In this document: positions 1 to 64,000 of the stretch, in pieces
How the letters are laid out: the number at the start of each line of letters is the position of its first letter
Numbering within the stretch: the first letter of the stretch is position 1
From: Marsupella aquatica
Lineage: Eukaryota; Plantae; Marchantiophyta
Assembly (NCBI GenBank): GCA_973895155.1
Contig: OZ316892.1
Location: 27,490,307-27,554,306 of the forward strand
DNA: 64,000 nt
Direction: 5' to 3'
Notes under the pieces: model-generated
The model's input: only the letters and a program-made list of their open reading frames with translations
Database searches by the model: none
Told to the model about the DNA's origin: nothing
Position numbers and translations under genes: made by a program

Positions 1-1265
1 CAATTTAGTTGATATCTGGTTTGTGTCATTTAGTTAGGGTTTACTGGAATATTCGGCCCTTGTATCACTAATTGGTAAAAATTTCCAAGCGAGTTATAGC
101 AGGGACTCCTCATTTGTTTTGTCACGAAAGTGTGTTCTTTGATTGACCTGAGTTGTGCTCTGTTCATGTCAAATTTCATACTTTTTTGAATTTCTCTGGA
201 ATGTCACTTCTCCTGCAAGGAGATTTGAGTTCATTGATGTTATGCTGTACAATGAACTTGATAATCCTTCACGGCTGTCGGGTGTGCTTATCGGTCACTT
301 GATGACTGCGGTTCTTCCTGAATGCAACCGATCTTGAACCTCCGGGTTTTACCCGTCACTTCATGGCATAAGTCGAAACGTTCCAAGAGACATTGCAAAG
401 CCTTATATTCCAAGAGACTATAAGTGACGCGCCTGAAGAATAGTGATGAACGCTCACATGAGTGCAATTGATCTCGTTATATCGATCTGTGAGTGGCACT
501 ATCAATTAATCAATCACTACTCAGAGCATTGAAGGACAAAAGCAACCATAATCTCGTAGCCATTTGTCTAATCTCCTCAGATCATACGAAAACCTTCATC
601 AGACGACTTCAAATACAGACTGGAAAATAGTTCCGTCCCGCAAACCTTCGTAAATGATTTCACGCGCAGATGAAGCACTTGTATCTCATCCATTCAATGC
701 TAGTTACCCACAAGTGTGCTAATTTCTAAAGACTACTGTTGTTTAGGAGAGCTTGAGCTTTCCCGGGGCTCTTATCCTCAATGTTGATGATGAGTGTGTC
801 AACGTTTTAAATAAAGAAGGTCTTCACAAGTTTCGATTACCATATGGAGTCGGCCAAATACTGTACCGACCATAGCTCTTACTAGAAGAATGGAAGAATG
901 TATGAATGTGGATGAATATGAGTTGTGTTTGAACTTTATCCATTGCTAGCCAATGCCCACGCCCATGTGCTGCATAGATTGTTGGTAAATGATGTTGAAT
1001 GGAAGTGTTGTCAAGACAGTCAGACAGTCAGACACTGCAGGGAACCGGCGGGTCAGCCTACCAACTGGACTTCAAGGAGTGTGGAAGCTGTGGGGAGAGT
1101 AACAGGTTGGGAATATATAGAAAGGTGCACGGTAGAAAAGTGCACGGTAGCACAATTACGTCAATCTCATGTCAGGAAAAAGTTTCACCATAATCGAATC
1201 ACTAAGAAAGCTTCCAGCCAAAATGACATTACTTAAAGAGACCATGACAAAGAAAGAGCCGGATT

Positions 1266-1379
1266 GCATATTATTTTGTTTACATGTTTTCCTGCAATAG
1301 GTGGCCCACGCGCGAAAGGATGGCATATTATTTTGTTTACATGTTTTCCTGCAATAGGTGGCCCACGCGCGAAAGGATG
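1266..1379. repeat. Tandem duplication, 2 x 57 bp
   Basis: gcatattattttgtttacatgttttcctgcaataggtggcccacgcgcgaaaggat occurs twice in tandem. Confidence 0.9.
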
Positions 1380-2246
1380 ACAGATGGAGATATGTGTGTG
1401 TGGCATGCTCATGAGGCAGCCTGCAGGGTCTGGGTTTTTGTCACCTGATGGTAGAATATGGGGCAGTTTTAGAGGAGCCATGGTTCAGAAGAAATGCAAA
1501 TTAAATTCCAACAGCCAAGAATGAATCAGGCCCAATGCCCAGTTTGTAATAGGATCACGGGGACAAAATGGCGGATTATTTATTAGCGGGTGTCAAAGAC
1601 ACACCCGTAAGAATTTCTAATGGGAGTAGCCAAAGTGCTGTAAGTATGGTTACGGGTCTCCTTTATGGAGAAACAAAGCATGGGTGACTAGTTTTGACCC
1701 GACTCTTAGCTGTGACGTTATGGGTGGGACCGGTTAGCATGGACGATCCCACAGACAACTTACTCGTGCAGGACAGGAGTGATATCCGAGGCGGATCGTT
1801 GAATACGAGGATAGGGAGTGGAATCCGAGGACGGGGAGTGGAATCCGAGGACGTGGAATTCGTTCAAGTGGAATACGAGGACCAGGTCGAAGCATTTTCT
1901 GAGCTCCTTCACACTCTGTCTCCTTTCCGTTTGTTACTAAATTTGGTTCAAGCATTTTGCCCAAGCTCAGCACATCAATCGTAGCTTTACAAACTCTCTT
2001 GTCTGTGCACAGGCTTTGTGAGCATTCAGTGATCTTCGAATCTGACGTACTGAAGTTCCTGCAATGATGGCTCCTGCAGATCACTTGAACGACTCTGCGG
2101 CAATCGGGACACCCGGTTATCATGGTCTAACAAGAAACTGAGAAGAACCTCGCCCGGTTATTCCTGTCCCGTGCGATTTCTCCCTGCGTATCAACACTTC
2201 TTGTTAAAGAGAGCCCTTAGTGCATTTGGGAATTTTCTTCGTCGGA

Positions 2247-5200
2247 ATGGAGACCATGACATTCGCTTCAGCAGTGGTAGTTATCTTCACCCCATTCCGT
2301 ACTTCTGCCCCGTTTGCTAGGTCGAGAAGAATTCTACAGGAGCCAAATTGATAATTTGTTCGGTGACCTTTTGAGTGCTCGTCGCTTTTTCAAATTCGCT
2401 GAACTGAATTGCGGCGCCTCCATTTCTTACCTTCCCCACTTTTGATTCGTTTGTCTAAATTAGGACCTACCGAAAGTTCAAGAAATGTCGTTGAATCATC
2501 ATGGCTTCTTCTTCTTTTGATTCGTAGTACTACAGCTGAGACGGGTCAGATGGGAATTGCTAAGTACAGAACGAATAATGCATCCTCCTTGCATGTGTTT
2601 TGTCCGAGAAGAACCATCAGGGTGAGGGAAGGTAGACATCCTCCTCGCATTATTCCAGGTCGGAATTTCTCGTAATGTGCGAGCTCTCTGACTATCGCAG
2701 GTTCCAGGTGTTGTGCCCATCAGCAGCAAAGGGACCCCTAAGGGCAGGTCATGCTGCGCTACCCCTCAGAATGTACTTGGTGGGGCTCTCCAAAACGTGA
2801 GAAGCGCCAGCTCTGGATTCCGGTGTGGCGAGCAGTCCTCTGCATGGAAACAGGCAGCCATAGTGTCGACTAAAGGCAAAAGTGGCAAAGCTCACGGTGG
2901 AGCACTTGTCAGCACCTGCGAATATGAGAAGATCTTGGTCGCCAACAGGGGAGAAATTGCAGTGCGTATTATCCGCACAGCTCATGAGATGGGCATTCCC
3001 TGCGTGGCAGTACACTCCACTATTGACCGACAGGCCCTTCACGTGCAACTTGCTGATGAAGCCGTCTGCATCGGGGAGGCTCCTAGTAGTCAGTCGTAAG
3101 CTCCATGATACTTGTACATGTCGATCTATATGGGCGGGATGGCTTTTGCAACCTTACTGTTGGTTGTTGATCTGCGGGGGTGGAAAGGTTCAGTTTCTTC
3201 TTTGCTTCATCAATCTAAACGCAAGCCATTACTGAATGGTACACTAGTCCGGAAAGTGACTTAAATTCCACCGGTTTTTCTGTTTTTTGCAGCTATTTGA
3301 ATATTCCAAACATCGTCTCGGCAGCCCTGAGCCGCCGTTGTACGATGCTGCACCCTGGATATGGTTTCCTTGCTGAGAATGCCACTTTTGTAGACATCTG
3401 CAGGGACCATAGTCTGAACTTCATTGGTCCAAATGTGAGTAACTTCGAGCCTCTAAAACCGTCCAAAAAGTGAATTTTCTCATCTGTCACTTTCTGGGCC
3501 TATACAGAAGGAATGCGTCTGTAGATAAGCCTGTCGGTTCACATCGGCAAGTTCTCGAGACTCACTCTCACTTGTCTGGCTTGGCAGCCCGACAGCATTC
3601 GCGTTATGGGTGACAAGGCTACAGCGCGAGAAACGATGAGGAAGGCCGGTGTGCCCACCGTTCCTGGCAGTGCAGGGCTCATAGAGGTATTTGCAATGTC
3701 TCTCATCATGCCTGGAATTATCTGGTGAAATGCGATACCATGAAGTGCCTACCAGTAACTTACTTTTTGTCATTAGCGATGACGGGATGATGTGCAGTAT
3801 GTAAACAAAGTTAGAATTCGTCAGCATTCACAAGACATTGCAAAAAAGTCGTGAAGCAGTGGATGATCACAACTGAAAATGTCAGTTCATGTCGGGAGCT
3901 GGGTAGATAAGTAGACAAACGGACGGACAAGATAGTTCTGTCACAGGCTGAAGTTGCCGACGCACATGAATACAATAGGGTTATTATTGTTGACCATTGA
4001 TAACTATTAATGTGCAGACAACCGAAGAAGCTATAAGAATTGCCCATGAAATTGGATTCCCCGTTATGATCAAGGTATAGTCTGAAATCCTGCGCATTGA
4101 ATCGTCATTAATAATTGCCTCGTAATCCTTGTGCTTCTAATTAAGTGAAGTCAATTTGTTACGTTATGGACTCTCCAGCAACAGTTGAATCATGCGATAC
4201 GAAAATGTGGCATGGTAGTTTGTGATGATTGGGAAGTTGGTTTTTTGGTTTCAGGCCACTGCTGGAGGAGGAGGGCGAGGTATGCGACTTGCAAAAGAAC
4301 CTGGGGAGTTTGTGAAACTACTACAGGTGAGCTACGCTCTTTCCAACTTGTAGTTTTTCAGGTGCAGCTCTTCAGCTTCGATAAGCAGAGTCCTAGAGAA
4401 ATCTGGTGATGGTTTTACAAAGATATTTGTGTCAAATTGTCACCAGATTAATCTGATCACTGTGACGTTACATAATTAAATGTTAATTTTATACATTTCA
4501 GTAATATGAAATCTGTTCGATTGATGAAATGATTTTATCAAGCTCTGTTCATATCGTTGTTTGTATCTCTGAAAGATGTAGGCAAAGTAATAATGGAGTG
4601 CTTCGTGAACTTTAATCTTGGTCCTTTCTTCGCGTTTCTCAATTGTTTCAATTTAAATAACTCAATCTGTGATCTTGTTGTAAATTTTCCAGCAAGCTCG
4701 AAGTGAAGCTGGAGCTGCTTTTGGCAATGATGGTGTGTACTTGGAGAGATGCATCATGAATCCAAGGCACATCGAGTTTCAGGTGTGCTCAACTTCGATA
4801 ACTTGCGCTGGCAAAATGTCTAGGTCTCTTAAAACTTTATATTTTACAATTAGTTTTTGTTCGATGAGATCGAATTCTAGCTTTGTTCCGTTCTCCTGTA
4901 TTTGATATGTCCCGCCATCAGGGTTTGTGTACCTTTCTAGTAACACCGTTGGCCAACCTTGCAGGTCCTTGCAGACAAGCATGGCAATGTGGTCCATCTT
5001 GGGGAACGTGACTGCAGTATCCAGGTCAGCTTTTGCATGGATGCTAAGAAGTGATGTATGACAGGCTATTGATGTGATTGTTGCACAGGTAAATTGTAGC
5101 AACAAGGTGAATTGGTCCAGGTGTAGGGTAAAGAGCACAAACTAAGGACAGCATTCAGCACTTGTGAAGTACATTATCGTCTTCCAGTGTATGACAGTCA

Positions 5201-7605
5201 GGACTGAATGTATTAGCCGTTTGTGCTGATATCCAGAGGAGGAACCAGAAACTTCTTGAAGAAGCTCCATCACCAGCTTTAACTCCTGAACTCCGTAAGG
5301 CCATGGGAGATGCTGCTGTGGCAGCGGCTGCATCAATTGGTTACGTCGGTGTTGGAACCATAGAGTTTCTGCTGGATGAGGATGGCAAATCTTTCTACTT
5401 CATGGAGATGAATACCCGTATTCAGGTGCTGATAGGAAGTCAAATCACTGGATAGAGGCAATATCTTGTGGTTAGGTGTTCCATTTTTCGGCAAGTTCGA
5501 TTTCTATGCACAACGTTGTCTTCAAAATGGAACCCGTACAGTTGGCTTATGTAAACATATTTCTTTGTTATATTAGAGATACTCCCATGGTATCCGCAGC
5601 GGGTCAGATAAAGCTACTGCCGTAAGATCTATCAGGTCCTTTCCTCCTTGTTTCTGGGAGGTCTTTAGTTTGTGATATGTGGGTGGATAACATGGACTCA
5701 ATATGATAGCAGAAATGCACGTACGAAGTAGTCAAGAAACTTGTAGAGACTTCATTTTCCACACAGCATGCTGGCCTCGGTTGCGCTGACAGCCCTGACT
5801 TGATCAATGGACAGGTGGAACACCCTGTAACGGAGATGATCACCTCTACTGATCTTATTGAGGAGCAGATCCGCGTTGCTTTGGGCGAGAAACTGCGCTT
5901 TAAACAGGTACAAGTTCTGTTTAATCAAAGTCCGAGCAGAGCAGTTCTTCTTTTAGTTCCATGATCGCAAGATTGACATTGTCTGACACCTGGAATGTAC
6001 TATTATCACAGGAGGAGATTGTTATTCGAGGGCATTCTATTGAATGCCGGATTAATGCTGAGGATGCCTTCCGAGGGTTCCGTCCTGGTCCAGGTGAGAT
6101 TTTGGTCCAGTGGGCTTCAGCATTCGCTTGTGATCTGAGTTTGTCAAGAGTTTGGCACTGATTAAGAATTCTACGATCTGCAGGTCGTATTACAGGATAC
6201 TTGCCCCCTGGAGGTCCATTTGTGAGGATGGACAGTCACATCTACACAGACTATGTTGTTCCTCCCAGCTATGACTCGCTTCTCGGCAAGGTATGGTAGG
6301 GCTGTTCTATCGAGGTGGTATCATTCTCTTTGGATGATATCAGTGACTAAACTGCAAGAATTTCTCTGCGCCTGGCACGGAAGTACCAACATGAGAAGAT
6401 ATCTTGGTGTTAGTGCTGACTGCGTCTAAACTCTCTGATCTGTGCTGTCACAGCTTATTGTTTGGGCACCTACAAGGGAGAGAGCCATTGTTCGAATGCA
6501 ACGGGCTCTCAATGATACAATAATAACTGGTCAGGGTTTTACTGAACTTCCAGTTTTGTGTCTTGAGTGGGCTCTGATGTAGAAATCCAAAGTCATCTGA
6601 TACTAATGGGTTTTGACCGCCAGTCGCCTAAAGCTTTACTGCCTGTGCGTACATTTTGCTCAGGAACGTCTTTTTAAAACCAGGAATGCTGCATGTTTTC
6701 TCTGTGCTATGTTGAAGTGTGCCAGAAGAGCTTACGAGCACCATCCAGTCTGCAAGTTTCCTCATCCTCATAAGTCACCTATTGCTGGCTGTTTGTTTTT
6801 GTCAGGCATTCCAACCACGATTGACTACCACAAGCTTCTGTTAGAAGTCCAGGTACATTCTTACCCGAAAGTAGTACAGCACTATCGAAACTTCAAAGGT
6901 TTGGGTGATTTTTGTGAACTGGGTCTCAGTAGAGCAAAGGGCAGTGTTTTGATAGTACAGACTTTCTTGCCATCAGGGAATAATTTGGAACCAATAAAGG
7001 GAGAGTAATATGGCGTCTAATAACATGGACCTCTGTGCTTGCAGGATTTCAAGGATGGGAAGGTGGACACTGCATTCATTCCCAAACATGAAGCCGAGCT
7101 TCAAGCTGTAAGCCTGCTACGCCATCTTTAATCTTTGTTTTGACCTCCTAGTATTGCAGGCAAAACCCTAGTTGCATGTCAGTTTTATGAAGGACTTCTG
7201 TTTCTGAATACCGTTTGAACCTCCATGATGTCTGGTCGTACGAGGTCCATGGATTAGAAAAATTGAAACGTGGGTAGTCTCTGGTAACACGGAGTAAATT
7301 GTGTGGCACTCAGAAGCCGAGATGATTATTACTAGTTACCCTAAGGGCTAGGCAATTCATTTTCTCAACTGTTAAGACGCGACAACCCAGACAATGTCGT
7401 TCATTTTAGGCTATTAAGTAATTTAATGTCCATGCGTTACTAGTGGGACTGCAGGTGTTGATTCTAAATGTAGATGATGTTGTCTGCGATGCTTCCCTCA
7501 TGTTTGACATCGACTGATGTGATTTGTTCTCTCCTTGTGCAGCCTTCTGCAGATAACCCACTTCCGAGTCTTATTAATAGAGAGAAAGTAGCTGCAGTTG
7601 TGTAA
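2247..7605 (+). CDS. CAC2: Plastid acetyl-CoA carboxylase biotin carboxylase subunit (heteromeric ACCase), 16 exons, about 554 aa including transit peptide
   Basis: Manually spliced GT-AG exons: 2247-2276, 2701-3095, 3293-3434, 3588-3686, 4018-4074, 4255-4326, 4693-4782, 4965-5024, 5237-5425, 5815-5907, 6012-6093, 6184-6290, 6454-6529, 6806-6852, 7045-7107, 7543-7605. They sum to 1665 nt in frame. Motifs: [100 protein letters not shown]. The N-terminus is Ser/Gly-rich and transit-peptide-like. Exon 1 ([10 protein letters not shown]) is the least certain. Confidence 0.96.
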
Positions 7606-8009
7606 GAAGTACAACATCTATTTCCGGGCAACAGCCCACTTATAACAGCGTTCCCAACCGTCATTACGAGCACCTCATATGGCGATGGAGGCCGAAATGG
7701 GTTCAAAGAGTGGGCGTTCCCAGCCTTCATTACAAAGCCCGGCTTTAAGAGCATTGATTAGAGATGTGTTGAAACACCTTAGGGCCAATATATGTTCATG
7801 AACGTTCTAAGAACTGCTTAGTTCCTTTAGATTGGGAAACAGAATCAGTAGTGACATTTCTGTCATGTCTTATTGGTCTTATGACGATTATTTGAGAAAA
7901 AGCAGTGTGGAATCGATTTCTTTCCGCAATCTCTCAATCTTTGGATGAGGAATCCATTGGAACGTGCCACAGTGAGAAGCACAGTGTGTTGCAGGCTGTC
8001 ATTTTTGGT

Positions 8010-8012
<3 letters not shown>

Positions 8013-8051
<39 letters not shown>
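8013..8051. repeat. (GA)n microsatellite
   Basis: About 19 uninterrupted GA units. Confidence 0.98.
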
Positions 8052-8052
<1 letters not shown>

Positions 8053-8559
8053 ATTCCCCCCCCTTTGTCACCATGTACTTTTGTGGATCCGCAACTGCCA
8101 TGCTAAGGCCATGAAATGGTCTCAAGTCATACTTTTTCAGCACTGTCAAATGTGATAAACTAGGAAGGACCACTCCATGAGCCCAGTCAAGGTGCTCTAA
8201 CAAGAATTTCCAACTGAGGCCAAAAGTAATGGCATTGATAAGATTGCACCTCTTAGAGCATGTCCAACTCATACGTGGTTCCCTGATGCTAACAGAGTTA
8301 ATTTGGGTCAAACCCAGTAAGTTGTAGTGAAAAATGCAAGCCCATCGGGTTGACTGTAACGCTATTGTCAATTTTGGAAACGGGCTTCCTCCTCCGGGAA
8401 CGGTAAAAGGCCGCTGCAATGGCGCATTGACGGGATTACTTTCGCTTTGATGCGGTTTCCTAGATGAAGATCAGACCGTCCTGAGAGGAAGGAGCTCCTC
8501 GGCAAAAAGGAGTCCTGCTCAATGAAATCATCTCATAACCAGTGGGCTTGCACTATGAC

Positions 8560-9500
8560 AAACCCCGTTAAGCATTTAGTGCATGCCAATAATAGTTGTG
8601 ACATTGCGCTGTATAGTGCAAGGAAACCCCACCCCTTTTGGAGATGCTTTTAGGGGACCATCTCTAAACCTAGGTTGGGGACCAGAAATACAAGGTTGAC
8701 ACTGGTACCAGGTGGTAGTCCCCCAAAACTTATCCCTAGAATCAAATATTTGGAGTATGACAATGAGCTTAGAATGTGCCTGGACCATGTTGAAGCAAGG
8801 GTGGTAAACATTGGGAAGGCTGGTTTGTTTCCACACCAAAGACCTGATCTGTGCCTGGACTCCCTCAAGGTGTCATACTGCCAAAGCCTGATAAGAATGC
8901 ACCCCAAATGCACCACACCTGGACCCGAACGTTAGCACAAGTCAGAGCAATGGATACTTGGGAAAAGTTTGTTGTTGCCCAGGCTCGGGCAGACACATTC
9001 CACACCTTGACCCAATGAGAGCTAGTTTGCCACATCTACCTCCATCCCTGCAATCCAACAAGAACTCAGACACTCTCCACACCTTGACCCAACGAGAGCT
9101 AGTTTGCCACATCTACCCCCATCCCTGCAATCCAACAAGAACTGTGTTGCTTCACAAGACATTGTGGTCACAATCTCATCATTAAATAGGGTCACTCACA
9201 AGCTCCTAAATTGCCACTGGCCATATGTAAGGGATGGGTCCAAGACTTCTCCCTTCTCACATTCCAGTCATTTCTCTCCTCTACCTGCCATTTTGGTCCA
9301 CAATTTCAGGAAAAGTGAGTAAACCTGTAGTCAAGCTCTATCACTATACTCCTCTATCCTTCTAGTTGTTGACTTGCAGGCTCCAACTGGTTTCCTCCCT
9401 TCAAAACAATACAATTATTTCATACTAAACATTCTAGGGTTGTCCTATTGTTTTTTGCCTCTTTGTTGGGTCTCTTGCCTTTGGAATCTTGTCTCCCAAT
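8560..9500 (+). mobile_element. Decayed 3' part of an RLE-type (CRE/R2-like) non-LTR retrotransposon
   Basis: Frame fragments LGDHL (zinc-knuckle-like), GLFPHQRPDLCL (RPD motif of restriction-like endonucleases) and PAILVHNFRK. A T/G-rich tail follows. 9225-9320 resembles 14995-15090. Internal ~70 bp tandem duplication at 8999-9143. Confidence 0.4.
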
Positions 9501-10592
9501 TTGTCACTTTCTGTTATTTTGCAATGTCTTATATTTTCTAGAAAACTGATCTTTGCAGAAGAAAGCAACGTCCCCTTCCAATGTTTTTTTTTCAAATCTT
9601 GCGGTGGAAGCTGAGTGAACAGTGTAGTGGAGCTTCAGTTTGGTTCCACGTGTCACAACGATACGAGACTGGTGTATTGAACTATTTTCTAAACTGGGCA
9701 ACCACCTAGTTATTGGGTGGTGATGAGGATTCGTCTGAGACTTGCTGAAGTTGACCATTGGCATCTTGCATTGGAAAAGCTGAATTAAACCTTCAGCCAG
9801 ATGACCTTTAAATTCCCATTTTGAGTTTCCTCCGGAGAGACTTTTGTGTACAGATCAATGTATTTTGTCCTCCAGGGAGACTTAAGTCAAGTATACATGA
9901 CTTTCAAAAGACCTTTGAAGAAGATTCCACCTATATCCAGTCTCAATGGTTAGAGCCATAACCTGGGATGAGTTCTCTAAGCAAATCGTTTGCTCAGATA
10001 AGATTTCTAAGCTTGTATAAGATTACTTGAAACAAGAATTTTGCCAGGCCAACACATCGTAATTGTAAAAAAACGAAAATTTCTTACAAATTAAAGAACA
10101 TATTTGGATTCCATCCAAACTTATGCCCATAATATACTATTTTATTTAAATCATTTTCAGAGTCTCAATGTTTGGTTGAGTCAAAAGCAAGCCAGGCAAG
10201 AAAGAATATTACAGGAAACAAGGGTTGAATATGTCTGGTGCATTCTGGTTGAAGAAAGACGACGATAAGAATATCATTTTATAGATATTTTTGAACAAAG
10301 AGGGAACTGCACCCCAGACAGAGGAGGCTATGAACCTTGAACACGAATGGGAGGAGTGCAAAACGATTAAGAGACATTATTGATGATGGAAACAAGAAAT
10401 CTATAATTGCTTATAAATCTTGAAAGTATCTTTGACTGGTGAGAAAATCATGCATTTACAACCAATGAAATCTTGATAAAAGCAAAATATATCAGGAAAC
10501 AAAAGCCCAGTTGGACCGACACATTGTCCCCAGTAATGGCATGACGTCTTAGTTTCAAATTCAAGGTCATCAAGTTGTCAAGCTACCAAGGA

Positions 10593-10674
10593 AACCAGTT
10601 TGATAATGTAATTGAAACCGGCTGCAAAGGGTAACCAGTTTGATAATGTAATTGAAACTGGCTGCAAAGGGTAA
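10593..10674. repeat. Tandem duplication, 2 x 40 bp
   Basis: aaccagtttgataatgtaattgaaac(c/t)ggctgcaaagggt occurs twice. Confidence 0.9.
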
Positions 10675-12782
10675 GGAGACCTTTTATAGGTCACATTTCA
10701 GTCAAAAGTATAAACAATGTTATCTGAGTTTAGTTTAAATGTTTTGAGCATTCAAGTTCATCTGCCCTTAATCAATCAGTCCATCTGAGCTTTAGTTTTA
10801 TATATCAAAGAGCTAAATTCTTCCTTAATTTGTGTGATATTGTTCAGTTTTGTGGTGGTGGCCCCAAAAATGCCTCCAAAAACCTTTTGCCACAAGATTC
10901 TCAACAGACTTGCATGGAAGAATATATTTTGTGCCTACTATACTCTATCACACGTTTCACTTTTTGGGAAGAGGCCTAAAATGTATTGTGAGATGACAGG
11001 TACATAATATATAGAGTATGTAGGCCGGTTCATAATTGCTTATTGTGGACGAGAAAAGGGCAATTGATTGATTGAATGAGACAAAGAAATGACCCTAGGA
11101 TTTATTTATCTTGCTTTTCTTGCTCTTTGATTCTTTTTGTGACTGATGTTTTTGAATTTGGTGACTTGGCATTACCATCTTTTAGGCAGGGTGATACTTG
11201 TGATCTGGGCTGTTTGAGTGTGTCAATGTCCAGTATCACCTAGTTGTCTCATAGAGACCCACTGTTGCTTTTCCCACCTGTTCCCTCACCCTGACTTACT
11301 GCCATCCAGGAGGCAAAGTCTACACACTTCACTCTCGATAATAGGCTCCAAAGTATAATTTCCCATCTTGAAACCTGAACCCTAAAATAGCTGCGGCCAA
11401 AACTCAATCATGATAATTAGTGTGGTGATTTTCTAGGTCTGTGCTGCATTCATGGAATCTGTATTTGCTTTTAAAAGTTTTTATGGAAATATTATTTATT
11501 TTAACTAGGATCATTTGAATTTATAATATGAGAACATTTGCTATTGTATAGGAGCATTTTGGTATCCTATCATATCTTTGGTCTTCGTGGTTTTCCCATG
11601 TTTTCTGCACTTTATTGGGTCTCCTTACTCATCTCCACGTTTGGTGCACTTTGTTCTTTGGCAGCCATCCCAGTTGAAAGTTTTGGATGAAGATCCCATC
11701 CAAGGAGGAAATACTTTATTAGCAAAATTTTGCATAGTCAGCGACTGGAAAGGTAGCCTGTGAAAAGCACAAATGTATTTCTTACTTTTTACATGCTGGA
11801 TTGTAGAGTCAATGGGTTAAAAATTGCCAAGAGATGTGGTTGAGATTTTTCCATATAAGATTGACAAGTAATAGATGTGCCACCTTTTGTAAAGAGGGCA
11901 CCCTCAGTTCACCCTTTGCATTTGCTGCAATCACTAAAAAATACCTGCATCCAAGCTTCATATTCCATAAAATTTCATTCAACTAACAAACTTTAAAATA
12001 CAAACAAGGGTGGGCCTTGGAATAAATGTATCATAAGACCACCCCCAACTGTGCAACTACACAGTTGACGGAAGGTGACTCTCCACCAGTACGTGGATAT
12101 AGTCAGGCCATCATGCAAAACCAAAAATGAAGGTCATAAGCATGGGGGGCTATAGGACAAGCTTCCTGGAGGCTATGGGACTCGAGTCCCTTGTTTCAAT
12201 AATTATGCAGCAGAAACATTCGCAAGCCTTGACCCTTGTTGGGAAGTTGCATGAGATATAGTAGAAAAACTGTCTCGATCCGTAGTCTCACTGTGTTAGG
12301 GAGTCTCATATATGAAAAAAAAGGTTCATACACGGGCGGCCCGAGACGCAGTCGGGCGCACCGCGAGAGGGTTGATGCGGGCCAACATTTTTTTGAGTAC
12401 TGAATTATGACACGAGTTGCGGGTGCAAATGCCAATGTCCTATTGTTCGTTAGCCTTTCGTTCCTTGTTCATTTTTTGTAATCCCGGTCGGGCGGAGCTT
12501 TCCTGGGCGTGACTGGTCGGGCACCACAATTACTCAAACGCCCTATATTTGAGACGCCCTATTACATCCCCTGGTTAATTAAATCTGATCTGATGCTACA
12601 GTAGGAGATGTAGTCCATTGGTGGGATGCCCGTTTCCCCATATGGCTAGGATAACTCTCTTATCAGATAAAGGCAAATACCACTTGCGAAAGTTCACCTT
12701 GATTTTGGGTCTACTAAAACTGTCTCCCACCAAGTCACATTGCCCTTTAGGCACAACTTGATGGCTCTCCTAAAATCTAGGG

Positions 12783-12847
12783 AGATCTAAGGGAGAAACT
12801 GGGTATAGCTGGGCGAGATCTAAGGGAGAAACTGGGTATAGCTGGGC
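12783..12847. repeat. Tandem duplication, 2 x ~32 bp
   Basis: gagatctaagggagaaactgggtatagctgggc occurs twice. Confidence 0.88.
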
Positions 12848-13732
12848 AGTGACCCTGACAGCCCTGAGCGAGTGTGCAGTGATATTTGTTACTCACTTCA
12901 ACAAACCTTATTGTGTCCCCAAGACTCAACTTGTCAATAATTACAATATTTATTCATTGCCCTACCCTGCTTGTCTCCACTAGGGCATCTCAAAGCTGAA
13001 TGTTTTTGTACCCAAAGGACACACCCACACCGGTCATTCCCTCGCACAGGCTGCCTGGATCAGGTGGGTCGCCCACCAATTTGGCTACGAAAACTTCTAT
13101 ACTGGGTCTTCTAGTGACCCGGATGTCCACTAAGAGTTTGGTACAATTTGGACCCTCATTTTGCGACACCTAATTTTGGAACCCTATTTACATTATCTCC
13201 GAATGTGAAGCCCGACCAATCACACCCGGAAGTCCTGACCTAAACTGAGGACTTACTGCAATGAAGAGAATACCCAATTTCAATGTGTTCATTGACTCAC
13301 CTGATAATTTTCACACAGTTACTCTCTCAAATCCGAGAGCCCTTAATTATCACTGCCCGCCTATACCAAGTGCATCGTGGGAGGTAATGAGGTGTTTTTT
13401 TCTTCTTCTCAATATTTGAGACCCCTAACTATAGTTTGTTTAGGGCAACTCCGTAAAACGCGCGGAGAGGACGACTCGGGGGCCAGGGCCGGAGAGTAGG
13501 AGTCAACACGGAGAAGCAACGCGGTACTTCACTATGCCTCATGGCAGTAAAACTAATAGTAACCGGGTCGCGATGTCTACTCCACGTGCGTATCAAGAGA
13601 CGAACCCGTGACCCTATCCCGTGAAAAACGTCGCCGGGTTGGGGTACCGGCTGTACTAACTTGGACCGGTTCTGGACCCCGACCGGCGACAAAGCCGCCT
13701 CGACCGTCGCTGCCGCCTTCCCGACACGCCCG

Positions 13733-14975
13733 CATTGTGCCACTGCCCTTCGTCCATCAAGGCCGGCGTCGTGCTTCCTGGCGGTCTTGGGCGTATTCTG
13801 GCGTATATCCCGTCGTCCCATGTTTCACCATATTTGCCATGCCTGCTGCCGTGGATATTTGAACGCCGACTTGCCTAATCCACGGCAGCAGGCATGGCAG
13901 GTTCAGATGAGTGGTTGTGGGCCGTCGATCGCCAAAATTACGACCTGGGCGAGCTCGGGGTGTTGCTGTCTCGCAGTTTCTCCGTTTTTGTGTGTCTGTA
14001 CCATGAAATAATATAATAGCCTTCTTCATTTTCCTTTTTTAATTTCACACTGGTGGAGTCAATGTGGAGTCTGTTGCCCATATCCAGGGTCATGTTGCTA
14101 CGAGGGCTACTGGCTGCCCATATCCAGGGTCATGTTGCTACGAGGGCTACTGGCTTTAAAGAGGAGGCTTATGCTACACGTTACCCAGGGGACCTTTTCT
14201 ACCCGTTGGCTCTGGAGGTCTTTGGAGCGCTGCACCCGACTTTTGACCATTTCTTGCGCTCTTGTATGGTTCATTATGTCGAGCAAGAGCCTTATCCCCC
14301 CGTCTCTGTTATCACGGCCTTTTTTAGACAGCAGGTGTCTATTGTGCTTCAGCGGGCACATGCCTTCACTATCCTTTGTAGAGGAGAGGCAGTTGGAGTG
14401 AGGGCATCTAGTCGGATTCCCTTGCTTGACCCTCCTATGCAATTCATGACTGAGCTTTATCAGGCCCTTCAATTTGCCGCTGGGTAGACTTTAGGTTAGT
14501 GTGTCCTTTGTTTTCCTTGGGCTGGGCTTGTGCCTAGTCTTTTTGGTTTTTTGGTTTTTTTCTTGTTTTCCCCTTGATTGGGTTTTTGGCCTGTGGGATC
14601 CTGTCTCCTGGTTCAGCGCCCCCTGCTTTTTGGCAGTTTGATATATATTTTTGAGCCTTGAAAGCTGAGGCCCATCGAATAGAGGATAGACTTCCTGTTC
14701 CGGAGCATGCAAATGAATTCCCTTGTTTTGAAGTGTCGCCTTCCTGCGTCCGCTTGGAGCACTGGGTATACTGTTGGAGCATACCCAGCTCCTGCATTGT
14801 GCCACTGCCATTGTCCATCAAGGCTGGCGTCGTGCCCAGGTCCCGCGTCCTGGTGGGTGTCGTATTCTGGCATATATCTCTTTATCCTGTTTTTCACAAT
14901 GTTGAAAGCCATAGAGTGACTTGCCTGATCCATGGCAGCAGGCCTGGCAGGTTTAGATTTGTCATTGTGGACCTT
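13733..14975. repeat. Diverged direct repeats (~185 bp) at 13733-13920 and 14795-14975 flanking the RLE fragment
   Basis: cattgtgccactgcc..tgtccatcaaggc(c/t)ggcgtcgtgc...cgtattctgg..tatatc...gacttgcct.atcca.ggcagcaggc.tggcaggtt.agat is present in both copies. Confidence 0.8.
14053..14650 (+). mobile_element. 5'-truncated CRE/R2-like (restriction-like endonuclease) non-LTR retrotransposon 3' end
   Basis: ORF 14053-14487 reads KEEAY..YPGDLFYPLALEVFGALHP...FFRQQVSIVLQRAHAFTIL. This fits the K..KY..F.PL..E..G...Q..S..LQR.NA..I pattern at the C-terminus of RLE elements. A T/G-rich 3' UTR follows, and there is a 40-bp tandem duplication at the 5' edge (14075-14155). Confidence 0.65.
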
Positions 14976-17196
14976 GGATAGTTTAATCTGCTTCTAGCCA
15001 TATAAAAGGGGGAAGATTCCAAGGCTTTCCCCCTTTTCCACTCACTCCTCTATGGTGCCATTTTACTTCACAATTTCAGGACAAGAAAGTTATTAATAGT
15101 GTAACCCAAGAATACTATAAATGGTGAAACCCTGTGATTTTGTCATGGCTAGTGGGGGTTAAATTGAAGACCCTGTGTGAACCCGGGGTGTTGTCTACTG
15201 TAGCTGTTTCTTCCTTTTTTGGGTGTCTGTACCCTTACATAAGAGCCTTTTGAATCCCCTTGTTGGCCTCCCTTGTTTTGGAGTGGGTTTGCTGTTTTAG
15301 CTCATGTGTACTGGGTATACTGTTGGAGCACATTTGTTAAGGTTTCATTTAGGTTCTATTTAGGGTTCTATTACATCAGCGTGAAGGAGTTGAGGGCCCT
15401 CAGATAATCCAAAATAAATCTTGCACAAAAAGCAGAGTGGAACTGTCATCCACAACTGATTAGAAAATTGAGGGTTCCCTGTATATTCTTGGCGATTAAA
15501 AGGCTAACCTTGGCTGGCTCAGCACCGAACTTTGCATCTGACTCCCTCAAAAAGTACTCCACAAACCTACACCAGCTCAACAGGGTGTGTCAAAACAGGG
15601 TCGCAAATGAGATACCCATACCAGAAACATAAAATGATTTGGTGATGAGGAAAAAATCTTAGGAGCTACACTGCTACAGCACCTATATACACAGTACACC
15701 CTGTCAGAAATCTCAATTAATCACAGTCACAAGGTCAGTTAGTTGTGCTTTGACAGGTGCTCATCTGCTGCATCTCCTCATTCTCCCAAAGCCATTTTTT
15801 TCCGACTTTTCTGAGGGTTTCATAAGCTGGAAGTGCGAGTCGGGGTCTCCCACTCTCTAAGGCGGGAGCCAGTACCCCTATACACTCTTTACAATATATA
15901 GTCTCACACATTCTATCTAGTGTGAGGTTATACTTGGGCTGGGTGATTGTAATTACTGTGTGTGACACTAAGAGGGAGTCTCAAAAACTAGTTGAGAAGT
16001 AGTCGCCCACGGGAAAGTATATTAGCCTGTCAAAAGCCATGGATGACTAAAATGGCAGTTGATAACTGTTACCAACCTAGGTTAACAGGTTTCTACGCAG
16101 GAGGATGGCCGCCAAACCCTATGTTTGAGACGCTAATATGGTATAGTGTCACCTGCATGAAAATATTTGTTACTTGTAGTAAAATTGAATGGCTACCCCT
16201 AATTATAGAGGGATATGCATAGTAGACCCCTGTCTGAAAAATGTTTGTTTAATCAACCCCCTCCATACTTCTCCCCAATCTGGACCGTTGATCTCAATCT
16301 GGGTCGTTCATAGACTTCAAAGGATCGAGCTGTTTCATTTTGGGGGTTAATCAAACAAATACCTCCCTGATTATAGTGTGCTACTCAAAATAGAGATACT
16401 AATAATATAAAGAGTGTAGTTGCTATCGTAGGTTTCCCGGAGAAAAGAAAAAACAAACAAACAGAGCACGTGTCCCAACAATCCGACATGGCACAGTAGG
16501 ACAGACATTTCAACGGCCCCCGGAGTACGGTATCCGTTCGCCCGTGATCCGTTTGGGCGTTGTCAACGGCAAAGTGGGTCCGTTCTCCCATTCTGATTTT
16601 TTTTCCTTCTTTCCGCTTTTCCGCCGCTCAATGACCACGAATTAATTGCCGCTCTCCTCCGCCGCGACGAATTCATTTGTACGATTCGATTCGTTTGCCG
16701 CACTGAATCACTGATAATATGATATGCAGTATGCTTTTCATTCCGTCGGTCACCAGATCAGAAAACTGCCCAACGGCAGAAATTCTGGGACGTTTTGGTG
16801 GTGTCTGCTCAATCACTCAATCGGGAATGAGGACGACCTTCATGCGTCCTGCCGACTGTCGAGTCTAGTACTAGGAAACTGTAAAAGTCTACCACCGCCA
16901 CTATGTGATGTTGGTTCGTTTGTCTGCAACTCTACTCTAGTACTCGGGCGACTGATTGAATTGTAATTGTTCCCTTCCTTCGTCGGGACGTCAATCACCG
17001 GCGCATCGCTTTTACGTCACTGTGCACCAATTCTTGCTCTACAACTTAATTAGTGTCGTCAATCAATCACCGCCGCACAGTAGCTTACTAGCTTACATCT
17101 CACTACTGCTGTACCTCTGGGCTGCAGCTGCTGCCCGAGGGACGGAGGAGAGGGCTTCAACGGACCAACCCACTGCTGAAGAGAAATTCTCCGATG

Positions 17197-17206
17197 CCTA
17201 TAAGTA
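17197..17206 (+). promoter_or_regulatory. Possible TATA-like element of the SKP1-like gene, implying a ~850 nt 5' UTR
   Basis: cctataagta followed by a pyrimidine-rich stretch and a GA-rich UTR-like leader. Position-only inference. Confidence 0.3.
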
Positions 17207-18082
17207 CTTCTTCACTCCTGCACAACCGCTGTTCATTCACCGGCATTCCGGATTGCCGGAAATTGGGCTGTTGAACCGTTCAAGGCGCAGTTGGGCTTCG
17301 TCTTCGTTGCGGGATTGCGAGTGGAAGCTGAAGAAGAATTTGTCTTAGTTTTGAGGCACAGCCCAGAAGCAGACGAGGATTGTGCGGAGGAGACCTCTGA
17401 CCTTTGAGAAGAGGATTGGAAGGAGCTACAGTGAGAGGAGGGAGAGGGAAGAGAGTGATCACCCGGAGGAGACTTTGAGGGGGTAACCAAAAGAAGGAGG
17501 AGAAAGATTGTGAGGAGTGTGATTCACTCGGTGATTAAGGAAGAAAGAAGGCTACCGTTCGGTGCACGATCATCATCGTCGTCGTCGTCCAGGGTCGATT
17601 CTCTCGTCCTTACTGCCGAGTGGCAGAAGCGAGAGAGAGAGAAAGATAGTGAGGCTGGCGAACAAGAAGTGGCACGCACGGGCAGCAGACCACGCGATTG
17701 TGAAGGACGCGAGAGGACTTAATTGCGGCTCTCGTTGATAGAAACGTGTCTCTGTCTCCGTCAGCAGTAGGATTGATGTTAGACCATGATTACGATCCGA
17801 ACAATGACTGACTGAGTGATTGAACGGTGTGTGATAAAACCCAGCCTCGTATGGCATCGTCCGTCTGAGCGAGAGCAGAGAGGTCGAGCGTGGACTTGGT
17901 CCAATTTTTCTCCATTGATAGATTACTCTGGTCTTCTGTCCGTGAACAAGGGCTGGATTCATTACTAGATCATGTGGGTCTTTCACAGATCGGTTGGGTT
18001 GCAGTTTTATCCCAGATAAGGAGATAGGTTGATAGATAGAGAGGTCGAGATTGTCGCTCTGCAAGCGAGCGAGCGAGCAACC

Positions 18083-20169
18083 ATGTCCTCGACAATGTAC
18101 ACGGTGGTGCTCCAAGCGGCGAGCAGCCATGGGAACGAGCACATGGTGCAGCTACGGAGAGCGGCGAGCGAGTCGGCGGCCACCACGACGGGCATCAACG
18201 TCTCGGCGGAGTCCAATCGCACGACCAATGCCAACAACGGGACGGTAGATAGTCACTTCACACAGTCGAAGAGCATGTCGACAGTGCCGACAGAGAAGTC
18301 GACAGGTCCGAGCTTGAGAGGGATTGTGATGGAGTACTACGGCCCAGGCCAGCGGCTGCGCGAGATCTATCTTGGGAGCCGAGAAGGGGAGCGATTCGCC
18401 GTCCCGATCACGCTGGCGGTGCAGCTCTCTCCCCTGCTGAGAGAGTTCGTCGAGTCCGTCATCAGCGAGTCTTCTCGGGGCCGCTTCAATGCCCGAGACA
18501 AGGCGAAGCTGACGATTGATGTGCCGTGCTCGACTGACGCGCTGAAGACTATGGTGGATTTCGTGTCGGCCAAGCTGGAGCTGGACTTGAAGCTGTCCGA
18601 GGAAGGAGTGAGGATGACCGAGGAGCAGAAGAAAGAGCACTGGAGGGATTATATCTACTCCCGCATCTCGTGGAGAATGGATCTTGACGACTTTGCCGAC
18701 GATATTGTTCAGGTACTTCACATGAGTTTGGTCGATTCCTTCACATTCGGTTGCGTCTGGTTCGTTTGTTCTAGTAAGGAAGGCCAAATGTCTAACTTCG
18801 GATAGACGTGAACGGGTCTTAGTTGCTTGCAAGCGTTAATTAAGTTTCCTTCCTTCACGGATTCCGTTTGATTGCAAAACTAGTCCACTTCGAAAGTCAG
18901 TTGGAAATGACAGTCCCTCGTGTCCAATGGATTGTGGAGTCAACCAATTCGATGGTCATTTAACCTCCCTACCCAAATTACCACGTCAACTATGGACGTA
19001 GGTATAAAGGTCCATCAGGCAAATGAAGAGCTGGTGTCTTGAATCCATACGGACATATGTGCATCTCAGTTTTGAGCTAATAGATTTTGGAGGATTGTTT
19101 ATTTTATCCTGCCCAGAGGATAAGTCAATTTTAATGGTAATCTGAAATGTGATGCGGATCATCAATGGATGGCAGAAGGTAACCTCATTTGGTGGGCGTT
19201 CCTGCTTCCTGCTTCATGTTGATGAGTTGTCTGGTTACATAGAATATGTCAATCAAGCCCCGTTTGCTCTATCGAAGAATTTTAAGCAAGAGAAGAAGAA
19301 TTGATGCTTTGAATTGAGACAGGCGTATGTGAACGGGTTTAGATTGCACTTAAAACTATCTGTCAAGTAGCCAAAGTGTCCAATCGTGCAGAACTGGATT
19401 ACCTGCACTCAACTGGAGTCGTGGACCCTGCTCCTTCAGGAATGTTCAGGCAGAAGGTCGGTAGATGTTTCTAATTGGACGGAGATATTGTGGGTCTTGT
19501 GGGAGAAATTCTGCCAAGTTTCCTCATTACTCCCGTCGATTACAGAAAAATAATTCTGTGTCGAGGTCAATCCTTAAGAAATGCCGATTTCATCCTGTTT
19601 GGTTCGCCTGGTCTGAGTGGAGCAGTGTCCAGGCAGCGAAAGACGATTAGATACTTCGATTTAGACAGCAGATGTGGGGTGTTTGGTAGCTTTTGAAAGG
19701 CTCAATTCGTTTTCTTTCATGCTTTACCATCGAGGCCCGAAATCTATCAAGTTTAAATGGTCATTTGACAACATTCCTACCTCAAATTACATCGAGTCAA
19801 TCATGACTGCCGGGGACATTGGTTCGGCACTATTTGAAACTTCTTGGCTAACTTTTGAAACCATTGTTGGGGGAATTTTGAACTGTCGTCTGTTTCCTCT
19901 CTCAGGCGATGATGAGATATGCTATGCAGTACTCGTCATTCTATAGTCTTGATCTTGGCAAGGCACCAGATTGTATGTGATTGATTAGCCAGAGAATTGA
20001 AACAGTCGAGAGTCACTCATGAGCGATGCATTTGAGTTGCGCTTATGTTCTACATTCCTGTGGCTTCGCTTCGCTTTTAATCATCTCGCTATATGTGCAG
20101 GTTGCGGAATATCTGAGCATGAAAAGTCTGTACGACCTCATGAAGTGCTGTTTCCGCCTGAGATTGTGA
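18083..20169 (+). CDS. SKP1-like BTB/POZ-fold protein with a long S/T-rich N-terminal extension and truncated C-terminus, 2 exons, about 232 aa
   Basis: Exon 1 18083-18712 (GTT CAG|gtac) plus exon 2 20101-20169 (tgtgcag|GTT GCG...TGA), phase 0. Segments IYLGSREGERFAVPITLAVQLSPLLREFVES, TIDVPCSTDALKTMVDFV, KEHWRDYI and DDIVQVAEYLSMKSLYDLMKCCF align by eye with SKP1 segments LKSSDGE.FEV..A..SQTI, PLPNV.S.IL.KVIEYC, K.WD.DF and LFELILAANYLNIK.LLDLTC. Confidence 0.75.
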
Positions 20170-21086
20170 TGAGGTGCCGCCGTGTGTGTGGGGACTCCGA
20201 CACATTTAAGTCCGGACTACAGGACGAGAAACCAAGACTGCGCCATCCTCCTATGTAAATACGATTGCTGCTACCAACAATCATCTCAATGGATCATGGG
20301 AGAGCTGATAACCCGGCAATCTATACAGAGAAGAGAGGCCAAACGTTCTGCCACAACTGAAGGTCTGGTACAGAGCAAGGGAAAATTACTACGTCGATCT
20401 CCAACATGTCAAAGAATTTCAAACATTTCAAGGCTTAAGTTCATGGGATCACTGAACAGCAGAAAGCTGACTCGGGCATTCCGCAGCGCACAGATAAATG
20501 GGAAAGACTAGCCGTTCGGTTACAATAGTTATCATTCGGGTTTACCTTTCACTTGGGTTTTCCTGAATTCTAGAAGTCCAGCAAATCAGAGATTTTCCGA
20601 GCTCATGATAATGGAGGAAGGGTTCAAATTGGTGACCTCGAAAATCTGCCAGGTGGAGCAGGAAATTGTCATGATGTTCCATTGAAGGCCTTTGAGCATC
20701 CAGAAGGCTACGAATGTCATCGGGTTTGATTTGGTAGCAACAGATTTCAAGGTGAAGCAGATGGTTCTGATGGGACGGTGGTAACTCACAAAATCCTGAG
20801 GTTCAGCGAGCTGGAAGGACAGGAGTAGGTAGAATGTTTGAGGGAGTCCCGTGAAATATGTATAATAGTACTGTGCCATAGGTAGGAAGTAATGACCTTG
20901 TGTTTGCGCGGCCCTGAGGTTTGGGATCTATCCTTAGATCTTGGCTTCTTGAAGTGCTGTTGCTTGTATGGTAGGATTTTCTTGCCCACTTAGTAGGGAG
21001 CTGTACCTTGGAGCTCACTCCGAGCGGTGGTAGGTCCGCCCCTCGGTGTTTCTGTCTCCTAAGGGAAGATCGATCTAATTCTGGGC

Positions 21087-21340
21087 ATGTACAATAGAAA
21101 TGCGAATAGATTAAATTATTGTGCGTGGCGTTTAGGAAGTTGTGCTCTCTTTGGTCCCACAATACAGTTAAAAAGATGAACTATATGCGCGGCGTGTAGA
21201 AAGATTCATGTACAATAGAAATGTGACAGTACTGTGAAGTAAATTAAATTTTTGTGCGTGGTGTTTAGAAAGTTGTGCTCTCTTTGCCCCACAATACAGT
21301 GAAAAAGATGAATTATATATGCTCGGCGTGTAGAAAGATT
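21087..21340. repeat. Tandem duplication, 2 x ~125 bp
   Basis: catgtacaatagaaatg...ttgtgcgtgg.gtttag.aagttgtgctctcttt..cccacaatacagt.aaaaagatgaa...cggcgtgtagaaagattc occurs twice. Confidence 0.85.
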
Positions 21341-21992
21341 CTGCTGTCTTCGTCCCACGTTCCACAAGTGCTGCTGAATTTCTGAAACGCGAATATATTG
21401 ACTTTGCTTTTGGGACATGAGGGTGCGCTCGTTCGCTTGTTCGTTTTCCGTGTCTCGAGCTTCTTAAGCATTCCATTATTTGTGAGGTCTCCCGTCCACA
21501 CTTCAAATTATTTCCATGTTGAAAGAAGTGAAGTCTCTAAACCTTGCTTGCTTTCTTCGATCGGGCACCATCTAGGTTGCACGAGTGCGGATCTTAGCCG
21601 TCATCGAACATTCCCCTGGTCATCAATTGTCTTGGACAAAAGGTGAATTCTCTGTGTCCCTCTGTCAATTGCGTCAGCCTCCTCTACTAAACTTTCTTTC
21701 GTCCTTCAATATGCAAATTGCAGCAGCTATCTTTAAGTAACCGAACTCATCCCTCACAATGCATGAGCCTTCTTCAACGTCTCCATCGACCCAAAATCCT
21801 TCAAAATTGTACGAGCCTTGTCCCATATCCAGCAGGTGACAATCTATCCCCACCAGGTTATCTCTGTGAACCCATCAGCCCTCAAATGATATCAGCCTGC
21901 TTTATTTAGCAGACCGAGAGACTATCATCCTCGGGACATTGATCCATGGCCAGAACCCGAGGGACAGTATTCTCAGTGTCTGTCATAGTCTG

Positions 21993-22545
21993 CTCAATGA
22001 TGTCTAGACAGGAGCAGGAAACGCTCTTACGAATTATCATGTAATAGAAAATTGGTTTCGACAACTCGTTCTTTCACCTATGCAACGCAGACTCTCAGAT
22101 CAGTACTTTAGAAGAGCACTCTCCCAGTCTCTCACTGTCCAGCTCAATGATGTCTCGACAAGAGCAGGGAACGCTGTGACGAATTATCATGTAATAGGAA
22201 ATTGGTCTCAACACCTCGTTCTTTCATCCATGAAACGCACTCTCAGATCAGTACTTTACAAGACGAGCACTCTCCCAGTCTCTCACTGGCTCAGCTCAAT
22301 GATGTCTCGACAAGAGCAGGGAACGCTCTGACCACTTATCATGTGATAGAAAATTGGTCTCGACAACTCGTTCTTAAGAAACGCAGACTCTAAGATCACA
22401 GTGCTTTGAAGAAGAGCACTCTCCCAGTCTCTCACTGTCTCAGCTGAATGATGTCTCGACAACAGCAGAGAACGCTCTGACGACTTATTATGTAATAGAA
22501 AAATTGGTCTCGACAACTCGTTCTTTCAGATGTGCAACGCAGATG
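21993..22545. repeat. Tandem repeat, ~150 bp x ~4 copies
   Basis: Units start near 21993, 22143, 22295 and 22443: ctcaatgatgtctcgacaagagcagggaacgctct...aaaattggtctcgacaactcgttctttca...aacgcagactctcagatcag...agagcactctcccagtctctcactg. Confidence 0.92.
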
Positions 22546-22686
22546 AGAGCGAGCTCACAATACTTCAAAAAGAAGAGCCCAGACAATTAATGCAAGTCAT
22601 TAATGGAGTGTATCGGGGCTTGACATCGCACCCAAAGAACCACCCAAAAACCCCCTCCGGGATTCATCCTAGAGAAAGGGGCAAAA

Positions 22687-22758
22687 AGCCCACGGAGAGG
22701 ATCGAACTCTCGACCTTTCCCTTACGAAGGGAACGCAATACCACTATGCTACGGAGGC
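22687..22758 (-). tRNA. trnT-CGU: tRNA-Thr (anticodon CGT)
   Basis: Reverse complement GCCTCCGTAGCATAGTGGTATTGCGTTCCCTTCGTAAGGGAAAGGTCGAGAGTTCGATCCTCTCCGTGGGCT (72 nt). Anticodon arm TTCCC-TT CGT AA-GGGAA and T-arm GAGAG-TTCGATC-CTCTC. A CAA lies just upstream and a T-run Pol III terminator immediately downstream. One C-U mismatch in the acceptor stem. Confidence 0.95.
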
Positions 22759-22862
22759 CTTGCTGCTTCAACAGATCGAAGTTTAGGATTTACTCTAAAT
22801 CAAGATTTACCAATATCTATTCAAGTCACCTTAGTAGAGAAGGAAAGAGTAATCTAAGAGAA

Positions 22863-23162
22863 GAAGTTCTCACTCTTGCTTTTCTAAAACTTTAACATCT
22901 TGAGCAAGGAGAATAATGGTCGTGCTATAATCAGAGGCTATGGAATGAAACTCAACTGCCTCGCTGCAGGAGGAAGTTCAAGGTTAGTATATATTGTAGA
23001 TCATGATTTAAAAATATCTATTGATGTCACCTTGGTAGAGAAGGAAAAAACTAATAGAGTCAGAGCAAGTTCTCACTCGTGCTTTCTAAACCTTTTACAT
23101 CTTGAGCAAGCAGAATATTGGTCATGCTATAATCGGAGGCTATGGAATGAAACCCAACTGCC
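22863..23162. repeat. Direct repeat, 2 x ~95 bp, upstream of the tRNA
   Basis: aagttctcactc.tgctt..ctaaa...acatcttgagcaag.agaata.tggtc.tgctataatc.gaggctatggaatgaaac.caactgcc at ~22863 and ~23067. Confidence 0.8.
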
Positions 23163-23449
23163 CCCTGAACTCAAGTAAAATGTGCCCATTCAGACAGCTC
23201 CTTTCCAGTATTGCAGTTGTCTGTCAGCCTCTGCACCAACAAGCATGAGAATTTTGATTAATATTGAGCAGTGGGTTGCTAAAGGGAGTGCTCATGATGC
23301 AACAATGATAACACTGAGAAAACTTGTTACCAACTTGAGAGAACTCAAGATGCTGGTAGCAAATCTTACTCATACAGCAAGATGGAAACCTACTTTTTGG
23401 GGCACTTTCTAGAGTGAAACCTCTAGACCATGACTCTAAAGGAGTAACG

Positions 23450-25100
23450 CAAAGTGCATACAAAACAAGGACTGAGAGCAAAGACGAATGGGAAATAATA
23501 AGGAATTTATTTTTTTGCAAGATTTTGTCTCATCTGTATTTAAGTTCAAGGAATGGGTAATCAGGCTAAATGGAAACAATGCCCATGGAATGGCCATTAA
23601 CAGTACAGGAGTACTTCCTTCACATACAGAAGGCTGCTCCAGAATACCCAATATACCTTCATTTTCTTCAAGCATAGGAAATATCACGCATGCCTAAATG
23701 ACTATCAGTAGAATGACACAAAGACACGAGTTCAGTCATGCCCTGTCAACTCCTGAAAAAAATTGCAAATGTAGTCTATTTTGGCAGGTCAGGTCTCCTC
23801 TGACTGCCACTATCCTTTACTAACCTTAATCAAATGAATTCACTGGTTTCCTTGACCAGCCATTTCACTACAGACTGGTCATGACTGTAGTATACATGAC
23901 TTATAAGTCTCCTTGGGGCTTGAGTAGATCCTAATCCCATGGAGGCCATGAACATTACGGTGTCTGAGCAGAGTCAAAAGAATCTACCCCACATTTCAAA
24001 CACTAAAGTGATGTTAAAGATATTTACAAGAATTTGGGTCAGAATTACTAACTCCACAATCTAGAACAAAACATGTCATTGTGTAAGTTGAGAAGTTACA
24101 AGCCATAGCTTTGTATGCTTGGTATGAAAACACCAAAAGTGGACCGGTTTCTTAAGCCCATCTTTCATGTGTTGGGGGCTCTATCCGACCAACACAAAAC
24201 AAGAATTGCAAATATTACATGGGATATTATGGAGGTTTAGTCAGTACCATAACATTTTCCTATATTTTTACCCCAGCCCATATGAGTTTACCTGGTGTGC
24301 ATAGGAGTAGCTTGTATGATGTTGCTCCTTGGCCAAGAATGCGGTCCAATCCTGAACACCTGATGACGAAGCCGTTTCATCTATTACCATATGCAATACA
24401 TCTTTATGTTTTTCCCTTCATATTCCAGATGACATGCACATCTTCACAATCTCTAAACCCATGATGCATGTCTGCTAGATTTTTAAAAGCTCTAATCCCT
24501 TCATAACTGAGTTAGTATGTACAAACAAACAAGGGTTATTTATTCCAACCTTCACTGTATTTGTCTTTGCATTGAAAATCTCTTGTACCGTATAGTGCAG
24601 CTTGTGGCCAAAGATTGAGATTAGTTATAGTTGTGCATACTGTAATAGTCCAATAAAAAAGGACCTAAAATAACCATTAGGTCTTTAGCCACCATCTTAA
24701 GCTTAAGCATAGCAGGAATAGTGATTAGATTGTAGTCTGGGTAGACATTCCTGTTACATTGTTGTCTTTTCATAAGATTGAGATTACAGAATGGCAGAAT
24801 GCCGTATTTTCCAGTATACCCAATTTTGAAATGTGAACGAATTGTCATTTTTAGTTGTAACCTTTTGTGTTGGATTTTGGTCTTTGCTTATAATATGCTT
24901 GCTACTATGAAATCAATATACTCTTCATTCAAGTGATTGCAATTAATCTGAAGCTTATTCATGCCTTGCAAGTCATTCACTAGATCCCAGGCTGGACTGA
25001 GTTTCGGCCAGGCTAGCTTCAGACGGTGTGGTCTGTCCAATTGCGTGTTCTCGACAGTCAGATGAGGTCGATGAAAGGTATACACGTTAACTTAATCAGT
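23450..25100 (-). mobile_element. Heavily decayed L1-like LINE relic
   Basis: Minus-strand frame fragments CLKKMKVYWVFW..LLY and SCTVNGHSMGIV resemble the L1 RT region preceding RGLRQG. Many stops and CpG depletion. Boundaries are approximate. Confidence 0.3.
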
Positions 25101-25949
25101 GATGAAAAATATTGGCAGCATAGTAAAAAAACTAAGAAAGGTGGCAACACACTAATTTTGCACTAATGCGGTAGTAATCTAGTAATTCTCATAATCGTTT
25201 AGAACTGACAATAATGTGTACAGTACTGCCATCCTGGTTCACTCAGGATTAGTTCACAACATTAATTAGTATTCATTTTACAAAATAAGGCAATAATAGA
25301 CTGCTAGATATCAATCCTGAGTGATGGACCAAGGGATTTTCTGTAAAGTTTGGATGGACTGGCGGAAATGTTCAAAGATACTCAAAGTAGCACATGACCT
25401 GTAAATGGGCTCCTGACTATTTGCCACTTGTTTCAATTTCGTTATCTAGGAGCAAGTTGCTGCTCATGCCCAAACTACTTAGAGGGTCCTGGAAAAAAGT
25501 GAAGCATTGATTGGCAATTGTTTTCTTATAATTTGACCATTTTCGCGCTTGTCAGAAATAGAGAAAATGTTAAAAAAAAATCTCAATTTTTTCAGGTAAT
25601 ATCAGGATAGGTAGGACAGACCACTTGGCCCATCTGGGCTTTATATTCACCGCATTATTCTCCTGTTTTTTCATATTCATTTCAAAAGTAATTGATACAC
25701 TTGTAAATGCTTAACATCCTGATTTGTTGCGCAAACACAAATGGGATTAGGGTATAAATACATATGAATCTGGACAAAATCCTAGTCCCTACAAATAATC
25801 CTAGGCTCGACATGATGTCAAAGTTAACATGACTTCGAGAGTTGAGACCCTCAATCATTCCTCCGGTGTTCCATCATTCGTCTGGTGTGGGGTCTGGTGT
25901 TGGATTTGAATCATTTGGAATCATTTGCAATGTCTGTACCCTTTATCCA

Positions 25950-26410
25950 ACGTGGAATTAGAACCAACCAACAGCTGCACAATTAGTTATGATGCGCAAT
26001 CTTTTCTAGAATCTTCTTTATTGAGAGAAGTCCGATTATATACACATTACACTAGGATTCGAAATGGATTCATGAGGCCTTTTGTGTAAATGAAGCACCT
26101 ATAATGAACTCGTTCTCTAGAGAATAAACAAGCGTTTTAGAATAATTATTTCAATAAATCTGCCTCGATAAACCCAGCAACTACTCGAGCATAAGTTACG
26201 TAACACAGATTTTATGAGCACAAGGATCAGGAAGGTCCATAGGATTGATAACATGCACTTCCTCCCAAAAAGTGTGAACACTAACATAGCACAGACCCAT
26301 AAAGCTGTGCAGTTCACAAAGCTCCCACTGCCATTTATGCTGAAAATCACAAGTGTGGAAATCCTTCCAAAAGTTTATGAAAAGTCTGAGGATCCAGTTT
26401 ATCAAGTGGA
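25950..26410 (-). mobile_element. hAT transposase C-terminal (dimerisation domain) relic
   Basis: Frameshifted minus-strand pieces GSGSF..CTA, SVHTFWEEV, VLRNLCSSSC, ERVH..FIYTK and CVYN follow the order of hAT WW...L...A..ILSQ..SSS.CERNWS..FIHTK.RNRL...LV.V.YN. Confidence 0.5.
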
Positions 26411-26444
26411 TTTTATTTTCTCTTTTCGTGGTCCAAGTGTGTTA

Positions 26445-27080
26445 TGAAAATAAGGTAAAAAGAGACCCCTCTCACAATCTCTTTTGGGGCACAACACCCT
26501 TTAGAAGCATTTTTTGGGGATGCGGATCCTAATTGGGAGCAGTAACACCCCATGCCTATGAAATCCACAGAGGGCTTCGCCTGTGCAACCAAAGAGCATG
26601 AAAATAGGGTGAATGGAGACCCCTCTAACACTCTCTTGGGGGCACAACACCCCATTGAAGTTGTTTTAGGGGCCTTAATTGGGGGTGCAAACGCCCCATG
26701 CACAAAATATGGTAAATGGAGACGGTTTTCCCAATCATTTGGGGGCCTTTTGTAGGGTGGGGACCCAATTGGGGGTGCAAATACCCCATGCCCATGAAAC
26801 CACCGGCATCTAGTTGAGGGAGAGCATGAAAATAAAGTAGAGTGCTCTCACAATCACTGTGGGCACAAAATCCAAAAGGTACCTTTTCTAACAGGGTGTG
26901 GTATTCCCATCATTGGGGGTGCCCCATGCCCATGAAACCACCTGCATCTAGTTGAGGGAGAGCATGAAAATAAAGTAGAGTGCTCTCACAATCTCTTGTG
27001 GGCACAAAATCCAAAAGGTACCTTTTCTAACAGGTTGTGGTGGTCCCCATCATTGGGGGTGCAAACACCCCATGCCCATT
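26445..27080. repeat. Degenerate tandem repeat, ~110-170 bp units x ~5
   Basis: Recurrent gagcatgaaaata..gt, gggcacaa and ttgggggtgcaaa.accccatgcccat. 26785-26925 and 26923-27080 are near identical. Confidence 0.85.
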
Positions 27081-27228
27081 AAAAGGTAGGCCCACTCCCC
27101 TTCTTGAATGGGTAGAGTGGAAATATGCTTCGAGCTGAAGGCGAAGATGGAGGATTTGCAATGCTCATCGTGCACAGCCCAACTGAGATAACAGAATAAT
27201 GCATGCATGTCGATCCGCAATGTAGCTC

Positions 27229-27675
27229 GAGAATGAATGGAGCAGCCGAAAGTTCTCTCACAAAGAATAAATGAACGAGTAGCTTTGAAGTCCACGCGGA
27301 CCCACCATGCCAACAAGGGACAAAATGTGACAAATATCCACGAGGGATGCGAGCCAACCATGCGCACAGGAGAAGCTCGATTCACAGCTTGGAGTATGCG
27401 AGAAAAACAAGCTCAAGCCAGTTCTGCATTCATTGGGATTTCAGCACTAGGATGGAGACTTCGACGGTGTCAATACTTTCCTCACTGAGAACAAATGTGC
27501 GAGATACTTTCAAGGCCACGAAACGAAGCTCATTCTAATTCCGTCATCATTGGGAGAGATTTTGGATCGAGAGATTGAAGCAGCCAAACACTTACTCACA
27601 GAGAATTAAATGATTGAGATACTTTCAAGTACACGGGGACCCACCATGCGAACAAGGGACAAAATGTAACAATTG
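27229..27675. repeat. Diverged direct repeat (~100 bp, period ~340 bp) downstream of TAR
   Basis: aagt.cacg.ggacccaccatgc.aacaagggacaaaatgt.acaa at ~27288 and ~27627. Confidence 0.7.
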
Positions 27676-27988
27676 CACTCTCGCAAGATTGACAAAGTGT
27701 GATCTGTGATGCGGTCGTTTCGTTGCATCCCCAGAAAGATTGCCAGTTCCGACATGTTGAAAGAGATTGAGACTTCGGCTAGATATGGTGAATGCGCTGT
27801 TCATGGAGCGCTGTTTATTGTGCAAAACGTTTGATGTGCGAGACTCGATGAATGTTTTCTCCGCTAATTTTCCGTAGAGATGTCGACGCATCTCCTTAGT
27901 ATTATTGAGTGTCTCTGCAAAGATCTGTGTCTAAACACCGGAACAAAACTGGACTAACAATGGAGGGGAACAGCGGCCATTCTCCTAA

Positions 27989-29530
27989 TTATCCTCTCTC
28001 CAATGCTTCTAATCGATTGATCAAAATTTCGAAGGTACTTCGCCTGTCAACCATGCTGATTCGCACGAACGAGGGCTCAGCTCCGAAGTAAATGCCGCCC
28101 CGCGCCCGAATTCCGTGAAGTCTCAGAAATTTCTCGCAATCCTCTTCCTCATTGCATCGAAGCCACGCAAATGCTGGAGTTGTACTACGCATCTGCTTGA
28201 AGAAAGTACAATATCCTGAGTCGAATTCGGTTGATAAGCTAAACCGCACGCCTGATTCCAACGCAGACACGAGTCTTCGCCACCTGTATGCCATCTCCGA
28301 CGCCCCGAAATGAAACAATCCTTGCTTCTCCGCATGCACCTCCAGAGCTTCCGACATTGTCCTCTCGTCGTCAACTATGCTGTCATCTCCGTGCCCCTTG
28401 TAAGCCTTCGTGACGGATCTCAAAATCTGAGTAACCCGAATTTGAGCATCCTTCGACACCCCGATCGAGTTCAGCTCAATGAATTTGGCCATCTTCTGCG
28501 CCACCGCCAAGTCCTTCACTATGGCCCATCCGATTCTGGTTCCAGCATGCCCGGTATTCTTCGAAACGGTGAAGAGCATCAGGTCATCGTCGGCAGGAGC
28601 TACGATGGGCACGTAGTGTGGCCAGTAATACGCAAGATCATGGACGAGAGCACCGCCGGTCCCGTTCACAACAGCGTGTCGAATTTCACCTGTCGGATTG
28701 CTTGGTGTGGTGACCAGCTCGATGTACTCATCTTCTTCCGCCGTCTGCTCGAACTTGGCAGCATCGCCGGCCCACCTGTATAGCCCAGACCGCAGGTAAT
28801 CTGCTTGCATCGGGTACGCTGAGTAATAGGGAGCCAAGGAGACGACACTCGTGGGTGTAGAGCGGCTCGGAGATGCAAGAGCGTACAATGCAGCTTGAAG
28901 CAGTTGTGTCGATCCCACACCGATGATTATATGCCGACCTTCGGTGACAGCATTCCCGACGACGTCATGCAACCTCCGGATCACCTGATCGAGCTGGGTC
29001 TGCACGAAGAAGAACTGCTTACTATTGGCGTAGTAGCTCAGCTGCTGCCACCCGAGAATTTCCGTCGTAGAGGAGTCTCCGTTGTGCAGCCAATACTTCT
29101 CGAACATGGTCGGATCGCCTTGAAAAACGTCGACAACGCAGCCGGTATCGCTCGAGGAGCAATCTCTGCCAGTGAAGCATGCGTGACATCGACAATCGCC
29201 GAGTCCAGTTTCGTAATCCAATTCGAAAATGCCGTGCCCTGAGCACGGGTCACTCGCTCCAAGCGGCGACGGCGGCGGCGCTGCAGTGATAACTGGAGAG
29301 ATTGCGCTCTTCATACGTTCCACAGAAACGTTGAAGCTCAAGCCTTCCGCAGCTCTAGTGCTCGACGACCATCCCCGGTACCCGACCGCAATAACAAGCA
29401 GGAGAACGCTCACCGCCGCAGACGATATCCAGCGATCTTGCGACGACACTGTCTTACTCGGAACCAAAGGAGCCGCCGCTGAACCTCCATTTCCGTTCAA
29501 TTGCTTCCCATCAGCGCTCAGCACCCCCAT
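27989..29530 (-). CDS. TAR: Tryptophan aminotransferase, TAA1/TAR family (PLP-dependent, alliinase superfamily), intronless, 513 aa, with N-terminal TM segment and EGF-like domain
   Basis: Uninterrupted ORF. Hydrophobic WISSAAVSVLLLVIAVGY, then EGF-like CSGHG...CRCHACFTGRDCS...C. Catalytic-domain motifs GDPTMFEKYW, LHDVVGNA, GVGSTQLLQAALYAL, APYYSAY, IELVTTPSNPTG, HDLAYYWPHY, PLP-lysine motif FTVSKNTGHAGTRIGWA, IELNSIGVSKDAQ, PAFAWL and VRISMV. Confidence 0.96.
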   Translation of the reverse strand: MGVLSADGKQLNGNGGSAAAPLVPSKTVSSQDRWISSAAVSVLLLVIAVGYRGWSSSTRAAEGLSFNVSVERMKSAISPVITAAPPPSPLGASDPCSGHGIFELDYETGLGDCRCHACFTGRDCSSSDTGCVVDVFQGDPTMFEKYWLHNGDSSTTEILGWQQLSYYANSKQFFFVQTQLDQVIRRLHDVVGNAVTEGRHIIIGVGSTQLLQAALYALASPSRSTPTSVVSLAPYYSAYPMQADYLRSGLYRWAGDAAKFEQTAEEDEYIELVTTPSNPTGEIRHAVVNGTGGALVHDLAYYWPHYVPIVAPADDDLMLFTVSKNTGHAGTRIGWAIVKDLAVAQKMAKFIELNSIGVSKDAQIRVTQILRSVTKAYKGHGDDSIVDDERTMSEALEVHAEKQGLFHFGASEMAYRWRRLVSALESGVRFSLSTEFDSGYCTFFKQMRSTTPAFAWLRCNEEEDCEKFLRLHGIRARGGIYFGAEPSFVRISMVDRRSTFEILINRLEALERG

Positions 29531-31475
29531 TTTGACTGAAAGGGAGTTCGTCGCTACCTAACTTGGTCAATGTGCGATTGACCCCCCCAACTCCAGCAAG
29601 CTACAGCTCAATTCCTCAATTCCACATACGAAAGCTTGCTCCAACTGTCGCACGACAATTTCCCTCGGGGAGCTACCACCCGATTCGGACCACAGTTCCT
29701 CAATTCTTGCCGCTCCAGCTGAGGACCTTGCTCGAACTTTAACGAGATCCCCGACCCACTGTAGACTTATATTGACAAGCTACGCATAGGCAGGACGAGC
29801 TGGAGTCTGGCCCTGGCAGAGAATGTGTTGGAGCTCACTGTCTCATGAGAGAATGAGCATTATTTCTCTGCCACAGGCGGCAGCAGAGAGAATGTATTGG
29901 GCTCTTCGAGAAAACTACATACACTAAAAAAGATCGTAGGAGAAAGAATGTAGGCGATTCGGCGGCCTTTGGCCCATGAAGAATGATGAAAGAGAGCACC
30001 AGAGTCCAGAGGGTAGAGGATGGAGCTTAGGCCTTAATAGGGCCTGTCTAGCGACAGTAATGAGTGCTGTAGTAGTAGTGGAAGCATGGAGCATTTCTCT
30101 GCCATTGGCAGAAGAGAAGCCATATCTATTTAATAATAAGCCCTTGCAGACTATATACAGACCTCATTAGGAGGTTGCCCCATGCACCTGCCCAGAATCA
30201 TTGTATGGGCAAGACCAGGTTGGCAGAGCACCAAACTTCCCATTTCATACCAAGAGTATTTTACCATGGTTATCCGGCATTTTTGTGTTGTGCACGGACA
30301 TTATCCGACCTAGGCAGTGCAACATTGTCGGACCAATGATAATGTGGCCGCAACTAGGTAGTGCAACGCATGGGCATTAGGCTATCCAACACATCACCTC
30401 ACATTTGTATTTAAATATTTTATGCATTATTTACATCTTCATTGAGGTGATTGACTTCAACTCTTTGTTTATTTTTGGCACACCTGATAACATGGCAACA
30501 ACAATAACGTGGTTGCAACAACAATCGTGCAGTGCACAAGCTTTAAGCTATGTACATAAGAAATCCTTGCAGACTATGTACAGATCTTAGGAGGTTGCCC
30601 CATGCACCTGCCCAGAATCATTGTATGGGCAAGACCAGGTTGGCAGAGCACTAAACTTTCCATTTCATACCAAGAGTATTTTACCATGGTTATCCGACAT
30701 TTTTGTGTCATGCACGGACCGAGGCACGGACATTATCGGACCAATGATAACATGGCCGCAACTAGGCAGTGCAACATTGTCGGACCAATGATAATATGGC
30801 TGCAACTAGGTAGTGCAACGCATGGGCATTACACTATCCAACACATCACCTCAGATTTGTATTTAAATATTTTATGAATTATGTCTCCATCGAGGTGATT
30901 GACTTCTATTCTTTGTTTATTTTTGGCACACCCAATAAGTAACATGGCAACAACAATAACCTGGTTGCAACAACAGTCACGCAATGCACAAGCTTTAAGC
31001 CATGTACATAAGAAAACCTTGCAGACTATGTACAGATCTTAGGAGGTTGCCCCATGCACCTGCCCAGAATCATTGTATGGGCAAGTCCAGGTTGAGCACC
31101 AAACTTCCCATTTCATACCAAAGAGATTTACCCTGGTTATCTGACATTTTTGTGTAGTGCACGAACATTGTCGGATCAATGATAACATGGCCACAACTAG
31201 GTAGTGCAACATTGCCGGACCAATAATAATATGGCTGCAACTAGGTAGTGCAACATTGTCGGACCAATGATAATATGGCCGCAACTAGGTAGTGCAACAC
31301 ATGGGCAGTACAGGCTATCCAACACATCACCTCACATTTGTATTTAAATATTTTATGCATTATTTACATCTTCATTGAGGTGATTGACTTCTACTCTTTG
31401 TTTAATTTTGGCACACCCGATAACATGGCAACAATGATAACGTGTGGTTGCAAAGACAATTGTGCAATGCACGAG

Positions 31476-31588
31476 TTTTGTTTGTTTTTAATTAAGGAGA
31501 AATCTGTGAAACCCCACAAAAAGGGAATAGTCAGAGAGGCATGTTTGTGTGGTAGCTCACTTGAGTGGAGACTAATAGGTCTTGGGTC
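31476..31588 (-). mobile_element. Short retro-insertion (SINE or truncated LINE) with ~11 bp target-site duplication
   Basis: 113 bp not present in the other repeat units. It starts with ttttgtttgttttt (A-rich tail on the minus strand) and is flanked by caatgcacgag (31465-31475) and caatgcacaag (31589-31599). Confidence 0.6.
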
Positions 31589-32122
31589 CAATGCACAAGC
31601 TTTACGCTATGTAAGTAAGAAACCCTTGCAGACTATATGCAGATCTTAGGAGATTGCCCCATGCACCTTAGAGTCAGGGCGGGAGTCAGGGTAAAGAGTC
31701 TTCACTCTAGACAATAGCCCTAAAAATTAGTTTTCCATTCCGCTTTGTTTGTTCAATATTTCTATTGAGATAATTGATTTGTACTATTTATCTAGTTTTT
31801 GTACACTAAACCTGAGCACCCCAATAGGATGGTCCCAACTATAGTATAGTTGCAACGACAAAATAATGTACAACACACAAGCACTGGGCTATGTATTTAA
31901 TAAAGCCTTGCAGACTATATATAGATTGTAGGAGGGCGCCCCATGCATCTGCGTAGAATCATTCGCCGGGCTGGTCCAGGTTACTTAACAAAACACCAAA
32001 CTTCCTGTTTCATATCAAGAGTATTCAGATTGTTTTCTAAGATTTTCTGTTGTGCACAGATATTGTTGGACCAATGACAACATGGTTAAATTATGTAGTG
32101 CAACACACAGGCATTAGGCTAT

Positions 32123-32371
32123 TTTTTTTCAAGAAGGGTGCAAGGCCAAAAATCCACATGAGGGGGCAAAAACCACCCAAGCAAAGACAAAGAGGCCCAA
32201 CGCCAAGGGCCAAGCGGCCAACAAAAAAACACACTAGTCATACCACTCAACCCTAAAGAGCCATGTCATAATGGCCCCCAAAGCAAACCAATCTGGTTCC
32301 ATAGTGTTCCTCTTTAGTCTATCCTGCCACCTGCTGTTCTGCTGCCTACTGAGACTATCTAAGATTGTCAG
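32123..32371 (-). mobile_element. 5'-truncated LINE 3' end with poly(A) tail and 17 bp TSD
   Basis: Flanked by the exact repeat cacaggcattaggctat (32106-32122 and 32372-32388), with a T-run at the left edge. The minus strand reads an open frame (LTILDSLSRQQNSRWQDRLKR...VEWYD*), then a G/T-rich 3' UTR and an A tail. Confidence 0.8.
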
Positions 32372-32739
32372 CACAGGCATTAGGCTATCCAACACATGGC
32401 CTCACATTCGTATATATTTAAGTGTTTTACATAAGATGTTGTTATTGAGGTGATTTGACTTCTATTCTTTGTCTATTTTATGCAAACCCGATAACATACA
32501 ATCATGGTGGCAACAATAGCATGGTTGCAACAACAATCGTGCAATGCATGGCCATTATTTAGGCTATGTATTTATACAAATCATTGCAGACAATATACAT
32601 ATCATAGGAGGCATGCATATGGGGAGAATCATTGCTTGGGCTATGGTAGTCCAGGTTAGCATAGCACCAAACTTCCCACCTTCATTCCAAAAGTCCTCAC
32701 TTGGGTTTGCCAACCTGCCCACTTGAAAAATGTGTAGGG

Positions 32740-33300
32740 CTTATACAATGGAGCTGACCAAAAGGGTTATAACAGCAAGTCTCAAACCTCCCAACTGGTG
32801 TCAACCTTAACCACTAGGTTAAGGTTATGAACAGTCACAAAAAAATTTCAGAATCATTAACTTTTTGCTGTAAAGAATGATCATATCCCATAACCAAATG
32901 CTACTGCACAAGCTAGTGAAAAAAACTAAAGTAATCTTTTACAAAACCTTGTGGGAAAAGTGACAGCCATTTATCTATGGCCAAATGCCATCACTTGCAA
33001 CAATGAAGCTTTGAGATGCCCTATTAGAGCATTTCCACCAGTGCTCCTTTTCACCCACTAAAACGCAGGGTGAACCTGATGGAGAAAACAACTGGCAATT
33101 TTCCTCCCCACCAGTAACCATATCTCCATACATTTAGATCAAGTCAGACATTTCAAATCGACAATGTGAACCACCAACTTTAGCAAAAAAGGCAGTCTCC
33201 AACCTAGCCCGTTAATATTCAGACCAGCCTCCATTCTCATCAGTGGTAGAAGCAAATTAATGTAATGTCCATTTGTAAAGTACATTTCAACTTACACATA
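32740..33300 (-). mobile_element. Possible hAT transposase relic
   Basis: Minus-strand fragments IVASDGIW and VHNLNLVVK resemble hAT (S/T)DGW and C..H.LNL..K motifs. Very degenerate. Confidence 0.3.
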
Positions 33301-35379
33301 ATTTGTGGGAATTAATCTGTGGACCCCCCATGTTCATCAAAGGAATGTGTGTGTGATGAAATGAAATTAATTTTCAGCAAGGTGGTAACCAATGGTTTTG
33401 AGTCTCCCGGTGGTCTTGGTGTGTGCTTGTACGAAAGAGAACGCTTGAAAGATAGAGGAGATCAATCTGGTTGAGATGATCTCTTTGGTTTATCATATGG
33501 AAGGTTGAATGTGGAGGAATTGAGTATTTTGAAATTTTTGCTTACACATTGGAGAAATCATGTTTCAACCAATCCTGATTAATTATTTGTGAGTTACGTT
33601 GAGCATTACTATCACAAGACAGACCGGAGGACAACACTCAATTGTTGCCAAAAGAGAGCTTGTCATTTCGGTGGGAAGAACGCGCAAAAGAGACAAGCCA
33701 TCACTTCACATGAAGGTTTTGTAGCTTTTTTATTTAAGAAAGCTATGGTGTGAGGGGGAGACCAGTGATTTAATTGTTTCTTCAAAATAGAGGCTGCAAT
33801 TGGCATCAACCTGTGTTTAGAGACTTGAGCTTCAATTGAAGTTTGGAGGGACGCAAACAATTCAAGCCAGGAAGCAAGCGTTGCGGACAAGCGATGGCGA
33901 CATAATCAATTTGCACCTGCTAAGTTTGTGACAGTGACAAGATTGTGACATCTCTTAATTGAGAAAGGGTTTTCAATGAGCTCCTCAGATTGACAAATTT
34001 TGTCAACTTCAAAATGAGTTTTTGAATTTCTCTGCTTTCCAATGAGTGTGACAATAAGAAATTTTGATCATGAGTTCATGAATTCTTTTAACTTTCTAAC
34101 ATTGAGTCCGACATTGACAAATTTCATGTCAAATTTTGTCACGGTACTAAAGAGATCATGAGGTTTCAATCTCTCTAGCTTTCTAATGTGTGACATTGAG
34201 AGTATTCAATCAAGATTAGAGAGATCATTAGTATCCAAATTTCTCTAGCTTTCCAATAAACCTAACATCGATAGATTTTGTCAAGTACTAAGGAGATGAT
34301 GAGTTTCTAATTTTACTCTAGCTTTCCAATGAGTGTGATATTGGGAGATTTTATAAAGTACTAAGGAGATTGATTATTTAATTTTACAATGCGGAGCCAA
34401 AGGGATTCTAACCATGTCCATTTCTATCGATTGGTTTTTTCAAACTTGCAAATAATTTAAAAATACAACCATTTTGATGTAAAACATTGAGATATCATTG
34501 ACAAACATAAGAATGGTAACTTTATTTTGCTAAATGACATCTCTTCCTTTGTATTCTGGTTCTCTTATGCTTAATATTTACGGCATGACGCCCCAAAAAT
34601 TACGTTGCTTTTGCCACAAACATGAATGTGTGTTTTGTTATTGTCAAAAATAGGATCTGTCTTGTTTGTGGCTGGGCTGATGTGATGCAACCTTGTGGTA
34701 GGGAATTTGCAAGGGACCTCTCATGGGGGTCCGTAATGAAGGACTGGTTAGTTTGGAGGCTTTTCAGTGAGGTTTGTGGACTACGGATAGCATTGGCGTG
34801 GCCTCAATGCCCATACATGCACCTCTATTTCTATTGTTGGTGGCATTTCACCATGATAGCAAATAGTAAACAGATTTACTAGTAGGTCCAATAAAAAATG
34901 TCTTGTTACTACTTTGATTGTTACCAACAACATTGACAATCCAAAACTGTGTCATAATTAGAAGTCTGATTTTACCTAATAATTAAAAACATCTCATTTT
35001 GTGCTAGCGCTAGTAATAAATGTTGGCTAGTAAACAAAAAATATGTTAAATGTTTTTCAACAAAATAATTACAATCAAATCAAAATATTTACCACCCATT
35101 TTGTTGTTACAAGTAACTATTTGCATTTACTGTTTGCTGTTTACTATGAAAGTGGTTATACCCTGGTTGGAGAGTTTCAGCTGGCGGGGTTTCAGCCCCA
35201 ATTTTAGCCACCAAAATGATGAGATCCTCATAATGGAAATGGAAACCCGAATGGAGATTCTTATACTGGAAACTTAAGCCCCATTATTTATAATGCAAAA
35301 ACTAATGTCCACCCATTCACAGGCCCATTCACTCTAGAGCTATCAGATTTTTGATCACGCAATGGGTTTTCTGGTTACT

Positions 35380-35381
<2 letters not shown>

Positions 35382-35443
<62 letters not shown>
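35382..35443. repeat. (AT)n microsatellite
   Basis: About 31 uninterrupted AT units. Confidence 0.98.
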
Positions 35444-35446
<3 letters not shown>

Positions 35447-37332
35447 TGGGAGACAACAAACTGCTATCCAGAGCAATGCCAAACCAGGCTGAGTTGACCC
35501 TCATTTAGGGTCAGGTTCAGGTGAGTTAGGTTAGTGACTTGGGCAACAAGGTACTAAATGTCCAAACGGAGGCTAAAACTGCCAAATGGTGTTTTGAAGG
35601 CAAATTGCCCTAAGCCACAGGTAATTCTGCAAAACAAAATAGTTTTATGTTGCAATGCAAGAGAATTGGAGAAACATGTACCTGGAGTATGTGCAGGTGG
35701 AGAAGGACCCTGATTGACGTTAGATCAAAGAGTGCTTAGTAGGATGCGCAATGTGCGGCCATAATGGGGAGATGGTAGGGAGGTTAGGTTTGTCAACTGA
35801 GGGGGGGGGGAGGGGATTCTGTCCCTAGGCTCTCACAACATCTAGACTAATGGAATCTAGCTATGACCAGACTATCTCCCTTGTTATTTGTCTCTATGCA
35901 TAAAAATTTCCCTCCATAGCTGTTATAATGATAGTAATCAATGAAACTAGTTCAAAATTAATTTAAATTACCTGGCGTGTTTGCATACTCTCCAAATTAC
36001 ATCAGCTGGGGGCTCAGGGTTTATGACTGCAAAGAGCTATTTCATGCAGCCAGGAGAACCAGCTTCAAGTTGCGTAGAAGTCTCCCAAGCCTCAAGCAAA
36101 GGGTTTAAAGTTTCAATGTAAAAAGAATGTGGGCAAGGGGAAGCAAAAGAGACGTGGTGACTACTCAATTGGTTCTGCAGATATCAAAGGGACTAATCAA
36201 CATCCATGACAATAATTCATGCAACCAAAAAATTTAAAGCATCATGGCAGGGAATGCAAAAGCGAATGCCACTCCCTCCTACCCCTTCCCAACAGGTACC
36301 AATTAACACCAGTTAGTTTTGGAGATACTGAGTGTGTTGTCATGCGCATATACATCGCTACACAAATACATCGCATACAGTCCCACATCCAAACATAAGC
36401 ACAAACAAACATAAGAGAATAGGCTACAAGTAGGACTCAGGTCCACACAAGTCCAAAACCCACTGAAATCGAACAGCGATTGACTCCAAGTGACAATACA
36501 ATATCAATCCCGCCCAATCCAATCACACACGTATGCGGCCACGTATGTCAAGCCCAATGCACCTTGCACTCAGGAATCGACGTTACATAGAAGGAGCTCT
36601 CAGCCACCATAGCCCGGGCCATAGCCAAATCCGCTCTCCTCTCCAAGGCTCAACAACGAAAGATAACCTTTTGACTCCTCACAATGGGAGAACTACTCTC
36701 CACACAAACCCAAACGTACTGAACCGACAGCACACATACAAAACGCACAAACCTAGATAACACGATGTACTACAATGCCACCAAGAATTGTGTGACAGTG
36801 TCAATCCAAGGAGTCTGGACACTCCAACAGTAGACTTTTCTGGTTGACAATGTTGGGGAGATGCATGGAGGGGAGGAAGACAAGACCAAGTATTCGAGGT
36901 GAATTCTTCATCAACACATCCCTCAGTCTGTTGGCGACTTATGGACATTACCATCCGAACCTGCAACTGACATGAAGTGAAGAAGTAGGTGGAATTGATG
37001 GCACTACAAGCGCGACTACATTCAGGGATCATCAAAAAACAACATTCATTCTTCCTCAACTTTGCGAAATAGCTCAATGTTGCCACTCCTATTTAATGAG
37101 CTCTCTGATCCAATGTTGGTGTTGCCCATTGCAGCCTCCAGGTCCAGGTTCTCCATATCCATCCCAGTACCTATAGATGTAAACTGGGGCCAAATCAGGC
37201 AGGGCCTCGGGCAATACCCACTGTCTTTTTTGTTGTCTTATAATCAAATAAGAGACAGAGCAAGGATTTTCAGGTCTGCTTGAAAGAACAAGAACTGCAT
37301 ATTCTTGCTATTATTTAATTAATCCAAACAGG

Positions 37333-37690
37333 ACATGGGTTGAAGATTGTAGCAAAGGCTTAGTGTAGGCAACAGCAATGGCAGCAGGGCAATGGTGTAC
37401 TAGGGCTATGGCAGGACAGCTCATGGTTGAAGATTGCAGCAAAGGCTCAGTGTAGGCAACAACTTCATGGCAGCCACAATGGGGACACACCAATGATGTA
37501 GGGCTATGGCACTCCAAATTGTGATGGTATGATAACGGCCATTTTATCAAATCCATTGATACAACATCCACTAAGAGTTATCAACAGAAGAGGGCTATGG
37601 CACTCCAAATTGTGATGGTATGCCAATTGCCATTTTATCAAATATATCCATTGGTACAACATCCGCTAAGAGAGTAATCAACAAAAGAGC
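37333..37690. repeat. Two adjacent tandem duplications (~90 bp period each)
   Basis: catgg.ttgaagattg.agcaaaggct.agtgtaggcaac occurs twice, and agggctatggcactccaaattgtgatggtatg...ccattttatcaaat...acaacatcc.ctaagag occurs twice. Confidence 0.8.
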
Positions 37691-40600
37691 AACATGTAAA
37701 TACTCAAGGTGATTTAGTGCAACTTGAAGCAGGCCCATACTACTGTAGAGTCTGTAAACTTGACCGGAGTTTGGTGAGTTAATCCATGTCAAGGGGGTGA
37801 AATTATGTACAATTAATATGCATTTTTGGGGTGTAACTGCAGTGGTCACCCATGTTTTCACCCAGTTCTTTTACATATAACTATGTAATAATGTAAATAT
37901 TGACTATCTATTGGATTTTTTCAAGATTATTTGTAATCTAGGGTGGTTTGAACTGATTTCTGTTCAGGAGGGAAATTATCCTTCACGGGTTGTAGGACTG
38001 AGCTTCATTTGACCATGCTTGGATATCCACTTTTATATTCAACTGTGCATTTCATGGGGGTCTTTTAATTCTGGACTTAGAGAACCTGAAATGAGATCCA
38101 TGGATAGGGTTCCAAGTTGGTATCTATTCCAAAAATTAAAAGCTCAGACAAGGTTCTATGGGATTGCTCCCTCAAGGGCGGGGAGGGGTCACTATACGGA
38201 GGGCCATACATCACATACGACAGTTTGGGTTATTTATGATATTCTATAATGACTTTAAATAACATTCTATGACACCAATCATGTGATAACACATATGCAT
38301 TTTGCAATTAATAAACCCTATACTTCCACTAACAACTTAATAAGCATTTCCCAAAATGATTACAATGACCTCATATTTTGTAAAATGCTGTGCCACTTCT
38401 ATGGAAGTAAACCTCTCCCCCCCCCCCCCACAAAGACTGCACCCCTCTAATTGATAGTTCGAATACAAAATTGGATACCTGCAGACTAAACCTTAAGTGT
38501 TTGGGTTTCAGTTAACCTGCTGTGTTTAGAGACTATAGTTCAATCAGGTAACTCTCACTTAGCAGTAAGGGTTTTAACTCCAGTTTAAATTTTTAGTCTG
38601 ACTAGCAATATCTAACTCAAATTGTGGTTTGAATCCGAAAGTGGATACAACATGTGCAGTTTTAATCCGGTTTCTAGAATCATGTCTTAATAATTGGTGG
38701 TTTTGCAATTTTTGTGCTTGACTCAATTTGGCTCCTGGCTAGATAGGTTAGGTCATATGCCATTTTCTGTGTTTTGTTTTAGATATGCACTCTTCGAAAT
38801 CAATAGTGAAAGTTGTTTTGTAATCAAAATTTTCAAATATTAATCAGACATTTTTGGTTTGAAAAAACAACATTCAAATTTGGAATTCAATGTTGGATAA
38901 TCAAATTGAAACACACTTCTCCTTTCATTTGTCCTTGTGTTATACTTGAACACTCAGTGAGTAATATAAATTATATGAACAACTAACTAATGTCTCACAG
39001 GAGTCAATGGACAGAGGGCTCTAGAGGAACAATAGTTCCCTCCTTCCCTCTCTCGATGCTATATGTGAAATAACCCTTGTATATCCAAACATGTTGAGAG
39101 TGTGAAGGTTACTCCGCAGCACATGTGGCAAATGTAAGCATTAAAATGAACAAAACAAGTCCCTTTTCCCTTGGCTAAGCCAGATCTAAAATTGATCAGT
39201 CCAGCAAATAAATAAACTATAGTTTACAATACACAGAAATTCCTCTTTCCTTCTTTGTATCTATGGGGCTCAAGAGAGCCCCAAGGAGAGCACAATTCTC
39301 TCCTGAATGCCCTCGTAACTCCCCCCCTGAGCCCTTCCATGTTCACCCATTATACTTCACCCAGGATGTGACTTATAAAAAATTATGGAATTAAAAACAG
39401 GAAAGACTTAGTTTGCAAGTTTTGACTTTGTATTTTTGAGGGGATTTGTTTTATAGAATAGGCACCTTTATTTGAGGAGTGAATTATGCAATTATGCAAT
39501 GACCCATCGATCTAGGCATATGTAACCCACAGTTCACACGATTGCAGAAAGTCAACACTTACACAAAGTCAAATACCACTGCAGACAATTTTATCAACAA
39601 ATCTTGCATGGCCTAAAATCCTGGCATTTTAACTTCTTCTTGTTGAGTTCTTTTGTTACACACGTCTATTGCACAACCTTAATTTCAGGCCAGGATTTTA
39701 CTTTTGTTTGTTTCTTTCCAAAACTCACTCAGTTTTATTGTGAGGGAGCCTTCTGGCGAGCCTTCTGGATACTGGAATTTGGGCCATGTAAGGTCCCATA
39801 TTACTTTGACTAAAAACCCTGGTTTTTGGGGGCACTGCATCCCACAATTCCCTCTAATTAGGAAGTTAATTCTAATCCTAGTTCCCTTCTCTACTTTTCT
39901 CTTTGTAGTTTTCAGGGCACTAGAGGAGAAGAATGCACACTCAACATTTGATGCACCTCATAATGAAGATTCTCCTCTACTTTCATTTACTAAAATTAGC
40001 CAATACAAAAATCTTTTAGGCCTTTAAGTGTATTAAGGCCCCGTTACCATAGCACTATAGGCAATAATAGCCCCTCAACACTCAAATAAAAATCTCTCAG
40101 TTTTGGGGGCATTATAGCACACTATGCATTGTAAACAGGATTTTAATTACTATATACTGAACAGTTTTTTTGCTGGACATTAAAATTGTGGAGATTAATC
40201 TGGCATGTAGGTGGTGTCACAAGCTTTGTGAAAGAGGTGACTTAATAATTATGGTTTTGTGAAGCCTAGGCTTGGGGTTTTAATTCCTACAATGTCCCTG
40301 GGAAAGTAACAGTTTTAGTCCTTAGTATCCGGTAGCATGTATACAGATGAGTGGTATCCAAGGCTATAGAGTGCTCTTCAATTTGAACTACTTAATTGCT
40401 TCATTACCCATTCCATGAATGTAAGTAGAGGTGAGGACAAGAAAACATCTTGCGAAAAAAGGGTTCTTTGCTATTTCCCATAATTCATCTTTGCCCTCGT
40501 CCATGTTTTTCTTTTGCCCCATCCATGTTTTTTGTCTGCACCCTCACTTTCAGTATGCCCTTAGTTAGAGGCTTCCCTCTAGAGAGTAAGACCAGGAAGT

Positions 40601-42465
40601 ACTAGCTTCTGAATGGGATTTATATCCTTAATATAGATAAGACCACTTTCTTTATGGAAATGAACAAGTCAGTTGTACAACAAAGGTTTTGTTACCCTAA
40701 ATTGATGCTCAAACTATCCTGTCACTAGTAGCTCTATTGTCCAAATTGCAAGGCTTGCCGTCATGCCTTTACTTTGAGAGACCTTGCTAAAATTGGGGAC
40801 TGAATTGTACTCAATGGCTCAGAATTGAACTAGAAATGGTTTCAAATAGCAATGATAAGCTAAGTTTGGGTACATTGCTGCAAAGAGCAAATACTCAGAC
40901 ATTGAGAGTGTTTGTAGGTGATGATGATACCTCTGACTAGTTTGAATAATTGTAGATACTTTTATTGGTGTGTAGCTGCCCCTTTACAGCACCCAGCTTG
41001 GAAAAATAATTACAAGTAGATTGAAGAACATTGAACTAAAGGGTTCCAAGGTTCTTCTATTGAATTCAAGAAAGAATCCCACATACTTAGCTACTCTACG
41101 CCCAGATTTAGTCCCTGCAAGGCCAGGTTAGAGATGGCCCTTGTTTGGTAATCTTGATAATTATACATCCACTAAGTGACTTCCAATTTAACATCCAAAT
41201 GGTCTGATCTCAGTGGTACTGAAGATTTGAACTGTCATGGCCCAGGTTGAATTTCAACAACAGTTTGGATATGATTGTCACCAGCTTTAGGATGTGCTTG
41301 GAGATACTGAATCCTGGCAACCCGGAGATTCTCCTTGCCAACCTGTCACTTTCCCTTCAGACAAGCCAGTTTGACAAATTGGAAAATAAATGTTTTTATG
41401 ATAGAGAAGGGATATCAAGCTTGAATGGGATCTCCATCCCAAACATTTTACTCAGAAACAATTTCTCAGCTTGCATGATATCTATGAAAGCATATACACA
41501 TTTTATGTAGTATATGGTTCTTGATTCAGAATGTTTGACTTTCTACAATGAAATAAGATCCCACCCAACATGATTTTAAGGTTTTCTTCTCTTTGATAGT
41601 GTGGCAAAGTCACCTTGTGTGAAGGATAATTTCTCCATATTACTTTCTGACCATCACCTCTCCCTAGATTCAAGGAAAGAAGTTAGATTTTGGCTAGTGG
41701 GGTCTGGCTAAGTGGAAAACTGGCTAATGGACGACAAAAAACCCAGCAAGTTTTGCCAGAAATGATGAATACTTTTCAGAGAGGTTACTTCTTAGAAAGG
41801 TTACTTTTTAGTGATGAATAGTGGTTAGAGAGGCGACTTAAGAAAAAGCTGCTCCTGTCTCAGCTCAAAGACTGGTTTAAATGGAGGTCTCATTACACTT
41901 TATGGCTTTGTGTTTTAGAGGCTTCACTGGCTCGAGAACCAAGAGAATGAGAGAAGGTGGGGGCTCAGAGATTAAAGTCTAGGCCCACGCTGAAACGCGG
42001 TGACAGCAAGAGAGGAGCGAAGTTCACCAAAAACGTCTCGAAGAGAAGTATGATTATAAGCAAGTTCTTCGATCTCCTGCTCATTGGATACGGTGTTACG
42101 GTGATCGGGGGGTTCTCTCTACGTGTACGTTTCTTCAATCATAAGCTCATTGGGTTATGGTGATCACGGAGCTCGCGAAGGTCGCAACTAAGACGAGCAA
42201 TGATGACGTACCCGCTGCATTCGCAGTCGCACACCAGCCATATAGGTCAGCGTTTCAGGACGTACGATGCTCCCAATACTAAAGTGGCGGCCCGTGGAGT
42301 GAATCAGTAGTAGAATGCAGCATAGAAGACAGTGCATCCGGAAGCTCCGAATTACTGATTCTTCTTCTGGAATTAAAACGCTTCTCAGGACCCACAAGAT
42401 ACAGGCATTTTGACACCTGATCGAGGGCCTTTCTGTCCGTCAACTTCTCAACCTTCTTCTCCTCG

Positions 42466-42548
42466 ATCGATCCTCATATTAGCAGCACACTTCAGCTCAA
42501 CCTTCTTCTTCTCGATCGATCCTCTTATTAGCAGCACACTTCAGCTCA
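42466..42548. repeat. Duplicated ~33 bp motif in the YUC 5' leader
   Basis: tcgatcctc.tattagcagcacacttcagctca occurs twice, 50 bp apart. Confidence 0.8.
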
Positions 42549-42681
42549 CTGGCTATTTCCTCGCGGAACCCAGCTGGATTTTCTGTCTAACCGAGTCAGG
42601 TTCTGAAGCCTGGACAGGATATTGTGGTATCAATCAGTTGTTAGTAGCGTTATTCCGTTAAAACCGTGGTTGCTGTCAACG

Positions 42682-44192
42682 ATGCCGCCACACTCGTCTG
42701 AGTCGTGGGGCAAGGAAGAGAGGGATCCGGTTTGGATTGAAGGAGCCATCATAGTTGGAGCTGGTCCGTCGGGTATGGCTGCCGCTGCATGTCTTCAGGC
42801 ACAGGGAGTTCCTAGCATTCTTCTCGAGAAAGCTGAATGTATAGGATCTCTGTGGAAGCACAGGACGTATGACCGGCTTCATCTCCACATTCCAAAGCAA
42901 TTTTGTGAGCTCCCGCATTTTCCTTTCCCTGACTCATATCCCACGTATCCAACTAGACAGCAGTTTCTGGACTATCTCGAGGGATACGCGACGCATTTCA
43001 ATATTAATCCTCATTTCAACGAATGCGTTCAACATGCGAGCTACGACGACGTGGCGGGTATTTGGCGGGTGAAAACCATCACACCTACAGGAAAGTCTTC
43101 GCTTTTCAGCTCCGAAGAGTACGCCTCCAGATGGCTGATCGTCGCTTCAGGGGAGAATGCCGAGATGGTGGTGCCAAAGCTCCCAGGGATGAGACAGTAC
43201 CACGGAGACTTCCTGCATTCTAGCGACTACAAGAATGGAGCTGAATATGAGGGGCGAGAGGTATTGGTTGTTGGATGCGGAAATTCTGGCATGGAGATTG
43301 CCCTAGATTTGGCGAACTTCAACGCCAAGCCTTCCCTTGTCGTTCGAGGACCCGTAAGTAGTGTACTTCGCTGACATTTCGCAATGGTTTTTGGAACTAG
43401 TTTACTAGATAATTTCTCTTCCGTAATCCCGAATCCTTGAAGTTGTCACTCCTGGCGTCGTAACTGACGCCCATTCCTTTCTGCTGCAGGTTCATGTATT
43501 GCCTCGGGAGATTTTGGGCCGCTCCACTTTGTCGGTTGCATTGAAATCGATGAGAACATTCCCTATCTGGTTCACAGACTGGATGTTGGTATTCTACACC
43601 TGGTTGACGCTCGGTAACTTATCCAACTATGGATTGACGAGGCCGAGGCTAGGGCCCATGGAACTGAAAGGCAAGGTTGGAAAAACTCCCGTCCTTGACG
43701 TCGGGACTGTCGCAAAAATTAAGAGCGGACACATAAAGGTGGTTCCTAGAATTGAGTCTTTGACAACGACCGGTGTCCAGTTTGAAGATGGGCATACGAA
43801 GAAATTTGACGCAGTGATCCTGGCTACAGGATACAGGAGCAATGTGCCCAGATGGCTCAAGGTAATTTCCTATCTCTCATTCCAAGGTTCACGTATTGCT
43901 GTTAGTGACGTATGTGTCAAATTATGTGCGACCCGCAGACTTTATTGATGATTGAATGCTGATGGACTCCGATTTGCCTTTGCCATACATACAGGACGAG
44001 GAAAATCTATTTGCTCGTGATGGTTTTCCCAAGCCATCTTCCCCACAGTCTTGGAAAGGTGAAAGAGGTCTGTATGCGGTTGGAATGGGACGCAAAGGAC
44101 TTCTGGGCGCTTCTTCCGATGCCAAACAATTAGCCCAAGATATCAGTCAAGCATACCACGAGACGAAAGCGGCAGTGACGAAGAAGATCTGA
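42682..44192 (+). CDS. YUC: YUCCA flavin-containing monooxygenase (indole-3-pyruvate monooxygenase), 3 exons, 413 aa
   Basis: Exons 42682-43353, 43490-43861 and 43995-44192, all phase 0 with GT-AG introns. FAD motif IIVGAGPSG, TYDRLHLHIPKQFCELP, WLIVASGEN, FMO signature FLHSSDYKNG, NADPH motif VLVVGCGNSGMEIALDL, VHVLPREILG, GKTPVLDVG, ILATGYRSNV and WKGERGLYAVG. Confidence 0.97.
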
Positions 44193-45065
44193 TTCGATGT
44201 ATAGCTATCACACCATATAGATACAGCGGGAGCTTTAGGATTAGTTAGCTGAAGCTCCCAAATTTTCAAAAGTTACAAAAGATAGTCTGGACAGAAGAGA
44301 AGTGTCACGATAGTTTAGAGCTAGAGACATCTGAGAAACGTGGAGCTTCAACAATTTTGTAGATAACGGTAGGATTAGGGATGATAACATGCGTTGAGTA
44401 CATGTATCAATTTTTTTTGGCATTACTTCTGCCAATCACCACGAAATCCAACAGAAGAGAACTGAATCGACGATCATTTTCTGTGTTTCCATGTACGTGG
44501 ACTGTCATAGCATTGGCTGGTCCTTTCAGTCGCTTAATTATCAATTCCGTTACGAACTGCTTGCTGCATACCATCACTCGTCCTCTTCTCCAACGCTAAT
44601 GGATTGGCTGCTTTTCCACCTACGTCGATCAGACTCATGCCCCGACATGTAGTACGCAAACTCTATGCTAGATTAGACGTCTCGAGAGATTGGACTTGTG
44701 GTGACAAAGCAGCGAGGATGACGAGTGGCTGACTCAAGCTTGTCTCCCACAAACCTTCAACCTTTCCCCAAGTATTCTCTGTTGACAGGAGGAAGTAAAA
44801 AGGTTCAGGAATATTGAAGTGAGCTCAAAGATTCTAAATTCTTTCTGCGAACTGCGAAGCACCGCTCGTCAGGAATCGGGAGACTTTGAGACCCGGCCAG
44901 GATTGTACCAAAATACGTATTACTCCATGTCTTCGCCGTATATCAATGTAAACTTCTCCCACTCTAAATGTCTACCCAGCGTTTCCTAATCCTGATCTCG
45001 AAATTTGGGATGTTATAATTTAAGCTTTGGAACCGTTGTCTCAATCTGCTTACATCTGTTCATGT

Positions 45066-45182
45066 TGCTGTGCTGTTGCGACCTAGAGCCGGATATGATT
45101 TTGGGAGGGAAACGACTGTAGATCTCCCATGATTGAAGTGAGAGGCTGCTGTGCTGTTGCGGTCTAGAGCCGGATATAATTT
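45066..45182. repeat. Direct repeat, 2 x ~35 bp
   Basis: gctgtgctgttgcg..ctagagccggatat.attt occurs twice. Confidence 0.75.
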
Positions 45183-48069
45183 GAGGGGGAAATTAGGTGA
45201 TTGACTATCCTCTCCCATGAATTGTTTCGAAAGAGACTCTCTTTCGATAGAGACTTACAGATGAAGGAAACACAGAGAGTAGCCTTTCTGTGCAGGAGTG
45301 TTTACAATTATCGTGAATCATGGCGAAGTGTCCAACCAAAGAGCAACACATAGGTACTATTCTAGCCCCCTTTCGACACGTATTTTGATGACTGTTATAG
45401 GAGTCCGTTTGATGTTAGATCGTCTGCAAAGTCCGCCGAGAGCCCGAGACGAAGGCAATAGGCTTTAATCTCTCTCCACTTGATTGAAAATCATTACCAA
45501 ATGTCACAAGGGAGAACTTACTGTCAGCGCAAGGGATTGTCCATTCACTGCAATCGGCCTCTCGTTAGGAATTATGGAACAGCATGCATGTGATGGAAAA
45601 GTACTTCCGATTAAGTACACCTGTCCGTCCCCCGGATCCAAAATCTCGGCTCCCAGTGCTCGGAAAATAGAATCTGGATAATCTGGCCACATTGAATAAC
45701 ACAGTACGCAGAGCCCGTGAGTAGCGTAGCCTCTCGAGCTGCGAGGATCTACGGTATGTTCATCCCAATCTGCTAGCAAATTATCGTAACTGATAAACGG
45801 GACTGAGAGATTGATTCTCAGCCTCCGACCATTTACCATACCGTAACTCCACGTCCGTGATGGAAGTCTGTCCTTGGAGGCTAGGCTTGGACCAGCGGCT
45901 CCCCACTCCACTCGATCCACTCCACGCCACGCAACGCCGACTGTGGATCCCGGACGCGAAGGGCGAAAGGTTAACGGAAATTGAATGTTACAAAATTAAA
46001 GGCAGCTCTAACGGTCCGTTAACGCTGATGCATGAATTCTGGATAAGTGGGGAGTATGAAATTCATGACTCCAGTGAGCAAAATCTATTCGGTGGTATAG
46101 GTAGTCTAATTCATAATTGCCCCGGCCTCCGCATCTGCGCGCCATGGCCGTATGGATCCCATTTGCGATTCATACTTGGATATACTGGTACGGTAGGTTC
46201 ACCATCTACCATATACCAATGATCGAATCGATTGCGGACCATTATTTTGGTATTATTCTCCTGTGCACCACGAGAGTTTGAGAACGTGATAGTACAGCCA
46301 TGATGTACCTACAGTAGCTGCCAAACCTCTTCCAGGAGTTCCAGACTAGCCAACTTCAATTCGCCGCCCCTTCAGATAATTTCGTTGGGCACTTACGATA
46401 AATGCATTATTATGTTGGTGGTGCTCTGTTTTTGAAAGTAAATGTGGATCCACATGGAGCAAAAGAGAATGATTGACATAGGTGGTTCATCCTGACGGAA
46501 CACTCTTTGTTATTTCGTGTGCATTTAGGTAGACGGCATAGCCCGCTGTACCAGGATGTTTCCAGAAGCTAACAGCAAAATATTATACGCTTGTGACCTC
46601 TGGAGACGCTTCCCCTTGCTGGTAGCGTATTTCGTCGCCCCAATTCTGTCCACCAGCACAAGTTTAGCAACTACATAGATCAGCGTCCGATCCGGTAGAG
46701 AGTTAACTGATGATTCCTTTCAGAGAATTAAATAAGATTGCGGAACCCAACTAGCTTAACAAAAATACTGGCACGCTCTATTCGCTGCTGCCTGGCCATG
46801 TAATTTGCCCTAATCGAGCTTGTGACCCTCACAAACTCACAGTCACATGGGAACAGAGCTCTCAACCGAATTAATACATTTCCAGATCTAGTGTAGCATA
46901 AGTACCGATACAAATGCGGCCATGACACTTGCCCAATTGCAAAACAGGCTAAATCTCAGCAAGCGTTCACTTCAAGCCATGGCACCACGGTACTACCGTT
47001 GCGAGAACAACAAACGACGTTGTGAAGGACCGGTAATCTGTGATGTGGCCCAGTGTACCGTATGCCGGTTGATGATTGCCGTTTGAAATGAACCGAGTAG
47101 CCCCCATCCGGCAGGGCAACCGATGTCGGTTTACCGCAATACAGCAACGAGCACCGTCGAAAGAACTACAGAAGGACCGACGAGACGGGATTTGAGCAGT
47201 CCATGGTTGATAATCCCGGTCTGGCAGTAAAATCCAACCGTAGTTCACCTCTAACGGCCGGACAAGAGTGGGGAGCTGGGAGCTTGGGAGGGTGATCGAC
47301 GAGTTACCGAATGGGAGAGAGTTGAGCCGTCCGTCCATCCGCCTCGAGACCATAAATGCACGCTCCATGAGAATGATGAGAAATCCCCGGGAAACGAAGC
47401 GACGGCCCATTCAATGCATCGCAATCGCATTCATTGGAAGCCTGAGCAATGGAATGATGGAATGATACCTGCAGCCCTGCAGGCGAGGTTCTGCGGCGCC
47501 ATCGATCGAAGTATTCGAGTAATCTGCCCGTACGCATGCGCGCTTGACGAGAGAGGGACTGAGGGAGGGAGAGAGCAGAGAGGAGAAACTTTAGAATGAG
47601 AACGGTGCCTCCACCTTGCGCGGACGAATGTGCGGATGCGTCGTACCCATAACCCACTCTCGATGTAGCTGCTGCTCGTAGGCATAGCTACACTTCTCTA
47701 GCTCGTCTGCTGGCTGCTGCTGTTCCCTCAAAGTCTTCGGAGTCGTCCCAAAGTCTTCTTCCACCGATCTACGGACGAGCTCAGTCCCTCAGTAGCTGCA
47801 AATCAAATCTGCAATGCTGCATGATCCGTCCAGCCATCTCCCGGGCCTCCTGAGAGCTACTGCAGGATGGAGGAGCCACAGTACCGATGCCATTGTCGAG
47901 CTCGACGATCATGATTCATGATTTCTACGGAGTAATAGTAGAAGGAAAGCTGTTGGAGCTCGAGCTCCAGCTCCATCGCCAGTCAGTCATGCGGTGCAGT
48001 GCAGTACCGACTGGTCGTAGTCAGCTTCGCGAAAGGGCCAAACGCTCCCTCGCAGCTCCAAAAGGCAGT

Positions 48070-48347
48070 CAAAGTAATTCTTTTGGGGCCTTGAAAAAGC
48101 ACACTTGCGTCCATAGGCGGGTCTCAAAGTAATTCTTTTGGGGCCTTGAAAAAGCACACTTGCGTCCATAGGCGGGTCTCAAAGTAATTCTTTTGGGGCC
48201 TTGAAAAAACACACTTGCATCCATAGCGGGTCTCAAAGTAATTCTTTTGGGGCCGTGAAAAAAACACACTTGCATCCATAGCGGGTCTCAAAAGTAATTC
48301 TTTTGGGGCCTTGAAAAAACACTCTTGCATCCATAGGGGGTCTCAAA
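48070..48347. repeat. Minisatellite, ~55 bp x 5
   Basis: caaagtaattcttttggggccttgaaaaagcacacttgcgtccataggcgggtct is repeated head-to-tail with no spacers. Confidence 0.96.
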
Positions 48348-49170
48348 TATGGCATCTCAGATAAGCCCATTTTTCTGCTTTGACTGCACACAGGCGTGTT
48401 GTGGTTTGAGACAACAATCATGATTGGTCAAGCACTGATTGTGAGGCACTACCAGTCACTCCCGGAACTGTAAGAGGCCCCAATTTCCCAGTAAACACAT
48501 TCAATAATATTAAGTGTGCCATGAGGCCACTCCTTTTTCCATACCCCCAAAAATAATTGCCCAGTTGTACCCTTTGTGGTGCTCCCCACTGCCTTGCAGC
48601 CTCCCGCGAGGTGCCAGTTTTTTTTTAATATATGAGATGCCCTAATATAGCTCTGGAGCAACCTCATAGCCGTCCCAGTTTATGTTCAAAGGGGTGCAGC
48701 CAGAAAATATGTCAAACTCCCTGAGCCTAGCCGACACGCTCTTGTCACGAGGTTTTTCAGTTTCCTAACGGCCAGTTTCCACGCTGCAGCCTAGTTGTTA
48801 TGGAATCCGTAAAAATGCACCAGTTGAACTCACCCGCAGGCAACCTTAGAGGCACTGCCCCTCTCCCTACTGAAGAGCAACATGGGTCTCAACTATAGCC
48901 CGTAGGTAATCTCATGGCAGCCCAGTTTTCGGTTTGGAGGGACATGGCCAAAAAATGTGTTGCACTCCCTGAGCCTAGCTACTGTAGCCAACAAACTCAT
49001 GTAACAGGATTCTACTATAATTTCCCTCTGACTGCGGCCCTGGCTGTTATGGGATCAAAGAAAATGCACTCAGAATTCTCTGCACCAGTCCAACTCATCC
49101 ACAGGTCACGTTACACTCACGAACTTGCCCTATCTTGTGGAAGAGCAAAACGGGTCCACATTTGAGACCC
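48338..49170. mobile_element. Putative non-autonomous TIR element (MITE-like, ~830 bp)
   Basis: Inverted ends gggtctcaaatatgg (48338-48352) and ccacatttgagaccc (49156-49170), 14/15 match. Internal duplicated block actccctgagcctagc. No ORF, and no clear TSD. Confidence 0.45.
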
Positions 49171-52100
49171 ACTAATATGTTAGTCTTGGCAAAGTCAGCT
49201 GGGGGAAGGGAAATAACTTTTACTCTTTAATTACTAATCTTTCATTTTAAAAATTTGATATTTACGATCTCATCTATTAATTTATTTGAAATTATAGAGA
49301 ATACTTTTTGGGGCCTTGAAACAGATACGTAGTAATGGCAAGGCCAAGTGGAAAGGGACACTTGTTTGTCAGAATTACAACCTAAAAATATAAGCGAAAT
49401 ACCAGTACTTTATAGCACGAGTCTCAAATGACCACATGATTTTGACATTTAAGGTATTATTTATTTATCCCAAATTATCACGACCCCTGTTTTTTAAAGT
49501 TGGATTGCTAAGAAATAAATTAAAAATGAAAGTAAATAAATGAAATCTATATTTTAGTAGTCTACCTCAAATTGGCACGTGTTGTGGCTTGCATGGTTGC
49601 TGCCACATTTGCAGTTGACTGGGCTTGCACTCTCCTCTTTGAAAAACAATGGTCATTGTAACGTGCAATGAAGCAGTAAAAACTTTCCTCGCACCAATAA
49701 TGTTTTTGCTCACATGACCCCTATTTTTCTCTATTCAACTGCCTAGCTAACAACAACCTAGTTTTGTAACATCTATTTTTGGCTAGCAATCTCTGGAGTC
49801 TTAAGAAAAACACTAAAAATATAAAAGGCAGCAAAAATCAAAAGAAGCTCCCATTAGAAACAGACTTTTGCCATGACAACACTTTAGCAACAATGACATT
49901 ATTTTCCTTGAAAAGCAACAATGACATTTGTGTTCAGCATCTTCGATACTGGCCAACTATGATACTTTCTCCAAAGAAATCACTTTTAACAATAACACTT
50001 CCCATAATGATAAGAGTATCCACTACAATAAGATTTACTGCAATGACAATAGCTCAAAAAATATGACAGTTGCTGTAACCAACCTATGGCAAGTCCTTCT
50101 CTCAGAATGCCCTTTTTTACTGGTAAATGCATTTTTTAAAATTTCCTTTATGGGCACTTCTTCTTTGTAATTTTTCCCATAATCTAGCATCAGGAGACAC
50201 CCTCTTTCATTTCTCCTGGAATTCGTTACTGACAAGTTTCAATCAGTTCCTTAAATTTCTCATTTACCTATTTTGGCTATGAGAGATTTTTTCCGGGACT
50301 TTTTCAGAATGTTTCATGTGTTAAAACTACAAGCACTATGCCTTAGCAAGGCTTTTACCAAGGATCCCTCGTTCCCACATTAGTGTCCTAATCGTTGGGC
50401 TAGATTTTAAAGTTTAGGTATGCATTCACAAGCTCTGGAATAGTTTTGAGCTAGGAAAGCCATCGCCAAAGGTAGAGTAGAATAATAGCCAAGGGTAGGG
50501 TATCGTTGTCTTTAATGCAGGTGTACAGAGGTTTTGAGGACCTACCTAGTGTTACGCTCATCCTTTTAAATAACTGAATTTGGTGTAATCTTCCAAGACA
50601 AGGAGATTGCTTCCGACAACAAACTTACACTTTTCCCTTCCTCCCTAGAAAAGAGAGGGAAATAAAAAAAACTAGCTTGCACTTGGGAATTGAGCCTCGC
50701 TAGTGCTGCACCGATATTCTCTGAAGAATGAATAGAAAGCCTACCTATAAGCTACATACAGCAGACGTGACGTGCAAGAGCATATAGTTGTGAACAAACT
50801 GAACATGGGCAGCAGCGGTTGCGAATGTGGGACCTATACACACCGCCGCAACACTGATGTCGAGAACAGAATCAAAGTCTTGGCCTAAAATTAACAGTGA
50901 TTCTTGCGGCAGCTTCAATTACATACGGTACAAAATGTCAACGCAGTACGTACCCCAATGACAAGGCCAAAAACTATACAGACAGTACGAACGAATACCT
51001 ACAGCAATGCATTTGTACCGAGGGCAGCCGTAGATCGATCGGAAAGCGATTCCTCACCTGCTTTAAGCAAATGTTTGTTTTCGTGGGAGTGCATGGTGAC
51101 ATGTTGTACTCTGAATCATCCTTTCGGAAACACGGGATTAGAAGCTTTAATTACTCACACGAAATTGACACCGTGATTTGTTACATTGAGTTGGCCTTTG
51201 GATGGTATCGAAGGAGAGTATGGGACCTGGAATGCGGCTGCAACGAGCTGCTGAATGGCTAGCCGGCTCTCCAGTCTCCACTTTACTTGCGTCGTAAATT
51301 TTGAACGGGATATGGGGAACATTTTCGGGCCTTGGTGGTATACGGGGATGGGGGTAACGGGGAACGAACGATCGAGATGCTTGTAGACGTGAACCACTGC
51401 TTAACAGTGACGTACGTGTATAGAGGATCGATGGCTCATTCGGATTTCGAGAATACTGGTTTTATTATTAATTATTCCTCACGGGGGATGTGGGAGTCTG
51501 CAATAATCCTGCATCAGGATAGCAAAGCATGGCGTAGCAGTAGGAGTATAGCACACACGACAGACACCCCGGCACCCCGCACACACCATGCCAGGTCGAG
51601 GTATGTGACGCATGATTAGGAATCCTTCTCGAGCGAGTGATTTCAATCATTTGCTGGGTCTTACTGAAGATCGCTCATAAATGTCGATCCTTTTTTAGGG
51701 CCTGCGGCAGTGCGGCACACATCATCACAAATCAGCATCGATCGATCGGAATGGCTGGGCTGGCGCTGGCTGCTGGCTGGAAGGGAGGGCAATCACAGGT
51801 GTACTGTGTACATGCGGACTCCTCGAGTCCTTGCAGCTAGGTAAGTAGCTGCTGCGTCGCTGAGTGAGTGCTGAATTGCTGATGGAGCAGCAGTGCAGCG
51901 CAGTAAGTAAGTTGGAAGTTATGAATACAGTCCAGGTACCATATACTGGCGGCATTTTCTGATGATAGCGTTTGGCATTCCCAATATCCGAAAAATCGTA
52001 CGTACCTCACATTGTTTACTGTTATCCTTGTAGTTGCGCAAACTGTGGTAGGCGATGCGGCGTCGCTGCTTTAATAAAATTAAGCAACGAGATGATGATG

Positions 52101-55100
52101 TGATGGCGATGATGATGAGTGAGTACCTTGGCTTAAAAACTCCCGGCTCTCTCTCGTGAACAAGTCATGGACTATTAACTCCACACCCTGCGTAGTAAGA
52201 GCTTTCCATTCGTTGAACGCGAGTGGTAGGTTAATGTCCTTCATTACATGAAATTACGTTATTGAACCAAATGCAGCAGCAGCTCAGCTCAATCCCCGGA
52301 ATGGTTCGGAGAGCATTATGCTACCTAGATCACAACACACTTTGTGGGCTGGTTTTCCTTGTGGGCGAATAGGTAGCCACCTATGCGCTCTAGCTACTGC
52401 TGGATGTACCGCTACAGTACCCAGGTCGGTGTCCAGAGAGGCCGCGCAGCTTTTGGGCTTCTTGAGAGGCATTTATGACTTCTCCCACTTAGCATAGTTT
52501 ACAACGTTCACGATATTGACGAGGCCGCTGAAACTTGTAAGGAGATTGGGACAGTCGATCATGCAGGATTAGTGGTGCTGGCTGGGGCATCGTCCAGTCC
52601 AGTCTCTCTCTCTGAAGTCATCATGAGTTACTTACCCTCCTCGCCGACGGACGTGTTTTGGCTCGTGAGATGTCGAATTATCATGTCCACATGTACACCC
52701 ACTCTGATCTCATTCATGCCTGGCCGCAGCAGCAGCTCCCTTGCCCAGCCAGGGCTCTCCATCGTCGTTCAACTTGGATAATCATAAGTAGACGGTGCAT
52801 GAGTAAAATATCTTCGACCTCTTCGTCGAAAGAAACTTCAATCAGCTTTTCCTGCCACAATTCCAATCAATCACAGCAACTCACACTTGAGTGAGAGCGT
52901 ATAACGTAGATTCCTCTCGATTACTCCAGCGCAATGAGGACCTGCTGTAAAATATTCTATTTGCTCTCACACAAACACACGCACCCTGCGTGGCTGGACC
53001 ATTGCACTCGATTGTGCCAAGTTTCTCAGCCGTCTGAATCGCGCTGGATATAATGATCAGGTCTTCTGACTTCGGCGGCCTTTCATTGGGGACTGTCTTT
53101 CATGGACATGTCCATCAACCCCCAGTGCGCAATCTCCTGCCACTGTTATGGGCCAGATTACGTGCAAAGCATCCAACGTGATTCAGCCCCCTGTCGATCA
53201 AATTGCTTACAGTAAATTTGACCTCGCGAAATTAATCTCTTCCCATGAGAGCTTTCTTCTACGATATGGGGCCACTCGAATTCCCACTGATAAATATAAT
53301 TGCCTCTCAACTTCGCCAATGATCTCGAGTTCCAAAGTCCACAGATTCAACAGAGCAAAATCTGACAATCGTTCCAGTGAAGAGTCAAAACTTGAGATGG
53401 ACGAGTAAACCTGCTGTGAACACTATAATCCAACATCTCATGCATATTTTCAGAAGTATCACTGTATCAGTCAAGAATTGACATTACGTCAAGAGCTGGT
53501 TTGAGTCGAGTTCAATAATATCTTCAAGCATGAGAATGTATATCAACTTTGTTGGAATCATAATTGAAGCCCTACACGACGTTAGATCAATTAAGCACAA
53601 GTTGTTAGACTATGGCCTTCCAATTCTCCTTGATTCCTTCTGCATTCATCAACAACTCATGCTCCATATTAATTACAACACTTTTATAATATTATGGAGG
53701 AGTTGAATCAGGAGAAACTATGTCAGGTGTTGGCAACGATACCTTTCTAATTTGAGATTGATTATTACACCAGTGAGATACCTGATCATGATCACCCTTC
53801 CAGAATGAGCCTGCTATAATGCTTACACATGATCTGCAAGGGTTTTTTGGTTGGACAAACTACAGTAATAATGTTTGAATTTGCTCAAATGGCTCAGTGT
53901 CTGTTTTCCCAAGAGCTTTCAAATGACCACATACCCCCTAAGGTACATTTTTAATAAAGAGGCGAGGTCCACTACCCTGAGGAATACATACAACTACGCT
54001 CCGAAAAATGGGACACTTACACAGACACACACAACACCACATGCACAAGCTATATGTGAACCCATTTTAATTTGGTAGTAAAATGTTAAGTCTGTTTCCT
54101 CTTATTTTTAAATCCTATTAGTTCTAGCAGGTAGAAACAACACCTAGATCCAAGGCTTCTCACTGACAAATGAGATAATTTGAATCGATCTCTTATTCCC
54201 TGCATTTGACTTGATCACCCTGGTATTATAATAAGGATTGTTGAATACAATAACAAGACCAAAAACACATGGGAAAACACTAATAAGGGGGCCTCTGGGG
54301 CCTAGTAGATTTATTTTAGTAACTGTTCAGCCCACTTGAGCATGAAGTGATTGGGCTTTGCATTAGCAATATTTGCTCTGGTCATTATGCTAAGGATCTA
54401 GACTTCAATGAATACACACAAATTGTTTACTGGTCACCGATCTCCTGTTCTATTCTACAGATGGCTCACACTATAGCTATTGGCAATTTAACTGCACTTT
54501 AAGGAACACCTTAAACGGGAACTGTAATTTTTTAAGAAATCCACCTTCACGACATCCGTAATTGCTGCTTCAAACTGAAAAATACATTGCTTGTTTAGTC
54601 AGAGTGGCGTCATGGCCACTCTATGTTTAAGCATTCATTTCCTGCATTCATTTGTACCCATCTTGCCCGTCAGATTGCTGATGAGATTACCATACTTCAA
54701 CCAGCCAGGTCAATAAATTCATTTATTATCAACCACTGTAAATTAGTTACTGGCTCTAAAGCTGTAAAGTAGTCACTGTCTCTAAAGCACAGCCTGGTGT
54801 TAGTGTTACCGAAATTAGTGTTATGGTATTACTAAAACTGATTTTTGTTTACATTGCTATTAAGAAATGGATGATCTTAAGTCCAAAGTAACTCTAATTA
54901 TTGTTGATTTTTCAAAATAGTTTCCCTCTATTTTCCACACTTGAGACCTCAGTAACACTAATTCATGTGCGCAGAAATAGTGTTAGCACAAAATTAGTGT
55001 GACTAACACTGATTCACAAGTAGACCATGAACATCAACATTCCCGAGGTAATGTTAGTCACACTAATTATGGTAAACAGTGTAGGTTACCATAATTACTT

Positions 55101-56136
55101 AACAAAATGAAAATTAAAAGCTTATTATTTTGTCCTTAGGTTAGGGGAAGAAAGAAGAACAGTCTTCAAAATTCAAGTTTTGGGAAAATCTCTTAGCTTC
55201 AATTGAACTCAGTTGAAGAATAAATTACACTTGGAGAACCCAGGAAATTCAAGAGATCAATTGGTTTCCTTTTTACGGAATCCCATGGGAAGTGCCTTCC
55301 AAAATTCCTGGCTGCACATGCAGCCACATCAGCATGATTAGTCACAAACAAGAACCATTAGTTATGTAAGAAGAACCAAATTTGACTAGTCATGTTTGAG
55401 GCAAGGCAAATAAAAACAATTAAACCTGTAATTGTAAAAACAATGGAAAACTGAAAAGTAACAAATTTTTAAGAAAACAAGGACACGGTATAATAAGGGT
55501 GAACTAACATAATCTTTGGGTGAGTTATGATTGATATATCTGTGTTTTCTTGTAATCTATTTTAATTCTATATTCAATTTACACATTTTTTTAAATAGTG
55601 ACAAGTAGAAAGAAACTCTTTAACTACTCTAACATTAACCAAGGTAACATAAGAAACCCAATAAACTTTTCAACTTCTTTAACATTTACCAAGGGTAACC
55701 TAAGAAACCCTTTGGTTACTATAGATAGAGGAGTAACAAGCAAAGGTAAGAAACACCATAACTACTAAGGGTAAAGAATATTACCAATGGACTCTAAGAC
55801 CTTTCAACTACTATGGAGAAAACAATATTTTGCATGAACTATATGGAATGTTATATATATTGTATAAAAATAGAGGTACTAGGGAAACATTTTGCATGGA
55901 GAGTTACCGTGAGTATTACTGTGAATGTACTCCTATTTAATTGCCTTCAATGAAATATGGCCTAACTACCAATTCACTTCATTTAGAATAAATCCTCCAT
56001 TGAATCATTGTCCTCTCATCTATCTAAGTATTACAATGTAAAACTCTTCGCAGCTCAAAATATTTCAATAAAGCAAGCTTACATAACCAAGGGATCCTTG
56101 AACTAATTAATATTTCCCTAAGTAGATTTTAAACCA

Positions 56137-56417
56137 GGGGTCTCATTTTTGCAAAAACATGGTATATACAACAAAACATAGAATCTTTTTATTAGTTGTA
56201 AGACTGAGAAGAATTACAAATTTCTGTTGAAAAAACTTAAGGTTTTTAAAATTAATCCAATTTTGAGGCTAACTTGTAAGGAAGCTGGATGAGATTTTGA
56301 AGACCACATTTTGAAGACCACGTGGTAAAAGAATTTTCAAGAAAATTCTTAAGTTTTTGGGTGTATTTGACCTAAAATGTCACAGGGGGTGTGGGAGACT
56401 CCCTAAAATGAGACCCC
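56137..56417. mobile_element. Putative ~280 bp MITE-like element
   Basis: 13 bp perfect inverted repeat ggggtctcatttt / aaaatgagacccc around an AT-rich interior. Confidence 0.35.
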
Positions 56418-56832
56418 CTACTTAGGTATAAGCAAGTTAGACCATACTCTTTTTAGAGCCAAAACCAAGGAGGAAAATGTTTTAGAATAAAATAATTAGA
56501 ATTTTTGGATAAAAGACAACAATATGTAAGTACCTTGTTCAATGGATTTAGTGTGAGCAAAGAATTGTGCTATTTCAAAATTAGCCTCTGTAACACTAAT
56601 GTAAGGAGGGATTGAAAACATAGCCTAGTGTAGGTAACTCAAATTGTCTACTTAGACTCCGTATACTCTAGCTATCATCAGGTTCACTTACTGTGCAACG
56701 CATGAAAAACTGATCATTATTCTTCTTTCCAAAATAGAGAGCAATCTTTTAAACAATCTGTGGATTTCACCTATTAGAACCAATGTGAATACTGGTAAAT
56801 CAGTGTTCTATATTAGAATATTAATACCAACA

Positions 56833-57182
56833 TTATTTTTCTTTCCTTTTTGTCTTGAACTCAAGTGAGGAAGAAACACAATGTCTCCCCACACTAGTAG
56901 TGACCTACATTCATTGTAGGGAACCCATTTCAGGGTGAGCCCCACTGATTTGACACTGACTAGCTTGCACCAGGAGGGTGAGAGTATTAAATCAAGGCCA
57001 CAGAAACAACCACTCAGGTTCTGAGGAGATAATAGATCAGACCTATCATCCATTACTAACCCACAATTCCATCCCACCCACATACATATACCCTCCACAC
57101 CCTAGGTTTGTGTGAAAGGGGGATTGAACCTGGGGACTCTCAATTCCAGGCTAATCCCATAGCCAACTCACCTAAGTAAGCC
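56833..57182 (-). mobile_element. tRNA-derived SINE-like element
   Basis: The minus strand begins GGCTTACTTAGGTGAGTTGG (A box) and contains GGTTCAATCCC (B box) at tRNA spacing, without a cloverleaf. About 270 bp of body and an A-rich tail near 56835-56850 follow. No TSD was identified. Confidence 0.5.
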
Positions 57183-57698
57183 AGTTGGTGTATTATAATT
57201 CTTTTCAAAGCTCCACCAACACTACCCTATAATTTTCGAAAATGAATGCTGCATGGACTCTAGAATGGACTGAAAATGCTCGATCAGAACATGCAACAAA
57301 GCTGGTTAACTTTTCTAGCTTCGCGACAAACCATAGCTCTTAACAAAATCTATGTTCTAGAAGGACAAAAGAGAACTCTGATAGTACCTTGTAAACTTTT
57401 GATTCAAATTAAAGTCTTGATCTGTAAATAGTGTCCATACCATGTAAACCTGTTTTAGTTACTTTTACCCAGACAGTGTTTAGTAGCATCAGCAGCTGGT
57501 GGTTTGATGTCTACGTGGCCTTGAACTTGAAAGAAAGCAGATCATCATGTCATTACTCAAGACTGCCCGTGTTATCTGATTTTCAGTTGACCCATTTGTG
57601 AGTGTTAAGTGAAGTCATGATTTATAACAATTGACCATTTTTGTGCTCATTAATTGGAAATGGAGAAAATGATCGGACTCACAAAAGTCTCAAACTTT

Positions 57699-58363
57699 GT
57701 CAGGTAACAAATCTATATAAACTCATTACTTAGTATGTGTGTCTGCTTATAAAATACTTATAAACCCTAAACTTATAAATTTTGAGGCTGCTATATGGTG
57801 AGTCCACCTTTCATACTTTGTCTCATTCAAAATTTTTGTCAAGTATTTTTATTTTAATGTGCCTTAACAAGGTAAATCATTTGTATTAATTTAATTTTGA
57901 ATTAACTTTAGGACCCCTCTTAATTATAGTGAACTTAGAGTATTTTGAATGTATTTGGCTCCCTTCATCAAGGTCTAATCTTTCCTTTCCAATCACTCCT
58001 TAGTGAATTCTTTTTTTTCTCATGAGAGTGTAAGAAATGAATTTGAACAATGTACACATCTGGTGTACTAAGTTCCCCTCATGGTTTATTTTGCAAAATT
58101 TATGGTTTTAATGGAGTTGAATGTCATTAACTAGAAGCAAGTGAAAATCTGTATTGTATGTGCAGAACTCAACTCTTTAGTACCTTTGTACTTTCTTTGT
58201 CATAATGTGATAAATTGTATGTGATATATTTTACATGTACCTACTTAACTAAATTACATATCACTACAAGACAAAAAAAAAGACATGTTCCAGGATGAAC
58301 ATGCTATATCAGGTAACAAATCTATATAAACTCATTACTTAGTATGTGTGTCTGCTTATAAAA
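57699..58363. repeat. Exact ~54 bp direct repeat bracketing a ~555 bp AT-rich segment
   Basis: tcaggtaacaaatctatataaactcattacttagtatgtgtgtctgcttataaaa at ~57700-57754 and ~58309-58363. Confidence 0.88.
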
Positions 58364-61300
58364 AACTTTGATACTCCAATTTGGTTTCCATGCAAATCTT
58401 TAGTTTCATGCTGGTTTTGACATGTGAGCACCACTTCTTGTCAAGAAAGAGTCAGTAGTCATACCTGGCTGAGCAAGTTTGCAGAAAGATTCTACTTTTA
58501 CAACTATTGTAAAATTTGCGCTAAAACAATCACGACCTTTGCAGACAGGTCCTATAGATTGGACATAAGTTAAAGTATGGGGAACATTGGAGCTTAATAA
58601 ACACACATCCAAAACTCCTCCAAATAAATGAATAAATGGACATGTCTTAATTTGAAATTCGAAGGTGCAATTTTGGTCACGAAATAATAGTTGCCAACTT
58701 GACAACCTTGTCCAGAAAGTTGTCACATCTGATTTGAAAATGCTGCCACTATATACTAGTGAAGCTGACAATGCTTTCAATTGGGCTGAGATTATAGCTT
58801 CAACAGAAATAAACATCATTCTTCTCCTGGACCAGGCAACATTGTTTTGTTCAGATGACATTACATTGAGCAGAATCAGCAGAGGGAAGTTCAGAAAGTC
58901 TTGAGACATAATCCAGACGGTTGTTAAGTCATTAACTGCTTCTTTTTGACAGATATGTCAGTTTTGGATTTTGTCCAAAATGCAGCTGGTCCCATTAGTT
59001 TTCTTTTTGGTGTAAGCTAGCTAATAGCTTAATGCAGCCCATGGGGATTGTCAATCATAGTCTTGGTCCATCCGAGCTGCAGTTTCAAAAAACTTTCCAT
59101 ACACAGGAAAATTCTACAACAAAATATTTTGTTCCTTAACCTCACACTTATTATGATTGTGAAATTTCAAAGATGAAGACTTTGCTCAAAGGAATCGGGT
59201 ACGGTGATGCTAACCTTGGCTTGCACATGAGCAAAGCCTGGCCAACGTTTGAGGGAAAAAATTTACTCCCAGATTCATGATCCATAACTAAGTTAAGGTC
59301 CATCAAATTTTGAGATTTGAGACCCCTTATTATATACAATCAACAACTGATGTCGCTGCAAACATATATGTGCATTCAGTTGCCATAATTAAAAGGTTAT
59401 GAGCAACAGAAAACTAAATAAGGAATATGGGCTGAAAGGAAAGGAAAGGGGAAAGAAAGTTACAAGAAGCGGGTAACATGGATTCTGAAATTAAAGTTTA
59501 ATTTGGGCTGATCTACCTCACTGTGCTTTGGACATGATAAAGCTTGCTCCCCAATAAGGTTCTGCCCTACTAATAAGTGTCTTCACTCAAAAAATAATAG
59601 GCCCTGAACCTATTTTTTAGCCCATGAAAGCCCTTCATTAGTTAGACATGAAATTCAACATTCATAAGAGAAATTGGTAGACAGTAATCACTTACTTAAA
59701 TTCGTAGTATACTAAGGCCAGATTTGCACTTAAATATGTAGTATATACTAAACCCAGATAGATGCACTGGCTGCTTGCCAATATCGTCGAGGAAGAGCTT
59801 GGTTATATGAACAAAGATGCTAGATAGTATTGGAGACGACCGTCGTTGAAATTGCTGATATATATGGTTCCTGAAGAGATGCTTCTAAGACCAAAATAAT
59901 GATAATCTTCTTTGGCAACTTCGAAGTTTATTCTCAACTTCTTATTAGGCCATGTCCACGAAATTGTCTCTAGTAATGTTTTCTCTCGATCCACATCTGT
60001 TGTTCACTCGAGAAATTCATGGCTTCAGAAGAGTCGATCCAAACTCATTGGTTGACAATGTAGCGGCGATGGAATCAAGTGTGGAGCCCAAAGAAGCTTG
60101 GGGAAGTTTATGAGATCGAATACCTCCTGAGAAACTGACTAAATTCTAACGTGTTTGAGAGAGGTACCACTGTTAGTTGATTGAATATCCTCTTTCACTG
60201 ATTAAAATAAATATCCATAGAGAGGAGTATTGATCAGAGTAGGAAATTGGAATTAATCCTGTCCTGTGTACTTAGAACAAAGTTCAAAATTAACAAACGG
60301 CAGTACGATATCGATCCGATCGATCACATCACGATTACTAATGGGACAGAACCACCAACGTTCGATCAACTCTCTAGACTTTGAGCTTGGTTCTAAAGAC
60401 GCGGATAGCAAAAGTTCGAGTTACTCAATGATAGAATGATGTCAATTAAGGGAAAGGAGTAGGACTGCCAGTGCTGTAGCTTCAGTTTTACAGAGCACTC
60501 AACGTTGAGAGCTGATTACCTGTCACAGATGACTGAAGTCTCTCGAAGAAAATGAAGTCAAATTAGCTAGAGCATGAATGAGCCGTCCCATACAATAGCG
60601 TACTTACTCATGATCAGTATTCTGACTCTATTTTGATATTTTGATAGGGCTCCAGTCTATTTTTATAGCGGAGTACTCATGAACACTTACGGGTTGATTA
60701 TGATTTCAACAACAGCGTTGGAAGGTACATTGGAAACCAACATTTACCTTCCGTTTGTTTTCCCCTCGAGAGATTTAGAAAAAAAAAAAAAAAAAACTTG
60801 TTCCGGCAAAGGTCACTTGATATCTGGGAAAGGTACATGGAAAAAACAAATTGAATTTTGAAATTCATTTCTGCATGGTGGCATTCTCATCATAACTAGT
60901 TGTGAGAATATACTCTATCACACTATTGAACTCCACACTTGTTGATTATTATTTGGTACTAGATCGCTAGCTTAAGACAACGTTCGCAGCGTGGAAACTG
61001 AACTTCAAATTTGAGTTTCTTTCCTGAAACGCCTCCTGTAGCCGCCAGTTATTTGATGTGAAGGTGAAAGCACGTCAGAGCTAATGTCTAGCCCTAGGCT
61101 TGAGCTATTGATCTGAAGACGGCTGTTACCCCGGCTGTTATCTGCCCATTTCGATTAGCTCATCCCTTTAGACAATTATGTTTACTGCATATATTTTCTC
61201 TACAAACACCTATAGGTAAAGTAACCCTTAATCCTGTCATAGTTGGGCTCAGCTCGAGTAATATATGATTACATATCAATTAATCTTTGAATTGATCTGT

Positions 61301-61714
61301 AAGAGACATGAATATTTGTATTTGAGTAAGGAAATAGGAAGAATCTATACCTCCAGCTCTCCAACGAAATGATTCTCAATCCCTGTTGACTTAGACTGAA
61401 AGAAAATCAATATAGACTGAGGGCGTCTGCCATATTTTGCAACGAGACGAAAGTGACCTTCCCCGGTGATATGCCATTCTCGAGAGATGGTTGGAGAGTT
61501 CTACCTAGAAACTAAATATTGGTCGGGCGACCATTTCCAATGTACATTCGAGCTAGGACCTCATAACGATAATCAACTTTTAACAGACTAGCCCCTAGAT
61601 TATCATTAGAACTTTGGTACAAGAACGTTAGCCAGATTGATGCTCTGATTTGACGTCATGCACCTCCTCCCTTCTTCAGTCCTTGACGGCAGGCGATTGG
61701 CGCCCAATGCTAGG

Positions 61715-61800
61715 TTCACTCCCGGCCTCACTACGGCATTCCGACACCGATGCTAATTTCACTCCTACCTTCACTCCCGGCTTCACTACGGCATTCCGAC
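61715..61800. repeat. Duplicated ~31 bp motif upstream of the 192-aa ORF
   Basis: ttcactcccggc.tcactacggcattccgac occurs twice, just before a TATA-like ccttatatc. Confidence 0.75.
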
Positions 61801-62564
61801 TACTCTGACTCCCCCTTATATCTATTTGTAGAGTGAGGCAGACTCACAATTATGCGTGCTACCCTGTACACTGAAGTCATCTGATTCAGGTTTGTTAGAA
61901 CGAAGTTACTTGTTATTTGCTCCCAGTTGTCGTGGTCAGGAAGCTATCATTTAAGGAATGGTGGTTGTTTGTGTTTTCAAGAACGTTCCACCAGTAAAAC
62001 ACTTCATTTCTGCCTCGATTTCTGCCTACTGAGAGAAAGTTTATATTGTTGTCTAGAAACTGTGAGCCGAGTTCTTGTGATTCAGAGCCACTCACCTCAT
62101 GATTAATGTGTGGGCTTTTTCTACCAGCGAGGAAACTGCCGGGTCTCGTCGCATTGGCGAAAATCAAGGTATCAGAATAATAATCTAGCTGCAATCTCAG
62201 CGCTCTATTAATTTGAATGCACGCCTAGCTGCTGAAGTCTTGAAATTAGCGAGGATTGCAACGAGTTGGACTAGTCGACAACTCTGACTTCATCTCCTTA
62301 CCTCCCTAGAGTTTTTCATTGATACTTACAATAGCTAGACGAGCTTCGCTGCAGTTAAAATTAATTTTCGATAGAGAGTATACCTGTTGAGGTTCCCGAG
62401 CTAGTAAGGTTTCACTCTCAGTTCTTATCCTTGTACGATAGTCTGACCGGTATCTGAAGGCCAAAAATCAACATTTGGTTTAGCAGTTGTGTGGGTCGGC
62501 TAGGGTGGGGCTTAATATCTCATCTCTCGATCCTGTAGTGATCATATAGCTAACGAGCCTATAG

Positions 62565-63143
62565 ATGGATCACAACATGGATGCTGTGGAGAAGATTAGA
62601 CTCTCAGCTAGGGAGATTGTTGGCTACAAGGAAGGAGCCATTTGGTCGTCTCCAATTGGATTCATCCCTGGTCCTCATCAGATCATCATGGGCTCTCTGT
62701 TAACATGGCTCTGCGCAGCTTTGTGCCGAATCTGGGAAGTTCCAAACAATTTCAAGAAGGCCCTGGAGCAGAACCTGGTCTCCCAGGAAGCGTACAGCAA
62801 GCAGTTCAAACAGTTCCTGGAGAAGTTAGCAGGCGCAGGCAACGTGGGACCTGCAGACTCCATGATGGATATAGTGTCATTGGGAGTGATGGTCACTGGA
62901 GCTATTCTATACGTTAAAGCTGCGTATGACTCCCGAAGGTGGGACGCGAACAGATCAGAGAAGGACTATGAGCAACTGATCAAAGAGTTTGTCGATCTCC
63001 ATGGGCCTGATCTGAAACAAACTGTTCGCGAGAGTCACTCAATCGCGGATGTTCTCAACCCTGAGACGGATAGAGACCAAGTCAACAAACAGCTTGTAGA
63101 GTATTTTGATAGAGTTAGTGCTCAGCATCGTGCCCGTGACTAA
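62565..63143 (+). CDS. Uncharacterised 192-aa protein, intronless CDS, two hydrophobic segments, weak DUF697-like pattern
   Basis: Clean ATG-TAA ORF with protein-like composition in a CpG-retaining region. A splice acceptor-like ctctcgatcctgtag lies about 27 nt upstream (possible 5' UTR intron). GAIWSSPIGFIPGPHQIIMGSLLTWLCAALCRIWEV and VSLGVMVTGAILYVKAAY recall the G.IP.P...Q..M...I..IYG and second Gly/Ala helix of DUF697. The family call is tentative. Confidence 0.7.
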   Translation: MDHNMDAVEKIRLSAREIVGYKEGAIWSSPIGFIPGPHQIIMGSLLTWLCAALCRIWEVPNNFKKALEQNLVSQEAYSKQFKQFLEKLAGAGNVGPADSMMDIVSLGVMVTGAILYVKAAYDSRRWDANRSEKDYEQLIKEFVDLHGPDLKQTVRESHSIADVLNPETDRDQVNKQLVEYFDRVSAQHRARD

Positions 63144-63841
63144 TGTGATCTGAAAGAAAATCTACCTGAGACGTTTTCAATTACTTTGCATGACCGGGAA
63201 GGATAGGGATCAAGCTAAACTGGGCTAGCACTCAATTTTTGTGCATGTCCATGACTCCCAATGCGTAGCTAGGTGTAATCCTTTCAGTTTGACATCAGCC
63301 ATGTTACAATTTCTGATGAATGATAAGGTACGGTGATCGCATGAGATTTTGTGTTCTAAAATGATTTCCAGACAATCATCCAATAATGTTTTTCTCCGTG
63401 GATACTTAGCTAGAAAATCGGTTTCGAGTAGTAGAAGTTTCAAGTTTAGATGAATCTAATGTCTTGGATTTAAATTTCGATTCCAACTTCGATACCAACT
63501 AATTTCGCATCAACGGTGCTTCCAATTCTTGAAAACTTGGTAGCTTTCCTAATACTCCGACCTGTGTCATAATTTGGTTCACGAGTCTTGGTGACGTTCT
63601 CCTTTGTGGCACAGCCAATAAATGAAATCAGAGTGTCTGACCCAGTTATTTTAGTATAGCAACACACATTACCCAAAATAATTGCGTAGCCAATTTGTGA
63701 GATAATTCACATGTTACAGTCTCATTTCAAGTTCAGACCAGGTTATATGAAGTGGCCCTAACAATAAACAATAAATAAATTGTGGGGCTGAGTAAATCAG
63801 ATGCAAGGAACAACAATTTGTAACCAGAAAAAGGAGGGCAA

Positions 63842-63947
63842 CCCCCGGGGTAGCTCTGTGGTAGGGCCAAATGAGCTGCTCATTTGGCTGTGTCTAGCAT
63901 TTGATTGTTAGTGCATCACTTCACCTCGCACCAAACAAACAAACAAC
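63842..63947 (+). mobile_element. Degenerate tRNA-derived short element (SINE-like)
   Basis: GGGGTAGCTCTGTGGTAGGGC (A-box-like), an 11-bp perfect inverted repeat at 63866-63888, a degenerate B box and a (CAAA)n tail. Confidence 0.3.
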
Positions 63948-64000
63948 ATTCGCTAAGTTAAAACTTCTAAAGGCTAATCCTGTGTGGTGATAAAAACCTT

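Follow-up and report, generated by a model that had tools for sequence, protein, structure and literature searches.

A head-to-head pair of predicted auxin-biosynthesis genes, an intron-less TAA and a YUCCA, in the liverwort Marsupella aquatica

An intact TAA-clade gene (minus strand) and an intact YUCCA (YUC) gene (plus strand) diverge head to head in the Marsupella aquatica window, the 64,000-nt stretch of DNA analysed here, with 13,151 nt between their ATG codons (Table 1). The pair is predicted to encode both steps from tryptophan (Trp) to auxin (IAA) by way of indole-3-pyruvate (IPyA). Contig size and accession order make it likely that the leafy liverwort Calypogeia fissa also keeps the two genes together. 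What would be new is the presence beside YUC of an intron-less TAA with an apparently intron-bearing paralogue in a close relative. The explanation preferred here, to which we give an even chance, is that the pair formed once in a leafy-liverwort ancestor via an mRNA-derived TAA copy and has persisted mainly because gene order is ordinarily conserved.

Table 1. Features of the window (positions count from its first nucleotide)
Feature	Position	Strand	Remarks
Plastid acetyl-CoA carboxylase biotin carboxylase (BC) gene	2701..7599	+	first exon probably further upstream; control gene, non-syntenic in C. fissa
SKP1/POZ-like neighbour gene	18083..20166	+	exons about 18083-18715 and 20095-20166; control gene
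TAA-clade tryptophan aminotransferase gene (predicted)	27989..29530	-	single coding exon, 513 aa, without all four conserved TAA introns
Spacer between TAA and YUC	29531..42681	.	13,151 nt, divergent, no Pfam or Rfam gene
Degenerate direct-repeat array	30133..32678	.	units about 450 nt, inner unit 44 nt; starts about 600 nt upstream of TAA ATG
Smaller high-copy repeats	bins 31148-31811, 36460-37123, 37788-38451		run X1 depth
High-copy dispersed repeat	33140..35131	.	summed contig depth about 100-300x unique level (run X1)
(AT)31 microsatellite	35382..35443	.	
YUCCA exon 1	42682..43353	+	FAD motif GAGPSG, NADPH motif GCGNSG
YUCCA exon 2	43490..43861	+	ATGY motif
YUCCA exon 3	43995..44192	+	ends with stop codon

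The TAA gene is a single open frame with its ATG at 29530. Its product carries the Pfam Alliinase_C domain (E 2e-135), a PLP domain in which the catalytic lysine is present, and a weak EGF_alliinase match under that family's own cutoff. Among PDB entries, Arabidopsis TAA1 matches best (3bwn, E 2e-95), with alliinases behind at 3e-86. In the alignment to TAA1, K324, the predicted catalytic lysine, R332 and T208 correspond to K217, R225 and T101. The protein is 59% identical to MpTAA of Marchantia polymorpha and falls in a clade with Marchantia and Riccia TAA (100/99), inside a TAA clade of 29 rows (100/100). It lies apart from three TAR4-like rows, grouping with TAA and not with the TAR3/4-alliinase clade. 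Family membership and conserved residues suggest PLP-dependent conversion of Trp to IPyA. Of the 13 listed differences between this gene and that of organism B (about 98% alike), 7 are synonymous and 6 change the amino acid, too few to rate selection.

The YUC gene encodes 413 aa from an ATG at 42682 and has two phase-0 GT-AG introns; use of another possible acceptor, 6 nt further on, would give 411 aa. The FAD, NADPH, FMO-identifying and ATG motifs, whose patterns we take to be those of the family, are all present (GAGPSG at residue 26, ASGEN at 155, HSSDYKNG at 179, GCGNSG at 198 and ATGY at 336); one strict FMO pattern found no match in the protein. The Pfam FMO-like match has E 6e-25. The protein is 74% identical to MpYUC2 and 81-84% identical over its full length to C. 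fissa YUCs, and belongs to a liverwort clade (100/98) of a tree that contained no sister-YUC or other FMO outgroup. FAD/NADPH-dependent conversion of IPyA to IAA is predicted from the family and the conserved residues. The gene apparently lacks the usual middle YUC intron, presumably positioned after IK at 43738; a piece from run X6 stops at 43741. A sequence-only reading of this DNA had described an intact, divergent pair of TAA1/TAR-family and YUCCA genes with these two start codons. For the first gene the open frame, Pfam, TAA1 as best PDB match and the tree all agree with it, and for the second the exon structure, motifs, Pfam match and grouping with MpYUC2. That reading made no mention of the missing introns of the TAA gene.

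The closest relatives of both genes are those of C. fissa, where TAA and YUC occur together in two near-identical copies, 2 and 4 accession numbers apart (1 and 3 accessions intervene). Copy 1 (POZ CAM6113925, TAA CAM6113929, YUC CAM6113931) is on a contig of 8,945,542 nt. In copy 2 (POZ CAM6118083, TAA CAM6118087, YUC CAM6118091), TAA and YUC are on a contig of 7,769,663 nt. The orthologue of the SKP1/POZ-like gene, so named from the label of its Marchantia homologue, precedes the linked TAA by 4 accessions in each copy, and the three-gene order by accession is that of the window. Since TAA and YUC share a contig in both copies, their linkage would be an inherited one and is unlikely to reflect a misassembly; the adjacency thus appears not to be confined to this genome. 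The other TAA pair and the other YUC pair of C. fissa lie on four different contigs, so that the second paralogues are unlinked. One of two control junctions, POZ-TAA, is likewise conserved in C. fissa, indicating that a conserved neighbourhood is not special to TAA-YUC; the other, BC-POZ, is broken, and gene order therefore does decay at this depth. Two junctions are too few for a background synteny baseline.

Both proteins fall in clades made up only of the window sequence and Calypogeia duplicates, with Marchantia and Riccia falling outside (TAA 100/100, YUC 100/99). TAA and YUC would thus both have duplicated after the split from these genera. Among the YUCs, that of the window joins the linked C. 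fissa copies (97/94), and it shares more derived sites with linked than with unlinked copies (6 vs 2), as does TAA (8 vs 4). Against the preferred explanation, the TAA tree alone leaves the choice between linked and unlinked orthologues an open fork, and by raw identity the unlinked C. fissa copies are slightly closer (TAA 79-80% vs 77%; YUC 84% vs 81%). Even if the pairing is neutral, the comparison would place the parallel duplications of TAA and YUC on the leafy-liverwort line.

Four conserved introns are the typical structure of TAA genes and are not needed for function. The match is split into exons in 62 of the 80 plant TAA loci fetched, with breaks near residues 137, 237, 334 and 452; exact splice sites were read in three TAA loci. 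An ORF in the Marchantia cluster matches exactly the last TAA exon (residues 453-511), and Marchantia TAA thus keeps at least intron 4. The window TAA is unbroken at all four sites (0/4 introns present), that is, all parental introns are absent, as in a retrogene. Organism B (run X4) has a diverged second TAA in pieces ending at 28176 and 28819, which match the expected intron-4 CAG acceptor and intron-2 GT donor, respectively. Two of three ends are therefore on splice sites; the third (28504) misses intron site 3 by 25 nt, and its piece may derive from a different plant in the sample. The second TAA of this close relative thus appears to keep introns. Together with the intron loss, it points to an mRNA-derived TAA copy beside YUC. 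Inspection by eye showed no poly-A tract downstream of the window TAA, as expected for an old event. All four genes of the block map to different Marchantia chromosomes or contigs, leaving no synteny to orient a move, so that retroposition and in-place intron loss are not separable. Even with a neutral pairing, the locus would record a processed version of a core hormone gene.

The spacer, described earlier as about 13.1 kb without a recognisable protein gene, largely consists of repeats. None of 115 scanned ORFs (stop-to-stop, 45 aa or more; 119 in all, 4 in an AT run being left out) passes the Pfam cutoff, with one sub-threshold Myb match (E 0.016), and Rfam gives no match within it. No intervening gene was thus found by Pfam or Rfam, and a short or multi-exon orphan gene is possible. 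Of seven motifs counted, none is clearly more frequent in the spacer than elsewhere in the window, and an excess of TGTCGG sits mostly inside the repeat array. Recognisable genes of the window neighbour each other at about 3-18 kb, a range in which this spacer is ordinary. Pfam scans of 87 ORFs left of TAA and 75 right of YUC gave none above cutoff, and no further auxin gene was recognised among the window ORFs scanned. For ORF 45507-45995 the sole lead, a weak one, is glyoxalase-like. The chance that some TAA directly abuts some YUC was roughly estimated as 3e-4 to 1e-3, assuming 18,000-30,000 genes, 2 TAA and 2-5 YUC copies. Such adjacency is rare by chance if the pair is named beforehand; here it was chosen afterwards.

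In the preferred explanation, YUC would have duplicated in the leafy-liverwort ancestor and an mRNA-derived, intron-less TAA copy would have come to lie, once, upstream of the duplicated YUC. Judging from the control neighbour, the pair would since have persisted mainly through background conservation of gene order, and the processed TAA copy may possibly borrow some YUC-side regulatory sequence.

A rather unlikely alternative is a selected, co-regulated auxin module, in which the TAA copy was retained for its use of enhancers in the shared spacer; both enzymes would be made by the same cells, for instance apical cells or those of the sporophyte, and IPyA supply would be balanced against its consumption. 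The enzymes catalyse consecutive steps, their genes diverge with no gene found between them, and the linkage appears to persist in C. fissa, whose linked proteins are 77-81% identical to those of the window. A retrocopy has to acquire regulatory sequence anew, and one documented way is to borrow it from a head-to-head neighbour (11% in mammals; PMC5470649). In two Marchantia studies, auxin lowers MpTAA and MpYUC2 together (PMC10015169), and MpTAA and MpYUC1 are correlated (Pearson 0.91; PMC6174852). However, the Marchantia co-regulation of TAA and YUC2 occurs across different chromosomes and linkage is not required for it. Moreover, a repeat-rich spacer of 13 kb is no bidirectional promoter, and the motif counts single out no element in it. 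The case for a cluster kept by selection is weak, because the unrelated SKP1/POZ-like neighbour is equally conserved in the same block and the second Calypogeia paralogues are unlinked. Doubtful to a slightly greater degree is the fuller proposal that in leafy liverworts a TAA retrocopy settled head to head with a duplicated YUC and is held there by shared enhancers as a dedicated, co-switched auxin source beside the unlinked pair. If true, a core plant hormone would have a biosynthetic cluster that arose through retroposition.

It is improbable that a DNA rearrangement placed an ordinary TAA by YUC by chance, with introns lost in place through cDNA recombination and a larger duplication as the source of the second TAA and YUC, which then lost their linkage. 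Duplication of both families on the same lineage after the Marchantiales split would fit one block duplication, and the apparent absence of the middle YUC intron suggests that intron loss happens at this locus. However, loss of all four introns, the most 5' included, is the usual mark of a processed copy, and the unlinked C. fissa TAA and YUC copies have no contig in common.

The sequence-only reading had also offered a relic of ancestral linkage, from the assembly of the IPyA pathway in early land plants. This is now very improbable and largely refuted, because both genes stem from duplications that postdate the split from Marchantia and Riccia, two genera with unlinked TAA and YUC2. Adjacency itself is its sole support; block gene order is fully scrambled between the window and Marchantia, which makes absence there weak evidence. 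TAA and YUC show no linkage in M. polymorpha (Mp5g14320 vs Mp8g08780), M. paleacea, R. fluitans and Diphasiastrum, and are 1,540 locus tags apart in R. sorocarpa. YUC is beside none of 80 other plant TAA loci, within flanks of at most 10 kb (shorter than the 13-kb spacer) that reach 9.5 kb upstream in 18/80 only. The linked TAA is a derived copy without the introns that Marchantia keeps, and the two families have different origins (PMC12659883, PMC10015382). Least credible of all is a misassembly joining two unlinked regions across the repeats: no contig spans the spacer among those listed from 8 runs and X1 pieces break at repeats, but the POZ-TAA-YUC order by accession number recurs in both copies of the independent C. 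fissa genome, and 8 listed X1 pieces with 0 differences to the window overlap continuously from 37593 to 46400.

Plant gene clusters have been described mainly for specialised metabolites, such as the momilactone clusters of rice and the moss Calohypnum, and a common working definition asks for three or more pathway genes. TAA and YUC are adjacent non-homologous genes of one pathway, but only two, the pathway itself having two steps. A conserved TAA-YUC pair would extend such clusters to the main auxin route; no report of this linkage was found in the literature searched, of which coverage is incomplete. The Agrobacterium T-DNA genes iaaM/iaaH (tms1/tms2) are also adjacent and divergent and make up a complete two-step route from Trp to IAA. 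They are of bacterial origin, follow the indole-3-acetamide route with unrelated enzymes and have a short intergenic region, and the comparison is one of analogy only. With specialised-metabolism clusters, as described in PMC8253395, the window pair shares adjacent non-homologous pathway genes and late assembly by duplication and relocation, not microbial inheritance. It differs in having two genes only, a core-hormone product and an unrelated neighbour equally conserved. The head-to-head retrogenes of PMC5470649 resemble the window TAA, an intron-less copy that diverges from a gene already in place and whose paralogue elsewhere apparently bears introns; here, in contrast, the neighbour is the next pathway enzyme, 13 kb away, and no insertion hallmarks were seen. 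M. polymorpha has the same two enzyme families in shared liverwort clades, but its TAA and YUC2 are on chromosomes 5 and 8, and no parallel TAA duplicate pair like that of Calypogeia was present among the sequences retrieved. Calypogeia, with one linked and one unlinked TAA/YUC set, would offer a natural experiment on whether clustering itself produces co-regulation.

The window carries a real and inherited TAA-YUC pair that is lineage-restricted and includes an intron-less TAA. Gene models confirmed the positions that the sequence-only reading had given for the TAA-clade aminotransferase gene (TAR) and the YUCCA gene (YUC), as well as their divergence across about 13.1 kb: the start codons point outward and are 13,151 nt apart, an ordinary distance for this gene-sparse window. 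The spacer had also been described as lacking a recognisable protein gene, and indeed none of the 115 ORFs scanned (119 in the list) passed the Pfam cutoff and Rfam gave no match there. Repetitive DNA in the spacer includes an array of ~450-nt repeats, an (AT)31 run and several dispersed repeats of high copy number.

Features of the window and their coordinates
Feature	Position	Strand	Description
SKP1/POZ-like gene (POZ)	18083-20166	+	nearest recognisable protein gene beyond TAR
tRNA gene	22687-22758	-	between POZ and TAR
TAR	27989-29530	-	single open frame, 513 aa
Tandem duplication	42447-42548		49 nt, about 130-230 nt 5' of the YUC ATG; likely within the YUC 5' UTR
YUC	exons 42682-43353, 43490-43861, 43995-44192	+	413 aa, two phase-0 GT-AG introns
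Open frame	45507-45995	-	163 aa, 1.3 kb beyond the YUC stop; no Pfam match; weak resemblance to glyoxalase-like proteins of bacteria in an atlas comparison (0.91, low recognition); possibly a small gene
Tandem array	48069-48347		55-nt unit, 5.1 copies, 94% matches
Single-exon ORF	62565-63143	+	192 aa, ATG start, hydrophobic stretches; no Pfam family; looks like a real orphan gene

Pfam assigns TAR to Alliinase_C (E 2e-135) and YUC to the FMO-like family (E 6e-25). The best solved relative of TAR is Arabidopsis TAA1 (3bwn), with whose functional residues K217, R225 and T101 residues K324, R332 and T208 of TAR align. The TAR N-terminus is moderately hydrophobic (best 19-residue stretch from residue 35, mean 1.77) and could be a membrane anchor. 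According to PMC12659883 and PMC10015382, TAA enzymes convert Trp to IPyA by PLP-dependent transamination and YUC enzymes convert IPyA to IAA by FAD/NADPH-dependent oxidative decarboxylation. Family membership predicts that TAR would make IPyA from Trp and that YUC would oxidise it to IAA.

A division into exons is visible in 62 of 80 TAA loci, where breaks fall near residues 137, 237, 334 and 452; 11 others gave one partial match, and seven are unbroken short contigs (1.6-3.2 kb), read as putative transcripts. Splice sites from three loci project to 29121/29120, 28820/28819, 28530/28529 and 28174/28173, and TAR, uninterrupted at all four, has no introns. Marchantia retains intron 4, since an ORF of the Marchantia TAA cluster matches precisely the stretch from residue 453 to 511, preceded by unrelated residues. 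Sequencing run X4 comes from an organism about 98% alike and contains another, diverged TAA that aligns over TAR. Its pieces end at 28176, the expected intron-4 CAG acceptor, and at 28819, the expected intron-2 GT donor, an end also seen in runs X6 and X8; the third end, at 28504, misses site 3 by 25 nt. This arithmetic was calibrated with a loose end in X6. The simplest reading, though indirect, would be that there is an intron-bearing TAA paralogue and that the copy adjoining YUC is a processed one.

YUC appears to be without the usual middle intron, whose site we take to correspond to 43738/43739, where the gene is uninterrupted. At this site the M. paleacea model P0127 carries an insertion, and an X6 piece stops nearby at 43741. 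A diverged YUC contig on exon 3 (44030-44051) has a depth of 59 in X1, where the window copy has 17; its depth is 463 in X2 and 437 in X3, but in X5 the two are about equal. Depth is not copy number. At least one further YUC exists, and the diverged contig perhaps stands for a number of near-identical copies or for a fragment carried by a repeat.

For both proteins the closest relatives come from a leafy liverwort, Calypogeia fissa, with Marchantia and Riccia next. C. fissa yielded two types of TAA (73% alike) and two of YUC (80% alike), each a near-identical pair (96-99%). The window and C. fissa sequences form clades without Marchantiales for TAA (support 100/100) and YUC (100/99); both duplications are therefore younger than the split from Marchantiales. 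The window YUC joins one C. fissa type (97/94), whereas the TAA tree leaves the corresponding fork unresolved. Derived shared sites favour one type (TAA 8 vs 4, YUC 6 vs 2), and raw identity leans slightly toward the other in both families.

The types so favoured are the linked ones: TAA CAM6113929 and YUC CAM6113931 share a contig of 8,945,542 nt, and TAA CAM6118087 and YUC CAM6118091 one of 7,769,663 nt, as judged from equal contig sizes and accession numbers assumed to follow position. By this measure the adjacency would extend beyond the window genome, both copies being close neighbours, although they are not independent events. The remaining TAA and YUC pairs are spread over four different contigs. 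The POZ orthologues (CAM6113925 and CAM6118083, 88% identical to the window gene) precede the linked TAA by four accessions in both copies, which bears out positional orthology and speaks against misassembly of the window, a possible objection to the original claim. Orthologues of the biotin carboxylase gene, next out, lie on other contigs (CAM6092352, CAM6086714). Since one of two control junctions thus survives and the block retains an unrelated gene, TAA-YUC conservation proves inheritance, not selection. A search of 1.84 billion representatives at E 0.001 with exon 1 as query gave just two relatives of POZ, from Calypogeia and Marchantia; the gene is apparently liverwort-restricted.

Novelty of the linkage is provisional: no report was found among the titles and abstract openings of the literature searched, where subscription bryophyte-genome papers may be missing, and passages from PMC12659883, PMC6174852, PMC10015382, PMC10015169, PMC9778849, PMC8253395, PMC5470649 and bioRxiv 2024.12.03.626703 make no mention of it.

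We infer that an mRNA-derived TAA copy would have ended up 5' of a YUC duplicate in an ancestor common to the window organism and Calypogeia. The pair may quite plausibly have been maintained mainly through ordinary gene-order conservation. The main rival, a selected and co-regulated module, seems somewhat unlikely; processed copies need new regulatory input, which they are known to be able to borrow from a head-to-head neighbour (PMC5470649), but Marchantia TAA and YUC2 are co-regulated while unlinked (PMC10015169), so linkage is not required for co-regulation. As a functional cluster the pair is a candidate. Chance adjacency, roughly 3e-4 to 1e-3 on assumed gene and copy numbers, is possible for one event picked afterwards among many pathways and genomes.

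The pair is not the relic of ancestral linkage once suggested, given the age of both duplications and the unlinked copies elsewhere. Among copies retrieved, TAA is unlinked to two YUCs in M. paleacea, and TAA and YUC are unlinked in R. fluitans and Diphasiastrum; in R. sorocarpa they share a contig with 1,540 tags between them. None of 80 other TAA loci from plants had a YUC in its flanks; this control is weak, with flanks of at most 10 kb and 9.5 kb upstream reached in only 18. According to database entries P0003 and P0245, the Marchantia Y chromosome carries a TAA copy, another liverwort TAA relocation. No two of the four block genes share a chromosome or contig in Marchantia, TAA of M. polymorpha being Mp5g14320 and YUC2 Mp8g08780 (PMC10015169).
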